Part shown: positions 1 through 64,000 of the stretch, piece after piece
How positions within the stretch are numbered: position 1 is the stretch's first letter
Layout: every line of letters starts with the position of its first letter
Source of the DNA: Candidatus Algichlamydia australiensis
GTDB lineage: Bacteria > Chlamydiota > Chlamydiia > Chlamydiales > JAJFMI01
NCBI GenBank assembly: GCA_033977065.1
Contig: JAXCHI010000003.1
Coordinates: 160,001 to 224,000, forward strand
Direction of reading: 5' to 3'
DNA: 64,000 nt
Notes under the pieces: generated by a model
The model's input: only the letters and a program-made list of their open reading frames with translations
What the model was told of the DNA's origin: nothing
Databases searched by the model: none
Program-made: the position numbers and the translations under genes

Positions 1-551
1 TCGCGAGCAAGAGCCGCTTCATCGCTGGCGCCTTTTAGCTCTGCCATGCAGACGATTTTTCCACCCATGTGTGAGTAGTGACCATAAGAGTGATTCTCTT
101 TTTTCTCTACAAGCTCTACACGCTGAATGCGAATATTTTCTCCAATCCGCTGGATAATCTGTGCGCGCATCTCTTCCAAGGTTAGAGAGCTATCTTGAGT
201 TGATTTAGCAGCCAAGAACTCTTCTGCGCTCTTCGGCTTAATCGCAAGAACTTCAATACCAACACTTTTGACAAAGTCAGCAAAAAGATCATTTTTTGCA
301 ACAAAGTCTGTCTCTGCATTGATTTCGACAAAAGCAAGAACTTGATCATCTTCAAAGACGGCAATCACGCCCTCTTTTGTCTCGCGACCCTCTTTCTTTA
401 CAGCAGAGGCCATACCCTCTTTGCGAAGGATTTCAATCGCTTTTTCAATGTCGCCTTCCGCCTTTTCTAAAGCTTGTTTACACTTTCCCATGCCAACGCT
501 TGTGCGGCGACGCAATTCTTTTACTTGATCGGGAGTTACTTTTGTGCTCAT
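1..551 (-). CDS. tsf: Elongation factor Ts (3' part runs off the window)
   Basis: Not in the ORF track. Minus strand from ATG at 551 reads MSTKVTPDQVKELRRRTSVGMGKCKQAL, and an EINAETDFVAK motif follows. ATGA overlap with the rpsB stop. Confidence 0.96.
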   Translation of the reverse strand, partial: MSTKVTPDQVKELRRRTSVGMGKCKQALEKAEGDIEKAIEILRKEGMASAVKKEGRETKEGVIAVFEDDQVLAFVEINAETDFVAKNDLFADFVKSVGIEVLAIKPKSAEEFLAAKSTQDSSLTLEEMRAQIIQRIGENIRIQRVELVEKKENHSYGHYSHMGGKIVCMAELKGASDEAALAR

Positions 552-1324
552 TCTTTCTCTCCTTCTTCTGCATCTTCAACAATCTCTTCTACTTGTGATT
601 CAATCGTCGCCTCAGCTGTTTTTTTAATTTCAATACTCTTTGCAGCTTTTTTCTCGATAATTGCATCGGTCAGAGCGCCTAAAATCAATTTAATGCTTTT
701 TAAAGCGTCATCGTTACAAGGGATTACGTGATCAATTGGATCGGGATCGCAATTTGTATCAACAAGTGCAAGAACAGGAATACCGAGTTTATTCGCTTCA
801 GCCACAGCAATGTGCTCTTTGCTTGGATCAACAACGATAATCAAGCCTGGGGGTTTGCGCATAGCGCGAATTCCGCAAAGGTTGCGATCTAGTTTTTCCT
901 GAGATTTTCCAAGAAGAACCATCTCTTTCTTTTTCAAACCTTCTCCGCCAGATGCGATCACCTTCTCGATCTGCTCTAACTTCTTTACAGAAGCACGGAT
1001 CGTAGTCAAATTGGTGAGCATACCACCCAGCCAGCGCTCAGAAACATAGGCTTCGCCCGCATTTTCTGCGCACTCTTTCACAACGCTTTTTGCCTGTTTT
1101 TTCGTTCCAACAAAAAGAATTTTTTTATGATTTTCAACAGCATCTTCGACCATTTCAACAGCAGTTCTGACTTGCTGCATTGTCTTTGCTAGGTCGATGA
1201 TACAAATTCCATTGCGCTCGCCGAAGATGTAGGGGCGCATTTTAGGATTCCAGCGACGCTTTTGGTGCCCGAAGTGCGCGCCACTCTCTAATAAGTCTTT
1301 TACAGTAATTTGTTTTTTAGCCAA
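548..1324 (-). CDS. rpsB: 30S ribosomal protein S2
   Basis: LLESGAHFGHQKRRWNPKM and DTNCDPD motifs; TTG start after AGGAGG; upstream of tsf. Confidence 0.99.
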   Translation of the reverse strand: MAKKQITVKDLLESGAHFGHQKRRWNPKMRPYIFGERNGICIIDLAKTMQQVRTAVEMVEDAVENHKKILFVGTKKQAKSVVKECAENAGEAYVSERWLGGMLTNLTTIRASVKKLEQIEKVIASGGEGLKKKEMVLLGKSQEKLDRNLCGIRAMRKPPGLIIVVDPSKEHIAVAEANKLGIPVLALVDTNCDPDPIDHVIPCNDDALKSIKLILGALTDAIIEKKAAKSIEIKKTAEATIESQVEEIVEDAEEGEKE

Positions 1325-1445
1325 GTCTTGTCCCTCCTATTTGACATTGCGGAGCCCCCAATGGTGACCCCTTCGGCATCCTCAGCTCGTGAAGATTTCG
1401 ATCTTGGTTAGCGTTATTTTCTCTCCCACATGGGAGGAGATCTAT
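1325..1445 (-). promoter_or_regulatory. Possible structured rpsB-tsf 5' leader
   Basis: GC-rich non-coding stretch with a hairpin (CTCCCA-CA-TGGGAG) directly upstream of rpsB, where autoregulatory leaders occur in many bacteria. The structure was not verified. Confidence 0.3.
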
Positions 1446-1530
1446 TCAGGATAGCAGAAAAGGTTGGAGAATGCAAGATCACATTTAAGAAATGATTGAC
1501 ACTCAGCAACAGAAAATTTTACTATCCCTT

Positions 1531-2959
1531 TTAACATGAAAAAACCTCACACCAATCGATAATTTTATCAAAATATTCGCTAGAAATAACCTCATTCGAA
1601 ACACCTCCCACATGAATTAGAATCGGTCGATATGTAATATGTTTTGGAATTTCTAGTTTCTTTATTTTTTGCTCCATTTCTTCTATTACCTCTTTGCCTA
1701 TGTTGTGAATAGAAAATTTAATCTCACATAAGAAAATTGCGCTTTTAGTTTGGATCAAATAATCAATTTGACATCCTTTTCTCTTCTTTGTAGTTGTTTG
1801 AAAAAAAGGACCGTCATGTAAGCAATCTGATGGAGAAATTTCTAAAATATTTAGAATTTCTTTGCGATTATGAATAACGAGATTTTCAAATTGTAATCCC
1901 ATAATCGATGCCCATTGTGTTTGGGCAAAAAGCGACCCCTCTTCATATTTACCTTCTATAATCTCTTTCTTTCTCGGTTCTATAAATTTTAGATAAAACC
2001 TCAAATAATTATCACTTAATCGATATTTTCTTAACCTGCTCATTTTATGAGTCTTTAAACTCCATGAAAAATCATCTGTTAAAAAGCCAGCTGTTACTAA
2101 ATCATTTAAATATTCTGAAATACTCCTCCCTCTATGTCTATTAATTCCCTTGCTAATTTCTTCTTGATTCAATGAATGGTTGTTAGCTAACAAAGATACA
2201 ATTTTCTTATATAAAGAGCTTCTTTTTTGAAAAAAGATCATGAAAAATTCTATCGAACTCATTAAACAACAGGCCCGAATCCATAAAACATAACTCTTTG
2301 AGATTTTGTTCTGCTGTTTTTTTTGGATCTATTTGATTTAAATATTTTGGAACTCCCCCTGTTACTCCAAGCACTTTTAATTTTTCAAAAGCTGAAACAG
2401 ATTTTTCTCTTTTACCCCAAAATTTTATACAATCTTTTATTGATAACTCTTTAAGACTCAGGATCAAATCTATACGACCAAAAAAACCTGTATTTTTTAG
2501 AATATTCTTATCAATCCAGCTTGAAATAGAGCTTGCAACTACCAAAACCAATCGAGGGTTTATCTCGAAGTGCTGGTCCCACGCAATTTTTAACTTACCA
2601 AGAAACTCTGGATCTTTAGCTCCAATCCATGAAATTTCATCTAAGACCAGTAAAACAGGACCTTTATCACATGCTTTTCCCAATACCCAAAAAATATCTC
2701 CCCAATCGTCTCCTGCTACAGATGGAAGACCTTGCTCTTTCATTTGTCTTACAAACTCTGATCTTTGCTTCTTTGCTGTAGTCTTCTTATTGGGTGGCAG
2801 TGCTGTAAATAAATATTTTTTTGAAAAGTCCTTTGAAAATTCGGTAATTAGGCGACTCTTTCCAATACGCCGTCTACCTCGGATCACAACAAAACTGGCC
2901 GATCTCCTTGATTCCCTGCCCCTTAACAGCTTTAACTCTTTTTCTCTACCTATAAACAT
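1531..2959 (-). pseudogene. AAA ATPase (archaeal-ATPase type)-wHTH-PD-(D/E)XK nuclease, split by a +1 frameshift near 2223-2235
   Basis: ORF 2207-2959 has MFIGREKE, Walker A GRRRIGKS and Walker B LVLDE. ORF 1531-2262 continues with a wHTH-like segment and QIDYLIQ...LCEIK. Removing one base from the T6-C-A6 run gives DLFSKRSSLYKKIV and fuses the two ORFs. Confidence 0.85.
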
Positions 2960-2962
2960 TCA

Positions 2963-3095
2963 TACCCCTAAATCGTCTTTTTCCATTTTAAGGGTATGTT
3001 TTTTTGCATTTATTTTCTACCCTTAAATCGTCTTTTTCCATTTTAAAGGTACGTTTTGCGAATTGGTTTTCTTACCCTTAAATCGTCTTTTCCAC
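2963..3095. repeat. Three 34-bp palindromic direct repeats with a 55-bp period (third copy incomplete)
   Basis: TACCC(C/T)TAAATCGTCTTTTTCCATTTTAA(G/A)GGTA starts at 2963, 3018 and 3073 (partial), separated by different 21-bp spacers. The ends are inverted (TACCCTTAAA/TTTAAGGGTA). Confidence 0.9.
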
Positions 3096-3098
3096 ATC

Positions 3099-3263
3099 TA
3101 GATAGTGTCGTCAAAAGGCTATAATCAGATTATTTTTCATGTTTGCAGCTTATTTTTGTGCGGAAATTGAAGCTGAATTTGTAAATTCCGCTTCATTTGA
3201 GCACAAAAATGGAGCCCAAACATGAAAAATAAGATGGTTGTATGCTTTTGACGACGCTATCTA
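3099..3263 (+). mobile_element. Hairpin MITE-like element, family A, copy 1 (165 bp)
   Basis: TAGATAGTGTCGTCAAAAG...CTTTTGACGACGCTATCTA, an imperfect palindrome over its whole length. Near-identical inverted copy at 32765-32929. Flanked by TA. Confidence 0.9.
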
Positions 3264-3306
3264 GATGGAAACGAGAAAAACTAGCAATAATTTAAACAAA
3301 AAAATG

Positions 3307-3377
3307 AGCGCCTGATCAGAATCGAACTGACACTAATAGCTTGGAAGGCTATTGTTCTACCATTGAACTACAGGCGC
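3307..3377 (-). tRNA. tRNA-Gly(TCC)
   Basis: Reverse complement GCGCCTGTAGTTCAATGGTAGAACAATAGCCTTCCAAGCTATTAGTGTCAGTTCGATTCTGATCAGGCGCT: 7-bp acceptor stem, TTCGA T-loop, TCC anticodon; CCA not encoded. Confidence 0.96.
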
Positions 3378-3535
3378 GCAGTTACAGAGCATCATCGCAC
3401 AATCGCTTTTTTTCTGACAAGTATTCTAGCGCTCTATAATAAATTAAAATTATTAATATTATTATTAATTATTTTAATCGATTTTTTATCCAAAAATTGA
3501 TAGAATAGAGTCTCGAAAAACATTTTTTTTACATA

Positions 3536-6500
3536 ATGGTCGCTATAAATTTAAAAAATTGCCTCAACACAGCAAAGAAGGTCCCACAACTTCCTAAAGC
3601 TGTAAAAACTTTTGTTGAAGAGGAGGTGCGTAGTGCAAGCCGTTACTTTAATCCTAAGCGCCATGAGGGTGTAGATAAGGTTTTTCAAACGGCTAAAAAA
3701 GCTTTTTCCTTCCTTCCCATCTTCCCTAAAGGCCGCGCAATTTTTTTCGGCGAGGGCCGAGTCTCAAAATGTTTAGAAAAAATCCATAGCGCTCTCTCCT
3801 CTAAACTTTCTATCCCAGCTAGCCGTGATGTTGAAGACTCTACCGGTGTCGCCTCTTTGAGAGAACAGTCACACTTGCGCAAAACTCATCACAAACTTCC
3901 TGTTGACCGCAAGACATTTTCCGCTTTTTATGGCTCTCGTGTTGAGAAAATGCGCGCCCCTTTTGCTCAAGCAGTTGATATGCTCAAAAACTTCCTTGAG
4001 GGGAAAAGAGATGGGGCCTTTTTCGCTGAACGTGCTGCTAGCCTGTTACAAGCAAAAAATAGTGAAACAGAATTTGTTACCTACGCAAAAAGAGTTGAAG
4101 GAAATGAAGCACAAAATACGTTTGTTTTAGAAAATGCGCGTCTGCTTCATCAACAAGTTGCGGCTCTTGATAAAAACTCTACTCCTATTTTCCACTTTGG
4201 TTCTGTTGCTTACGCTAAAAAGACTACTTCTGAACTTTTATCAAGTATCACTGGGGTGGATAAAGCTTCGAAAGAACAAAAACAATTCTTAGAAGGAGAT
4301 CTTCACGTTTTAGCCCATGAGCTTACACGAAAGTTTCTCGACCCTATCGAGAAAGAGGTAAAACAACCCAGCGAACGTTTAGAGAAACTGGCAGAAGACC
4401 TTCAAGCAAAAATGCCGAGGTTTTTAGACGGTATCCCGTCTGCTACAAGAGATCTTTTCTTAAATGTTTTGCGAAAACGCCTCTTTGGTAGGCCGGCTCC
4501 AGATGGTGTAGCAAAGCTTTGCGATACTTTCTGCGACGAGTTAATGAAAAATGGCTTGGAAGAGACTTTAGAAGAGTACATTCTTGCTACTCTATCCAAC
4601 TCAAGGGAGTTTGTGGACCAGCACTTCAATGATTTTCGCTATTTTCTCTCTCACCACTTGAATGCACCGTTAAAGGAGTTGATTGCTGAAAGTTCTCTGC
4701 ATCTTGAGTCAGACAAACGTTTCTGGATGGAGATTAACAAACAAGAAGATGGAGCCTATACGCTGCGTCTTTACACTAACGATCGCGACGGTATCGCGCA
4801 CCCACTTAATCATCTTGAAAGCGGGATTCACTACCCTCTCATCTTCTCAGGCATTCCTGCAGAGAAGATGTCGAGTGAATTTTTTGAGCAGCTCATCGCT
4901 TTCCAAACATATGATCTTTGGGACAAAGAGCGCACGATCACACTTGATGATCTCTACACCTATCTGACCCTCCACTTGGGAAAAGAGGCCGAACCATCTA
5001 ACCCTTCCACAACACTTCCCAACTCTGCTGTTGATGGTGATAATGCGATTGACTGGCTACAGAATTATGTTCATCATCACTGCCTAGGCAATGAGGAGGA
5101 TTTCTCTCTGCTCTTTGAGTACCAGATGCCTCTTGAATTTTTGCAAAATCTCTGGACCAAGATCAAAGAAGAGCCTAAGCAATTAAAAGAGTCTTCGCTT
5201 CGTAGAGAGCTAAAAGGCGTTGTTGAAAGGCTAACCAATGTGGGTTTAAACCTTCATGAAAAAGGAAAAATTTCAGATGGAGAATTAACCGCTCTTTTTG
5301 GAACAATTCTCGATGTAAATGAGGCTCTCAAAACAGAGAAGAAAGCAAAAAGTGAAGCGTATGAGGTGCGTCGATCAAATATCATTCCTGAAGATCTGCA
5401 GCATGTTCTTGCTTACATCATGGACAAAACGGGACTCTCTGCAAGCTCTTTAGAAGGGGTGCGTACTCTATTGATGTCTCTTCTTGGTGAGGATTTTGGA
5501 AGTGATTTTGATGCCCTGGTTGAGGAATTTCTTTTTGATTTTAACAGAACTAAGAGCACCGAAAAGGAGTATGAATCATCATTTTCTTATGCTGCGTGGA
5601 GAAAAACTTTTTCTGGTCTTAATGATCGTGTAAATGTGGCTGATTTAGCTCTTATGACAACGTTTAGAGCTGCTGTTTGTATTTTGACGGTTTTAGCCTA
5701 CTCACAGAAAGCCTATCTTTTCCAATGGCTTGTGAACAGCTGCCTTTCTAGTCTCACTGGAAAAATCTCTTTTAAGGTAGCTCTACTCATCGTTACTTTT
5801 GGCCCAAGCGTGTGTCAAGAGCTTCTACCAAAAGAGCTTCATGAACCTCTAATTGCTGCCTATGATCTCTTCTTTGAAGTCTACACCTATCTTAGAAATC
5901 GCATTCTTCTTACTGGTCTGCGTGCTGCTTTTCACGGAATATTAGCATTGAAACTCCACCCAAAATTGAGTGAAGAGGGTTTAGAAACGGCAAAGAAGTA
6001 CTTGAGAAAAGGGGTATCGCATGTATCTCATGGCGTAGAGGTCTCCTACGATTTAGATGTAGAAAAGAGCAGTAAGCCATTCTCTGTTCCCCTTCCTACG
6101 GAGCAAGCGTTTCAAACTGAAGAGAGCTCACCTCCTGCAACTTGGGATCTACCTAGGCCTAAAAAAATTCAGCTAAACCCTCAAAATTTAGTAGGTCATC
6201 TTGAAGGTATCGTAAGCAATCTTGACCAAATAGAAAAAGAAGGCTCTTACCAGAGAGATGTGCAGACGCGGAGGCGTGAAGCTCTTGCTTATATTCACGG
6301 TGCTATCCTAAATCTTCCCTTACCAGGAAGAGGTGAAGGAGGTATTTGGAAAGAGATCCAACATCCACATTTAGCTTTGAATCACGTAGAGCGAATTCTC
6401 GATAAGTTCACACATCTTGTCAGCGCTCAAAAACATACACATGATGGAGCTACTGAGAATATCATCTCCCTCCATACCCTTTTTGCCATCACAGCAGAAC

Positions 6501-9500
6501 TAGCAAAACAGACCTCTGATTCGGCTCTTGATCAAGACTTTGTCCCTAATGCACACCTCTTTGAGGAGTGGTTGAGTAGCCCCGCACTCACGATCTCAAA
6601 CCAACCTCTTCTTGCAAGAGCTAAAGAACTTGAACTCTTCTTTAGTAAAGATAAACAAGAGGGGCAGGCGCTTTTTAACTTCCTAAAAGATGCGGAAAAA
6701 AACCCTTATATAAAACAAAATTTGGAATTTTTCCAAACCTATGTTGACCCAGGAAAAGTTATCCATACTGCTGATCTTCTGATCATGAATCCTAATTTAG
6801 GAGAGATGCAAACTTTAATAGAAAAGTTTGGAAGGGGGCCTAAAACCGCCGGACTGCAAGCGTTAGATTCAACTTTAGTAGAGATGCTCAATCTGACAGA
6901 GCAATTTGAGGAGGTAAAAGAGGAGATAGGGAGGAGAAAACAGGCAATAGAAAGAGCTCTCTCAACACATTGCAATGAGCACGATCTTCAAAAACGCCTT
7001 CTTCCTTTAGGGCTTAGCCTTCTACAAAAAATACAAGAGAGCGCAAGGTCCTACACCCACTTTGATCATGACAAGCAGAAAATTGATAAGCGCTCAAGTG
7101 ATGTGGCCATCTATCCATTCAGCCTAGCCTTAGAAAAAGTTCAAGAAGCTGGGGATGGGGCCGTAAATAGCGTAGATGATGATCACTTAAAAAAAGTAGT
7201 AGACTGGCTCGCAAGAGGAATAAAAGGAGCCGCGCGCTATTTTGGAACAGCATACAAAATCACAGGCACTTTGCCCGATCATAGCGAGCTTCTTGATACA
7301 GAGAGGGGGCTAGCAAATAGATTTACAGGTGTATCATTTGACCTGCAGTCTATTCACGATTCACATGAGCGCAATAGCCAGTTTGGCTTGCAAGTCGCAG
7401 AGATGCTAGTAAAAGCAAAGACTCTTTCTCAAGCGGAGATCATGCAAGATGACTCCTCTTTCGACACGCTTTCTCGTGAAGAGAAATTTTTGCTTGCGAT
7501 GGCTGCCCGACATAGCTCTGATCAAATTGTGCGCTGTATGGACTTCTTTACAAGTGGAAGAGGGCGCCTCTCACAGCAGCGCTATCGCACTCTTTTTGAA
7601 ACTCTGATGAATAATGAGTCTGCTATCAAAGCAGCCCTGGAAGACGAACCTGCAATGATAGAGGTTGTTGGGGCGTTTTTCGATGAGGCAATTCAACATT
7701 TCCTTGAAAATGATGACTACGCTACAGCTCTTTTCTTAGCAAAAACAGGTTTTGACCATCTGGTGCACTCCTCTTTCTATGCGGAAAATGCGAAGGCGCA
7801 CTTCCCTAATTTCCGCGCAATTATTCGCGAGCAGATTCTTCCTAACTTTCGCGCGCAAGCGACCCTTAAACCAATTGGTTTGATGGAAGATGGCTTTGTT
7901 GGCTCACTTCTCTATCTTACTTCTCTCTACTCAAATCTTATTCCTGATAGCAGCGAAAAAGAGGTCCTACTCGATCTTGCACGTTTGCACTTTGCGCGCA
8001 CTCCAATGGCCTGGAAGGAGCTTGAGAGTGAGGCTTCTGCAAAACCTCTTCGTACACTCTACATGTGGGAACCCTTGATCCACGACGCAATTCAAAATGA
8101 TTCCGTCTTCCGCAATACTCTTCTTGATACTCTGGTTGCAGACCGAGGTGGAGAGGTAACAAACGGCCCATGGGAGGGGGATTTTCCACGCTACACAAAA
8201 GGGGCTCAAACACTCTCTTTAGTCCCACAGGAGTTTGCAAAAAATGGAATTACTACTAGCATTGCTCATGCAAAAGTCTCAAAATGGGTAGGTGAAAAGT
8301 TAGGCCCCTGTCGCGAGATCTCTGATGGCACATTTATCTTTTCAAATTCAGACGTTGAAGCCAAGTTCCTTGGTAAAAATGGTTGGCTCATTACGCGTAA
8401 GCTTGATGGCAAAAATTTCCGCCTCATTACAAATACAAGAGGGCTTCCCGACTTTGTTTCTCAGGATCCAAATAGTGCTCTCTGGATCGAACAAAAATCC
8501 CTTGAGCCGATCATCTATTGCATGAAAGAGGGAAAAGTTGTCACAACTCATCACGCAAAAGTTGTAAATGACGATTTAGAAAATCCCACGCTTGAGATCA
8601 CTAAAACATCCCCCCTCTCCCTAGACCAAGCAAAGTTTAGTGGACTCGCTCCTCTTCACTGGTTCCAATCATCAAAAGATACACGCGTTGAAACAGAAGG
8701 AGAAAAAGTTAAAAAGATTGCGTTTCCAAAAATGGGTTTAACTTTTGAAGTCGATAAGAGTGATCACGCCATTTCAACAGATGGATCCACACCTGGATTC
8801 TGGATCGCTAAACAACAGAAAGTTTCAAGCCTTGTCCCTTTTGCAAACACGCTTCTTCTTGAAAATGAGCGCGGCGAGAAAAAAGCGCATATCATAGCCA
8901 ACAACTTTAAAGAGCTTTTTGCATCCTATTTGGTTACCAAAAGCTTAATGTTTAATCGTGATGGATTGTACAAACTGGGAAATCTCATCACACTATTTTT
9001 GTTGGATCTTGGAGCTGATGCGCCAAGCTCTAGTTCTGTAGTTCCTCTCGCAATTTCTGAAAATATAAAAAAGCTTCTCGAAGAGGCGAAATTTTTCGAT
9101 GCGGAGAGTCGCAAGATGTACACTTACGATCTTGATGAAAAGGGTCAACTTCAGAGCCAAGAACCATGCGCGATTGCCTACCTTGCTCTTTTTTATGTTG
9201 TAAATGGCCAATTAGACCAGCTCTTTCCTATTGTGAAACAACTCGACCTCTTGAGCCACACCAGCTCGTTTCCAGAGGAGCTCTTTCCCCTTCTCGATAC
9301 CATTGTTCTTTTTCTCTCTTTACGAAAAGGCAAAAAAGCAACAGAGCTTCTTCTAAAACTAACCGCTATGCGTGAAGCAAATAGCGTTTTACACCAAGAG
9401 GAAATCCCAGCCGCCAATCGAGGAAATAGACTCCTCTGGTTAATTGTCCAGAGCAACTACAAAAGTTATTTGGAAAGCAAAGAAAGTTCTCTAAATGAGT

Positions 9501-12500
9501 TTGAAGAGCTCTACATTTTAAACTCGATTAGTCGACAAAACCGCGAGTTTTCTCACACAAACACGGCTCTCAATAGCGAGCTTGAACAGTTTGGTCTTGG
9601 CAATTTTGTTGAGAGCATGGCTATGCTTCCCTCTCTTGCAAGACGCTATCAAGTCCTGCGCGCACAATTTGAGCAAGGAAGCACTTGGCGCCTAAAAGCG
9701 GAAAAATTGATTGTGAACACACTATTTGGGGAGGGCCATCCCAAATTAGTCTCTTCAGATGGAAAAGTCGCTCCTATCTCAACTTTTAGAAAGATCTCTC
9801 AAGCTTTTCATCAACTCTTCCGCTTTGCTAGGAACAACTGCAAAGATTATATCGAGATTGAGAAAGATCTCAGAGCAGCAATTCATTTTGACACCACTGT
9901 TTTAGACCCTAATGACTTTGAATATTTTACCAGCCTTCATCTATCTCCATCAAATTTCACAAAATCATTTCTCAAGGAACATTTTTTTATACTCTACCAC
10001 CTTGCTTGTAACGAGTTACCTGAAGGATGGCGAGGTAATCGTGAGAGAGAACAGCTTTTTGCAAACAAAATCGCAGAACTCCATCGTGCGATGTCTCTTA
10101 CTGTTGGACGCTTTAAAGATCCAGAATCTCGAGCAATTTGGCTCACTCTTCAAACAGCTGTTGAACAGACCCCTCTTCACTCTCTGCTTGGCTCCTCTTT
10201 AGCTTATCTTCTTTCGATGAAACAGAGACCGATTGCAACTGGTACTAAAACGGTTGTTGCTGCTTATAATAGCTCCGCTACAGCTCTTCTACTAGAAAAG
10301 CTTCAAGAGATGCCTCTGCCTGCTGCTACAAAAGATTTTATTGAGAGTCTGAAGAGTTCCGTTCCCTCTTCTGCTGAAGCTCTTCTTCACTCTTTGAGTG
10401 ACAAAGGGCTACGACCGGCATCTATTGCCTTCTTACGCTCTTTAAAAAAGCTGCCCCTAGCACATGAAACGCTCCAATTTATTGCTTCGCTTGAAAAAAT
10501 TCCTCTCCCCACAACGCAGTTTACAACTCTTCCTAAAGCTACAGAACTAAAATCTAAACGTGATCAAGGAAGCACCAATCTCGACTATGATTTTTTAATG
10601 ATAGAACTTGGAAAAGTTGTCAAATGTTACCTAATTGAACAGGCAGGAAAAGCTTCTCTTCATACGGTTACAGGATACAAGGTTTTAGACTCTAAACTCG
10701 ATGCACTAAAAGCTGCTGGTGTCGCTACTTTGGGAACTACATTTTCCGGGCTTAAAGTCTTGAATCAGGTCGGAATGAATATCGGCTTATTGAAGGCACA
10801 ACTTGTCACCTATTTTACCATAACAAGAACCGCTGCTGCCCTGAATGCTGTTGTCGACCCTGTAGCAGAGCCAACTCCTCAAGCCTCCTCAAGGCAGCTC
10901 TCAAAAGAGACGATTTCTCAGATGAATCAGCGAGAGCGTGCGATCTCTAATTTGCTTAGCCAAATTTCTGAAGAGTATTTTGATAAAGAGAACATTCCTG
11001 CAACCGCTGAAGAGCATCTTCAACCATTTGATGAGGATGATGAAGCCTCCGTAAAAGAAGCCTTTGAGAGGCTCAATGAGAGTCTTCACGCCTTTTACTC
11101 TAAGCATCAACCTGATGGCACACGCTACCACTTAAAAAAGAAAAAGTATGCCGTTGATTTAATGCGCTCACTTCATACGCTACAGGGCGAGCTTTCAACC
11201 CATTTAGCAAAAGAGCGTGCAGCAATTGTTGAATTCGTCAATCACGTCCATATCGATTCACTGGATCCGATTGAAAAGCTTGTTGCCGATACACAAAAAA
11301 CAAGAGAAGAGCGCGATCTTACTTTTGAAGATATCTCTATGCTCTTTGCCCAAGAAAATGATGCAAAACTTCTTAAAATTTCGCACATGCAAGAAGAGGA
11401 TTTAAGTGAGATGAAGCGCCGCCTCTACCTCTATCACCTCTCTGCCTCGCGCTGGCAGTTCCTCTTCGATCGCATTGGTGAGCTTTCTGAAAAGCCAACA
11501 GCTGAAGAACTCGACCAGATCGGCCAAGAATTAAATCGCGAGCGCACTTACAAGTTTAATAACTCAAGCGAGCGCGTTGTGCGAGGTATGCTTCTCTTTG
11601 AATCCAAAGATAATGTGCTATTACGCGGGCCACAAGCAAGGCAGCTAGAGAGAGTGCTGCGCAGTGAACACCGCCGCGTAGTAACAGGATCAAAACCAGG
11701 CTCAGGAAAAACCTCTATCAAGATGGTAGAAGCTGCAAAAAACAAGGCTGATGGCGAGCATCTTGTGCTTAACATCTGGCCGAAAGAGACAGCTGAGGAG
11801 AATACCAAAGTAACAGCTGAGAAATTTAACAAAATTTATAATCAAAAAACAAGTGCCTTCACAATCACGCGTTCGAGCTTCAAAACAGTTGAAAGTCTTA
11901 TCCACTTCTTCAACTACCTGCGAAGCGCCGCCTCAAGTGGGCGTGAACCGATCAACATGACAAAGGAGAGCTTGCAAGCGCTAGAGCTCAATATGCTTGA
12001 AGCGGGTCTAAATGAAGAGAAAGAAAAATTTTCCATCTATAGGAGAATTTTACATTTGATCCATGAAAAAGGCTTTGCCAACTTCGATGAAGCGCATTCG
12101 GCTTACAATCCTAATAAAAAGCTCATCTACCCCTTCGGTCCTCCCTCAACTCTCCCTAAAAATGAGATAGGACTCATCACCGAAATTCTTGGCCATTACG
12201 CTACAATCAGCCAAAGAGTCGCGCTGCCAAAGAAACTCTCTCTTGAGGAGTACAAAAAGAGATTCCTTCCCTCTCTTGCTCGCACAGTTGCAGCACGCAG
12301 CAGCTGGGACTTTACAAGTGAAGAGCAGAGCGAGCTTGTAAAATACTTCACTGAGGAAGCCGAAGAGATCCCCGGTTTTATTACCCAAAGCCCCTATCGA
12401 GGTGAAGTTGCAGCTGCAAAAGGAGTGATTACCTCGATTTTATCCCACTCATTAAACAAAATCCCTAACGTTGACTTTGGCCGTTCAAAAGAGGGGAATG

Positions 12501-14755
12501 GAGAGGTTGCCAAGCCAAGTAGCGGTAACGAAAATGTTACTGAACAGGAGAATTTGGGAAATCCACGTGAAGCTTTAGTAAAGTCGGGTCTTCTCTATTT
12601 GCATAGACGTCTCTCAGATGATCAAATTGAAAATCTAATTGAAATGTGGCGCGAGAAAGCGCGTTCAAAAGCACAAGACAATGGCACGTTTGCTGAAAAT
12701 ACACAAGAGGTAAGACTCTTTAAAGAGTGCTGTGGAGGAGTATTCCATCTCTTCCACTTCTCTGATGCAGATCGCGCGACCATTTATGGAAAAATTCGCG
12801 CAAGTGATCGCGCAACGCTCTACTATTTAACCCACAAAATTGCACCTCAGATTACTTTTTATAAAAAAACCCTTGCTCACAATCCCATGAACTTTGGTTC
12901 CATGACACAGCGTTCATTGGGATATACCGCTACGCAAAAAGGAGGGACTTATCCAAATAAAACTGAGGTTCTTCACGATCCTAAAGAGGATGGGGAGAGC
13001 TTAGATGCATTAGCGCGCGCTGCACAAGAAGTGGGAGGTATCCGCATCTTAGAAGCAAGCAGCCCTCATGCACTGCTAAATGAGGCAGTCGAAATCTTAA
13101 AAAAAGATCCAAGTATTCGCATCTACACAGATCGAGGCGCACACGCTAACGGAATTCCCGACCGAGAGGTAGTGCAAGAGCTTTTGAAATGGACAAAGGG
13201 CGGCGTTGTCTTCTATGAGAAGGGAAGTTCTCTTATCTGGGAAAAAGGAGCAAGCGAGCCAGTCCCTATTAGTCAAGGCACTTCTCCTCTAAAAGATCGC
13301 CTGACCTATTTTTCGCAGCCACAAACGTTTGCTGCTGATGTAAAACAAACCCCTGGAACAAAAGCCATCTTAACCATTTCCGAAGAGACGACTCTCAGTG
13401 AGCTTGTGCAGGCGTTTGGACGCAACCGAAATGGAAAGAACATCTTTGTCATGACCAAAGACGTACGCGATCGCATGACGAAAAATCAGATCCCCTCCAT
13501 TCGTGAAATCATTCGCTATGTCACAAGAAATGAGGCAGAAGAGGCTCTCGAGAGTAATTTTCAAGCGGATATTTTAAAAATGCAAGATCTCTTGCGTAGT
13601 AGAGTGCTAAATAAGATGCGCACGACAATGACCGATTGGCAAGCCCTGCGAATTCTTAAGCAAAACAAAAGCGTCTTCTTAAAAAGCGAAGAGAGCGATC
13701 CATGGAAGCTCTATGGTCAGATACGTAGAACTACTTCTCCTGCCAACTTCTTTAATGAGTTGCGCCATCAGGTGTTAAGCGATGCAAAAGAGACAGCTCT
13801 TTTCTCTGATGAAGAGATCTCTGCAATTGATACTGAATTAAGAGGACTTGGGCGTGGTACTTATCCAAAAGAGATTTATAGTTATCACGATCAAAGTGGA
13901 CGCATTACTGCTCATCTTAGAGATTTAGGCAGCACTGTTGAAGTCCAAGAGCAACAAGAGCAATCACAACAGCACCAATTGCGCGTTGCTGTGAACGTTA
14001 ACGAGCAACAAAAACGTGTGGAAGTTCCACGTCAGAAGCAGCCATCCTCTCCATGGCCAAGCTGGGTGACTCCTCTAAACCTTGAGAGTTGGTTTAAAGT
14101 CTCTTCCGCCCCAATATTTGGAGCCCCTCCAGTTCAAAAGAGCTTCGGATCACAAGTTCTCGGGATGATAGCAAACGCCCCCGTGCCCAATATCTACTCA
14201 CTTAAAGATGTGCTCATAAAATCGGGGAATCGCCACGCAAAAAAAGTAGCAGAAGATCTAAGCCCTTTCATCTACTCCACAAACAATATAACGCCGTTGG
14301 GTGATAGTGGAAGGAAAGAGGTGCAGCCTTTTGGTCCGTATCAAATTCCCCCTGGGGAGCTTCTTTTAATCCAAAAAGAGGGCGATGATCCACGACTGCT
14401 GCTTGTAGATCAAGATGAGGCGCAGTTTTGGCGTAAGCAGATACGAGAAAATCGAGACACAGAGACCAAATTCTCGCTTGTCAACATAGCAAATGGAGCC
14501 ATTCTTGTAGGAAGTGCGCTTGATGACCCAAGAATTTACACAGCGCTTATGCAACTGCGCTTTCTTCGTGGAGATACACACTTCCCCCTAGATGAGCCTG
14601 ACTCCTTAGAGCAGTGGGTTAAGAGGAACCCGCGTGAGAAGGAGCGCTTCTTCAAGTTTGTCCATGGCTTCCATGGAAAAAACCCTCTTGAAGGGAGCTT
14701 GTTGGAGGCAATCTTTGAAGGAATAAGTAAGCCTTCACCTCCCCTACGTGCATAA
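3536..14755 (+). CDS. Giant 3739-aa protein with a DUF3638-like SF2 helicase/ATPase module, putative effector
   Basis: Long ORF with PGSGKTS, FDEAH, GYTAT, YTDRGA and LVQAFGRNR motifs and an E/Q-rich tail. Co-linear paralog of the next gene. Confidence 0.85.
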   Translation: MVAINLKNCLNTAKKVPQLPKAVKTFVEEEVRSASRYFNPKRHEGVDKVFQTAKKAFSFLPIFPKGRAIFFGEGRVSKCLEKIHSALSSKLSIPASRDVEDSTGVASLREQSHLRKTHHKLPVDRKTFSAFYGSRVEKMRAPFAQAVDMLKNFLEGKRDGAFFAERAASLLQAKNSETEFVTYAKRVEGNEAQNTFVLENARLLHQQVAALDKNSTPIFHFGSVAYAKKTTSELLSSITGVDKASKEQKQFLEGDLHVLAHELTRKFLDPIEKEVKQPSERLEKLAEDLQAKMPRFLDGIPSATRDLFLNVLRKRLFGRPAPDGVAKLCDTFCDELMKNGLEETLEEYILATLSNSREFVDQHFNDFRYFLSHHLNAPLKELIAESSLHLESDKRFWMEINKQEDGAYTLRLYTNDRDGIAHPLNHLESGIHYPLIFSGIPAEKMSSEFFEQLIAFQTYDLWDKERTITLDDLYTYLTLHLGKEAEPSNPSTTLPNSAVDGDNAIDWLQNYVHHHCLGNEEDFSLLFEYQMPLEFLQNLWTKIKEEPKQLKESSLRRELKGVVERLTNVGLNLHEKGKISDGELTALFGTILDVNEALKTEKKAKSEAYEVRRSNIIPEDLQHVLAYIMDKTGLSASSLEGVRTLLMSLLGEDFGSDFDALVEEFLFDFNRTKSTEKEYESSFSYAAWRKTFSGLNDRVNVADLALMTTFRAAVCILTVLAYSQKAYLFQWLVNSCLSSLTGKISFKVALLIVTFGPSVCQELLPKELHEPLIAAYDLFFEVYTYLRNRILLTGLRAAFHGILALKLHPKLSEEGLETAKKYLRKGVSHVSHGVEVSYDLDVEKSSKPFSVPLPTEQAFQTEESSPPATWDLPRPKKIQLNPQNLVGHLEGIVSNLDQIEKEGSYQRDVQTRRREALAYIHGAILNLPLPGRGEGGIWKEIQHPHLALNHVERILDKFTHLVSAQKHTHDGATENIISLHTLFAITAELAKQTSDSALDQDFVPNAHLFEEWLSSPALTISNQPLLARAKELELFFSKDKQEGQALFNFLKDAEKNPYIKQNLEFFQTYVDPGKVIHTADLLIMNPNLGEMQTLIEKFGRGPKTAGLQALDSTLVEMLNLTEQFEEVKEEIGRRKQAIERALSTHCNEHDLQKRLLPLGLSLLQKIQESARSYTHFDHDKQKIDKRSSDVAIYPFSLALEKVQEAGDGAVNSVDDDHLKKVVDWLARGIKGAARYFGTAYKITGTLPDHSELLDTERGLANRFTGVSFDLQSIHDSHERNSQFGLQVAEMLVKAKTLSQAEIMQDDSSFDTLSREEKFLLAMAARHSSDQIVRCMDFFTSGRGRLSQQRYRTLFETLMNNESAIKAALEDEPAMIEVVGAFFDEAIQHFLENDDYATALFLAKTGFDHLVHSSFYAENAKAHFPNFRAIIREQILPNFRAQATLKPIGLMEDGFVGSLLYLTSLYSNLIPDSSEKEVLLDLARLHFARTPMAWKELESEASAKPLRTLYMWEPLIHDAIQNDSVFRNTLLDTLVADRGGEVTNGPWEGDFPRYTKGAQTLSLVPQEFAKNGITTSIAHAKVSKWVGEKLGPCREISDGTFIFSNSDVEAKFLGKNGWLITRKLDGKNFRLITNTRGLPDFVSQDPNSALWIEQKSLEPIIYCMKEGKVVTTHHAKVVNDDLENPTLEITKTSPLSLDQAKFSGLAPLHWFQSSKDTRVETEGEKVKKIAFPKMGLTFEVDKSDHAISTDGSTPGFWIAKQQKVSSLVPFANTLLLENERGEKKAHIIANNFKELFASYLVTKSLMFNRDGLYKLGNLITLFLLDLGADAPSSSSVVPLAISENIKKLLEEAKFFDAESRKMYTYDLDEKGQLQSQEPCAIAYLALFYVVNGQLDQLFPIVKQLDLLSHTSSFPEELFPLLDTIVLFLSLRKGKKATELLLKLTAMREANSVLHQEEIPAANRGNRLLWLIVQSNYKSYLESKESSLNEFEELYILNSISRQNREFSHTNTALNSELEQFGLGNFVESMAMLPSLARRYQVLRAQFEQGSTWRLKAEKLIVNTLFGEGHPKLVSSDGKVAPISTFRKISQAFHQLFRFARNNCKDYIEIEKDLRAAIHFDTTVLDPNDFEYFTSLHLSPSNFTKSFLKEHFFILYHLACNELPEGWRGNREREQLFANKIAELHRAMSLTVGRFKDPESRAIWLTLQTAVEQTPLHSLLGSSLAYLLSMKQRPIATGTKTVVAAYNSSATALLLEKLQEMPLPAATKDFIESLKSSVPSSAEALLHSLSDKGLRPASIAFLRSLKKLPLAHETLQFIASLEKIPLPTTQFTTLPKATELKSKRDQGSTNLDYDFLMIELGKVVKCYLIEQAGKASLHTVTGYKVLDSKLDALKAAGVATLGTTFSGLKVLNQVGMNIGLLKAQLVTYFTITRTAAALNAVVDPVAEPTPQASSRQLSKETISQMNQRERAISNLLSQISEEYFDKENIPATAEEHLQPFDEDDEASVKEAFERLNESLHAFYSKHQPDGTRYHLKKKKYAVDLMRSLHTLQGELSTHLAKERAAIVEFVNHVHIDSLDPIEKLVADTQKTREERDLTFEDISMLFAQENDAKLLKISHMQEEDLSEMKRRLYLYHLSASRWQFLFDRIGELSEKPTAEELDQIGQELNRERTYKFNNSSERVVRGMLLFESKDNVLLRGPQARQLERVLRSEHRRVVTGSKPGSGKTSIKMVEAAKNKADGEHLVLNIWPKETAEENTKVTAEKFNKIYNQKTSAFTITRSSFKTVESLIHFFNYLRSAASSGREPINMTKESLQALELNMLEAGLNEEKEKFSIYRRILHLIHEKGFANFDEAHSAYNPNKKLIYPFGPPSTLPKNEIGLITEILGHYATISQRVALPKKLSLEEYKKRFLPSLARTVAARSSWDFTSEEQSELVKYFTEEAEEIPGFITQSPYRGEVAAAKGVITSILSHSLNKIPNVDFGRSKEGNGEVAKPSSGNENVTEQENLGNPREALVKSGLLYLHRRLSDDQIENLIEMWREKARSKAQDNGTFAENTQEVRLFKECCGGVFHLFHFSDADRATIYGKIRASDRATLYYLTHKIAPQITFYKKTLAHNPMNFGSMTQRSLGYTATQKGGTYPNKTEVLHDPKEDGESLDALARAAQEVGGIRILEASSPHALLNEAVEILKKDPSIRIYTDRGAHANGIPDREVVQELLKWTKGGVVFYEKGSSLIWEKGASEPVPISQGTSPLKDRLTYFSQPQTFAADVKQTPGTKAILTISEETTLSELVQAFGRNRNGKNIFVMTKDVRDRMTKNQIPSIREIIRYVTRNEAEEALESNFQADILKMQDLLRSRVLNKMRTTMTDWQALRILKQNKSVFLKSEESDPWKLYGQIRRTTSPANFFNELRHQVLSDAKETALFSDEEISAIDTELRGLGRGTYPKEIYSYHDQSGRITAHLRDLGSTVEVQEQQEQSQQHQLRVAVNVNEQQKRVEVPRQKQPSSPWPSWVTPLNLESWFKVSSAPIFGAPPVQKSFGSQVLGMIANAPVPNIYSLKDVLIKSGNRHAKKVAEDLSPFIYSTNNITPLGDSGRKEVQPFGPYQIPPGELLLIQKEGDDPRLLLVDQDEAQFWRKQIRENRDTETKFSLVNIANGAILVGSALDDPRIYTALMQLRFLRGDTHFPLDEPDSLEQWVKRNPREKERFFKFVHGFHGKNPLEGSLLEAIFEGISKPSPPLRA

Positions 14756-14790
14756 ATATTAAATTTTAAATTTACACTATGAAGATTAGA

Positions 14791-14833
14791 TTGAAATTCT
14801 TGCAATTTTGTGCTAAGATAGGTGCACAAAATT
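14791..14833 (+). promoter_or_regulatory. Sigma66/70-type promoter with an inverted repeat bracketing the -10 box
   Basis: TTGAAA(14791)-17 bp-TAAGAT(14814) with an upstream TG. Inverted repeat AATTTTGTGC (14804-14813) / GCACAAAATT (14824-14833). Confidence 0.6.
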
Positions 14834-14845
14834 TAAACTCTGCTC

Positions 14846-17800
14846 ATGTTTAATACGATCATTCGAAATAGCTGGGATTCTTTGCAAGCATTTGGTAAAC
14901 AAGAGTTTACGCAAGCAAAGCGCACATTCTCTGTCAGCCCGGCATTGAATACGCTCCGCTCGATTTTTAACCGCGCTATTTCCTTCCTCCCCCATTTTAC
15001 AAAGGAGGCGGCATCTCACGAAACAGAAACTGAAAAAGATCCAGAACTTGCCGCATTTATAAAAGAGATCAAAGAAGCCCTCTACTCAAATTTTTCTATT
15101 CCTGATCTGCCGCGACACTCTTCGACACAAACCCGTATTAACTCGATTAAGGAAAAATCTTATCTAAGGCAAAAACACGATGCAATCAAAGTTGATCGCG
15201 AAGTACTCTCTGCATTTTTTGGTCATACACTTCAGCACCAAAAAAGTCCCTTTAATGCCGCGTTAACTTTTCTATCAGAATTTACAAACAAAAAAAAAGG
15301 GCAAAACCCTCTTAATTCAAATATTACCTCAGCTATTCGTAATGCCAAAGAGAGCGAACTCGAATTTACTGAAGAGATCAGAAATGATTCTATAAAAAAT
15401 GAGGAACAGAAAAGGCAGAGACTTTTGCGAAAAGCGCAGGATTTAGCTGACCTGATGCCCCTTCTTGAACAAGAAAGTCCATTTTTTATCTTCGGAAAAA
15501 CATCCCAAGAGGCAGCCTTCCAATCAACTCCTCTTACTGAGTATCTTTTCAAAGACATGCTTCCCGAAGAGTACCAAGATCTCTTAAAAAATGATGGTAA
15601 AGGCCTCTCTGAGAAAATCCAAGCTAAGATCTTAGAGGCGGTTATTTATCCAGAAGAGGGGGAAACTTCTTCCGACTCCCCTATTGCGCAGCTGAACCAA
15701 TACTACCAGACGATTATTACAAGAATTCAAGGCCCTATTACGGCAATCTTTCCGAAGAAATTATCTCAAACAATTATTGAGAAGACAAGTGAAAGTCTGC
15801 GAAGACGTATTTTTGGCAAATCATCTCAGGAAAGTGACAGAGTTTTGGCTGAGAAAGTATGGGCAGAGTTGCAAAACAACGGTCTTGAACAGACTCTTAA
15901 CCACCTTTTGCACGATGCTCTTGTAGAATCTCAAAGTCTAGTCATGGAGCATATCCAAGATATTGCGGAATCGTTTGTTCAAAAAATGGGCAAACCGATG
16001 ATGCAGGGGCTCTCCTCTTTCGGGATCAACCTGCAGCCTGATGAGAAGTATTGGATTGAGATTCAAAAGGGTAAAAATGGCAAATTTAACTTAATCCTCT
16101 ACTCAAACGATTTGGGGTCAAGTGTCCATCCCATGATTAAGAGTGGCAATAAAAAGGGATACCATCTTCCTCTTGTCTTTTCAAACATTGAAATTGGGAA
16201 CTTAAGTCAAAAATTTTTCTATCAACTGCTCGCATTTGAGGCGAGTCCTGCGTGGGGACAGGGAGTTTCATACACTTTAGCAGATCTTCATCAACACCTC
16301 CTTAATCATCTTGGCAGTCCTGATTCGGCAAGTAGTAATACGATTATTACCGATTCCCTCCGACCAACTGATCGTCCTGCTGATTTGTTAAATATTTATC
16401 TCCACTATCACTCCATCAAAGCGTCTCGTAATGATCAGATAAAAATGTCTCGTGATGAGTACACAAAACGCTACCAATACGAAATGCCTCTTAGCATTTT
16501 ACAAAACTACTGGCAAGAGGTAAAAAAAGATCAAAAGGTGCTGAAAAAGTTTACAGTCCGCACAGAGATAAAACGTCTTCTAAAAAAGCTTACCAGGTCT
16601 GCCCTTTCTCTTAATCATTTGAGAAAAGTCTCCGATGAGGAGTTAACTTCTCTTTACGGTACAGTCTTAGAGGTACAAGAAGCCTTTGATGCTACTGCAG
16701 AGAAAAAAGACCCTTACCCCACAAAGCCCTCCCTTGTTGTTCCCGAGCAGATGCAAGGCCCCATTGCTGAACTGATGAACAAAAGAGGTTTTACTCTCTC
16801 CCATGTAGAAGGCATTCGCTCGACACTTGTCGGAATTCTGGGAGATGAAATAGGAGGAGTCTTTGACTCTGTCTGCGATGAAGTCCTTCCTGAGCTTGCA
16901 CAAGATTCTGGCATTCAGATTAAAGGCCTTAAAAACTTTTCCTACGCCTCGTTGCGCAAAATTCGTGAAAATCTTGATTACACAGATTGGGATATTCTCA
17001 CCCCGTTCTTTGGCCTTGCCAAAACTCTCTCACTTCTTCTCACCTACACTTCTGTCAAACTGCAAGAGAGTCTCTTGGAAAAAATGTTGCTTAAATTTTT
17101 CCCCAAGCTAGCGGTCTACACTACCTTTACCAACCGCCACTTGGCGATGCTCCTCATCTACTTCGGTCCCTCCTTCTGCAAAGCCTACCTTCCTAAAGAT
17201 CTCTATGAAGGAGTCTTTGCTCTCTACGAGCTCTGCATTGAAATCTCTACCTATATCAAACGCCGTATCTACTTTTTGCTCATCCGCAGTTTTTTAAAAT
17301 ACGCACTCGGTAAAGAGAGAGTGGAGCAGGTCCACCGTGTTGCGGAAAAGTTATCTCAGCAGGTCACGCGCGAAGGAGAGCTCTCTTTTGACTTTCCCGA
17401 CGATGCTGCAACAAAAAAAGAATTTACAATCATTAAGCCACAACCAGTAGAGATCTCTTCGGAATCAACCCTTGAGGTAGCAGAAGCCCCAGAGTCAAGA
17501 GAACAAATCAATACTAGTAAACTTCCAAGACTTCGAGCCAATTCCTTTTCACAAGCTTTCCTTGATGCTTTCTCTAACAAAGCTTTTCTTAATTGTTACG
17601 AAGTTGACGCCTTCTGTCTTCGTTATTTTGTAAGAAAGGCAGAAGGCATTCAAAGTGAAGAGGTTGATCTAGAAGAAATTACAAATACTTCGCAACTACC
17701 GAGATTCCAAACTGATTTTTTTCCACTCGTTCTGGAGCTTTTACATCCTGGACGCCTTTTGTCATACCCCCGTAATTATTCACCTATCGACACTATTTTA

Positions 17801-20800
17801 GTAGAGCACCTTGATTATACTCGAACTGCCATTGAAGAACTTGAAAAAGATCAAGGACTGGGGCGTAGCAAAAAAAGACGCAAAGAGGAAGCTCTTTGGT
17901 ATCTTCATGAGTTTGCGCGTGCCCTTCCAGCTGGAGGTTTCCTCTGGAAAAATGTGAATTATCCTACCCTAGTCTTAGAGCGATTCCATACGATTCTCAG
18001 CCAATTCTCTAGACTTGTTCATGAAAAAGAGAACCTCACTCCAGAAGAGATTGCCGAAAATGTTGCCACGCATTACACCTTATATGCTGCAATTTTAGAA
18101 GTGGCAAAACTGGATCCACAATCCGGCTTAGGAAATCAGCTTCCGCCAACTGATCACTTGGGATACTTTCTACATAGCCCGGCATTGAAAATCTCAAACA
18201 AAAAAACCTATACTCAACTAATGCGGGTTGCTACCTATTTTGGTTGGGATCTAGATACACCCTACAAAGGTTACGATTTTGAAAAAGACCCTGAACGAAA
18301 AGAGTACGAAGGTAAAGATCTTACTTACAAGGGAGCTTCTTCGTGGTCGTGGGAATCATTTAATATAAGCCTACTCCCAGAGCTAGGAAGGCCTGTAGAA
18401 GGAAGCGCGGAAGAGAGTGTGGCAAAAAAAATTGCACTTTTTTCTCAGACTTTTCCTCTCTTCAGTAGGGAACAAATTTTAGAATCAGACCCTCCCTTAG
18501 AGCAATCTCTCCATTTACTAAAAAAGAAGCTACTGAAAGAGGAGAGAGTCGATCAGGTAAGCGATCTTTCTCAAAAGAAAAAAGATCAAATTGAAACCTT
18601 TAAGTGCCTCATGGAAGAGCACTCGGATAAAATGGATCCACGTAAAGGTATTCTTTCTCGCTCATTCTATGTAGCAAGGTTTGCTCACAAACTCTCTTTT
18701 GAAATCACTTCTTGGAGCCTACCTTCTAACGAGAGCTTTCATAAAAATGCTCATACCCTGGGGATGTATTCAGAAATTCACTATCCTTCGGTGACCCCCC
18801 AAAAAACTTTATGGGGGCGCACGATTGGTTCACTATTTTCAGGTGAAAAAGTGACAATTGGGATTTCCAACTTCAAAAGTAGCGGCAGCTCTGCTCATAA
18901 AAATAGCATTGGGTTAAGACTTCACAGTAACTCATCAGATGAGAGCTTAGCTATCGCGCGACACTCTCTTGCATTCCCTACCACAAAGTCGCAAAGCGAA
19001 CTCGTTTTTCATCCTACTGTCACTCTAGACAATGAAAATGAGAAAAAGGAAATTAAGAGAGATGAAGCTCAAGACCTTACAAGAGAAGAGACTTTTTTGA
19101 TCGAGATGATCAATCTCGATCCTTCCGATCAAATGATTCGTGCCATCAGCTATTTCGGTCTTGCTCTTCACCGCCTTGCAAAGCCTGAAAATCGCACTCT
19201 ACTTCGTCTCTATTTGCTCGATTTTAAAGCGGTAAATAAACAGCTAAGGCAAAGACGTGAAATCATTCAAGATTTAGGAGAATTTTTCCAAAAAAGTTGC
19301 GATTACTTTCTGCAGTTTGAAGATTTAGATGCTTTTTTAGAGATGTCAGAAATAGGTAGGGATTTATTCATGCACTGCGAGCGATTTGATCCCGATGTCG
19401 CTAAGTATTTTCCCGACTTCAAGAAGTTGATTCGAGAAAATAGAAAAGATCTTTGTAAATCTTATCCCTTTTTAATCAAACACTACTCAAATACAGAGCC
19501 CGATAGTGGAAATGATGAGGCAATGCTTGATATTGCACGAATTTTCTACTCCAATATTTGGGATCAGCCCATCGACCTTAAGTCAAATGTTCCCTACTTA
19601 TGGGAACCTCTGATCGTAGAAAAACTCCAGTCAAATCAAGAGTTCCGCAATCAGGTTTGTAAAGGGATTTTAGAAGATAGGGGTCAAGCCTCCCCTTCTG
19701 GAAATTGGGTGGGAGCATTTCCGAACTTCCGAAATGGTCAACATCAAATCACTTTAAAGGGAGTAGAACAACCAAGAGAAGTTGATCCCAAGACCCAAAT
19801 ACTGAATAGATTAAAAGTAGAATTGCATGAAGACTTAGGGAAATACCAGCAACAAAATCCCTCACGCTATGTTTTCCCAGAAAGCGGTATCACAGTAGAA
19901 TTTCAATCGGACCAGGAGCCTACTCTCACACGTAAAATAGATGGAAAAACCTTTCGATTTTTAAAGAATTACAAAAGAGATAGTTTTCCTTTTCTTCTCT
20001 CGACAGATAGCACGCTTTGGATAGAAGAGAAGACAGAGACTCCAATCATTCATGAAATGCGTAAGGGAGAAGCTGTCTCTACATTCCAAGCCAAAGAAGT
20101 TGAGGATGGACCCAATAGACGTGTGCTTGAAATCAAAAGTAGCAGTGAATACTCCCAGCATCTTACCGATCACGATCATAACCTCACTCTTTTAAGCGGG
20201 TTCCAACCTTTAGATAGCATTGAAATTTCTATAGAAGAGAGGAATCAGAAGAAGAGGATGAAACGTATTCGCTTCTCAAACCTTGGTCTCTCATTTGCCA
20301 TTAGAAATGGCCAAGCCTTTTCTGACGATGGAGCCACACCTGGATTCTCCATCAGCAAAAGACAGAAGCATCCCGCACTGCGGTCTCTGCCCAACTATCT
20401 TCTTCTTGAAAGCAGCGAAAACAAAAAAAAGGTTCATCTTACCCCCCTCCACATAGGCGAACTTACTGGCACCTACTTTCTTAAAAACATTGGAAAGATT
20501 CCCACTTCACCATTTGTAAAAAAACTTCTTATGGGTCTTGTAGAGAGCCCAATCAAAGAAGAGCGCAAATATTTAACTTACAATTTGGATGAAAATGGGA
20601 AGTTAGTTGGGACAGACGCTTACGCCATTACCTACCTGATCCTCTTCTATTTAGCGGATGGCAAATCAGAAAAAGCACTTGAGCAATTTGAAAAGTTAGA
20701 GATGATGGGGCGTATCACCCCTTTTCCTGCAGATCTCTTCACTTTAATTGACACCCTTACCTTTCTTCTGACCTTCTCAAAAGAAGAGAGGCTTAAAACC

Positions 20801-23800
20801 CTCCTTCTTAAAGTCGCTGCGCTGCGACAAGAGAATATCCTTCTACAACCGCACTCTTCCCCGATAGAAAAGAGCCCTTTTGAACCTTTTCGCTGGCTCA
20901 TCCTGCAAATATTCTATATGAACTATTTGAAAAACCATATAGAGGGCCTAACCGACTTTGATGAGATCTTCCTTCTTAAAGCGATCTCTTCTCAAAGCAA
21001 AGAGATAACAGAAGATCTTCTTAGCAAATTTAAATCCGATTTTTTTGTAATCAATTGGTTAAAAGAGATGGGAAGTAATTTTCTCTCTGAGCATCTCGTA
21101 ATGATTCCTCGTGTTGCTAAACGCTATCACGCCCTGCGGGAAAAACACGGAGAGGGAAGCCTATGGAGCCAACGAGCTGAATCCCTTTTCCTTCACCTCT
21201 TTTTTGGGAAAAAGGCGCCTCAGAGTTTGCAAATCGATTTAGAAGCTGGTACTCGTCTGCCTGAGCTCAAAATTCGAGCCAATCGCATCAATCAACTTTT
21301 TGAGTGCGTAAGAGAGTTTGAACTCAACGCCGCACTCCTTCATGCAAAAGATTCTATAAGTTACGAAACATTAAAGAGTCTTTTTTCAACAAATGATTTC
21401 ACTGATATTCCTATTCTTACTCCACCTTTGCTCACCCCCAATTTTATTAAAAAGAACTTCTTCTATCTCTACCATTTAGCACGCAATCAGCCGCCAAAAG
21501 GCTGGAAAAAAGATCGGGATAAAATGGAAAACTTCGAGGAACAGGTTAAAAGATTTGATGATCTCCTTCCCATGATTGTTGGACGATTTAACGATCCCAT
21601 GACACAAGCGCTCTTCATTATCTTGCAGACTGCCATCCATCGCTACACCGTACGAACACTTCCGAACGCCGAGTTACTACAAAATCTATTTACTCTTACG
21701 CAAGAAACCAAAGAGATAAAAAGTGAACTACTCTCGGTAACTGAAGAGCTTGAAAGTCTTGAGTCTGCCGGTAGCCAATTTTCAGATGAGTGGAGCGCCC
21801 TGTCCCAAAAAGAGAGAGAACTCAAGGACAAACTCAACGAAAGAAAATACGAAGAGAAAGATCCTGAAACTGTATTGAATGAACTTTTAGAAGGAATGCG
21901 CCTTACAACGCAGAATCTTTTTGCTCTTAAATCCATCGGAAAAGTAACCGGTCTTGATCAAGCCCTTTCAGGAAAAGGAGCACTGGAAATTCTAGCAGAG
22001 GTGGCTAAAAAAGCTGCAATGAAACTCTTTGCCAATGACCCTAGTCGTTTAGTGCAAACCGCTTCTCAACTAGGTGTAAATTTGGGGCTATTGGCAAGCA
22101 CTAATGTAAGCCACATCCTTAGAGAGGCATACAATGAAGAAAAAGAGGCGATTAGGAAGAGACTTCTCTTTGAAAAGAGTACTGTAATTGAAAACAAGGA
22201 ACATCCTTCTGCTCAATTAACAGAATCGATGGAGGAGAGAGAGTCTCACATCACTGCACAGCTACAAAAAACTTTTGATGAGTTTTTTGTAGCTGAAGAG
22301 CGATCTACTTCTCCTCCTGTCCAAGCAGAACCCTTTGAAATTTACTCAGATGGTGAAGAGTCCACAAAAGAGGCCTTTCAAGAGTTAAACAAAAGCTTAA
22401 AAGATTACTACGCCCGCCCCCACCTCAAAAAAACCTCTTACCGACTGAAAGAGGGTAAAAGAGAAAATGAACTCTTACACTGCCTAACTCAATTTCAAAA
22501 AGCCGCTTCTGCCCAAGTTGAAAAAGAGTGCGACTATATCACGCGTTACGTAAATGAACAAATACAAGAGGAGCAAATCGATATAAAAGTCGAGCTTGCA
22601 AGAAAGAAGATGAAACCTCAAATGCGTACTCTTACATTTGATGAGATCATCAAATTTTTCATTCAGGGTGAAGATGAAAAACTCTTGGGTAATAGAGGAG
22701 AAGAGATTACGGATGCCAAGAAAGAACAACTTCTTCACATAAAAGAACGTCTTTATCTCTATTTGATTACCACTTCGCGCCTACAATTCTTTTTTAGTAG
22801 ACTAAAAAGCTTTTCCAGCGACTCTCCTGAACTGCAGATACAAAAAATCGGTGAAGAGCTAAAACGCAAACGAGTCTACGGTTTTAAAGACCAGCCAGAA
22901 AGACTCATTCTTGGAAAACTCGCTTTCGAACTTTTCACGCCAACAATGCTTTGGGAAAAACCTGTGTCGCAGATCGATAAGATGCTCTTAAGCTCGCACT
23001 ATCGCCTCGTTCTTCAACTCATTATGGGAAGCGGAAAAACTTTCTACGGGATCCCGATTACCGCTTTCTATGCGGCAGATGGCAAGAACTTAATAACCAA
23101 CATATGGCCAAATGCAACAGTAGACGACCATACAAAAGCGACTGCAGAGCGATCCTACGCAGACTTTGGCCAAAAATCTGCTGCCTTAAATATTACCCGC
23201 AGAACATTTTGGGATAAAGAGTCACTTTCTGCCCTCCGCTATCAACTCTTAAGAGCACAGTCACAGCACGAGTATTTAAACTTAACTAAAGAGAGCGCAC
23301 AAGCCTTAGATCTCTCTCTTATAGAGAAAGGTTTAGAAGCTCTAAAGCTGCGCAAAGCAAATAGACCCGCTAGTAAGACAACAGAAGAGTTTGGGTATCT
23401 GCGTCGCACTCTTGCACTACTTCGTAAAAAGGGAAAAGCTAATTTCGAAGAAGCGCACATCGGTTTTCAAAGAAAAAAAGAGCTTAAATATCCTCTTGGA
23501 CCCTCAACAAAACTGCAAGAAAATTATGTTTCTCTCATATCTCAAATTTTTATGCTTCTTGTTGATGACCCTGAGTTGTTAGCAATCACCAAAATCAAAG
23601 CTCCTAAGCCAATCCCTATTCCAGAAAGTGTGTATAGAAGAGACGTTCTCCCTTCGCTTGCTCAAAAAGTCATAGATTTTTTTGATTGTTGGAAGCTTTC
23701 AGAGGAAGAAAAAGTGATTGTCCTCGACTATATTGAAGGACGGGCAAAAGAGATTCCTGAAGGTATTTTAAGCAACTCCCATTATAAAAAAGAGATTGAC

Positions 23801-26272
23801 CTTGCAAAGGGAACGCTCACTACCTTGATCCCCTTTGCTTTAGGGAAAACTCTCCACGTAGACTTTAACCCTTCAGAAAAAGGAGATGGTGAGTACGCCA
23901 AGCCGTCAGAAGGCAATAAAAACACTCAAGAGCGATCCTCTATCCGCAGTCCCTACGAAACAGTCGTAAAAACTGCAATTCAGCTCCTACATGATCGCCT
24001 TGGAGAAGAACAAATTCAACGTCTTATTGCTCACTGGAGAGATCAAGCCCGCTCATTTCAAACCAAAACTGGATTCGATAAAAATAAATCTGAAGAGGTC
24101 AAACTTTTTAAAAAAATCTGTGAAGGTTTTGATCTTTATACATTTACCAATGAAGAGAAAGAAGAGATTTACAGAAAGATAAGGGATAGCGATCAAGCAA
24201 CTCTTTATTATTTAACCCACATTATTTCCCCTGATATCCGTTACTTTCCTAGAAATATTTCAAGTAACTCAGCTAATGCCGCTTCAATGTTCTCTTCATT
24301 CTTCGGTGACACTGGTACCCCTTATAATACAGGCTCTTTTCCGATTGATACAAAAACTATTTATGATCCAGGAACAGATGGTGAGAGCGTTCACGAAATG
24401 GAGCGTGTAACACAAAAAGCTGAGAGCATTCAAGTCCTTAAAAATGAAGATCCTCAAAAGATTGTAAAAGAGATTATTGATGCCATTTTTGATAAGGATC
24501 ACAACATACGCGCCTTCATTGACCGCGGTGCTTGTGCAAATGGCATAGCAAGTATTGATGTAGCGCAAAAGCTCATAGAGTATATCGAAGAAAAACGCCC
24601 CGATCTTGATGGCGTCGTATTCTCTCATGAAGGTAAATTAAAAATATGGAAGAAGGGCTCCAAGAAACTTGTACCTTTTTCAAAAAGCACTATTTTTAAC
24701 AACCGCTATCTCGCCTATTTCCCGCAACCCCAAACATTTGGTACTGATATCCCACTCCCACCAAATGCAGTTGGAGTGGTATCAATTTCTACAACCACTA
24801 CTTTCAGTGAGTTAGCTCAGGCATTCTGGCGAATGCGGGGTATTGTTAAGCAGAATCAACGTGTTGTCTTTGTGATGACAAAAGAAGTAAAAGAAGCAAT
24901 TGGATCCGATTCTCCTAAAATGCGAGATATAATCACTTTTACGAAAAAAAATGAATCTATAAGCAATTGTGAAGACAACTATTTTGCCGACATTCTAAAA
25001 ATGCGCGATGTGGTTCGTTGCGCTGCACTTAGCAAAATACAAGAAGCCAAAACAGAAAAAGAAGCCCTTGATCTGCTCGAAGAATTTCAAGATTTATTTA
25101 TTGATGAAATCACACAAGATCCCTCCAAACTCTTTGGTTTAATTGATGCCTATGTCTCACCAGAAGAAGTTTTTAAAAAGTTACGCGACAATCTCAATGG
25201 AAGGATTCAACGCTCTAGCTTTACACCTGTGGAAAGAGTGATTTTGAAGGAGAAGTTAGAGCAAATTGGGACAGGACTCTACCCCGAAAAAGTTCACAGT
25301 TATACTAAAAATGGAGATTTAATTGTTGAACGCCTAGATGATTTAGGAGTAGATGCACAAGTCACTGTAAGTCAAAACTGTGATGTGGAGTTTGAAGAAA
25401 AGCAAGAACAGGAAGAAGAACAAGAGCAAGAGACGAATATAAATGTAGACGCTGAAAAAGAAAACGATATACCTGATGGCAAACCAAGACCCCAAACCTA
25501 TATGCCTTGGAAAGAGTGGCTCAATCCTACAAAAATTGACGACTGGTTTGAACCTGTCGAGCCACCTGGGGAATTTACTGTCTCTTCCACATTAATGGAC
25601 TTTATGGATATAGCAGCAGGAAGAGACTGGCAGAGCCATCACAGTGGAAATGTTGCGATTTTCCATATGAAAGATGTCTTAGGGCATGCAACCGCTGAAG
25701 AGAGCGTTGCAGTTGCAGAGACCTTTACCTCGATGATCTACTCGACCAATAACATCTCTTACATGATCTCCCCTGACAGAAGTAGAATAGAACCTCTGGG
25801 CTCTTATCAAGTTCCGCCACAAGAGGCTCTTGTGATTAAAAAAAATGGGAAAACAAGACTCTTATTACTCGACCAAAACGAAGCCAAATTTTGGCGCAGA
25901 AAACTACAAGAAGATCGCGAAAACCGGCACGAAAGAGATAAAGAGGTAAAAATTTGCTTGTTGGACATCTCTACACAAATGGTAGGCGCTCAAGGAAAAA
26001 ATACGTTTACCAAAGAAGAGCTGCAAAAAGTCGATCTACAACGCGCAATTGTCCAAGCCAAATTTATGCGTGGGGATGTGCATTACAGTGATGAAGAGCT
26101 AAAACGCTTAGCTCTTTGGCTAAAAAAAGAGACGAAGCCAAAAATGGACTTTTTCCACTATGTGCACCGGTTGCACAAGCGGAACTCCTATGGAGGAAGT
26201 CCTCTACAAACTTTGGTTCTCGAAATCGAGCAAGAGAAAGACACAGCAAAGAAAGTTCCCCTGCCTGCCTAG
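14846..26272 (+). CDS. Giant 3808-aa protein with a DUF3638-like SF2 helicase/ATPase module, putative effector
   Basis: QLIMGSGKT, FEEAH, GDTGT, FIDRGA, QTFGTDI and LAQAFWRMR motifs and an EQEEEQEQE tail. Paralog of 3536-14755. Confidence 0.85.
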   Translation: MFNTIIRNSWDSLQAFGKQEFTQAKRTFSVSPALNTLRSIFNRAISFLPHFTKEAASHETETEKDPELAAFIKEIKEALYSNFSIPDLPRHSSTQTRINSIKEKSYLRQKHDAIKVDREVLSAFFGHTLQHQKSPFNAALTFLSEFTNKKKGQNPLNSNITSAIRNAKESELEFTEEIRNDSIKNEEQKRQRLLRKAQDLADLMPLLEQESPFFIFGKTSQEAAFQSTPLTEYLFKDMLPEEYQDLLKNDGKGLSEKIQAKILEAVIYPEEGETSSDSPIAQLNQYYQTIITRIQGPITAIFPKKLSQTIIEKTSESLRRRIFGKSSQESDRVLAEKVWAELQNNGLEQTLNHLLHDALVESQSLVMEHIQDIAESFVQKMGKPMMQGLSSFGINLQPDEKYWIEIQKGKNGKFNLILYSNDLGSSVHPMIKSGNKKGYHLPLVFSNIEIGNLSQKFFYQLLAFEASPAWGQGVSYTLADLHQHLLNHLGSPDSASSNTIITDSLRPTDRPADLLNIYLHYHSIKASRNDQIKMSRDEYTKRYQYEMPLSILQNYWQEVKKDQKVLKKFTVRTEIKRLLKKLTRSALSLNHLRKVSDEELTSLYGTVLEVQEAFDATAEKKDPYPTKPSLVVPEQMQGPIAELMNKRGFTLSHVEGIRSTLVGILGDEIGGVFDSVCDEVLPELAQDSGIQIKGLKNFSYASLRKIRENLDYTDWDILTPFFGLAKTLSLLLTYTSVKLQESLLEKMLLKFFPKLAVYTTFTNRHLAMLLIYFGPSFCKAYLPKDLYEGVFALYELCIEISTYIKRRIYFLLIRSFLKYALGKERVEQVHRVAEKLSQQVTREGELSFDFPDDAATKKEFTIIKPQPVEISSESTLEVAEAPESREQINTSKLPRLRANSFSQAFLDAFSNKAFLNCYEVDAFCLRYFVRKAEGIQSEEVDLEEITNTSQLPRFQTDFFPLVLELLHPGRLLSYPRNYSPIDTILVEHLDYTRTAIEELEKDQGLGRSKKRRKEEALWYLHEFARALPAGGFLWKNVNYPTLVLERFHTILSQFSRLVHEKENLTPEEIAENVATHYTLYAAILEVAKLDPQSGLGNQLPPTDHLGYFLHSPALKISNKKTYTQLMRVATYFGWDLDTPYKGYDFEKDPERKEYEGKDLTYKGASSWSWESFNISLLPELGRPVEGSAEESVAKKIALFSQTFPLFSREQILESDPPLEQSLHLLKKKLLKEERVDQVSDLSQKKKDQIETFKCLMEEHSDKMDPRKGILSRSFYVARFAHKLSFEITSWSLPSNESFHKNAHTLGMYSEIHYPSVTPQKTLWGRTIGSLFSGEKVTIGISNFKSSGSSAHKNSIGLRLHSNSSDESLAIARHSLAFPTTKSQSELVFHPTVTLDNENEKKEIKRDEAQDLTREETFLIEMINLDPSDQMIRAISYFGLALHRLAKPENRTLLRLYLLDFKAVNKQLRQRREIIQDLGEFFQKSCDYFLQFEDLDAFLEMSEIGRDLFMHCERFDPDVAKYFPDFKKLIRENRKDLCKSYPFLIKHYSNTEPDSGNDEAMLDIARIFYSNIWDQPIDLKSNVPYLWEPLIVEKLQSNQEFRNQVCKGILEDRGQASPSGNWVGAFPNFRNGQHQITLKGVEQPREVDPKTQILNRLKVELHEDLGKYQQQNPSRYVFPESGITVEFQSDQEPTLTRKIDGKTFRFLKNYKRDSFPFLLSTDSTLWIEEKTETPIIHEMRKGEAVSTFQAKEVEDGPNRRVLEIKSSSEYSQHLTDHDHNLTLLSGFQPLDSIEISIEERNQKKRMKRIRFSNLGLSFAIRNGQAFSDDGATPGFSISKRQKHPALRSLPNYLLLESSENKKKVHLTPLHIGELTGTYFLKNIGKIPTSPFVKKLLMGLVESPIKEERKYLTYNLDENGKLVGTDAYAITYLILFYLADGKSEKALEQFEKLEMMGRITPFPADLFTLIDTLTFLLTFSKEERLKTLLLKVAALRQENILLQPHSSPIEKSPFEPFRWLILQIFYMNYLKNHIEGLTDFDEIFLLKAISSQSKEITEDLLSKFKSDFFVINWLKEMGSNFLSEHLVMIPRVAKRYHALREKHGEGSLWSQRAESLFLHLFFGKKAPQSLQIDLEAGTRLPELKIRANRINQLFECVREFELNAALLHAKDSISYETLKSLFSTNDFTDIPILTPPLLTPNFIKKNFFYLYHLARNQPPKGWKKDRDKMENFEEQVKRFDDLLPMIVGRFNDPMTQALFIILQTAIHRYTVRTLPNAELLQNLFTLTQETKEIKSELLSVTEELESLESAGSQFSDEWSALSQKERELKDKLNERKYEEKDPETVLNELLEGMRLTTQNLFALKSIGKVTGLDQALSGKGALEILAEVAKKAAMKLFANDPSRLVQTASQLGVNLGLLASTNVSHILREAYNEEKEAIRKRLLFEKSTVIENKEHPSAQLTESMEERESHITAQLQKTFDEFFVAEERSTSPPVQAEPFEIYSDGEESTKEAFQELNKSLKDYYARPHLKKTSYRLKEGKRENELLHCLTQFQKAASAQVEKECDYITRYVNEQIQEEQIDIKVELARKKMKPQMRTLTFDEIIKFFIQGEDEKLLGNRGEEITDAKKEQLLHIKERLYLYLITTSRLQFFFSRLKSFSSDSPELQIQKIGEELKRKRVYGFKDQPERLILGKLAFELFTPTMLWEKPVSQIDKMLLSSHYRLVLQLIMGSGKTFYGIPITAFYAADGKNLITNIWPNATVDDHTKATAERSYADFGQKSAALNITRRTFWDKESLSALRYQLLRAQSQHEYLNLTKESAQALDLSLIEKGLEALKLRKANRPASKTTEEFGYLRRTLALLRKKGKANFEEAHIGFQRKKELKYPLGPSTKLQENYVSLISQIFMLLVDDPELLAITKIKAPKPIPIPESVYRRDVLPSLAQKVIDFFDCWKLSEEEKVIVLDYIEGRAKEIPEGILSNSHYKKEIDLAKGTLTTLIPFALGKTLHVDFNPSEKGDGEYAKPSEGNKNTQERSSIRSPYETVVKTAIQLLHDRLGEEQIQRLIAHWRDQARSFQTKTGFDKNKSEEVKLFKKICEGFDLYTFTNEEKEEIYRKIRDSDQATLYYLTHIISPDIRYFPRNISSNSANAASMFSSFFGDTGTPYNTGSFPIDTKTIYDPGTDGESVHEMERVTQKAESIQVLKNEDPQKIVKEIIDAIFDKDHNIRAFIDRGACANGIASIDVAQKLIEYIEEKRPDLDGVVFSHEGKLKIWKKGSKKLVPFSKSTIFNNRYLAYFPQPQTFGTDIPLPPNAVGVVSISTTTTFSELAQAFWRMRGIVKQNQRVVFVMTKEVKEAIGSDSPKMRDIITFTKKNESISNCEDNYFADILKMRDVVRCAALSKIQEAKTEKEALDLLEEFQDLFIDEITQDPSKLFGLIDAYVSPEEVFKKLRDNLNGRIQRSSFTPVERVILKEKLEQIGTGLYPEKVHSYTKNGDLIVERLDDLGVDAQVTVSQNCDVEFEEKQEQEEEQEQETNINVDAEKENDIPDGKPRPQTYMPWKEWLNPTKIDDWFEPVEPPGEFTVSSTLMDFMDIAAGRDWQSHHSGNVAIFHMKDVLGHATAEESVAVAETFTSMIYSTNNISYMISPDRSRIEPLGSYQVPPQEALVIKKNGKTRLLLLDQNEAKFWRRKLQEDRENRHERDKEVKICLLDISTQMVGAQGKNTFTKEELQKVDLQRAIVQAKFMRGDVHYSDEELKRLALWLKKETKPKMDFFHYVHRLHKRNSYGGSPLQTLVLEIEQEKDTAKKVPLPA

Positions 26273-26598
26273 GGAAACCCTGAACAAGTCATGCACCGAT
26301 TCCACGGCCGAGAAATCCTAGAAAAGATTATGAACCTATCCAACTAAAGCTGCTTTTGAAATTTTTTCTCAGTTTTGAGAAGGATTTTGGGATCTTTTTG
26401 AAAACAACTTAATTAAGTTGTTTGAAAAAATAGCTCAAAATCCAGCCAAAAATGTGGAAAAAGGCAAAAGCATGTTTAGTTGGATAGGTTCATCTTCAAC
26501 CTCCAATAACTGTACACAGTTACTTGCGGTCTCCAAATAACCTTTTTTAGAATTTTCAGCTCGTGCCATCGGCACAGCACTTATTCAGTCTCTCCCTA
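26270..26598 (+). mobile_element. Hairpin MITE-like element, family C, copy 1 (167 bp once the nested family B copy is removed)
   Basis: TAGGGAAACCCTGAACAAGT...ACTTATTCAGTCTCTCCCTA terminal inverted repeats. After excising the insert it aligns without gaps to the reverse complement of 44034-44200 (128/167 by manual count). Confidence 0.85.
26330..26493 (+). mobile_element. Hairpin MITE-like element, family B, copy 1 (164 bp), nested in the family C copy
   Basis: ATGAACCTATCCAACTAAA...TTTAGTTGGATAGGTTCAT perfect 19-bp terminal inverted repeat; central palindrome AAACAACTTAATTAAGTTGTTT. Confidence 0.93.
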
Positions 26599-26665
26599 AG
26601 AGAGTGTCTTCGAATGACCAAAGATGAGACTTGACTCAAGCTCCTAACACTCTCACAATAGGTTT

Positions 26666-29629
26666 GTGAGAAAGAACGTTCCCCAAAAAGCTACCTCCGT
26701 ATTGCACTTCTTCATTGTGTTGCTGGTTCTTATTGGGGTGCGTGTTGGGCATCTAACCCTCTTTAAGCACGATGAGTACGAAGAGCGCGCCCGCAAACCC
26801 CAACGGCGCGAAGTCATGCAAGCTGCACATCGGGGAAGCATCTGTGATCGCTTTGGCAAACCCCTTGCGATCAATCAACAAGAGTACCAAATAGCAATCC
26901 TCTATGATGCGATTCGCGCTATCCCGAGAGTTAAATGGGATCGCTCCGGCAAAAAACCGAAAAAGCAGTTTGCAAGACGCGATTACATAGAACAACTTTC
27001 GAAATTACTGGGTGATACTTTAAATCAGGATCCCCTCGATATCGAAGATCGCATCTACTCTTACGCCGCTCTCTTTCCCTCCCGCCCCTACCTCCTTCAG
27101 GGAAACCTCTCCGAATCTCTCTACTACCGGTTAAAAGCTTTAGAAAGAGAATACCCCGGAATTCATATGCAAAGAATTCCCAAACGCTACTACCCAGGGG
27201 GCCCTGTAGGTTGTGATGTCATTGGCTACATGGGCGCCATTAACCGCCCTCGTCTCTTTGCCATTACTCATGAGATCAAAGAGCTCAAAACTTTTCTGAA
27301 AGAGCGCGAAGAGGGACTTACTCCCCCCCTCCCCAAAAACTTTACTAGCGTAAAAGAAGTTTGCCAACGCATCAGTGAACTTGAAGAGCGCGCCTATTCA
27401 CAAAACAGTTTTATTGGACGTAGCGGAGCAGAGGGAAGATTTGAGGAGGCTCTACGTGGCCGCGTAGGACAGACAGACTTTGAAGTGGACCGCGAAGGCC
27501 GCTATATTCGCAAACTTCCTGGAGAAGTGGAAGCAGATGCAGGGGAAAGGATCTCTCTTTCCCTATCTGCTGACCTGCAAGAGTACGCAGAAAAACTTCT
27601 AGCTTACAGTGAGGCTGTGCGAGAGGAGCGCTTTGTAAGCGCTGGAAAGCAGCACGCAAAAGTGCCAGCGCCCTGGATCAAAGGAGGCGCCATCATTGCC
27701 ATGATCCCCACAACAGGAGAAGTAGTAGCGCTTGCCTCGTACCCTCGCTATGATCCCAATGACTTCATTCAAAAAAACACTCCTAACATTCACAAATGGT
27801 TAGAGAGTCCTACTTATACAGCACAAATATGGAATGGAGAGAGAGATTTGGAGCGCGAGTTTTATTCCATGAAAAAAAAGGAGTATTACACGCAAAGTCG
27901 CAAGATGACCTGGGAGTTCTTTTTAGAACGCGTATTCTCAACAAAGAGTCCTCTGAAGGAAAAAATTCTCTCCCTTACCACCATGCAAGAAGTCTTTGAA
28001 CTGCAAGAAAAAGAGGAGATCCCTCTCCTCTCTCTTCTTGTCAAAAAAGAGGAGATTTCAGAGGAGCTGCGCAGCGCTCTTTCTCTCCTATCCCCCTCCG
28101 AATACCGGGCGCTCTGCCAAATAAAAGTTTGCCTTGAAAAGCAAGCCAAAGAGGCGGCAAAAAAAGAGTTCCACATAAAGGAATTTCGCAACTGGCGAGA
28201 TGAGCACTTTGCAGCTTACCTCAAAGAGAAGCGCGCCATCGAAAAAGAGAATAAACAAGTCGAGCGCCCCTTCCTAGACTATTTGAAAAGTAAAGAGCGG
28301 AGTCTTTTTTCTGCTTTTTGGGAAGAAAACAAAATAAAACTTCTTCTTCAATATCTTAGCCATACAGAGGAGGCGAAGGCGCAGCAACTTCTGCAGCATT
28401 TGCAATCACTTCCTGAAGACCTTCAAAAAGAATCATTACAAGCCATGCGCTCTTTTGAAGAACTTCCATCAAATCTACAAAAGTTGGCTGGACACTTTGC
28501 CAAACAGCCTTTTGGCTATTTGAGCTCGTACGGCATCCACCAGGCGACTCCCCAAGGGTCTATTTTTAAACTTGTCACTGCCTATGAGGCAATGCGTCAG
28601 CAACTTCTTGCGCGTAAAGAGGTCAATCCTCTTACCCTTATCGATGACTATCGGCCCTACCAAAAAACGCAGCGCGGCCCAGTTCTTGGATTTACAACAA
28701 AAGGTGAAAAAATCACGCGACGCTACCGTGGAGGTACACTCCCTCGCTCACGTCTAAACATAGGGCGTATCGATATTGAGAGTGCTATCGAACGTTCAAG
28801 CAACCTCTACTTTTCTCTACTTGCTGGAGATATTCTTAAAGAGCCAACAGACTTGATCGCTGCAGCAAAAGAGTTTGGTTTTGGCAAACGCACCGGCATC
28901 GAGCTCCCAGGAGAGTACAGAGGCATTTTACCGCGCGATTTGCGTGATAACCGCACAGGTCTTTACTCCCTTGCCATTGGACAGCACACCCTCTCTGTTA
29001 CTCCCATTCAAACCGCGCAGATGCTCTCTACCATTGCCAACGGAGGCCAACTCCTTAAACCGCAAATCATTTATAGTCGTAAAGGAGAGAAAAAAGAGAA
29101 CCGACCCTTCACTGCACAAAACTATCTCTACCAAGAAGAGCTCCAAAATATTGGTATTACCTTTCCTCTCTTTACCCAAACAAGCTCAGAGAAAACGATC
29201 CCTTACCTTATCAAAAGCCAGCCTGAAATCAAACATGAGCTCTACATGCCAGAAGCCTTGCAAAAAACCCTTCTTAAAGGGATGGCAAACGTTGTTCAAG
29301 GAGAGAAGGGCTCGGCACGTCCCAGCCGTATTCGCACACTCTACGAGCACGCTCCTTTCCTTCGAAATTATCTCGCCCTAAAACACCAGCTCGCTGGAAA
29401 AACATCAACTGCAGAATTTATCTACAGACCGACTTTAGACCGTGAAGAGGCTTTGAAATGCAAAGACATCTGGTTTGGAGGAATTTCTTATAACCCTGAC
29501 TTTGATCATCCAGAACTTGTTGTTGTAGTCTATCTACGCTTTGGCGATTATGGGAAGGAGGCTGCTCCTTTAGCTTCTGAAATTATTCAGAAGTGGAGAG
29601 AGTTGCAAAAGAGCGCACCACTTCTTTAA
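26666..29629 (+). CDS. pbp2: Penicillin-binding protein 2 (large chlamydial type)
   Basis: N-terminal TM segment, RGSICDRFG dimerisation motif, and transpeptidase motifs GSIFK, SSN and GKTSTAE. Confidence 0.93.
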   Translation: MRKNVPQKATSVLHFFIVLLVLIGVRVGHLTLFKHDEYEERARKPQRREVMQAAHRGSICDRFGKPLAINQQEYQIAILYDAIRAIPRVKWDRSGKKPKKQFARRDYIEQLSKLLGDTLNQDPLDIEDRIYSYAALFPSRPYLLQGNLSESLYYRLKALEREYPGIHMQRIPKRYYPGGPVGCDVIGYMGAINRPRLFAITHEIKELKTFLKEREEGLTPPLPKNFTSVKEVCQRISELEERAYSQNSFIGRSGAEGRFEEALRGRVGQTDFEVDREGRYIRKLPGEVEADAGERISLSLSADLQEYAEKLLAYSEAVREERFVSAGKQHAKVPAPWIKGGAIIAMIPTTGEVVALASYPRYDPNDFIQKNTPNIHKWLESPTYTAQIWNGERDLEREFYSMKKKEYYTQSRKMTWEFFLERVFSTKSPLKEKILSLTTMQEVFELQEKEEIPLLSLLVKKEEISEELRSALSLLSPSEYRALCQIKVCLEKQAKEAAKKEFHIKEFRNWRDEHFAAYLKEKRAIEKENKQVERPFLDYLKSKERSLFSAFWEENKIKLLLQYLSHTEEAKAQQLLQHLQSLPEDLQKESLQAMRSFEELPSNLQKLAGHFAKQPFGYLSSYGIHQATPQGSIFKLVTAYEAMRQQLLARKEVNPLTLIDDYRPYQKTQRGPVLGFTTKGEKITRRYRGGTLPRSRLNIGRIDIESAIERSSNLYFSLLAGDILKEPTDLIAAAKEFGFGKRTGIELPGEYRGILPRDLRDNRTGLYSLAIGQHTLSVTPIQTAQMLSTIANGGQLLKPQIIYSRKGEKKENRPFTAQNYLYQEELQNIGITFPLFTQTSSEKTIPYLIKSQPEIKHELYMPEALQKTLLKGMANVVQGEKGSARPSRIRTLYEHAPFLRNYLALKHQLAGKTSTAEFIYRPTLDREEALKCKDIWFGGISYNPDFDHPELVVVVYLRFGDYGKEAAPLASEIIQKWRELQKSAPLL

Positions 29630-29990
29630 AATAGGTACGTTCATTTTTTGATCTACAAGATAAAGCACTTCCTCCATAACTGCAGACTATTCCGAAAATT
29701 TCAGATCTTTCAGAAGTGGAGAGAACTGAAAAAAGGCGTAGCACTTCTTTGAAATAAATATGTCTCATTTTCTTAAGCTGCCTAATGCATCGAGAATGAT
29801 ATTGATCAAAACCTTCAGGAAGTTCCTTAGGTGAAAGACGGGCTTTTACTTCTTGGCAACGTTCAATTCTTTGAGCTAACAAATCTATAGATTTAAGTAC
29901 TCTTTCCGTAACTGTAGAACGTTTTAAAAATTTTACATCTGAAGGGGTTAGTAACAAAGGTATTGTTCTGTTTGAAATCCCGCGTGGCAT
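29583..29990 (-). CDS. Hypothetical protein with an internal 41-aa-period repeat
   Basis: 135-aa ORF containing YFKEVLRLFSVLSTSE and YFKEVVRSFATLSTSE. Overlaps the pbp2 3' end by 47 bp. Confidence 0.5.
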   Translation of the reverse strand: MPRGISNRTIPLLLTPSDVKFLKRSTVTERVLKSIDLLAQRIERCQEVKARLSPKELPEGFDQYHSRCIRQLKKMRHIYFKEVLRLFSVLSTSERSEIFGIVCSYGGSALSCRSKNERTYFKEVVRSFATLSTSE

Positions 29991-30121
29991 AATGTATCAA
30001 TCGAGTTTTGTTTTTGATTAGAATGAATCTTAATACACTTCAAATTTAAAAGGGAAGCTATTTTATTCTTTTCTTATTAGCTCTCTATTTTTTAGTGATA
30101 AAAAACCTCTGTAAACGAGGG

Positions 30122-30285
30122 ATGAACCTATCCAAATAAAGCTGCTTTTGAAATTTTTTCTCAGTTTTGAGAAGGATTTTGGGATCTTTTTGAAAACAAC
30201 TTAATTAAGTTGTTTGAAAAAATAGCTCAAAATCCAGCCAAAAATGTGGAAAAAGGCAAAAGCATGTTTAGTTGGATAGGTTCAT
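30122..30285 (+). mobile_element. Hairpin MITE-like element, family B, copy 2
   Basis: Matches 26330-26493 except for one substitution in the left terminal repeat (CCAAATAAA vs CCAACTAAA). Confidence 0.93.
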
Positions 30286-30335
30286 GTTAGAGAACTTGAG
30301 TTGATTAGAAGTATAAGCACGCGCATGGTAAAATA

Positions 30336-31301
30336 ATGGCAGATATGGCCATAAAGAAAAAAAGAGTTTTTATTACCGGAATTGCTGGGTTTATTGGTAT
30401 GCATACCGCTCTAGCATTGCAGGCACGCGGCGATGAAGTCTTCGGCTGCGATAACTTTAACTCTTCTTACGATCCTGCTCTAAAATTTGCACGCAAAGAA
30501 AAACTTCAAGAGGCAGGAATTGCAGTTTTCCAAAAAGACATTCATGATTTAGAGAGCCTCAACAACTGCACCCACCTTGTTCACCTAGCTGCGCAGCCTG
30601 GCGTACGCTACTCTGTACAACACCCCGAACAAGTGATGAGTGCAAATATGAATGGTCTCATTCACATACTTGAGCTCTTAAAAAATTCCGGAGCAGAGCT
30701 GATCTTCGCCTCTTCTTCTTCTGTTTATGGACAGAATGAAAAAGTCCCCTTTGCAGAATCTGACGTAACAATCCACCCCTCCTCTCTCTACGCCGCCACC
30801 AAAATGGCGGGCGAGCTCATCTGCCATAGCTACCACCACCTCTATAAAATTCCCATGCGTTTGCTGCGCTTTTTCACCGTCTATGGTCCGTGGGGTAGAC
30901 CCGACATGGCCTACTATCTCTTTGCTGACGCGATTGCAACCAACCAACCAATTCAAGTATTTAATCATGGGAAAATGGAGCGCGACTTCACCTACATCGA
31001 CGATATTGTTCAAGGTATTCTAGCGTCTATTGACGCCAACTTTGCTTTTGAAGTCTTTAACCTGGGAAACTCACACACAGAAACTTTAAGCACTTTCATC
31101 TCATTGATCGAAGAGAAGATGGGAAAGAGAGCTGAAAAAAACATGTTACCCATGCAGAAGGGCGATGTGACACGCACCTTTGCCGACATTTCCAAAGCAG
31201 AAAAATTATTGGGATTTTCGCCAAAAGTCCCACTTGATGAAGGTCTTGATCACTTCGTGAACTGGTTCAATGCGCAGACAACCCTTTCGCGCTCCTCTTG
31301 A
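30336..31301 (+). CDS. NAD-dependent epimerase (UDP-glucuronate 4-epimerase-like)
   Basis: TGIAGFIG, HLAAQPGVRYS, YAATK and RFFTVYGPWGRPDMA motifs. The start may be the ATG at 30345. Confidence 0.92.
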   Translation: MADMAIKKKRVFITGIAGFIGMHTALALQARGDEVFGCDNFNSSYDPALKFARKEKLQEAGIAVFQKDIHDLESLNNCTHLVHLAAQPGVRYSVQHPEQVMSANMNGLIHILELLKNSGAELIFASSSSVYGQNEKVPFAESDVTIHPSSLYAATKMAGELICHSYHHLYKIPMRLLRFFTVYGPWGRPDMAYYLFADAIATNQPIQVFNHGKMERDFTYIDDIVQGILASIDANFAFEVFNLGNSHTETLSTFISLIEEKMGKRAEKNMLPMQKGDVTRTFADISKAEKLLGFSPKVPLDEGLDHFVNWFNAQTTLSRSS

Positions 31302-31957
31302 GAAAGCTTCGCTCTTTTTAGCTCCGCGCAAATCTTTTCTAATAGGCGAATCTGACTCTCTTTGCTTCCCTTGCGTTTATCACCGCGCTTGAGAGGAAAC
31401 GCTTTTTGAATCTTTTCGATCATTACACGCGGTTTTTCACCCGCATACGCCTCAACAATCTCAGCTTTTTGCTCCACCTCACCTTTACGCGATGCCAAAA
31501 CATAAGCCGCCTTCAGCGGCAAAGCCTTAAACTTTTCCTTTAAAGTGTCGTCGGGAAGAGCCTCATGCAACTCATAGTAACTTAAAATATTATACGCTGT
31601 GCGTTTTGAACCAAAAGTTTTAATAAGCCAATCCGTGAACGTACTCTTGCCATCACCATAACGTCGCAAAATCTCGCGCGCCTTGGTCAAACGCTCACCA
31701 ATGAGAATCAAACCCTGCTTATTGATCGAGCGTACCTCAGCAGTGATGTTTTGCACTCTTGCTATATCGCGCTTAACCTCAAAAGCAGAAATATTTTCAG
31801 CCCCCTCCAAAAGAAGAGCTTCAATCTCTTGCGCCTCCTTTTCAGAAAGCGTTGACAAGTTAAAAACAGAAGAAAAACTATTGACTTGCGGGAGTAAATT
31901 CAAATTCCCCTTTTTAGGAGCACTTTTTTTAAAAAAAGCAGACGCTTGACTAGACAT
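31250..31957 (-). CDS. pGP6-D family (CT583-like) protein
   Basis: ITAEVRSINKQGLILIGERL...AYNILSYYEL...AAYVLASRKG is typical of chlamydial pGP6-D; coupled to the upstream ParA gene. Confidence 0.88.
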   Translation of the reverse strand: MSSQASAFFKKSAPKKGNLNLLPQVNSFSSVFNLSTLSEKEAQEIEALLLEGAENISAFEVKRDIARVQNITAEVRSINKQGLILIGERLTKAREILRRYGDGKSTFTDWLIKTFGSKRTAYNILSYYELHEALPDDTLKEKFKALPLKAAYVLASRKGEVEQKAEIVEAYAGEKPRVMIEKIQKAFPLKRGDKRKGSKESQIRLLEKICAELKRAKLSQEERERVVCALNQFTK

Positions 31958-32720
31958 GAACACCTACTTCAATTCGCGATAAAAACTCCTCTCCAAGCTG
32001 CGCAAAATCTTCACTTGCTCGGCTCTTCGGAGCAAATTCTTGCACCGGTTTGCCTGACAACACCGCACGTGAAACATGCATATCACGTCGAATCTTTGCC
32101 TCAAACAGCATCCGAGGAAACGCATCTTCAATCTCTTCTAAAAACGCGCTATTGACCGCACCACGCTCATTCCAAAAAGAGAGCACCACACCTAAAAGCT
32201 CAATCGGATGATACTTTTGAATCCCTTCATGAAACTCTTTTAATCGTCTCAAGGCAATTACGCTAAACGCTTCAGGAATCGCACAAATAATCGAGCGGTT
32301 GGAAGCAAAAAAAGCGGACTGCGTCAGCCATCCAAGAGATGGCGGCGTATCGATAAAAATATAATCATAATTGAGAAGTGCAACTGCGCGCTTCAAACGC
32401 TCATGCGCATAAGGATCTCCTGCCAGCTGCGCTGTACGCTCAATTCCGTCGAGATAGGCGTTGGCAGGAATCAGATCTAAACCCTCAATTTCTGTCGGAA
32501 GAATCACCTCATCAATACCTTTTTCTTCCAGCAATACAGCTGCCATCGTCTCCATGCGATCAGGACCGAAGCCCAAACCAACAGAGAGATTGGCCTGCGA
32601 ATCAAAATCAATTAATAAGACCCGTTTGCCATGACGCTTGCTTAGCTCATAAGCAAGATGCAAGCAGGTGGAAGTTTTTGCCGTACCACCTTTAAAACTA
32701 CACAACGTAATTACATCCAT
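31950..32720 (-). CDS. parA: ParA family ATPase (pGP5-D-like)
   Basis: KGGTAKTS, IDFDSQAN and IDTPPSLG motifs. The start was reassigned to the ATG at 32720 because the longer ORF begins inside the MITE. Confidence 0.92.
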   Translation of the reverse strand: MDVITLCSFKGGTAKTSTCLHLAYELSKRHGKRVLLIDFDSQANLSVGLGFGPDRMETMAAVLLEEKGIDEVILPTEIEGLDLIPANAYLDGIERTAQLAGDPYAHERLKRAVALLNYDYIFIDTPPSLGWLTQSAFFASNRSIICAIPEAFSVIALRRLKEFHEGIQKYHPIELLGVVLSFWNERGAVNSAFLEEIEDAFPRMLFEAKIRRDMHVSRAVLSGKPVQEFAPKSRASEDFAQLGEEFLSRIEVGVHV

Positions 32721-32764
32721 AATGGAGTCAATGTAACGGTTGCACTTTTTTCTGTCGATAAAAT

Positions 32765-32929
32765 TAGATAGTGTCGTCAAAAGCATACAACCATCTTATT
32801 TTTCATGTTTGGGCTCCATTTTTGTGCTCAAATGAAGCGGAATTTACAAATTCAGCTTCAATTTCCGCACAAAAATAAGCTGCAAACATGAAAAATAATC
32901 TGATTATAGCCTTTTGACGACACTATCTA
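32765..32929 (-). mobile_element. Hairpin MITE-like element, family A, copy 2 (inverted relative to copy 1)
   Basis: Reverse complement of 3099-3263, near-identical. Its end supplies the TAG stop of the gene at 32927-34501. Confidence 0.9.
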
Positions 32930-34501
32930 GTTAATCACAACCGTTACAGGTGTCGATTCACCACCAGACGCATCAATAGTCGAGATTTGGTAAGTATCTG
33001 TTCCTTTTTTGGGACGGTTATGGTCACGATATTCAGACATATTTCGACCCGATACAAGTGTTAAAAACTCCCCATTCCTAACAATTTTATATCCAGTAGA
33101 TGCAGAAGAGCTACTTGGTGTCCAATTCAACTTATTAAAATACTCTTTTTGAAAAGGAAAGCGATTTTCAACGCGCTTTCCTGTAGCTCTTGATGGAGGA
33201 GAGATAATAGCACTACCTATTCCTGTAGATGCTTCGATCACATTTGTTACCCCATCTTCACCTGTAAAAACAATCATAGCCCCAACACCGGTAGAAGCAA
33301 CTGCTACATGTGGGTCATTAACATTCTCCCCTGGAGAAGAGACCATTTCTGGTGCAGACCAGGTATTGGTTTCTAAATCAAAAGAAGTTACATAGACTTC
33401 TACAGGAGGAACAAAGCGTTCAAAAACAGCGACTCCATTTCCGTTATTATCAATTGCAACATCTCGATCAATTGATGTCTCTCCAGGATCAATATTTTGT
33501 GGGGTAGACCATGTATCTGTAACAGGATTATAGCTCGATGCTTGAGATATAACAGTCACACCATCAAACCCCTGCCAAGAAGCAATCGCTTGTAAAGAGT
33601 CATTAACTGCTATAAAAGGATTTTGGTTAACAGCAGCGGCAGGAACAATCGAAACAGGAAGTGCCCAACCTACTCCTTTTGTATAGCGCGCAGCGCGAAT
33701 ATCCACAGAAGGGACCGTACGCTCCCAAACGGCAATCGCATCTCCAGCTGCACTAGTTCCAATTTGAGGATCACCAACAGTACTTCCACCATCTGAAATA
33801 GTAATTGGTGCACTCCAAGTCATGGTTCCTACATCGAAGGAAGAGCTCTGTATACTACCACTTCTCTGCCAAACAGCAACAGCATCTCCATCGCCGTCAA
33901 CACTGACTTCGGCATTATTCGAACTAGCTGCTCCAGGAGAAATCTGAACTGGTGCGGACCACGTCATTAAACCAACGTCAAAATAAGAAGCAGAAATTTC
34001 TAAAAATCCTGGAATAAAGCTCTGCCAAACAACGACAGCATTACCACTAGGATCACAACTCACCTGAGGATTTGAAGCGGCAATTCCGTTTGCAACAAAA
34101 ATTGGCGCTGACCAAGTCTCTGCTGTCGAATCATAGCGCGCTGATTGAATGTCTCCAGCCGCGGTTTCTGACCAAACTACAACTGCATTTCCGCTAGAAT
34201 CAGAACTGATAGTGGGCGAGCTTGCTGATACACCCGCTGCAGAAATAGTCACTGGAGTAGTCCAACTCTCTGTTGCAGCTGAGTATTGAGCACCTTGAAC
34301 CCGGCTATTAAAGCCATCAGACCGAGTCCAAACTGCTACGGCATCTCCATTTGAAATCACCGTAACTTCAGGATTGCCTGCACTCTGCCCGGAATCTGAA
34401 ATCTGTTCTGGTGGTTCAAAAGTGTATGGTTCTGCACCAAGACTCCCTAATGTAGAACCTAAAATGATTAGAATTGATAAGTAGCTCTTACAATTGCGCA
34501 T
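32927..34501 (-). CDS. Secreted beta-propeller-like repeat protein with a C-terminal FN3-like domain
   Basis: Signal peptide; about eight repeats of G[DN]AxAVW...WSAPxxIS; C-terminal LNWTPS...GYKIVRNG...YRD...TYQISTID. Confidence 0.8.
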   Translation of the reverse strand: MRNCKSYLSILIILGSTLGSLGAEPYTFEPPEQISDSGQSAGNPEVTVISNGDAVAVWTRSDGFNSRVQGAQYSAATESWTTPVTISAAGVSASSPTISSDSSGNAVVVWSETAAGDIQSARYDSTAETWSAPIFVANGIAASNPQVSCDPSGNAVVVWQSFIPGFLEISASYFDVGLMTWSAPVQISPGAASSNNAEVSVDGDGDAVAVWQRSGSIQSSSFDVGTMTWSAPITISDGGSTVGDPQIGTSAAGDAIAVWERTVPSVDIRAARYTKGVGWALPVSIVPAAAVNQNPFIAVNDSLQAIASWQGFDGVTVISQASSYNPVTDTWSTPQNIDPGETSIDRDVAIDNNGNGVAVFERFVPPVEVYVTSFDLETNTWSAPEMVSSPGENVNDPHVAVASTGVGAMIVFTGEDGVTNVIEASTGIGSAIISPPSRATGKRVENRFPFQKEYFNKLNWTPSSSSASTGYKIVRNGEFLTLVSGRNMSEYRDHNRPKKGTDTYQISTIDASGGESTPVTVVIN

Positions 34502-34531
34502 ATAAAAACCTATATTTCGTAGATGCAATTA

Positions 34532-35146
34532 TTAAAATTCAAACCCGAGAGCTCCGCCAATGCTAAGTCCCCCTACTTCGACACCTTTACCCGAAACTCC
34601 CGCTCTTGTGTTGATTATCCCAAGACTTCTAAAAGAGTAATCGATGAAGCCCCTTAGAAATACAGACTTATCGAGGTAGTACAAAGCGCCCCCTTCTACA
34701 ACTCCCCCCATTCCACTCTTTGTCACACGACTTTCAACAAAAGTTACTTCATTTTTAACGCGGACAAAAAAGTAGCGAAGCCCTGCACCCAAAAATAACT
34801 TTATAGGATGGGGCCCCTCAGAGACCTCATAAATATAATCGAGACCTAACGAAAGAGGAATAATTCGAATCTCAGTTTTGTTATCTCCTCCAATCGAGTT
34901 TCCTTCACTATCGAGATAGTTAAAGCCCCCAAAAAGATAGAGATTTTTAAAAAATGGCTGAGAAAAAGGAAGATTTCCTGAAATTTTCAATCCTGAATTT
35001 AACCAGTGACCTCCATATATATCTCTAAGAGTGCTAGAGGTCGGCCGAAAATAGGCAGCGCTCCCCTCAATTAAAACAGGTTGTGCCGCAAGAGTTCCCC
35101 CTAATCCAATAAAAATAAGGAAAAATTTAAAAAATAATTTACGCAT
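34532..35146 (-). CDS. Small outer-membrane beta-barrel protein
   Basis: Signal peptide, amphipathic beta strands, IIPLSLGL and LFLGAGLRY segments, C-terminal LGFEF Bam signal. Confidence 0.8.
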   Translation of the reverse strand: MRKLFFKFFLIFIGLGGTLAAQPVLIEGSAAYFRPTSSTLRDIYGGHWLNSGLKISGNLPFSQPFFKNLYLFGGFNYLDSEGNSIGGDNKTEIRIIPLSLGLDYIYEVSEGPHPIKLFLGAGLRYFFVRVKNEVTFVESRVTKSGMGGVVEGGALYYLDKSVFLRGFIDYSFRSLGIINTRAGVSGKGVEVGGLSIGGALGFEF

Positions 35147-35278
35147 TTCTAGACACATACAGTAAAGAGATTTTTTGAGCAACTTAAGTGATATATAATC
35201 TGAATACTAAGAGGCTGTCTAAAGACAAAAAAAAACCGCTTACACAGTTTTTTTTAGCAAATAATTACTAGATGACAT

Positions 35279-35308
35279 AAAAAAAGGCCGCTTTCGCGGC
35301 CTTTTTTT
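35279..35308. terminator. Bidirectional intrinsic terminator
   Basis: A7-GGCCGC-TTTC-GCGGCC-T7 at the stop of 35307-35606. Confidence 0.85.
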
Positions 35309-35606
35309 ACCCAAATATTTTTTTGTACATACTATCCCAATCCAATGGAGGGTTTCCTTTTTCTTTTTCATATTCGAGCTTCGTATCAAAAAATCTCAAT
35401 ATATAAGCTTCTCTTGGAGTAAATGTCTCCACTTCTTGCCTCTTTTTTATTCTATATAATGCAATATCTGTTTCCATCGAATTTTGTTGCATTTGTGAAA
35501 TTTTTTCTTTTATATTCTTTAGGTATTTAGAGAGTTTTTGTCGATCTACTGGGTGAGAACTATCTACGTCTCGGACCGTTCTATGTACGGGCATTACCAT
35601 AATCAT
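35307..35606 (-). CDS. Hypothetical protein
   Basis: 99-aa ORF with an AT-rich upstream region and a terminator directly downstream. Confidence 0.55.
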   Translation of the reverse strand: MIMVMPVHRTVRDVDSSHPVDRQKLSKYLKNIKEKISQMQQNSMETDIALYRIKKRQEVETFTPREAYILRFFDTKLEYEKEKGNPPLDWDSMYKKIFG

Positions 35607-35741
35607 CCTTTTACTTTTTAAAATTGTTATATATATTTTTTAATTTGTGAAACTTATTAATTTTTAAATATTTAATTTTCACCGTTATAAAACGATAATT
35701 TCACAAACGTAGAAACAGTATATTATTAATTAAAAAAACAA

Positions 35742-37208
35742 TCAACTAAAAAAGTTAATTTTAAAAAATGTAGAAATATTTTCTATTAGATCAGAAGCAA
35801 TCATTGCTTCATTTGAAAGTTTTTTTGCTGCAATCTCTCCAGAAACTCCGTGAAGAGTTACTCCCAAAAGAGCAGCAGGAAGAGCATCGAGTTTCTGGGC
35901 AAGAAAAGAGCCGATAATACCAGTGAGTACATCCCCTGTTCCAGCAGTTGCCATGCCGGGGCAACCCCTAGTCGAAATAAAAGGTGATTTACCTGGTGAA
36001 AAAATCCAAGTTGGGGCGCCTTTTACAATTAAAACAACCTCTTTATCCTCTGCATATTTTTGACAAGCTGCGTGAGTTGGTTCTGCTCCAAGCAGTCGTT
36101 CCATCTCTTTTTTGTGAGGTGTGAGAACGGTTGGGACTTTTGCTTGGAAATTTTTGATTTCACTTAAGTGAAAAAGTCCATCTGCATCAATCACCCTCGG
36201 CAGTGGCACATCAAGCAACCGAACAAAACGTTTTTTTGCTTCTTCATCTCTCCCCATTCCAGGACCGATCACCAGGGCATTTGCGCGCTTAACTTCCGTG
36301 AAGAGCTCTTCAAAATGATCCGAGCGGATTAATTCATAAGGGGCTGCTGCTAGCTCCTCTTCCATCTTCGGCATGTGGTAGAGGCGCACGATTCCCACTC
36401 CCGTGCGCAAAGCAGCAGTGCAGGCAAGAAGGGCAGCGCCGGGCATACCGGGAGATCCCGCCACAGCAAGCAGATAACCCGCTTCGTACTTATGACGTGT
36501 GCGTTTTGGTTTAGGCACAATCTCAAAAAGCTTCTTTTCATCCAAAAGATAGCCTTGCAGCTCAGCCTCTTTTTGGTACTTGGGATCAAGACCAAAATCC
36601 ACAATGCGAAGCTCACCGATATGATTGTATCCCTCGCCCACAAAAAGCCCCAGCTTAGCCATACCAAGCGTGATCGTCATTGTTGCTTGGATCGCGCTAC
36701 CTTCAACTGCTCCGGTATTACCGTCTACACCTGAGGGAATGTCCAAAGCGACAATCGGTGCGCCGCTTGCATTCACCTTTTCAATTGTTTCCGCCAGTAA
36801 TCCTTCCGTTTTTCCAGAAAATCCTGTGCCCAAAAGACCATCTAAAATCACGCAGTCAGAAGGAAATATCGTGGTTTTTTCAATGGGAAGAAAGGGACCT
36901 TTAGCATTGTAGAAAGCTTCGCCCTTTTTCTTGCAAAGTGGCGAGTACTCCTCAGGCGGATAGAGATGATAAGCAGTGACCTCCACGCCGGCGTTATGCA
37001 AGTGCAGACCGGCAACGAGTGCGTCGCCTCCATTATTTCCTTTACCTAAGAGCAGAAGAACTTTTCTGGGAGCGAATTCCTCTTGCACAAGGCGCGCAAT
37101 CTCTTCGCCTGCCTTGTCCATGTAGGCTTCATCATCTGCCCCCTCTTCAATACTTTTACGCTCAATGCGCGCCATCTCTTTTGCCGTAACAATCGGCGCG
37201 CCTCTCAT
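35742..37208 (-). CDS. nnr: Bifunctional NAD(P)H-hydrate epimerase/dehydratase
   Basis: GKGNNGGD, DIPSG, VIDADGL, LTPH and GTGDVLTG motifs. Confidence 0.95.
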   Translation of the reverse strand: MRGAPIVTAKEMARIERKSIEEGADDEAYMDKAGEEIARLVQEEFAPRKVLLLLGKGNNGGDALVAGLHLHNAGVEVTAYHLYPPEEYSPLCKKKGEAFYNAKGPFLPIEKTTIFPSDCVILDGLLGTGFSGKTEGLLAETIEKVNASGAPIVALDIPSGVDGNTGAVEGSAIQATMTITLGMAKLGLFVGEGYNHIGELRIVDFGLDPKYQKEAELQGYLLDEKKLFEIVPKPKRTRHKYEAGYLLAVAGSPGMPGAALLACTAALRTGVGIVRLYHMPKMEEELAAAPYELIRSDHFEELFTEVKRANALVIGPGMGRDEEAKKRFVRLLDVPLPRVIDADGLFHLSEIKNFQAKVPTVLTPHKKEMERLLGAEPTHAACQKYAEDKEVVLIVKGAPTWIFSPGKSPFISTRGCPGMATAGTGDVLTGIIGSFLAQKLDALPAALLGVTLHGVSGEIAAKKLSNEAMIASDLIENISTFFKINFFS

Positions 37209-38201
37209 CTAAAGAGACTCCTCTTTAATCGTACGAGTGAGCAGAGCGTGCACAGCCTTTTTGGGATCTAATCCTTGATAGACAACTTGATAAACTCCCT
37301 CCGTAATCGGCAGAGCAACATCATGTTTTTTTCCCAATTCGCGTGCAGAAACACAGGTGTAAGCTCCTTCTACAACCATACCAATCTCATCACGCGCTTG
37401 ATCAGGTGTTAGTCCCTTTGCAAGTAAGTTGCCAAATTTATAGTTGCGACTCTTATCAGAAATGCAGGTTGCGCAGAGATCTCCCATGCCAGCTAAGCCA
37501 TTGAGCGTCTCCATTTTTGCCCCCTTGACCATTCCCAGCTTGCGAATTTCATGCAAACCGCGTGTCATGAGCGCCGCTTTGGTGTTTTCCCCAAAACCCA
37601 AACCATCGGAGATCCCGCTGGCAATCGCAATAATATTTTTCATCGCGCCGCCAAACGCAACACCAATCATATCGCTGTTGGGATAGACACGGAAAGTAGA
37701 AGTTGTAAATGCCTTTCCCACTGTATGCATCAGCTCTTCATCATCGGAAGCGCTGACAACAGAAGCGGGTAGCTCATGCAACACTTCCAAAGCGAGCGTG
37801 GGACCACTCAAACAAGCGATCTTTGCTTGATCACCTAAAATGTCTTTTGCCAATTCGGGAAGTAAAAATCCTGTCCCCTGCTCAATTCCTTTTGATGTAA
37901 TGACAAAAGGAGGTAAATCGACACCCAAATCTTTTAACTGCTCTAAAACCGAGCGCATACCCTTGGATGTAACCGATTCCACAACAAGTTCTGCGCCATC
38001 CAGGGCTTCTTTAATATCAAACGTGTAGCGAAACGAGCCCTTCACCTCAATATCGGGAAAGCGCGGGTGCCTTTTTGTTTTAGCAAAATGATCGGGAAGA
38101 TCTTTTTCAATTGTCCAGATCACAACTTCGTGACCATTACTGGCAAGCAAGCGAGCTAAGCTAAACCCCCATGCGCCAGAACCAAGATATGCAATTTTCA
38201 T
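37209..38201 (-). CDS. gpsA: NAD(P)H-dependent glycerol-3-phosphate dehydrogenase
   Basis: MKIAYLGSGAWG, GGAMKNIIAIA, GMGDL and SRN motifs; start set at the ATG at 38201. Confidence 0.96.
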   Translation of the reverse strand: MKIAYLGSGAWGFSLARLLASNGHEVVIWTIEKDLPDHFAKTKRHPRFPDIEVKGSFRYTFDIKEALDGAELVVESVTSKGMRSVLEQLKDLGVDLPPFVITSKGIEQGTGFLLPELAKDILGDQAKIACLSGPTLALEVLHELPASVVSASDDEELMHTVGKAFTTSTFRVYPNSDMIGVAFGGAMKNIIAIASGISDGLGFGENTKAALMTRGLHEIRKLGMVKGAKMETLNGLAGMGDLCATCISDKSRNYKFGNLLAKGLTPDQARDEIGMVVEGAYTCVSARELGKKHDVALPITEGVYQVVYQGLDPKKAVHALLTRTIKEESL

Positions 38202-38281
38202 ACAGACCAGTATACCAAAAAATTCCCAATTCGAAACCGGTTTTTCACCATCATTGATTATCAACAACTTACAAAAATACT

Positions 38282-38319
38282 CATATCATTAAATCGCGTT
38301 TTTGCAATTTAATGATATG
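38282..38319. promoter_or_regulatory. 13-bp perfect inverted repeat (operator or terminator)
   Basis: CATATCATTAAAT-N12-ATTTAATGATATG, 5 bp past the rhuM stop and upstream of gpsA. Confidence 0.5.
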
Positions 38320-38324
38320 GGTTG

Positions 38325-39374
38325 TTACCTACCTTCTTTCAAATATTTAATACAAGCTCGATCAAAGTCAGAAAGATATTTTTTATTTTGATCAACTCGA
38401 TATTTTTCGTATTCTTCAGAAGCTTTCGCTACTGCCATTTCATGAGAAACTCTACCTGCATGTCTTAGAACTTGTTGGTCTGTTAAACTTAAAAATTTTT
38501 CTACTTGGAACAACCAGTCTTTCATTGACATAATTTGTTTTTTCAATGCCTTTAACTCTGCAAAATCAATAAACATAGTGACTAGACGATTTAACTTTGA
38601 AATTTCATCTTTTTTTAAGTAATTTTTTGCAATTAATGTATCACTCTTAAGAATCTTTCCTTTAGGAGAGTTTTTCCATGAAGTCAATCCCATAAATGGT
38701 TTTTCGCTATTCGCTCTTTGATAAACAATTTCTGCAGCAGTTTTTCCAGTAGTTGCAAAATGCAATTGATTCTGAATAATTTGAAAAAATTTCTTAGTTT
38801 CTTCACTTCGAGATCTATAATCGCTGCTACATTGTTCAAATACATCTGCTATTTTTTGATATGCTCGACGTTCACTCGCTCGAATTTCTCGAATCTTTTC
38901 AAGAAGTTCTTCAAAGTAATCTTCTCCAAAAGCATTTCCGTTTTTTAGCATTTGGTCATTGAGCACAAACCCTTTAAGCATAAATTCGCGTAAAGTATTT
39001 GTGGCCCATATTCTAAAATGTGTTGCCTTGATGGAATTGACACGATAGCCCACTGCAATTACAGCATCTAGATTATAAACCTCCACCTCGCGCAAGACCT
39101 TACGCCGACCCTCAATTTGAACTATTTCCATTTTGGAAACAGTTGCCTCTTTGGTTAATTCGATGCTAGAATAAATGTTTTTAAGGTGCCTAGAAACCGC
39201 TGGGACATTTACACCAAACAACTCAGCAATAGTCTTTTGCGTTAACCAAAAGTTGTTTTTAGAGTAAAACACTCCCACAACAACTTTTCCGTCAGTATTT
39301 GTGTAAAGAACAACTTTTTCTTCATGACTGAATTTTTGTAGAGGGTCCTTTGTTTTACTTGAGAAATTGCTCAT
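38325..39374 (-). CDS. RhuM (virulence RhuM family) protein
   Basis: WLTQKTIAELFG, YNLDAVIAVGYRVNS, FRIWA and IREIRASERR motifs; visibly AT-richer than its neighbours. Confidence 0.9.
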   Translation of the reverse strand: MSNFSSKTKDPLQKFSHEEKVVLYTNTDGKVVVGVFYSKNNFWLTQKTIAELFGVNVPAVSRHLKNIYSSIELTKEATVSKMEIVQIEGRRKVLREVEVYNLDAVIAVGYRVNSIKATHFRIWATNTLREFMLKGFVLNDQMLKNGNAFGEDYFEELLEKIREIRASERRAYQKIADVFEQCSSDYRSRSEETKKFFQIIQNQLHFATTGKTAAEIVYQRANSEKPFMGLTSWKNSPKGKILKSDTLIAKNYLKKDEISKLNRLVTMFIDFAELKALKKQIMSMKDWLFQVEKFLSLTDQQVLRHAGRVSHEMAVAKASEEYEKYRVDQNKKYLSDFDRACIKYLKEGR

Positions 39375-39448
39375 ATTTAAAGCCTAGAAAGGGTGAAAAA
39401 CAAAATATTACATGAAAAAACAATTACTGACCACTTTGTCAGCTTATT

Positions 39449-39612
39449 ATGAACCTATCCAACTAAACATGCTTTTGCCTTTTTCCACATTTTTGGCTGG
39501 ATTTTGAGCTATTTTTTCAAACAACTTAATTAAGTTGTTTTCAAAAAGATCCCAAAATCCTTCTCAAAACTGAGAAAAAATTTCAAAAGCAGCTTTAGTT
39601 GGATAGGTTCAT
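39449..39612 (-). mobile_element. Hairpin MITE-like element, family B, copy 3 (inverted)
   Basis: Reverse complement of 26330-26493. Supplies the TGA stop of the gene at 39609-40649. Confidence 0.93.
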
Positions 39613-40649
39613 CTAGAAAGTAAATCTTTTTTTACTGTCTCAAAACTATCGCTACCGATAGCATTTTTTAGAGGAGAAAAGCAGGTTTTTCGATCGGCAA
39701 GAATCCCCGCATAAGAGTTGGCATGGAGAAATAAATCAAAATTGAATTTTTCAAATTTAAATACTTTCTTTCCCTTTACAGTTTTTCTTGCGACGTGAAG
39801 TGGAAGATCGATCGCATGAATTTTTTCAATAAAATCCATTGTGACGCAAAAAAGCCCCGCGTTGGCGATGGTCCATGTATGCAGCTTTTTTTCAGAGAAC
39901 TCGGAGTACTCTAAAACGGAGATCCGCCCGCCCTTTTCTGTAAAAAGCCCCATACTCTCATGACAATTGCACTTTTCAACTGCCTTTATTGCTAAGGGAA
40001 CTTCTTTTTCGATTTGCAACCCAACAAGTTCAGGATCAAAGGGATTGGCAAGGGGGTTATCAACGTGAATGCTGTTGACATGAGCGACTCCCATCTCCCG
40101 CCACTTGGCATAAATCCCATTTTGATAGAGCAGTTGCAAAGCTTCGCCATTTCCATTGGGTGCCATCACAGTTTTGCCGTCCTTATCTGCAAACCAACTT
40201 CCTGACTCATCCATAAGCGGCAGCTGATTCTGCTGAAAGAAATGAAGATTCTTTTCTGACAATCCAAAAAGTTGATTATCGAAGAAAAACTCGCGCGTTT
40301 CTCGGTCGTTTTGTGGAGAAGTCATGATTGCAACTTGTGCATGCGAAGGAATTTTTTCACAAAGGAGTTCAAAAAGAGACTTTTCTCCCAACACTTTTGC
40401 CGTCCCCTTGGGTCCTGGAAATCCAAGCCGTGTTCCCTGTCCCCCTGCCAAGACCACGCACGCAACACGCCCCTCATCAATCGCTCTCTCTCCTCTTTGT
40501 TTCGTCTCTTTCGAAATTTTTTTTGTGAAATTTTTAGGAGGAAAAAAAGCAGCATCTAGCGACTCTTTTGGAGCGACAATCAACTCTTTTTGAAGACGAT
40601 AGAGATCATCATCGAACGGGAGGTCAGGTGAGGTATGAGGCGAGGTCAT
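39609..40649 (-). CDS. UDP-N-acetylglucosamine pyrophosphorylase, eukaryote/UAP1-like (chlamydial CT715 type)
   Basis: LAGGQGTRLG, PNGNG, VDNPL, EYSE, KFEKFNFD and FSPLKN motifs. Confidence 0.9.
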   Translation of the reverse strand: MTSPHTSPDLPFDDDLYRLQKELIVAPKESLDAAFFPPKNFTKKISKETKQRGERAIDEGRVACVVLAGGQGTRLGFPGPKGTAKVLGEKSLFELLCEKIPSHAQVAIMTSPQNDRETREFFFDNQLFGLSEKNLHFFQQNQLPLMDESGSWFADKDGKTVMAPNGNGEALQLLYQNGIYAKWREMGVAHVNSIHVDNPLANPFDPELVGLQIEKEVPLAIKAVEKCNCHESMGLFTEKGGRISVLEYSEFSEKKLHTWTIANAGLFCVTMDFIEKIHAIDLPLHVARKTVKGKKVFKFEKFNFDLFLHANSYAGILADRKTCFSPLKNAIGSDSFETVKKDLLSR

Positions 40650-41496
40650 CAACGTTTATATTCGCTACAATTTCATCTTTTCCGATTAAAGGAATATGGT
40701 CAAGATAAGGGTTAGGTGGATGGACATTTTGACGCAATACCCCTTGACGTGGATCCGCCCATAGCGAGATCAATCGCAAGGAAAAGGGTTCATTAATGTA
40801 GTAGAGCGTAGATAAAATTCCCGAATCAGGAGCAATTACAATAGAGCAGCAATTTTTTATCAGTGAGAGCATCTCATGCAGGGTTGTTTCTCCGCGCAAA
40901 TCCACAATATTTTTTCCTTGATAAATGGGACTCTTGCTCATGCCAAAAAGCACAAACTGCTTCTCGGGAAAACGCGCAAAAAGCTCCTGCCAATACTCCT
41001 CTGGCCAATCTTTTGTATAGCCATAAAATTGCTTCGTCTCAGACTGCACATGTACACCTACTGCGCCCTCTTTTACAGAAAATTTTTTACTAAGTGCATC
41101 CAATTTTGGATTCCAAAAAAGCCTCGGCACTAACTTCCCTAGTTGCCAAGAGAGCCAACGCGTCGGATCAATTTTTTCCAGCACATGATCATAATCATCA
41201 ATTGAAATTCCCGCTTCTCGAGCCCACTCTTCGATCGGCTTTGACTCTCCACGACGCATTGAAGGAGCAATAGCTACCTCTACATCGGGCAGCATCTGAA
41301 AACAGTCAGCCAAATCGGGACGCGTCAAATAAGTGATTTTTGCATCGAGAACAAACTCCCGCACGCGCACGCCAAGAGCATAGAGCCCAAGCGGGATGTC
41401 ACCAAGACCGCGATTCCAGAGAAAGAGAAAGTTTTTTTCGCTTTTTTTCTTTGCTTTTCTAAGCAAACGATCCAGAGGATTACCGAGTAATCGCAT
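40624..41496 (-). CDS. Glycosyltransferase family 9 (heptosyltransferase-like)
   Basis: RGLGDI, KDWPEEYW, DLRGETTL and PDSG motifs. Confidence 0.8.
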   Translation of the reverse strand: MRLLGNPLDRLLRKAKKKSEKNFLFLWNRGLGDIPLGLYALGVRVREFVLDAKITYLTRPDLADCFQMLPDVEVAIAPSMRRGESKPIEEWAREAGISIDDYDHVLEKIDPTRWLSWQLGKLVPRLFWNPKLDALSKKFSVKEGAVGVHVQSETKQFYGYTKDWPEEYWQELFARFPEKQFVLFGMSKSPIYQGKNIVDLRGETTLHEMLSLIKNCCSIVIAPDSGILSTLYYINEPFSLRLISLWADPRQGVLRQNVHPPNPYLDHIPLIGKDEIVANINVDDLASYLT

Positions 41497-42493
41497 CGAC
41501 AACCTCCTCAACTGTAATCTGTTTCATGCAGCGAAAATCGATTGGACATACGCGTTTATAACAGGGAGAACAAGAGACATCTTTATTGATAACCGTCCCA
41601 CCATTGTAGGGACCTGTCGCCGTGCTATTGGTCGATCCAAAAAGTGCAACGAGTTTCACACCGACTGCGCTAGCTACATGCATCGGCCCACTATCATTGG
41701 TAAGCAAAACCTCTAACTGGCTAATCAAAGCCATCATTTCACGAAGGGTCGTCACACCTGCCATATTAATTGCGCGAGCTGGTAATCCGTCACAAATTCC
41801 TTTAATCAGCTCACTCTGCCCCACTGATCCTAAAAAGAGTACATAGCAATTGGGATCCTTTTCTAAAAGTTGCTTAGTCACCTCGTGAAAGCGGTCGGGC
41901 AGCCAGCATTTTGCCTCACCATACGCCGCACCCGGGTGAATCCCAATAATTTTTGCCCCTTCAGGTACATCGAACCGATCCAGCAATTTACGTACATGCG
42001 CTCTCTCTTCATCAGTGACAAAAAGCTGCGGCTCTGTCTCAGAAATTGAAACCCCCAAAGGCACAAGCAGCCGCTTGTAGGTCGTGACAAGATGCTCACT
42101 GCCCCTCTCCTTCGGTTTCGGAATTGGTTTTGTTAAAAGCCAGCGCCGCCAGTTTCCTACAAATCCGATGCGCTCCTTAACCCTTCCTTGTGCCATCAAC
42201 CAAGCAGAAGAAAACGAGTTTGTGAGCAAAATCCCCAAGTCATACTTACCGCCACGCAGCTTTTGAATCAAGTCTCGCTGCCCTTCACGCCGGCTCATCT
42301 TACCCAGTTTCGTAAAGGAGAAAATTTCGTTTACATGAGGATCTTTTTCTACAATTTCTTCCATGGGCTTTTGGCACATCGCAGTGATTTCTGCATTTGG
42401 AAAGTAGCGCCGAACATCAGCCAGAATGGGTGTTGCCATCACCAGGTCCCCAATCCAGTTGGGCATCCTTATGAGAATATTTTGAAACTCCAC
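41480..42493 (-). CDS. waaF: LPS heptosyltransferase II
   Basis: PNWIGDLVMATP, HPGAAYGEAKCW, TNDSGPMH and CSPCYKRVCP motifs. Confidence 0.9.
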   Translation of the reverse strand: MEFQNILIRMPNWIGDLVMATPILADVRRYFPNAEITAMCQKPMEEIVEKDPHVNEIFSFTKLGKMSRREGQRDLIQKLRGGKYDLGILLTNSFSSAWLMAQGRVKERIGFVGNWRRWLLTKPIPKPKERGSEHLVTTYKRLLVPLGVSISETEPQLFVTDEERAHVRKLLDRFDVPEGAKIIGIHPGAAYGEAKCWLPDRFHEVTKQLLEKDPNCYVLFLGSVGQSELIKGICDGLPARAINMAGVTTLREMMALISQLEVLLTNDSGPMHVASAVGVKLVALFGSTNSTATGPYNGGTVINKDVSCSPCYKRVCPIDFRCMKQITVEEVVDAITR

Positions 42494-42562
42494 ACCACAA
42501 TTGTAACAGCTTGAAATTTAATGAAAAAGCTGACAAAATGTTTTCAGAACTTTGGAGGAATT

Positions 42563-43465
42563 ATGATCAATTACCACTCACTTTGGGTCCTACTACCCCT
42601 ACTTATCATCATCACAAAGGCATTTCATATCGTGCCACAGCGCAAAGCCTACGTTGTAGAGCGTTTGGGAAAATACCACCGCACCTTAAGCGCCGGGCTA
42701 AACATCATTATTCCCTTTGTTGATCGTATCGCCTATCGCCACTCGCTTAAAGAAATTGCTTTAGATGTAGCAAAGCAGGTCTGTATCACACGCGATAATA
42801 TTGCCGTTGAAGTTGATGGCGTCCTCTACCTCCAAGTGATGGACCCTGTTAAAGCCTCCTACGGCATCACCGACTATCTCTTTGCAACCACGCAAATTGC
42901 GCAGACCACCATGCGCTCTGTTATTGGGAAACTCGACCTTGACCAGACATTTGAAGAGCGTGAGCAGATCAATGGCCAGATTGTGGAAGCGTCTGACAAG
43001 GCGTCTGATCCTTGGGGCATTAAAGTTTCGCGTTATGAGATTAAAGATATTAAGCCGCCGCGCAGCATCTACGATGCGATGGAAAAGCAGATGCGTGCCG
43101 AACGCGAAAAACGCGCCGTTATTGCAACTTCTGAGGGAGAGCGCCAAGCGCGCATCAACCGCGCCGACGGAGAAAAGCAAGAGCTCATTGCAAAAGCTGA
43201 GGGAAAAGCCAAAGAAATTGAGACTGTTGCGACTGCCAAAGCGGACTCTATCCGCGTCATTGCGCAAGCTTTGCAAGAAGAGGGTGGCAAAGATGCGCTT
43301 ACCATGCGCCTTGCAGAAAATTATATCTGCGAATTTGGCTCTCTTGCCAAAGCAAATAATACCATGATTGTTCCCGCTGACGTAGCTGATCTCTCAAAAA
43401 TGATCGCCACAGCGACTACACTCATCGGTAAAGGCAAACCTGACCTAGAGAGATTAAGAAATTAG
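42563..43465 (+). CDS. SPFH/stomatin-like (QmcA/paraslipin) protein
   Basis: VVERLGKY, AQTTMRSVIG and QMRAEREKRA motifs; GGAGG RBS before the ATG at 42563. Confidence 0.92.
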   Translation: MINYHSLWVLLPLLIIITKAFHIVPQRKAYVVERLGKYHRTLSAGLNIIIPFVDRIAYRHSLKEIALDVAKQVCITRDNIAVEVDGVLYLQVMDPVKASYGITDYLFATTQIAQTTMRSVIGKLDLDQTFEEREQINGQIVEASDKASDPWGIKVSRYEIKDIKPPRSIYDAMEKQMRAEREKRAVIATSEGERQARINRADGEKQELIAKAEGKAKEIETVATAKADSIRVIAQALQEEGGKDALTMRLAENYICEFGSLAKANNTMIVPADVADLSKMIATATTLIGKGKPDLERLRN

Positions 43466-43555
43466 TTATCGTTAACGAGCAAAATCAAGAGCTTAGGAGC
43501 AGAACTACATCTTACTTTTTAAAAAAAGAAAGAGAGAATGTAATAGACTGAGGGT

Positions 43556-44047
43556 GTGAAAAGACGCATTATCTTTGGCATTGATCCTGGTACGCAAGCA
43601 ACCGGTTACGGCATCATTGCCGTATCCGGTAGAACCCACGAAGCGCTTAGTTTTGGCGTTATTCGCTCCAGCACAAAAGTGCCCCTCAATGAGCGCTACC
43701 TCCATATTTTTAATGAACTCGAGCGCCTAATCGATCTCTATCAACCAGAAGCTATTTCTGTCGAAACACAATTTGTTTATAAAAACGTGCAGAGCGCTTT
43801 GAAACTTGGTATGGCACGCAGCTGTGCTATTCTTGCCGGTGGCAGAAAAAATATTCCTATTTTTGAATACGCTCCAAGCAAAGCGAAACTTGCCGTTGTT
43901 GGACGAGGAAATGCAACAAAACCGCAGGTGCAGAAAATGATTCAGATGCTGCTTGGCCTTGGCAAAGTTTCCGTGCCAGAAGATGCCGCAGATGCACTTG
44001 CACTTGCCATCTGCCACGCACATCATCTAAAATCAAGGAGACACTGA
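43556..44047 (+). CDS. ruvC: Holliday junction resolvase RuvC
   Basis: GIDPG, ETQF and DAADALALAICH motifs. Confidence 0.97.
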   Translation: MKRRIIFGIDPGTQATGYGIIAVSGRTHEALSFGVIRSSTKVPLNERYLHIFNELERLIDLYQPEAISVETQFVYKNVQSALKLGMARSCAILAGGRKNIPIFEYAPSKAKLAVVGRGNATKPQVQKMIQMLLGLGKVSVPEDAADALALAICHAHHLKSRRH

Positions 44048-44200
44048 ACAATTGCTGTGCCGATAGGTCGAGCCGAAAATTCTAAAAAACTTTCTTTGGA
44101 GATCGGAGTCAACTTTGAAAAGTTGATGGAGATCGAAAATAAAGTTTTCTAGAATTTCTCGGCCGAGATAGCGGTGCATCAATTGTTCAGTGACAACCTA
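44034..44200 (-). mobile_element. Hairpin MITE-like element, family C, copy 2 (167 bp)
   Basis: CACTGAACAATTG...CAATTGTTCAGTG inverted ends; gap-free homology to the reconstructed 26270-26598 element. Confidence 0.85.
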
Positions 44201-44204
44201 AATT

Positions 44205-44792
44205 ATGTTTGAGTACATTCGCGGAACACTTGTTTCTATAACACCAGAAAAAGCGGTTGTCGATGTCAATGGCATCGGCTACCAGATTCACATTCCTCTT
44301 AGCTGCTACGCTGATGGGTTAAAAATTGAATCGGAAATTACCTTCTATACTTGCTTTGTAGTGAGGGAAGATTCGCAGCGTCTCTTTGGTTTTAGTAAAA
44401 AAGAGGAGCGAGAGCTCTTTATTCTCCTGAGTGAAGTCTCTGGTGTGGGACCGAAAACTGCTCTCAATCTAATTGGACACCTTGGAAGTGATAGCTTGGA
44501 GCAAGCGATTCTTTCTGCTAATACCGCAACACTCTCTAAAGTGCCAGGAATTGGGCGCAAGACAGCTGAGCGTCTTGCTCTTGAAATGCGCGATAAAATT
44601 CATAAGCTTAAAGGACCAAAAATCCCTTATATTCCAGGCAAGCCTGATTTAAAAAATGACGCCGTTTCTGCTCTTGTGAACCTTGGTTACTCATCAACAC
44701 AAGCAACCAAGGCGACAGACAAGGTGCTAAAAGAACTTGGCGAGGAGCCTCCCCTCACCAAGTTAATTGCCGCTGCCCTTAAAACGATCTAG
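44205..44792 (+). CDS. ruvA: Holliday junction branch migration protein RuvA
   Basis: MFEYIRG, VSGVGPKTA, VPGIGRKTAER and ALVNLGY motifs. Confidence 0.97.
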   Translation: MFEYIRGTLVSITPEKAVVDVNGIGYQIHIPLSCYADGLKIESEITFYTCFVVREDSQRLFGFSKKEERELFILLSEVSGVGPKTALNLIGHLGSDSLEQAILSANTATLSKVPGIGRKTAERLALEMRDKIHKLKGPKIPYIPGKPDLKNDAVSALVNLGYSSTQATKATDKVLKELGEEPPLTKLIAAALKTI

Positions 44793-45426
44793 ATCTAGAT
44801 CTAGATGGTTTGATAATATCTCTTAGAATATCTTGAAGCTCCTTTCTTTGACTTCCTTCAATATTCGTAAAGTATTGAGTTCCATTTTTAGGGAATTGTA
44901 GAAGTAATTTTCCATCTTTAGCAAAAAGAGTATTCTCTACATTTTTGTACGTAAAGTACACTTTTGTATTTTTCCCATTGCGGAAGATTTTGATCTGCTT
45001 AGGCTTAACAGAATCATCGGTAGTATTAGTTAACGGTTCTCCGAGATCCACTCCAACCTCTTCGAAAAAGAGTGTAAGTATTTCTGGGGTTTTTACTTCT
45101 TGAGTTTCTACTTCATTTGGATCTCTAAAGTCTGGAGCTTTTGTTTCAGGACCCTCAACTTCTGGATCCTCTACCTCTGGCCCCTTTAATTCTGGAGTTC
45201 GATTGAACAAGACAGGAACTTCTCCTAAATTTGGAGCACAAATACTTATATTACGGTATGCATAGACAGCACCACCAATCACAAGAGCGGCTGTTCCAAA
45301 TAGGGCAATGGCTATTGCTACTGTTTTTTTATCGACTTTTGAAAGAGTATTTAAAACCTCTTCTTTTGCAGACATGTAAGCCTGCGTTTTATTTAAAAAA
45401 TAATTTAATTTTTCCATAAAATCCAC
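44779..45426 (-). CDS. Hypothetical membrane-anchored protein with acidic Pro repeats
   Basis: One hydrophobic segment (VAIAIALFGTAALVIGGAVYAY) followed by PELKG-PEVED-PEVEG-PETKA pentads. Confidence 0.65.
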   Translation of the reverse strand: MDFMEKLNYFLNKTQAYMSAKEEVLNTLSKVDKKTVAIAIALFGTAALVIGGAVYAYRNISICAPNLGEVPVLFNRTPELKGPEVEDPEVEGPETKAPDFRDPNEVETQEVKTPEILTLFFEEVGVDLGEPLTNTTDDSVKPKQIKIFRNGKNTKVYFTYKNVENTLFAKDGKLLLQFPKNGTQYFTNIEGSQRKELQDILRDIIKPSRSRSRSF

Positions 45427-45531
45427 AACTTTTATATTTTATTTATTAATAATTATACAAAATAAACACATTTAATAAAACAAACAAAAAAGATTTAGAG
45501 GTTTTATTGTGTTTTTGGCATGATCTTCTCT

Positions 45532-46881
45532 ATGAAGGGCTCAAATGTTAACAAAACAATCGCTGCAGTAGCAACTCCTCCAGGTGATGGGGGTGTTGCG
45601 ATCATTCGAATTTCAGGGCCAAGGGCAATTTCTATCGCCGATTCTATTTTTTCAGGGAACATTAAAAACTTTATTAGTCATAAGGCCTATTACGGTAAAA
45701 TTTTTTCTTTAACAGGCGATGTTTTGGATGAAGTGCTTCTTCTGCCGATGCGGACGCCGCGTTCGTTTACGGGAGAAGATGTAGTTGAAATTCATTGTCA
45801 TGGCGGGCGCCTAATTACGCAGAGGGTTTTAGCAAGGGTATTAGAGGCTGGAGCTCTGCCAGCTGGTCCAGGCGAATTTAGCATGCGCGCCTATCTCAAT
45901 GGTAAGCTGGATTTGGCGCAGGCTGAGGCAATTCAAGAGTTAATTTGCGCTAAAAATGAGTTAGCACTATCAAGCGCGCAGGAGCAATTAGATGGCGCGC
46001 TTTCCAAAAAAATTCGGGGTTTTCAAAAAGAGATTGCTGATGTGACAGCAATTATTGAAGCTTGGGTTGACTATCCAGAAGAGGGATTGGAGTTTGCCTC
46101 TGAAGAGGAGATTTTGGAGCAGTTGAAGAATGTCCAAGAGAAAATTCACTCCCTCCGTGAGAGTTTTCATGATGGGAAGATTTTGCACGAGGGTGTTAAG
46201 CTCTGTCTTTTAGGTGCGCCAAATGTGGGAAAATCTTCTTTAATGAATGCTTTGCTAAATCGCAATCGGGCAATCGTTACTGAGATTGCCGGCACTACGC
46301 GCGATCTGATTGAAGAGAGCCTTCGCATTGGTGATCTGCATGTACACTTAACAGATACGGCTGGGATTCGTGAAGATGCGGAGCGTATTGAGGAAGAGGG
46401 GATTCGTCGCTCGAAAAAAGCAGCTGAGCATGCCGATTTTATTCTCTTTGTTCTTGACGCAACGCGTGCAATAACAAGTGCAGAAGAAGAGTTGCTCGCT
46501 TCGCTCCCTAATGAGCGTACAATTGTACTGCATAACAAAATCGATTTAGCAGAAAAAAAATCACCCTCCTATTTATCTGTTTCAGCAAAAACAGAAGAGG
46601 GGCTTAGCGAATTAAAAAAACTGCTTCATAATCGCATTTGGAAAAATGGTAGACCAGGAAAGGAGCAGATCGCCATTACAAAAGAGCGCCACTATTTTGC
46701 CCTAAAACAGACTGAAGAGTTGCTCGATACTGTTGCATCTGGACTACGCGAAGGGATTTCACCCGAATTTCTCTCGTCCGATTTACGTAGAGCATTAAAA
46801 GAGTTAGGTAGTATTATTGGAATCGATGTAACCGAAGAGATCTTGGGCTCGATCTTTTCCAAATTTTGTGTCGGCAAATGA
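45532..46881 (+). CDS. mnmE: tRNA modification GTPase MnmE
   Basis: GAPNVGKSS, GTTRD, DTAG, NKID and C-terminal FCVGK. The start could also be 45520. Confidence 0.97.
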   Translation: MKGSNVNKTIAAVATPPGDGGVAIIRISGPRAISIADSIFSGNIKNFISHKAYYGKIFSLTGDVLDEVLLLPMRTPRSFTGEDVVEIHCHGGRLITQRVLARVLEAGALPAGPGEFSMRAYLNGKLDLAQAEAIQELICAKNELALSSAQEQLDGALSKKIRGFQKEIADVTAIIEAWVDYPEEGLEFASEEEILEQLKNVQEKIHSLRESFHDGKILHEGVKLCLLGAPNVGKSSLMNALLNRNRAIVTEIAGTTRDLIEESLRIGDLHVHLTDTAGIREDAERIEEEGIRRSKKAAEHADFILFVLDATRAITSAEEELLASLPNERTIVLHNKIDLAEKKSPSYLSVSAKTEEGLSELKKLLHNRIWKNGRPGKEQIAITKERHYFALKQTEELLDTVASGLREGISPEFLSSDLRRALKELGSIIGIDVTEEILGSIFSKFCVGK

Positions 46882-47492
46882 AAGTGGAAGAAATTCTTAC
46901 CATTCTCGATCACTACTTTCCCAATCCAAAAGTCTCTTTGGACCATCGCGACTCCTACACTCTTCTCATTGCAACTCTTCTCTCTGCGCAGTGCACTGAC
47001 AAGCGGGTGAATGAGATAACTCCCCTGCTTTTTGCCAGAGCGAAAACGCCCGAGGAGATGATTCAGCTAAAAGTTGATGAGATTGAAGAGATCATCCGCC
47101 CGTGTGGTCTCGGGCCGACAAAAGCAAAAAATATCTGGGCTCTTTCAAAAATATTAATCGAAGAGTATGGAAGCGAGGTACCTGGTTCGCTTGAAGAGAT
47201 GGAAAAGTTACCGGGTGTGGGACACAAAACGGCCTCAGTTGTTCTAACGCAAGCTTTCAATCTTCCTGCGTTCCCCGTCGATACACACATTCATCGTTTG
47301 GCAAAGCGCTGGAATTTAAGCTCTGGCAAAAATGTACGCCAGACAGAAAAAGATTTAAAAGAGCATTTTCCTAAAGAGCGCTGGTGCAAAGTCCATTTAC
47401 AAATGATCTACTTTGCGCGACAGTTTTGCCCTGCAAAAAAACACCAAAAATCTCTCTGCCCGATCTGCAAAGTTATCTCTCAAGAATGTTAA
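46878..47492 (+). CDS. nth: Endonuclease III
   Basis: LSAQCTD, LPGVGHKTA, PVDTH and C-terminal Cys cluster; ATGA overlap with mnmE. Confidence 0.95.
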   Translation: MKVEEILTILDHYFPNPKVSLDHRDSYTLLIATLLSAQCTDKRVNEITPLLFARAKTPEEMIQLKVDEIEEIIRPCGLGPTKAKNIWALSKILIEEYGSEVPGSLEEMEKLPGVGHKTASVVLTQAFNLPAFPVDTHIHRLAKRWNLSSGKNVRQTEKDLKEHFPKERWCKVHLQMIYFARQFCPAKKHQKSLCPICKVISQEC

Positions 47493-48588
47493 GAATCTCA
47501 ATAGCGCAGTAGAGGCGATTGCGTTTTCCTTCCGTGTATTGAAAAATGGCGCCAATGTTTTCTAGTTTTTGAATCACTCTCTGTGCAGTTGTAATCGCTA
47601 CATTGTACTGTTGCGCAATTTTCTTTGTCGTAAGAAATGGGTTGATCGCAAGATATTGAATCACTTCCATCACAAGTGATGAGGTAGCTTGCGATTGCCA
47701 TTTGTTAATGAGCTGGTTGATTTGCTCTGCGCGCGTGAGTGCATCTGCTGCTTGTTCACTTACGCCATGCAAAAAGTAGTGCAGCCACTCCTGCCATGTT
47801 CCACTAGTACTAATATTTTGTAGATGGCGATAGTATTCCGTTCGCGACGCTTCAAAAAAAGCACTCAAGTAGAGAAGAGGTGCAGGGAGAAGTTCTCTTT
47901 CGATAAGAAGGAGTGTGATGAGAAGACGACCGATGCGTCCATTTCCATCAAGAAATGGATGAATGGCTTCAAATTGGTAGTGACAGAGCGCTGCATGAAC
48001 AAGCGGAGGCAGCTGTTGATTATGAAGGAACTTTTCAAAATCGGAAAGGCAATCGGCTAATGCATCAACAGGCGGCGGAACATAAGATGCTGTGTTCAGT
48101 GTTGCACCTGGCGGTCCTATCCAATTTTGTGAGCGCCGAAATTCCCCTGGAGTAGCGTGTTGTCCGCGCACCCCCGTCATGAGTTTTTCATGAATTTCTT
48201 TGATTAGACGAATGGATAGAGGAATTTCCTTGAGACGCCTGAGGCCATGTTCGAGAGCAAGTATGTAATTGCGCACTTCTTGCAAGTCTGCAGAACGCTC
48301 GCGGCTCATTCTCGCCTCATCAGCTAAAACTTCCCCCACTGTTGCTTGCGTTCCCTCGATTTTGCTAGAGAGAACGGCTTCACGAGTGACAAAAGGATGG
48401 ATGAGTAAGTGAGGATTGGGAAGCTTGCTCCCTTCTCGAGCCAGTTTTCCTAAAATATAATCAGCGCGTGAGAGTGCGTTAACAAGCGCCTCGTCCCAAT
48501 CAATATGCGGAGGAAGCGGATTCGGAACATAGGCCTTATAACCAAGTAAAGTTTTTAGTATTGTCCCGGCTGGAGTCTTTGTTGTCAT
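47473..48588 (-). CDS. Fic family protein (class II, with C-terminal HTH)
   Basis: Canonical HPFLDGNGRIGR; N-terminal inhibitory SSKIEG; C-terminal HTH-like segment. Confidence 0.93.
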   Translation of the reverse strand: MTTKTPAGTILKTLLGYKAYVPNPLPPHIDWDEALVNALSRADYILGKLAREGSKLPNPHLLIHPFVTREAVLSSKIEGTQATVGEVLADEARMSRERSADLQEVRNYILALEHGLRRLKEIPLSIRLIKEIHEKLMTGVRGQHATPGEFRRSQNWIGPPGATLNTASYVPPPVDALADCLSDFEKFLHNQQLPPLVHAALCHYQFEAIHPFLDGNGRIGRLLITLLLIERELLPAPLLYLSAFFEASRTEYYRHLQNISTSGTWQEWLHYFLHGVSEQAADALTRAEQINQLINKWQSQATSSLVMEVIQYLAINPFLTTKKIAQQYNVAITTAQRVIQKLENIGAIFQYTEGKRNRLYCAIEILNILER

Positions 48589-48595
48589 GTTTCCA

Positions 48596-48699
48596 TATTA
48601 GCGTTTTTGGTGTTTTTCGAAAATAAGAGATTTCTTTATTAGCGCTAGCGCTAATATGGGTTTGCCTTATTAGCGATTTTGTTGAATATCGCTAATAAG
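48596..48699. promoter_or_regulatory. Array of TATTAGCG/CGCTAATA inverted repeats upstream of fic
   Basis: Pairs at 48596/48618 (N14, right arm degenerate), 48637/48649 (perfect 20-bp palindrome) and 48668/48690 (N14). Confidence 0.75.
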
Positions 48700-49597
48700 A
48701 GACTCCGAGCGATTCACCGAAGTTGGCTTTCATCTCATACCCTTCTTGGGTGGCATCGATGAGATCTTGGTCAAGCTTTACTTTGTTTGGTTCAAAAAGA
48801 AGGAGAAGGGATGAACCACCAAATGAGAAGAAACCTTTCTCGTCTCCTTTTTTCTGCGGGGTATTTTCTTGAAAGGTTTGATGAATAGTACCAACGTAGG
48901 TCGCTCCCACTTCGATAAAGAGAATGGTGCCAAGGTGGTCGGTTTTGAGTTTAGTGATCACACGCTTGTTTTCGATGAGATAGCCGATGTTTTTTTTGAG
49001 TGCAAGCGGATTAACAGAGAAAAGCGGGCCATCAACAGGTTGCGGCTTTTCAGGAATGCAATCGCAAGGGAAGTGAAAACGATGATAGTCAACGGGAGCC
49101 AGACGAGCAATGACAAGGGCCCCGCCGATGTATTGCTTTGCAAGGGCTTTGTCACGCAAGAGTTTTTCTAAACAGTAGGGCTGTCCTTTTACTTTGAAGG
49201 CGCGACCTTCATCAATTTTTGGATAGACAAGGTAGCGGCCGTCGGCCGGTAAGATGAGATCAGTAGAAGCTAGAGGACGTCTCTCCGGCTTTAGCTTGCG
49301 AGTGAAAAAGTCATCAAAAGAGACGAAAGTTTCGGGAAGATCCTGAAATTCGGTAGCATCTAACTGGTAACGTTCGATAAAGGGAAGAATCTTTTTTTTG
49401 CTTTTGGGGGAGCGCTGACTGCGGCCGTAGAGATTAGAGAGGAATTTGAAGCGGGCAATAAGGGGAAGAAGAAAACAAGTAAAAATTTTAATTAACAAGG
49501 GGCTCTGGTAGAGCAGCTTAATCGCCTTCTCTCCATAGACTTTCTCTCGTTCCAAAGCCTTGGTATTGCGATTTTTAAAGATTAATGGGTCCTTCAT
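48692..49597 (-). CDS. psd: Phosphatidylserine decarboxylase
   Basis: FFTRKLK, PADG, RLAPVDYHRFH, EVGAT and FGGSS autocleavage motif. Confidence 0.95.
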   Translation of the reverse strand: MKDPLIFKNRNTKALEREKVYGEKAIKLLYQSPLLIKIFTCFLLPLIARFKFLSNLYGRSQRSPKSKKKILPFIERYQLDATEFQDLPETFVSFDDFFTRKLKPERRPLASTDLILPADGRYLVYPKIDEGRAFKVKGQPYCLEKLLRDKALAKQYIGGALVIARLAPVDYHRFHFPCDCIPEKPQPVDGPLFSVNPLALKKNIGYLIENKRVITKLKTDHLGTILFIEVGATYVGTIHQTFQENTPQKKGDEKGFFSFGGSSLLLLFEPNKVKLDQDLIDATQEGYEMKANFGESLGVSY

Positions 49598-49675
49598 CCT
49601 TCAGGAGTTAGTGAGTGATTCCTATAAAATAACATATAGGGTACAATAAGTGTTGAACTTTCTGGAATCACGAAG

Positions 49676-52573
49676 ATGTTTGGCATTTTAAAGAAAATAT
49701 TTGGCACTGCGCAAGATCGATTAGTAAAAAAATATTTTAAATCCGTAAGCGAGATCAATCGCCTTGAAGAGTCCCTTCAAAAACTCTCTGATGAAGAGAT
49801 TCGAGCCAAGCATCAAGAGTTACAAAAACGCGCTCAAGAGGCCTCACTGGATTCTCTTCTCCCTGAAGCATTTGCTTTAGTCAAAAATGTTTGCCGCCGT
49901 TTGGTAGGAACTGAGGTACATGTCTCTGGTTATGACCAAAAATGGGATATGATCCCCTACGATGTGCAGCTTGTTGGCGGAATTGCGATGTTCCACGGAT
50001 CTATTGCAGAGATGCAAACCGGTGAAGGAAAGACTCTCACAGCTGCAATGCCACTTTATCTAAATGCATTGACGGGAAAGCCGGTTCACTTGGTGACAGT
50101 AAACGACTACTTAGCACAGCGTGACTGCGACTGGATTGGGGCAATTTTTCGCTGGCTAGGTTTAAGAGTTGCCGCTTTAACCAATGGCACGGCTCCTCAC
50201 GAGCGCGCTGAGGTCTACAAGGCTGACATCGTCTACGGCACAGCTTCAGAATTTGGTTTCGATTATCTGCGTGACAATTCGATGGCAATGAGCAAAGAAG
50301 AGCAAGTACAACGCGGTCACTACTTTGCGATTATTGACGAAGTTGACTCTATTTTGATTGATGAGGCGAGAACCCCTCTGATTATTTCTGGTCCTGTAGG
50401 TGAGTCTCGCCAGATGTATGATGTGCTAAAAAATCCCGTTGCTACTTTGGTGCGCAAACAGCGCGATTACTGCACAAAAATTGCTAATGATGCGCGTCGC
50501 ACACTTGAAAAATTGGGCCTTTTTGATGAGGAACCAAAAAAGCTTGCTAAGGATGAGCAAAAAGATTCTGATGAGGCGTTCAAACAGCTCTGGCTTGTAG
50601 GCAAAGGTACTCCTCGTAACAAGGTCATCAAACGTATCAAAGAAAATCCCGATTTACGGGCGAAGTTAGAGACGTGTGAAACAGAGTTTTATGCTGAAGC
50701 GAACAAGGAAGAGCGTGTCAAACGATTGAGCGATCTCTTCATGATTATCGATGAGCGCTCGAGTGATTATGAATTAACTGATAAAGGGATTCAGACTTGG
50801 GCTGATGCGTGTGGCAATGAGGAGAGCAAAAACGACTTTTTGATGCTCGATCTCGGCCATGAGTACGCAATGATCGATAAAGACTCCTCTTTAAGCGATC
50901 AGGAGAAGATGCAGCGCAAAGTGGCTGCCCGCGAGGAAGATGCGCTCCGCAAGGAGCGTGCTCACAATCTACGCCAACTCTTCCGCGCCCACCTTTTGAT
51001 GGAAAAAGATGTCGACTACATTGTCCAAGAGGGCAAAATTGTCATCATTGATGAGAACACGGGTCGCCCCCAGCCGGGTCGTCGCTTCTCTGATGGTTTG
51101 CACCAAGCGATTGAGGCAAAAGAGTCTGTCGCCATCCAGGGTGAAACGCAAACATATGCGACAATTACGCTACAAAACTTTTTCCGCTTGTATGATCGCC
51201 TTGCCGGAATGACCGGTACGGCAATGACCGAAGCGCAAGAGTTTAAGGAAATTTATAAGCTAGAGGCTTTGGACATCCCTACTCATCGTCCTTGTGTGCG
51301 CGATGATAAGGATGATGAGATCTACATGACCGAGCGCGAAAAGTACAACGCGATTATTAAAGAGATTCAAGAAATCAATGAAAAGGGGCAACCGATTCTT
51401 ATTGGTACTGAGTCTGTCGAGATTTCAGAGAAACTCTCGCGTATCTTAAAACAGAACAATTTAGAACATGTGATCCTCAATGCGAAAAACCATGCGAAAG
51501 AGGCGGAAATCATCGCTAGTGCTGGTAAGCGCGGCGCGATTACAGTCGCCACAAACATGGCGGGTCGCGGTACCGACATTAAGCTTGAAAAGGGCATTGC
51601 AGAACTAGGTGGTCTTCATGTGATTGGAACGACGCGTCACCAATCACGTCGCATCGATCGCCAACTTCGCGGTCGTGGCGGCCGCCAAGGCGATCCAGGA
51701 AGCTCAAAGTTTTATGTCTCTTTAGAAGATCAGCTCATGCGTCTTTTTGCAACGCCAAGACTTACTGCGTTCCTGCAGCGCTTTCGCCCCCCTGAAGGTG
51801 AACCGATCTCTGCTCCGATTTTAAATAAGTCAATTGAGACAGCGCAAAAAAGAATTGAACAGCGCAACTACTCAATGCGCAAGCACACTCTTGAGTATGA
51901 CGATGTGATGAACAAGCAGCGCGGTGAGGTCTACAGCTACCGGAACGATCTGCTTCATGAAGAGAACGCTATTGATATTGCGGAAGAGTCTTTAGAAGAG
52001 GTCTGTGCACAGATGTGTAGCCAATATTTGGTTAGTCGTGAGGATGAAGCGGGCTGGAATCCTGAAGGTTATCGCAACTGGCTGATGGAGCACTTCCCTG
52101 TCACCTTCTCAACTGAAGAGTTTGATGATGACTATCTTACTGTTGAAGAGATTGAGAAACGTGCGGCAACAAAGGTTATTGAAGCGTTTGAAAGAAAGCT
52201 TGCTCATGAGCGCTCTACTATCGAAGCGATTCAGCGAAAGAGTGGCCGTGTAGAGGAGGGCGATCCTCTCAATAATATTTTGCGCAACCTTCTCACTCGC
52301 ATCATCGATAAGCACTGGCAGCAGCACCTGCTTCACATCGACCACTTACGCTCTGAAGTCGGCATGCGTGTTGTCGGCCAGAAAGATCCTTTGCAAGAGT
52401 TTAAGCATGATGCTTTTGCTCTCTTTGATCGCTTTAGCCAAGATCTGAAAGTGGAAATTGCGCACGCTCTTTTTAAGTTTGCCATCCTGACTCCAGAGGA
52501 GTCAGAGCGCATGCGCAAAGAACAACTCCAGCAGTTAGAAAAGTTAAAAAAAAGCAAAAATAAAATTAGTTAG
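49676..52573 (+). CDS. secA: Preprotein translocase subunit SecA
   Basis: MQTGEGKT, DEVDSILIDEARTPL, ATNMAGRGTDI and QLRGRGGRQGDPG motifs. Confidence 0.99.
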   Translation: MFGILKKIFGTAQDRLVKKYFKSVSEINRLEESLQKLSDEEIRAKHQELQKRAQEASLDSLLPEAFALVKNVCRRLVGTEVHVSGYDQKWDMIPYDVQLVGGIAMFHGSIAEMQTGEGKTLTAAMPLYLNALTGKPVHLVTVNDYLAQRDCDWIGAIFRWLGLRVAALTNGTAPHERAEVYKADIVYGTASEFGFDYLRDNSMAMSKEEQVQRGHYFAIIDEVDSILIDEARTPLIISGPVGESRQMYDVLKNPVATLVRKQRDYCTKIANDARRTLEKLGLFDEEPKKLAKDEQKDSDEAFKQLWLVGKGTPRNKVIKRIKENPDLRAKLETCETEFYAEANKEERVKRLSDLFMIIDERSSDYELTDKGIQTWADACGNEESKNDFLMLDLGHEYAMIDKDSSLSDQEKMQRKVAAREEDALRKERAHNLRQLFRAHLLMEKDVDYIVQEGKIVIIDENTGRPQPGRRFSDGLHQAIEAKESVAIQGETQTYATITLQNFFRLYDRLAGMTGTAMTEAQEFKEIYKLEALDIPTHRPCVRDDKDDEIYMTEREKYNAIIKEIQEINEKGQPILIGTESVEISEKLSRILKQNNLEHVILNAKNHAKEAEIIASAGKRGAITVATNMAGRGTDIKLEKGIAELGGLHVIGTTRHQSRRIDRQLRGRGGRQGDPGSSKFYVSLEDQLMRLFATPRLTAFLQRFRPPEGEPISAPILNKSIETAQKRIEQRNYSMRKHTLEYDDVMNKQRGEVYSYRNDLLHEENAIDIAEESLEEVCAQMCSQYLVSREDEAGWNPEGYRNWLMEHFPVTFSTEEFDDDYLTVEEIEKRAATKVIEAFERKLAHERSTIEAIQRKSGRVEEGDPLNNILRNLLTRIIDKHWQQHLLHIDHLRSEVGMRVVGQKDPLQEFKHDAFALFDRFSQDLKVEIAHALFKFAILTPEESERMRKEQLQQLEKLKKSKNKIS

Positions 52574-52626
52574 TTTTCATCAAATGCAATAAGTGTTAAT
52601 TAAAAGGTAGAATAATTAGGTTTGTT

Positions 52627-52899
52627 ATGAATTCTACCAAATTACTTATATTAACTTTACTTGTAACCAATTGCGCTTTTGCAAATCCTTCTGCAAAAAA
52701 TCTGCGTGCAATGAGACTCAAAAGTCTGAAAGAGAAGCATGAAGAGTTTCAGAAAGAGATTGTCAATCTTAAGCGTGAGGTAAACCAAAAAGCCTCTTTT
52801 GTTGATGAAGAAGTAGAGGAGCTAAAAGAGATGATCTTCATGCAAGAGGAGATGATCTTAGAGCTTACCGAAAAGCTTCGCGACCTCAAAAGTAAATAA
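52627..52899 (+). CDS. Small exported coiled-coil hypothetical protein
   Basis: Signal-peptide-like N-terminus followed by a heptad-rich charged helix. Confidence 0.6.
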   Translation: MNSTKLLILTLLVTNCAFANPSAKNLRAMRLKSLKEKHEEFQKEIVNLKREVNQKASFVDEEVEELKEMIFMQEEMILELTEKLRDLKSK

Positions 52900-52977
52900 T
52901 TTTTTAAATTCTTGCCTTGATCTTTATTTTATAAAAACTATATAATTTTTATAAATTTAGAACAGGGTTAGATTATA

Positions 52978-54135
52978 ATGTGGGTTCTCAAGTTAGTTAA
53001 TAATTTCGCAGTTTCTGTTAATAACAGTTCTGTTGTTTGTGAGGTAAAAGACTCATCAAAAAAAATTTACAATTTTCTGGCAGAGCACAAAGGAAAGTTT
53101 TTTATTTTAGTTGCATCTGCTTCTGCATACAAAATTAATAAGAAATACAAAATTATTGATCTCATCAAAAATAATAAGGCTGAAACGTTTAACTATATTC
53201 ATCGTTCTGCTCAGATCTTAGGAAATCTTTCCTGGTATCTCATCCCATTTACTGTTGCGTATTCAGTTCGCTCAGCAGCAAAGATATCTGGCAAAGCGAG
53301 CATAGCAGCTACTAAAATGCGTGATCTAGTAGAAAGCGCACGAAAAGGAGAACTCGACCCTTATTTTGGCAATGAAAAGATTATTGATGAAGTTTTTGTG
53401 AACCTTGGAGTAGAGAAAATGGGCAATACATTTCTTGTAGGCCCTGCTGGTACTGGAAAAACCGCTCTTGCCCATAGAATTGCACAAAGAATCGCAGAAG
53501 GTAATGTCCCTGAATTTTTAAAAGAGAGCAGTGTCTATGTATTAAAACCTGATACCCTTTTTTCTGGGGCAAAATATTATGGAGATACTGAAGAGCGTTA
53601 TACACAATTAATGCAAGAGCTTAAGAAAAAAAAGAATACGATTCTTTTCATCGATGAGGCCCATCTGTTAGTAAAAAATAAGGGTGGGGATCGATCGCTA
53701 GGGACTAATTTATCAGAAAGATTGAAAACCGATTTATTAGAAGGGGGATTTTTGTGTATTGCTGCGACCACAAGTAAAGAATACACAGAGTTTCTTGAAT
53801 CTGATGAAGCCTTTACTAGACGCTTTTTCCGTATTGATTTAGAAGAGCCTTCTGTTGAAACTACGGGACAGATTTTAGAATCCATTAAGGAAAAACGTTT
53901 TGAGAAACGTTATGGTATCAAGATTTCTGCTGAGCTCCTCCAAACAATTCCTCAAAAGTGCAAAGACCTTAAAGGAAATTTCCCTGCAAAAGCAATTGCA
54001 TTGGTTGAAAAACTTTGTTCAAAAGCAAGATTAGAAAAAAAAGAAGTGATTTCAAAAGAGATGGTATCGGCAGCAATTGCAGCACAAAAATCTCAGAGCA
54101 ATAAAGAAGAGACCTGGGCCTCCATGTACAATTAG
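52978..54135 (+). CDS. Single-domain Clp/Hsp100 NBD1-like AAA+ ATPase with a hydrophobic N-terminus
   Basis: GELDP, GPAGTGKT, GAKYYG pore loop, LFIDEAH, AATT and AFTRRF motifs; no second NBD. Confidence 0.85.
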   Translation: MWVLKLVNNFAVSVNNSSVVCEVKDSSKKIYNFLAEHKGKFFILVASASAYKINKKYKIIDLIKNNKAETFNYIHRSAQILGNLSWYLIPFTVAYSVRSAAKISGKASIAATKMRDLVESARKGELDPYFGNEKIIDEVFVNLGVEKMGNTFLVGPAGTGKTALAHRIAQRIAEGNVPEFLKESSVYVLKPDTLFSGAKYYGDTEERYTQLMQELKKKKNTILFIDEAHLLVKNKGGDRSLGTNLSERLKTDLLEGGFLCIAATTSKEYTEFLESDEAFTRRFFRIDLEEPSVETTGQILESIKEKRFEKRYGIKISAELLQTIPQKCKDLKGNFPAKAIALVEKLCSKARLEKKEVISKEMVSAAIAAQKSQSNKEETWASMYN

Positions 54136-57100
54136 AGAGGCGCCTCGCCTAGCCAATAGACATCATCTTCGAAGTTTAATGAGCCGTATGGATCAAAGCC
54201 GGGATCGCAGAGCAGTTTGCGACGGCGTATTTCACAAATATTTGTATGGTAGAAGGGGTAGTTTGGCAATCGCATAAAGCGGAATAGGGGCAGATCATCT
54301 TGCAGCTCGGTGTTTGCTACAAGTAATCCATTAAAAAGATCGATTCTTGATCCTCGACTTCGGCCAATTTTATAATAGATACGGAATGCTGCTGTAGAAA
54401 AATCTCCTTGAGGGAAATAGACGCCAAACTGCTCTTGAGGATTATTCCCTCTTCCTGTTCCTGGCATAAATGCTTCTCCATTGATAAGGGAGATAATGCT
54501 GTTTTCTGGGCGGTCAACTGTATAGATACGCAGCTGCCTCGTTGCGTTTAGGGTACCATCTAAATTAACGCCAGCGATTCCAAATCCAGGTGGGATTGGA
54601 TTGCGATTGTCGGTTACAATAGTTAATGGCCCGTTGCCATTTTCGGCTTGTGCTGCGCCAAACCCCGCGCTCTCTTGCAAGGTGAAATTGCGTCCTGCTG
54701 CAAGAAGGTGGGTCGAAGCGGTTAACGTTGGCGCTCCTCCATGCCCTCCGTGACCAATTCTTGCAAAACTTGTTGCGCTTGCACTCCCACCTAAAATATT
54801 CATATCGCCAAAGGGGCGCACGGTGATGTCTCCACCAAGTGATGATCCGGCCACACCTGCGTGGCCGATTTGCGCAAAGCCTGCAGCTCCTCCAGCGACT
54901 GTCGCTCCTGTAATTGTTGCGCTGCCCCCGATAAAGGTGAAATTAATTGGGGCATTATACGTAAATGTGGAGGAAGGGTCGCCATGTCCGATTAGCGCAT
55001 AGCCATCGGTATTTTCTCCATCAATTAAAAGATTTCTTCCGATGTTAGGAAAGCGAATTGCGGCTGTTGAGGAGGCGCTATTTGCTCCTATCTGGGCGAA
55101 GGTAGTAGCAAAAGTTCCTCCTGTTAAGGTGACATCGCGTCCAACAGCTCCTCTAAAATTTCCTGTTCCCAAAAATATTCCTGAAGGGGTTACTGCTGTG
55201 GTGTTGCCATTGATGATAAGATCGCGCGCGCTATCAACTGTGACAAGGCCGCTACTTCCCACAACTGATCCCCCTTCATCGATCACAATATCGCTAAATG
55301 TTTGCAATGCAATGGGCGCTGAAACTGTTGAGGAGACAAGGCCATCATCTGTAATGTGAATGCCCATTGTGCTTGTGCCCGAAGCGCGTCCAATTAAATT
55401 TATTTTTCCGGTTGCAGAGGTCACAAGGGTGGGCGTATCTCGGATATCTACTCCTGCATCACTTGTAGCCCCCGATCCCGCTCTTCCATCAAAATTGATA
55501 GTTGCTGAACCTGTAGAGGATACTGTTGCTAGATTGCGAATTGTAATCCCGTGAGAACCTCCACTCGCCCCCAGACCCCCTACTCCTGTAACAGAGATAT
55601 TTCCATCTAGTGAGGTTAAAGTTGCGTCTTGGATGCGTACGCCTTGCAGAGCACTTGCTCCATCTCCTGCTGTACCATTCAAGATCACTTGTCCGCTACT
55701 TGTCGAAGAGACGTCTGACTCAAAGAGAAAAATTCCATAGTTATTGGTTGATCCGGCTCCTCCTGCTCCAGTCAAAGAGAGATTACCTGCTGCTGATGTA
55801 GTAATCGTTGCCATGCTGCCAATATTTGTTCCGATCGCCTCATTTGCTGCTGCCACTGAACCTGTTCCATTTAACACAACATCTCCAAAACCTGTGGTTT
55901 CAATAAGCGGTCCTGTATTCACATTGACTCCGCTTGAGCTTGAAGAAGAGTTGGAAAACGATCTACCGGTTAACGTAATACCTCCATCTGTACAGGTAAC
56001 GGTTGTTCCTGCAGTATTGATCAAAATACCGTGATCATTATTGCTCCCAGCTCCGCTGTTGCCCGTGATTGAAATGGGACCTATCGAAGTGCCTGTAAGA
56101 GTGGAAGCGCCATTGATCAAGACACCGTGATTATCTGTGCTGCTTCCATCCCCACCTGTTCCTGAAAAGATAAGTCCTCCTGTGCTAGATGCACTTAAGA
56201 GAGCGGCATTTAAAAGATGTATACCATAATTGTCTGAGGTTCCATCTCCGCCTGTTCCAGTAAAAGTAAATGTTCCGCTTCCCGAGTTGATTACTGATGT
56301 ACCAGAGAGGCTAATTCCAATAAGATCGCTTATGCCTGTTGCATTGTTCGTTCCAATCGTTTCAATATTTCCTGCACCCCCTGTAAATGTGGCTGTTCCT
56401 ATACTAACGCCGCTTACAGGAGTCACTGTGCTTGATGCTACAGTCCCTGAGAGCGTAGCAAGGCCTGAACCACCAGTAAATGTGGTGCTGTTCCCAAACC
56501 GAACTCCATGATCATCTATGCTTGTCCCTGTAATAGTGCCGGTAGTTCCAAAAGTAATGGCGGCAGTCGCACCTGTTACTTCAACACCGGCTCCTGTTCC
56601 TCCTGTTTTTGTTCCAGAAATTGTAGTTACAGCTGTAGATGAGATAATGGAGTCGCTAATCGCTACTGCACTTGAGCCTGAGCTTGTATCAGATGGGGTG
56701 CGAATAGTAAGCGTACCCGCAGTTCCTGTTTTTTCAATTAATGATGTTGAGGAGATCCCAATTGATCCTCCAGTATCTGGGGCGATGGTAATATCAGATT
56801 GAGCAGAAGCGACTTTTATATCTGAGCTTGAGATCACAATCTCTCCTGATGTTCCCAATCCTGTTGTGATTGTTACATTATTGGTAGTCGTTCCAGTATC
56901 GATAGTACCAGTTGTTTCAATCAGTGCTCCACCTTGAACTTGAACTGCTACATTTGTAGAAGGACCTCTTGTTCCCGTTATGAGAATTGAACCGTCAATA
57001 CTTGTAATCTGAGCGCCATCTGCAACGCCTCCCCCCTCAATTTGCACGCCGCGATTGTTCGTTCCCCCTCCCCCATCACTAACACCTGTACCTGTGATCG

Positions 57101-59396
57101 TGATAGATGCAGCTGTTGATCCTGTTCCCAAAGAGCGGATCAGCAACACGCTCCCATTTCCATCAATATTGATTCCTCTATTCGACCCACCAGGAGAAAG
57201 GGGTGTTGTAACAGCCTGGTTTCCATTAATCGTAATGGCTCCTGTTGTAGAGGTGATTGCTGAGGCATTTACAATACTTGTGCCAAAATTACTCCCAGCT
57301 ACTCCAAGGCCCGAGAGTCCATCAATTGTAATGCTTCCGGTTGCTGCTGTGTCTGAAACAACACTTGAATCACTGATTCGTACGCCATCTGCAGAGCCCG
57401 TAGTGCTTGCTGCTCCCGTTCCTGTAAACTGAATCGTAGCAGGACCAAGTGTTGTAACAGAAGCTGAAGAGTCTAACTGAATACCGTGGCCGCTATTGCC
57501 TGTTGTTGAAGGAATAAAATTTTGATTTCCGCTTAGGAGAATATTGCCATTTGTTGACGTAATTGCTGTGCCATTAAGCTCAACACCATAGCAGTTATCT
57601 ACACCACTACCACCTTCACCCGTAACTGTTATGGTTCCAGCACTACCACTTCCAGAAGTAATAATTGAGTCAAAAAGAGTCACCCCTCTGATATTTGAAG
57701 CACCCGTTTCTAAATGAGCATCTCCTGAGATGGCAATATTCCCTGAGTTTGTCGTCAATGCACAAGTTGTAATTGAGACTGCATCAGCGGTATTGGCTGC
57801 CGTCTGCACTCCTGTGATCGTCATCCCACCCGATCCACATGTGAGAGTTGCCATGTTTGCTGTTACACTTCCTGTTGCTGCCGTCAGGGTAATCGCGTCG
57901 GTACTAATCGAAGCTCCTGTGTTGACATTGACGTCATTAGCAGCTGTTGCAATTAGAGAGCCTACTGTATTTGTGATGGCCGCATCGATATCAATATCAA
58001 CAGCAGCATCTAAGGTTAGCGTCGACGCAAAAGACCAATCGATGGGTACGCTAACCGTAAGTGTTCCACCAGTTCCTGTTGGTGTGGCCGACCCTGACGT
58101 GGTTACCGTCACGCTTGCAGTGGCAAGATTTGTGGTTAATGTGTCCACGTTTAGTACTGCGGGATTTGAGGTTGGAGAAAAAGTGGGAAGCGTAAGGTTC
58201 ATTCCTGAATCCGCTCCCGCACTGATTACAACATCTGTATCGGGATCTAATAGCAGATCTCCCAATTTTCCGAAGGGTGCCCGGCAGTCGCACTTGCCGC
58301 GATAGAGCAAGCTCTGATTTCCGGATACTTCTACAAAACCGCCGTCCCCTCCTTCGCTGCCTCCGCGTGAGGTGATCTCACCAAAAAATTTCATTTCACG
58401 ATCAGCCCAAAAGACAACTTTACCGCCATTGCCCTCTTTCTTGGCATCCGCATCGATGAATGCGCCATTTGTGACAACTACATCTAAGGCGTTGGGAATC
58501 TCCATATCAAGACCGCGGTAGTCGCCACCAACTAAAAGTGTGCCTCCACCATTTTCTGCAGAGATATCGACATGGGCGTGATCTCCCAAAAAGATTTTAT
58601 CACCCAAGATGTGTACCTCTCCGCCCTTGGCCTCAATCTCTCCGTCAAAATTTGTCTTCCCATGTTCCGCAACAAGATAGATTCTTCCTTTACTCTTTTT
58701 AGAAGAAGTCGCCTCAATTTTCCCTTCACAGCTAATCGCTTTGTCATAAACACTGCCTGTTCGCAGCTCGGTAACTAAAGATTGAATTTCCCCGCTCTGC
58801 TGAATCGAAGTGCCCCCTTTTGCTTGTACAAAGATACGCTGGTTACCTTCAGGTTTAAGTAAAATTTTCGGTCCACTAGCAAGAGCAACAAAATCCCCTT
58901 TAATGTTTCCGCGATTGGCGACATTGTGCGCTATGAGTGCAACCTCTCCCTGCATGCAGGAAATTTTTCCTAAATTGATCACATCTGCTTGCGAGTCTCC
59001 AGAAAAAAGTAACTCCTCACCACGCAAAAAGTCCTGGTCCAAAACATCTAAAGAGGAAGCCACAAATCCAGCCGTATTGATCACTGCATCCTTACCAATT
59101 AAAACCCCTTTAGGGTTAAGCAAGTAGACCTTCCCGTTGGATTCGAGCTGACCAAGCAATTCTGAGCGCGCTCCTGAAACGCGATTTAAGATCGCCGATT
59201 TTTGATCTGGCATGGCAAAACGCACCTTCTCATCCTTGCCAATCGAAAATTCATCCCATTTCACGACAGCTCGCTTGCCACTTTCAATTACAAGCGTACC
59301 CGATTGCTCTTTGCAGCTCGCCTTTCCAGAAAGAGTTTTCATTCCGGCCGGTTTCGCAACAAGTGCTAGAGGAAGTAGCAAGAAGAGTGCTCTCAT
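54132..59396 (-). CDS. Filamentous haemagglutinin-like TpsA exoprotein
   Basis: Signal peptide, TPS domain (WDEFSIG, AILNRV, NPKGV), GGFVEVSG...LLLDP, and long G/T/S-rich beta-helix repeats. Confidence 0.9.
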   Translation of the reverse strand: MRALFLLLPLALVAKPAGMKTLSGKASCKEQSGTLVIESGKRAVVKWDEFSIGKDEKVRFAMPDQKSAILNRVSGARSELLGQLESNGKVYLLNPKGVLIGKDAVINTAGFVASSLDVLDQDFLRGEELLFSGDSQADVINLGKISCMQGEVALIAHNVANRGNIKGDFVALASGPKILLKPEGNQRIFVQAKGGTSIQQSGEIQSLVTELRTGSVYDKAISCEGKIEATSSKKSKGRIYLVAEHGKTNFDGEIEAKGGEVHILGDKIFLGDHAHVDISAENGGGTLLVGGDYRGLDMEIPNALDVVVTNGAFIDADAKKEGNGGKVVFWADREMKFFGEITSRGGSEGGDGGFVEVSGNQSLLYRGKCDCRAPFGKLGDLLLDPDTDVVISAGADSGMNLTLPTFSPTSNPAVLNVDTLTTNLATASVTVTTSGSATPTGTGGTLTVSVPIDWSFASTLTLDAAVDIDIDAAITNTVGSLIATAANDVNVNTGASISTDAITLTAATGSVTANMATLTCGSGGMTITGVQTAANTADAVSITTCALTTNSGNIAISGDAHLETGASNIRGVTLFDSIITSGSGSAGTITVTGEGGSGVDNCYGVELNGTAITSTNGNILLSGNQNFIPSTTGNSGHGIQLDSSASVTTLGPATIQFTGTGAASTTGSADGVRISDSSVVSDTAATGSITIDGLSGLGVAGSNFGTSIVNASAITSTTGAITINGNQAVTTPLSPGGSNRGINIDGNGSVLLIRSLGTGSTAASITITGTGVSDGGGGTNNRGVQIEGGGVADGAQITSIDGSILITGTRGPSTNVAVQVQGGALIETTGTIDTGTTTNNVTITTGLGTSGEIVISSSDIKVASAQSDITIAPDTGGSIGISSTSLIEKTGTAGTLTIRTPSDTSSGSSAVAISDSIISSTAVTTISGTKTGGTGAGVEVTGATAAITFGTTGTITGTSIDDHGVRFGNSTTFTGGSGLATLSGTVASSTVTPVSGVSIGTATFTGGAGNIETIGTNNATGISDLIGISLSGTSVINSGSGTFTFTGTGGDGTSDNYGIHLLNAALLSASSTGGLIFSGTGGDGSSTDNHGVLINGASTLTGTSIGPISITGNSGAGSNNDHGILINTAGTTVTCTDGGITLTGRSFSNSSSSSSGVNVNTGPLIETTGFGDVVLNGTGSVAAANEAIGTNIGSMATITTSAAGNLSLTGAGGAGSTNNYGIFLFESDVSSTSSGQVILNGTAGDGASALQGVRIQDATLTSLDGNISVTGVGGLGASGGSHGITIRNLATVSSTGSATINFDGRAGSGATSDAGVDIRDTPTLVTSATGKINLIGRASGTSTMGIHITDDGLVSSTVSAPIALQTFSDIVIDEGGSVVGSSGLVTVDSARDLIINGNTTAVTPSGIFLGTGNFRGAVGRDVTLTGGTFATTFAQIGANSASSTAAIRFPNIGRNLLIDGENTDGYALIGHGDPSSTFTYNAPINFTFIGGSATITGATVAGGAAGFAQIGHAGVAGSSLGGDITVRPFGDMNILGGSASATSFARIGHGGHGGAPTLTASTHLLAAGRNFTLQESAGFGAAQAENGNGPLTIVTDNRNPIPPGFGIAGVNLDGTLNATRQLRIYTVDRPENSIISLINGEAFMPGTGRGNNPQEQFGVYFPQGDFSTAAFRIYYKIGRSRGSRIDLFNGLLVANTELQDDLPLFRFMRLPNYPFYHTNICEIRRRKLLCDPGFDPYGSLNFEDDVYWLGEAPL

Positions 59397-62300
59397 TCTC
59401 CCCCCATCCAGTAAACATTATCTTCAAAAATAAACGAGCCGTACGGATCAAAGCCAGGATCACACCCAAATCCCTCACGCGTGTTCCCACAAAAGTTTGC
59501 GTGATAGAAGGGATAGTTTGGCAAACGCATGTAACGGAAGAGGGGCAACTCATCTTGGAGCTGCCCTCCAGATGTACTACTTAATTCATAGACATCTGAA
59601 TGAGGAAATTCCGCGCGAATCGGAAGTTTATAGTAAATGCGGAATGAGGCAGTTGAAAAGTCTCCTCCAGGAAAATAGATAGAAAACTCTTCTTGAGAAT
59701 TATTGACTGTCTGCACCGGTGGAGAAAAAATTTCTCCATTGATTGGATTCGTTATGGTATTGAGCGAACGCTCTACTGTGTAGATACGCAACTGCCCTGT
59801 TGCCGTTAGCACTCCATCTTGAGTAATCCCAAATAGTCCAAATTCTGGGGGCTTGCGATTCAAGTTATCGACAACAAGAATCAAATTACCCGCAAGGTTA
59901 GACATTTCTGCAACCCCAGCTTGGTCTACAAGCACAATATTTCTTCCAGCACGAAGATTCATACTAGACGTCCCAAAAGTTCCTGTTCCTCCTTGGCCTC
60001 CATGACCGATACGAGCGTACGCAGAAGCAGTAGTTGTCCCCCCTCTAACTGAAATAGAGCGCCTCGTATCAAGAAAGATATTGCCACTTAAATCTACAGC
60101 TATTCCAGAAGAATCTACATGACCAATCTGTCCAAAACCAAATGCACCCCCACTATCTGTTGTCGCTCCAAGAACGCGTACACTTTCTCTTACAACAGGG
60201 AAGCTAATGCGCCCTGAAAAAGTAGCAGCACCACCTAAAGGATCGCCATGACCAATGAGCGCATAGCTGTTTGTGTCTACCCCATCCACAATAAGAAGTC
60301 CACCAATGTAGGGGAAGAGAATATTTGCAGAAGAGTCTGTCAAAGCACCAATTTGAGCAAAAGAGCCTGCACCACTTCCTCCAAAAAGAGAGAGATTGCG
60401 ATCAACTCGAATACGCGCATCACCGCTTCCTAAGAAAATCCCAGAAGGCGTTGCAGCAGCTACCCCCCCTGTAACGATCAAGTCTCTCTCACTATCAACA
60501 GATATGAGGCCGCTCCCGCCAACGACTGAGCCTCCTTCATCAAGAAGAATATCGCTATGTGTTTCCAAGGAAATCGGAGCAGCTCCGGTTGAAAAAATAC
60601 TCCCCCCATCTGTGATGTGGATTCCTGTGGTGCTCGTACCTGAAGCATTTCCTGTTAATGAGATTGCCCCTGTTGCAGAAGTGATCAAGGCTCCTGCACC
60701 CTCTATGCGAATCCCTTCATCACTTGCAGTTCCTGATCCAGCAGTACCTTCACAAGTGATTGTTGCCGATCCTGTTGAAGAGATCGTGCTAGGAGCTAAA
60801 AGATAAATCCCGTGTGAAGCTCCTCCCGTGCCAAGACCTCCTTCACCTGTGATAGAAATGTTCCCGTTTGCAGAAGTTATAGTCCCATCATTTACAAACA
60901 GACCAAAAAGATCACTTGTACCTGATCCTCCTACTCCCTCTATTGTGATCCTGCCAGACCCCGTTCCCGTAATGAGGGAGGTCCCCTCTATTTCAACGCC
61001 ATAATTTCTAGCTCCCGTGCCATTACCGCCAATCCCATCTAATAAGAGAAGACCGTCTGAAGCTGTGAGAGAAGAGCCAAGCGCGATCTGAATCCCACAA
61101 TTATCTGCTACTGCTGGCCCCCCTCTCCCACGAAAAGTCAAGGTGCCGCTACCCGACTGTGTCACAGTTGCAGTATCAAGAAGAATTCCTGTTTCATTAC
61201 TCGAAGCAGTAGCGCTATTTGTTCCAATGAGAATTAAATTACCCGATCCACTCGCAATTGTCGAAGTAGCAACGTTTATTCCAGGAAGTCCTGCGCCGGT
61301 ACTTGTCATACTCCCTCGAACAGTGACATTTCCAGTCCCAGCTGTAAAAACGGAACCTGCTACTAAGTTCACGCCACTTGAACTTCTACCCGTACCCGTC
61401 ATTGACCCACTCGACAAGAACGTGATCATAGAACCAGAAGAGTTCACTCCTATTCCAGTCGCTCCTGTTTTGGTTCCCGCAATCACGGAATTGCCTGCTC
61501 CAGTAATCGTTGCGGAAGTAAACGTGATCGCATCTTGAGTTGTAGGGCCGATCGCGCTCATCTTAAGAGAGCCCATAGCATCAACCTCAGATGAATCGAT
61601 TAAAATTGCTCCGCTAGCCGAGGTAAACAAAATATCCCCGGTACTGCCTACAGTAGATTCCACAAGCGAAGAGTCAACAAGAGAAATTCCGATATTTGTT
61701 CCGGTTCCTGGTTCTCCTGTAATCGAAATACGTCCATTCGCACTTCTCACCACAGCCCCATCAGATGTCCCATTCCCATCCATGAAAACCCCGCGATTCG
61801 TACTAGAACCGCCACCACCTGTTCCTGTAATTGTAATCGACCCCGTACCGGTAGATTCAACCGTTGTGATGCTCGCATCTCCCAAAATATTGACACCATA
61901 GTTGAAGGTTGATGAACCCGCTCCACCAGTTCCTACTAAAGTGATACCACCTGATGAGGTGCAAGAAATATTTGCTCCATTCTTGACATTGATCCCATAG
62001 TTATCTGTTGTCCCAGCTCCACCTGTCCCCATAAAAGTAAAAAGACTACTTCCTGAATTCGTGGCGACTCCATCAAATTCAATTCCATACAGATCGGAAA
62101 AAGCCAGAGCAGCGTTATTCGTTCCATTTATATGGACCGCTCCCGTTCCGAGAAGAGACGAGGTGGAATCAAAACTCACGCCACTCACAGAGCCAATAGT
62201 GCTAGAATCTACTACCCCTGTAAGAGTAGAGAGACCACCTGTTCCTGTAAAAGAGGAGCCTGAAGCAAAAGCAATTCCATCATCGTCAATACTCGTACCA

Positions 62301-64000
62301 GCCAATGTGCCCCCCGAATCAAACGTAATACTACTTGAAGAGGATAGACTTACCCCTTTACCGGTACCGCCTGTTTTGACTCCCATAATCATAGAGCTAC
62401 CCATTCCGGTAAGTGTTGCCGAAGTACAGGCAAGAGCATCTTGAGTACCAGATGGACTTGTAGCACTCATATTGAGCGCACCCATCGCATTAACCTCTGA
62501 AAAACTTACAATAATCCCCCCGGTTGCTGACGTTAGCGTGATAGCACCGCTGCTGCTTTTTGTATCGACAAGTGATGAATCAACAAGAGAAATTCCAATA
62601 TTTGTTGCAGCTCCAGGTTCCCCTGTAATCGCAATCGCGCCATTGGCACTTGTCACAAAAGCTCCATCAGGAGCCCCATTACCATCAAAATAAACCCCTC
62701 GATTTGTACCAGTACCCCCTCCACCAGTTCCCTTGATTGTGACCATCCCACTTCCAAGAGACTCTATTTTTGTTATGCCTGGATCCCCAAGCAGACTAAC
62801 GCCATAATTGTTTGTGCCTGTCGTTAATAGAGGGGCTGCCTGATTCCCATTAATAGTAATCGCACCCGATACTGAAGTGATTTCCGCTGCATCCGATACC
62901 AGAACTCCGATATTATCATCTGTTCCTGAACTAGCATCTCCATTAAAAATAAGTTCACCACTTCCTGTAGACCTTACTTTGGCAGCTGAAACAGCAATCC
63001 CCACATTATCGCTTCCCGATCCATCACCTTGGCCTGTGATCGTCATCGTTCCACTCCCTGTTGACGTAACAGTAGTTGATGCACTTCGAATATCCACACC
63101 TATATTTCCAAATCCAGTACTTGAGGCGAGAGTCCCCATAAAATCAAGAGAACCACCAGAAGAGACCGTTGAATCTAAAATTAAAATCCCCTTAGAGATT
63201 CCCCCATTTCCAACACCTGTAAAGTCTAAATCACCAGTTGCCGTTTCAATGCTAGAACCAAATGAAAAAATTCCATGATTCGGTGAAGAGCTGACCCCAA
63301 TATTTGCATTACCAGTAAGATTTATATTCCCGCTATCACTCTCAACATTTGAACCGATCAGCAGTTCAATTCCATGACACTCAAATGTTCCTGCTCCCCC
63401 ATTTCCAATAAGGGTAATACTACCACTTTCACTCCTGACCACCGCAGGAGAAAAAATTCCACTTTGAGCGAGCGAAATCCCGCTGTTTTCATCTGTTCCA
63501 TTGCCGCCTGTCCCTGTCAACAAAATAGCGCCAGATTCTGTTGTAATGTTCGTTCCAGATCCAACCATTCCTTTGCTTCCAGTTCCTGTCCCATTTCCTG
63601 TACCCGTAATCGTAATATTTCCACTTGTAGTAGAAATAGTTGTATCAATTGCAAAACTCACACCAGACCTAAAACTAGTTCCAGATGAAACAGAACCTGT
63701 AACGGTCACATTTCCTGCCGTTGTGGAAATATTGCCAGGAAATACCCCAATCCCATCTACAGCATTGCCATCAAGAATAATATCTCCCCCCATTGAAGAG
63801 AGAGTGCTCGAATCCACAACAACCCCATCGTAAGATCCTGCCACAGACCCATCATTATGAAAATTCATTGCTGTAAAGCCCGTTTGAGTCGAACTATTTG
63901 TAATATTTACTAGAGTAATATCAATGGTTCCTGTTGATTCAAGCTCAAGCGTTGTAGCAGCAGACCAAGAAATCGAATCTGCTACAGTAATTGTCCCTGT
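59393..64000 (-). CDS. Second filamentous haemagglutinin-like TpsA paralog (5' end outside the window)
   Basis: The frame is open from 64000 (TGTITVADSISWSAATTLEL, matching GTLTVSVPIDWSFASTLTL of the paralog). Same beta-helix repeats and conserved C-terminus; ATGA overlap with the next gene. Confidence 0.9.
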   Translation of the reverse strand, partial: TGTITVADSISWSAATTLELESTGTIDITLVNITNSSTQTGFTAMNFHNDGSVAGSYDGVVVDSSTLSSMGGDIILDGNAVDGIGVFPGNISTTAGNVTVTGSVSSGTSFRSGVSFAIDTTISTTSGNITITGTGNGTGTGSKGMVGSGTNITTESGAILLTGTGGNGTDENSGISLAQSGIFSPAVVRSESGSITLIGNGGAGTFECHGIELLIGSNVESDSGNINLTGNANIGVSSSPNHGIFSFGSSIETATGDLDFTGVGNGGISKGILILDSTVSSGGSLDFMGTLASSTGFGNIGVDIRSASTTVTSTGSGTMTITGQGDGSGSDNVGIAVSAAKVRSTGSGELIFNGDASSGTDDNIGVLVSDAAEITSVSGAITINGNQAAPLLTTGTNNYGVSLLGDPGITKIESLGSGMVTIKGTGGGGTGTNRGVYFDGNGAPDGAFVTSANGAIAITGEPGAATNIGISLVDSSLVDTKSSSGAITLTSATGGIIVSFSEVNAMGALNMSATSPSGTQDALACTSATLTGMGSSMIMGVKTGGTGKGVSLSSSSSITFDSGGTLAGTSIDDDGIAFASGSSFTGTGGLSTLTGVVDSSTIGSVSGVSFDSTSSLLGTGAVHINGTNNAALAFSDLYGIEFDGVATNSGSSLFTFMGTGGAGTTDNYGINVKNGANISCTSSGGITLVGTGGAGSSTFNYGVNILGDASITTVESTGTGSITITGTGGGGSSTNRGVFMDGNGTSDGAVVRSANGRISITGEPGTGTNIGISLVDSSLVESTVGSTGDILFTSASGAILIDSSEVDAMGSLKMSAIGPTTQDAITFTSATITGAGNSVIAGTKTGATGIGVNSSGSMITFLSSGSMTGTGRSSSGVNLVAGSVFTAGTGNVTVRGSMTSTGAGLPGINVATSTIASGSGNLILIGTNSATASSNETGILLDTATVTQSGSGTLTFRGRGGPAVADNCGIQIALGSSLTASDGLLLLDGIGGNGTGARNYGVEIEGTSLITGTGSGRITIEGVGGSGTSDLFGLFVNDGTITSANGNISITGEGGLGTGGASHGIYLLAPSTISSTGSATITCEGTAGSGTASDEGIRIEGAGALITSATGAISLTGNASGTSTTGIHITDGGSIFSTGAAPISLETHSDILLDEGGSVVGGSGLISVDSERDLIVTGGVAAATPSGIFLGSGDARIRVDRNLSLFGGSGAGSFAQIGALTDSSANILFPYIGGLLIVDGVDTNSYALIGHGDPLGGAATFSGRISFPVVRESVRVLGATTDSGGAFGFGQIGHVDSSGIAVDLSGNIFLDTRRSISVRGGTTTASAYARIGHGGQGGTGTFGTSSMNLRAGRNIVLVDQAGVAEMSNLAGNLILVVDNLNRKPPEFGLFGITQDGVLTATGQLRIYTVERSLNTITNPINGEIFSPPVQTVNNSQEEFSIYFPGGDFSTASFRIYYKLPIRAEFPHSDVYELSSTSGGQLQDELPLFRYMRLPNYPFYHANFCGNTREGFGCDPGFDPYGSFIFEDNVYWMGGE

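Follow-up and report, generated by a model that had tools for sequence, protein, structure and literature searches.

Bacterial MITEs such as the Correia/NEMIS elements of Neisseria and the RUP elements of Streptococcus pneumoniae are approximately 100 to 200 bp long, have terminal inverted repeats (TIRs) and hairpin potential, and are flanked by a short target duplication. They are present as many intergenic copies that depend on a transposase acting in trans; the duplicated dinucleotide is TA, and the transposases to which they are tied differ from the enzyme family considered here. The IS630/Tc1-mariner family likewise duplicates TA. Table 2 of PMC3281130 includes 11 experimentally captured elements of the IS5/IS427 group, 10 of which generated 2-bp direct repeats. 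The captured IS427-group elements described in that source are 832 to 865 bp long, and in members of the group two ORFs overlap and a frameshift motif is present (PMC3281130).

We analyzed a 64,000-nucleotide window (i.e., the whole stretch of DNA under study) from the 1.8-Mb genome of Candidatus Algichlamydia australiensis. The host organism is a dinoflagellate symbiont. A literature search on MITEs and Chlamydiae, covering titles and abstract openings, yielded no paper on a chlamydial MITE, and the terms "MITE," "insertion sequence," and "mobile" are absent from the main text of the paper on the organism (PMC11317633).

Nesting of family B within family C

The 394-bp spacer between a 3,808-aa ORF (14846-26272) and a penicillin-binding-protein-like gene contains a family C MITE that is interrupted by a family B MITE (Table 1). 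The bases at 26330-26493 are as described in an earlier note on this DNA (AT, a 160-bp element with inverted-repeat ends, and AT). Alignment to 11 uninterrupted family C paralogs placed the whole insert in a single gap, which agrees with the earlier reading of B as a mobile insert nested within C that adds 162 bp (i.e., the 160-bp core and a 2-bp duplication). Deleting 26330-26493 while keeping one AT reproduced the 18-letter string reported previously; the copy at 44034-44200, read as its reverse complement, contains the counterpart. Both C copies are then indeed 167 bp long with the boundaries used in the note. Those boundaries (26270-26598, with TA flanks) were nearly right, but the alignment places the family C core at 26273-26595 (161 bp once the insert is taken out), with CTAG and CTAA as flanks. 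The proposed TA duplication for family C did not hold: the flanks of the nine copies read show a 4-bp duplication instead, which is perfect in three copies (TACT, TTAC, and TACA) and matches at 3/4 positions in four more. The TAG stop codon of the 3,808-aa ORF (26270-26272) falls inside the left CTAG flank.

Table 1. Coordinates of the nested elements and of related copies within the window
Feature	Position	Strand	Remarks
Left 4-bp duplication of family C (CTAG)	26269..26272	+	C copies aligned with their flanks
Left segment of the family C MITE, ending at the B target site	26273..26329	+	Aligns with 11 uninterrupted paralogs
Left AT of the family B target duplication	26330..26331	+	In uninterrupted C copies, the left-arm and right-arm BLAST matches share exactly 2 bp
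Family B MITE core	26332..26491	+	160 bp; near-perfect hairpin; one of 10 identical copies (n = 14)
Right AT of the family B target duplication	26492..26493	+	Alignment of copies and flanks
Family C MITE, right part	26494..26595	+	Paralog alignment; short-read contig over the B/C junction
Right 4-bp duplication of family C (CTAA)	26596..26599	+	3/4 positions match CTAG
Second family B copy	30124..30283	+	AT/AT; one base off the majority sequence; intergenic
Third family B copy	39451..39610	-	AT/AT; adjoins the stop codon of ORF 39609-40652 (minus strand)
Uninterrupted family C copy (empty site of the earlier note)	44037..44197	-	Limits in the note were 44034-44200

The first 17 bases of family B are GAACCTATCCAACTAAA, and the inverted repeats at its tips are perfect over 17 to 18 nt. 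Its 36-nt arms (26330-26365 versus 26458-26493, AT included) are 86% complementary, and the predicted fold has an energy of -46.5 kcal/mol (z = -11.3), with none of 200 shuffled sequences being equally stable. The ORF list contains no ORF of at least 60 aa within 26332-26491, and family B thus has no coding capacity. The element is therefore short and noncoding, with TIRs, a fixed-length duplication, and dispersed copies, as is characteristic of MITEs. An autonomous IS with shared termini, which would be sought in the same genome, was found only in other chlamydial assemblies.

Copies, age, and target duplication of family B

Full-length family B elements are present in 14 copies on four contigs, with pairwise identities of 96.9 to 100%; 10 of the 14 are identical. 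A further copy has diverged (76% identity), and two more are fragmentary. This copy number, together with the stability of the fold and the single-gap alignment of the insert, is well outside what chance would produce. No ORF of at least 120 aa runs across any of the 14 copies, which are thus all intergenic or located at gene ends. The median pairwise identity among family C copies is 73%, in line with the earlier claim that B is much younger than C. If the assembly is the metagenome-assembled genome (MAG) of PMC11317633, polishing with short reads could have inflated the identity of the B copies; however, family A copies, which are similar in length, hold 93 to 97.5% identity in the same assembly, so repeats have not simply been homogenized by polishing.

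Alignment of all genomic B copies with their flanks, a check proposed in the note, revealed a 2-bp duplication in 12 of the 14 (AT/AT in nine, CT/CT in two, and TT/TT in one), the other two having imperfect flanks (AA/AT and TA/GT). At the corresponding empty sites of the uninterrupted C paralogs (n = 11), only one dinucleotide is present, namely AT in 10 copies and TT in the other, and the length is otherwise unaltered. A second, independent nesting, in which a B copy (G000:C4:480270-480429) lies within a family D element, is matched by a single dinucleotide in 10 uninterrupted D paralogs (AT in nine and AC in one). These empty-site controls are paralogous copies; the contigs of the same-genus assembly G001 end at the orthologous loci tried. 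Empty sites with no duplication or one of another length had been named as evidence against the proposal, and the paralogous C and D sites fit 2 bp. Since matched flanks are found in 12 of 14 copies and empty sites have one dinucleotide, the duplication is genuine and 2 bp long, with AT preferred without being required. The claim that B duplicates AT is accordingly correct at 26330-26493 but not as a rule, since CT, TT, AG, and AC pairs also match among elements with these termini. A single genome is enough to establish that B inserted, where the insert starts and ends, and that 2 bp were duplicated, because the older C and D elements supply 11 and 10 empty-site controls, respectively.

Transposases associated with family B and family A termini

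The 17-mer family B terminus was found at 79 loci in genome_contigs, 39 of them within 17 chlamydia-labeled assemblies according to a tally of record titles (Simkaniaceae, Rhabdochlamydiaceae, Parachlamydiaceae/Parachlamydiales, and Waddliaceae, among other labels), where approximately 69 chance matches are expected for a 17-mer in 596 Gb of equiprobable bases and single unpaired matches, some of them in chlamydial assemblies, prove nothing. Elements bearing both termini are represented by 21 distinct sequences, of which 18 are 70 to 221 bp long and 3 are 857, 886, and 919 bp long. Matched 2-bp flanks are present in 15 of the 20 evaluable elements (AT in nine and TT, AG, and AC in two each); the remaining five, from other assemblies, have no perfect duplication. 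Two of the three full-length ISs have an AT duplication.

The 886-bp IS (L061) contains two overlapping ORFs with matches to DUF4096 (3e-15) and DDE_Tnp_1 (3.7e-16). These ORFs cover profile positions 4-84 and 118-258 of the NCBIfam model NF033580 ("IS5 family transposase"), although singly they score below its cut-off of 110 bits (50.7 and 73.9 bits) and the model is blind to IS5 subgroups. The other two ISs (L084 and L059) also match DUF4096, DDE_Tnp_1, and NF033580, indicating an IS5-family DDE transposase between B termini in all three. The orfB of L061 occupies the -1 frame, and the stop codon of orfA marks the end of a G GGA AAA heptamer. The transposase stop codon falls within the right terminal repeat, and the 17-nt terminus also encodes the last residues of the protein. 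Several frames are broken in L084 and L059, and orfA of L061 has no obvious ATG start; these full-length copies may be broken. The sequence common to B and the full-length ISs is limited to the terminal 17 to 18 nt, and the interior of B has 46 to 59% identity to MITEs from other assemblies that share these termini. Family B shares its termini with IS5-family ISs that appear to be of the IS427-group type, and it may descend from that particular IS. The earlier prediction of a full-length IS ending in the 17-mer was borne out, but only in other chlamydial assemblies. A tblastn search with the L061 ORFs identified no homolog in this assembly (93.4% complete; best E = 0.19) and no match in the same-genus G001 (76% complete) or the same-family G002 (90% complete), and this genome contains no paired B termini at a spacing other than 160 bp. 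The recent burst of B would have drawn on a transposase source that has since been lost or was not assembled, acting in trans.

Family A MITEs are 161 bp long, and 31 of the 32 copies are flanked by TA. Their terminus, GATAGTGTCGTCAA, is identical to the end of a resident transposase gene of the IS5 family and IS427 type (G000:C2:415023-415726), which is the sole locus in the assembly above the NF033580 cut-off. This resident gene is cut short exactly at a B copy, and the CDS annotated as "IS5 family transposase" is mis-annotated at one end, its C terminus being read from B. The resident transposase and the one located between B termini share 30% identity over 83 residues (E = 0.19). Because the A terminus equals the end of the resident gene, families A and B appear to use different transposases representing two lineages of one IS group, both with 2-bp flanks. 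The two families are alike in size class, hairpin structure, 2-bp flanks, and intergenic dispersal, but they differ in their termini and flanks (TA for A; AT preferred and variable for B), and the A copies are older, as judged from their lower identity. In the note, AT rather than TA had been taken to indicate an enzyme other than that of A and C; this conclusion is roughly right, but the reasoning is not, with A and B belonging to the same IS group and C having a 4-bp duplication.

Proposed mobilization, alternatives, and relation to known systems

We consider it very probable that family B is a non-autonomous MITE carrying the termini of an IS5-family, IS427-group-type IS, and that it was mobilized in trans and inserted into a family C element. 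A DDE transposase of the lineage found between B termini, which is the likely mover of B, would be supplied in trans, probably as an orfA-orfB fusion generated by a putative -1 ribosomal frameshift. The enzyme would bind both 17- to 18-nt termini, and the 160-bp element would enter at a 2-nt staggered cut, preferentially at AT, leaving a 2-bp direct duplication after gap repair. In one such event, B would have entered an older, decayed family C MITE.

It is very improbable that the nesting of B within C is an artefact of assembly or polishing. The genome is rich in repeats, the paper on the organism reports a long-read coverage of just 10x (PMC11317633), and short-read contigs break within the region; among those listed, none covers it whole and none crosses the left C/B junction. 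However, a 93-bp short-read contig (26464-26556) crosses the right B/C junction with 0 differences and at a depth (482.5) matching that of the unique flank (483.3), the nested structure (329 bp) is far below long-read size, and the B copy nested in family D has equally precise geometry. Even less credence can be given to the idea that AT is part of the inverted repeat of a 164-bp element inserting without target duplication. Being palindromic, AT does continue the repeat in the 36-nt arms at this locus, and AT/AT is the most frequent flank; nevertheless, one dinucleotide is retained in the uninterrupted C and D copies, and the CT/CT and TT/TT pairs in this genome, as well as the TT, AG, and AC pairs elsewhere, are direct rather than inverted repeats. 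The non-palindromic pairs (CT/CT and TT/TT) therefore do not extend the inverted repeat.

The source of the transposase can be weighed in the same manner. Mobilization of B by the resident transposase through loose end recognition, with the gene being inactivated later, would account for the B copy at the exact point where that gene is cut off, and it is consistent with the standing of this gene as the only one above the NF033580 cut-off, with its membership in the same IS group, and with the 2-bp flanks of family A. Yet the resident terminus (GATAGTGTCGTCAA...) matches the B terminus at only approximately 8 of 19 positions, the protein similarity to the transposase between B termini is low, and full-length ISs with the exact B termini exist in other assemblies, which together make this explanation unlikely. 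The case for an IS630/Tc1-mariner-type MITE, the usual bacterial source of 2-bp duplications, is hardly plausible: B has the 2-bp duplication, A+T-rich targets, and hairpin shape expected of it, but none of the 14 copies is flanked by TA at both ends, as a strict TA duplication would require (a single copy, TA/GT, has it at the left end), and the only transposase genes found between B termini are of the IS5 family (DUF4096 plus DDE_Tnp_1).

Speculatively, and with the balance leaning against it, a single IS427-type lineage marked by the 17-nt terminus, together with its MITEs, may extend through much of Chlamydiota. On that reading, the recent burst of B with no cognate transposase in the assembly would point to trans-mobilization by a source that was external or has been lost, and the B copy at which the presumptive driver of family A is truncated would point to MITE-against-IS interference in a reduced intracellular genome. 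The elements record several waves of MITE activity in this small intracellular genome, and annotators of this genome and its chlamydial relatives gain a defined repeat family and its likely transposase family. The mechanism is textbook, and the value of the observations is therefore descriptive.

The insertion of B into C is a clean but ordinary case of a known class of bacterial mini-transposons. Family B resembles Correia/NEMIS and RUP in size, TIRs, hairpin potential, short duplication, intergenic copies, and dependence on a transposase in trans, but it duplicates several dinucleotides and is tied to an IS5-family enzyme. The full-length ISs with B termini share 2-bp direct repeats with IS427-group elements such as IS1248, ISPpa2, and ISPaes1 of Paracoccus (PMC3281130). 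They also resemble the group in their length (857 to 919 bp), terminal repeats of approximately 17 nt, two overlapping ORFs (orfB in the -1 frame), and DUF4096 and DDE_Tnp_1 domains, an assignment that follows the description of the group rather than the sequences of its named members. Unlike these ISs, family B encodes nothing and has only the termini in common with them.

Insertion of family B within family C

The 394-bp spacer between a 3808-aa open reading frame (ORF; 14846-26272) and a 987-aa penicillin-binding-protein-like ORF (from 26666) contains two repeat elements, one nested in the other. The nesting is real and its limits are precise: a young MITE of IS5/IS427 type (family B) has inserted into an older MITE (family C). 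Removal of B and one AT yielded the string quoted in the earlier note, and its counterpart was found in the reverse complement of 44034-44200; by the limits of that note, each C copy then measures 167 bp, as had been claimed. The 3808-aa ORF ends at the nested elements.

Repeat features in the window
Feature	Position	Remark
Family B core, 160 bp	26332-26491	Inverted-repeat ends
AT flanks of B	26330-31 and 26492-93	
Family A copies	3099-3263 and 32765-32929	

A BLAST search with 164 bp against the whole genome (1.80 Mb, 7 contigs) identified 14 full B copies on four contigs, all with identical 160-bp limits, together with one diverged copy (76% identity) and two fragments. Ten of the 14 copies are identical, and a total of seven singleton differences is spread over the remaining four. 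As single-stranded DNA, B folds into one long hairpin (-46.5 kcal/mol; z = -11.3) whose stability was reached by 0 of 200 shuffles. No ORF of at least 120 aa spans any copy in this genome; all 14 are therefore intergenic or at gene ends. Rfam matches in 26150-26750 (15 in all) were far under the gathering cut-offs; the top ones span B and belong to plant microRNA-precursor families, and such scores are what a long generic hairpin yields. A promoter and terminator scan of B and C gave nothing above shuffle level. The B copy at 39451-39610 (minus strand) overlaps the stop codon (within 39609-39612) of a minus-strand ORF (39609-40652), whose present TGA consists of one duplicated base and the first two bases of B; before the insertion this codon would have been TAA, leaving the protein length unchanged.

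Target duplication, relative age, and assembly

Because AT is its own reverse complement, a duplication and a longer inverted repeat look alike at any single site. The flanks of the 14 genomic copies are AT/AT (9 copies), CT/CT (2), TT/TT (1), AA/AT (1), and TA/GT (1). Twelve of these pairs match, and those of CT and TT are direct rather than inverted repeats. Paralogous copies of the host elements served as empty sites for both nested B copies. When the interrupted C copy is aligned with 11 uninterrupted paralogs of C, the B insert is a single gap, and each paralog has one dinucleotide at the B site (AT in 10, TT in 1). BLAST matches of the left and right arms overlap by exactly 2 bp in uninterrupted C copies, including one from a genome of the same genus (G001). 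A second, independent nesting (contig C4, 480270-480429) places B within an element of family D, where 10 uninterrupted paralogs again have one dinucleotide at the site (AT in 9, AC in 1). As for orthologous empty sites, the G001 genes flanking the loci are only 68 to 74% identical, and the G001 contigs end at the spacers tried, which yielded no such site. Flanks, C sites, and D sites thus agree that B adds 160 + 2 bp, bearing out the 162-bp gain and the duplication proposed earlier; the 2 bp are real, and AT is preferred but not required, as the CT and TT pairs demonstrate. The target duplication of B is 2 bp and AT-preferring, and the mechanism of the nested insertion is standard.

The proposal that B is younger than C also held: median pairwise identity is 99.4% among the 14 B copies (minimum, 96.9%) versus 73% among C copies (range, 63 to 81%; 55 pairs, with 12-bp flanks counted in). 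Short-read polishing could inflate the identity among repeat copies, and the MAG described for this organism in PMC11317633, to which this assembly would correspond, was built from 10x long reads and polished in two rounds using short reads at about 2250x. In the same assembly, copies of family A, similar in length to B, are nevertheless only 93 to 97.5% identical, so the near-identity of B is not just a polishing effect.

Mis-assembly of the nested region was assessed with short-read contigs from four public runs. Conclusions draw on the covered parts of two runs; the two small-share runs (X3 and X4) were set aside except for one X4 contig. These contigs break inside repeats, and among the pieces listed, none spans the whole nested region and none crosses the left B/C junction. 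The right junction is crossed by a 93-bp contig (26464-26556) with 0 differences and a depth of 482.5; the contig on the unique right flank has a depth of 483.3. As the runs may share the sample of the assembly, this check is independent of the assembler only, not of the sample. The 329-bp nested structure is well within one long read. Joints that "skip 163" (90% likeness) most likely reflect uninterrupted C paralogs rather than an empty allele of this locus. In X4, a run from another study labelled as an algae metagenome, a 357-bp contig contains B (26332-26493) with 0 differences and flanks unlike this locus.

Family B termini in other genomes and the search for a transposase

When one genome from each prokaryote species was scanned for exact matches, the 17-mer terminus of B was located at 79 loci. 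By a tally of record titles, 39 loci are in 17 chlamydia-labelled assemblies (labels including Simkaniaceae, Rhabdochlamydiaceae, Parachlamydiaceae/Parachlamydiales, and Waddliaceae), 18 in 5 assemblies labelled "Uncultured bacterium," and 4 in 2 Verrucomicrobia-labelled assemblies; a further 18 are single matches in unrelated taxa. Single matches carry no weight, since about 69 are expected by chance in 596 Gb if bases are equiprobable; the weight rests on the enrichment in one small phylum and on paired matches. Both termini occur in 21 distinct elements, of which 18 are 70 to 221 bp long and three are 857, 886, and 919 bp. Identical dinucleotides flank 15 of the 20 elements with both flanks readable (AT, 9; TT, 2; AG, 2; AC, 2), and the AT group includes two of the three full-length elements. 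The interiors of MITEs with the same termini elsewhere are only 46 to 59% identical to B. A B copy in G001 (contig C28; 1500-1700 of the stretch L002) has 89% identity and AT/AC flanks, so the family is older than the split of the two species or was transferred. This copy directly adjoins the apparent 3' end of an opposite-strand tRNA gene.

The full-length IS with B ends that the earlier note had suggested looking for does exist, as the three long elements, all in one Simkaniaceae assembly, but was not found in the genome under study. Here, the only spacing at which a terminus scan allowing up to 4 mismatches detected paired B termini was 160 bp, a self-megablast found no repeat of at least 400 bp with B termini, and tblastn together with the NF033580 profile revealed no full-length IS with such termini. 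The transposase of the 886-bp element (locus L061) was likewise not found in this genome by tblastn (best E = 0.19) or by a separate search that covered 41 genomes, nor was it found in G001 (76% complete) or in G002, a same-family genome (90% complete); the query matched 5 of the 41 genomes, all more distant members of the order. Two tblastn matches were rejected: C2:415158-415379 (E = 0.19) belongs to another relic of IS427 type, one whose termini are those of family A, and C3:227273-227440 (E = 0.91), taken as chance, lies in a 467-aa ORF that looks, by sequence, like an FAD/NAD-binding oxidoreductase. With genome completeness at 93.4%, the enzyme behind the recent B burst either is encoded in the unassembled part, was recently lost, or was supplied otherwise. 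What is new here is family B itself, how it is spread across chlamydial assemblies, and that its transposase was not found in this genome.

Families A and C, further repeats, and the IS427 group

Family C had been credited with a TA duplication; with core limits taken from the alignment (26273-26595 here), it shows a 4-bp target duplication instead. The four flanking bases are identical in 3 of the 9 copies read (TACT, TTAC, and TACA); in four others, this copy among them (CTAG/CTAA; 26269-26272 and 26596-26599), 3 of the 4 positions agree. This C copy inserted at the stop codon that closes the 3808-aa ORF, and the left duplicate retains that codon. At least five MITE-like families are present in the genome. 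Family D (about 170 bp; C4:480175-480534 and 10 paralogs) has an apparent 8-bp-class duplication, and a 410-bp family (C2:110116-110870 and about 12 paralogs) has copies 97 to 99% identical and composite 750-bp forms. A 1110-bp IS5-like element with a frameshifted transposase occurs in two copies of 99.8% identity (C3:388800-390077 and C2:397645-398754), and provides a further case of nesting, since the C3 copy sits within a MITE of family A.

The only locus of this genome above the NF033580 cut-off, and its only transposase locus of IS5_3 type, is C2:415023-415726 (within about 899-1830 of L094, C2:414000-418200), where two ORFs match DUF4096 (6.6e-20) and DDE_Tnp_1 (1.4e-17). It is preceded on its 5' side by TA and GATAGTGTCGTCAA, which is also the terminus of the family A MITE (161 bp), an element with TA on both sides in 31 of 32 pairs (161 to 162 bp); this terminus match points to an IS427-type parent for family A. 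The transposase frame runs from "...RWRGIATR" directly into a B copy, and the remainder of the IS is missing. In the gene table of the organism (PMC11317633, supplement file 8), a CDS named "IS5 family transposase" is placed at contig_2 415011-415334 and thus ends inside this B copy. Its AA/AT flanks make it one of the two copies without a perfect duplication and would fit an adjacent deletion.

The earlier note had taken AT rather than TA as a sign that B was mobilized by an enzyme other than that of A and C. This reasoning needs correction: TA versus AT does not separate enzyme families. The A-terminus and B-terminus transposases share only 30% identity over 83 residues, with a nonsignificant E of 0.19, and A and B seem to derive from separate lineages within one IS group. 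In the 886-bp element (L061:1132-2017), two overlapping ORFs match DUF4096 (3e-15) and DDE_Tnp_1 (3.7e-16); their matches to NCBIfam NF033580 ("IS5 family transposase") extend over positions 4-84 and 118-258 at 50.7 and 73.9 bits, each alone below the 110-bit cut-off. The second ORF is in the -1 frame, and a G GGA AAA heptamer ends at the stop codon of the first. The transposase stop codon lies within the right terminal repeat, which may be the reason why 17 nt are conserved while the interior differs. In the description of the IS427 group of the IS5 family in PMC3281130, the elements considered from Table 2 are 832 to 865 bp long, with 2-bp direct repeats in 10 of 11, and members of the group have two overlapping ORFs and a frameshift motif; the features of the L061 type fit this description.
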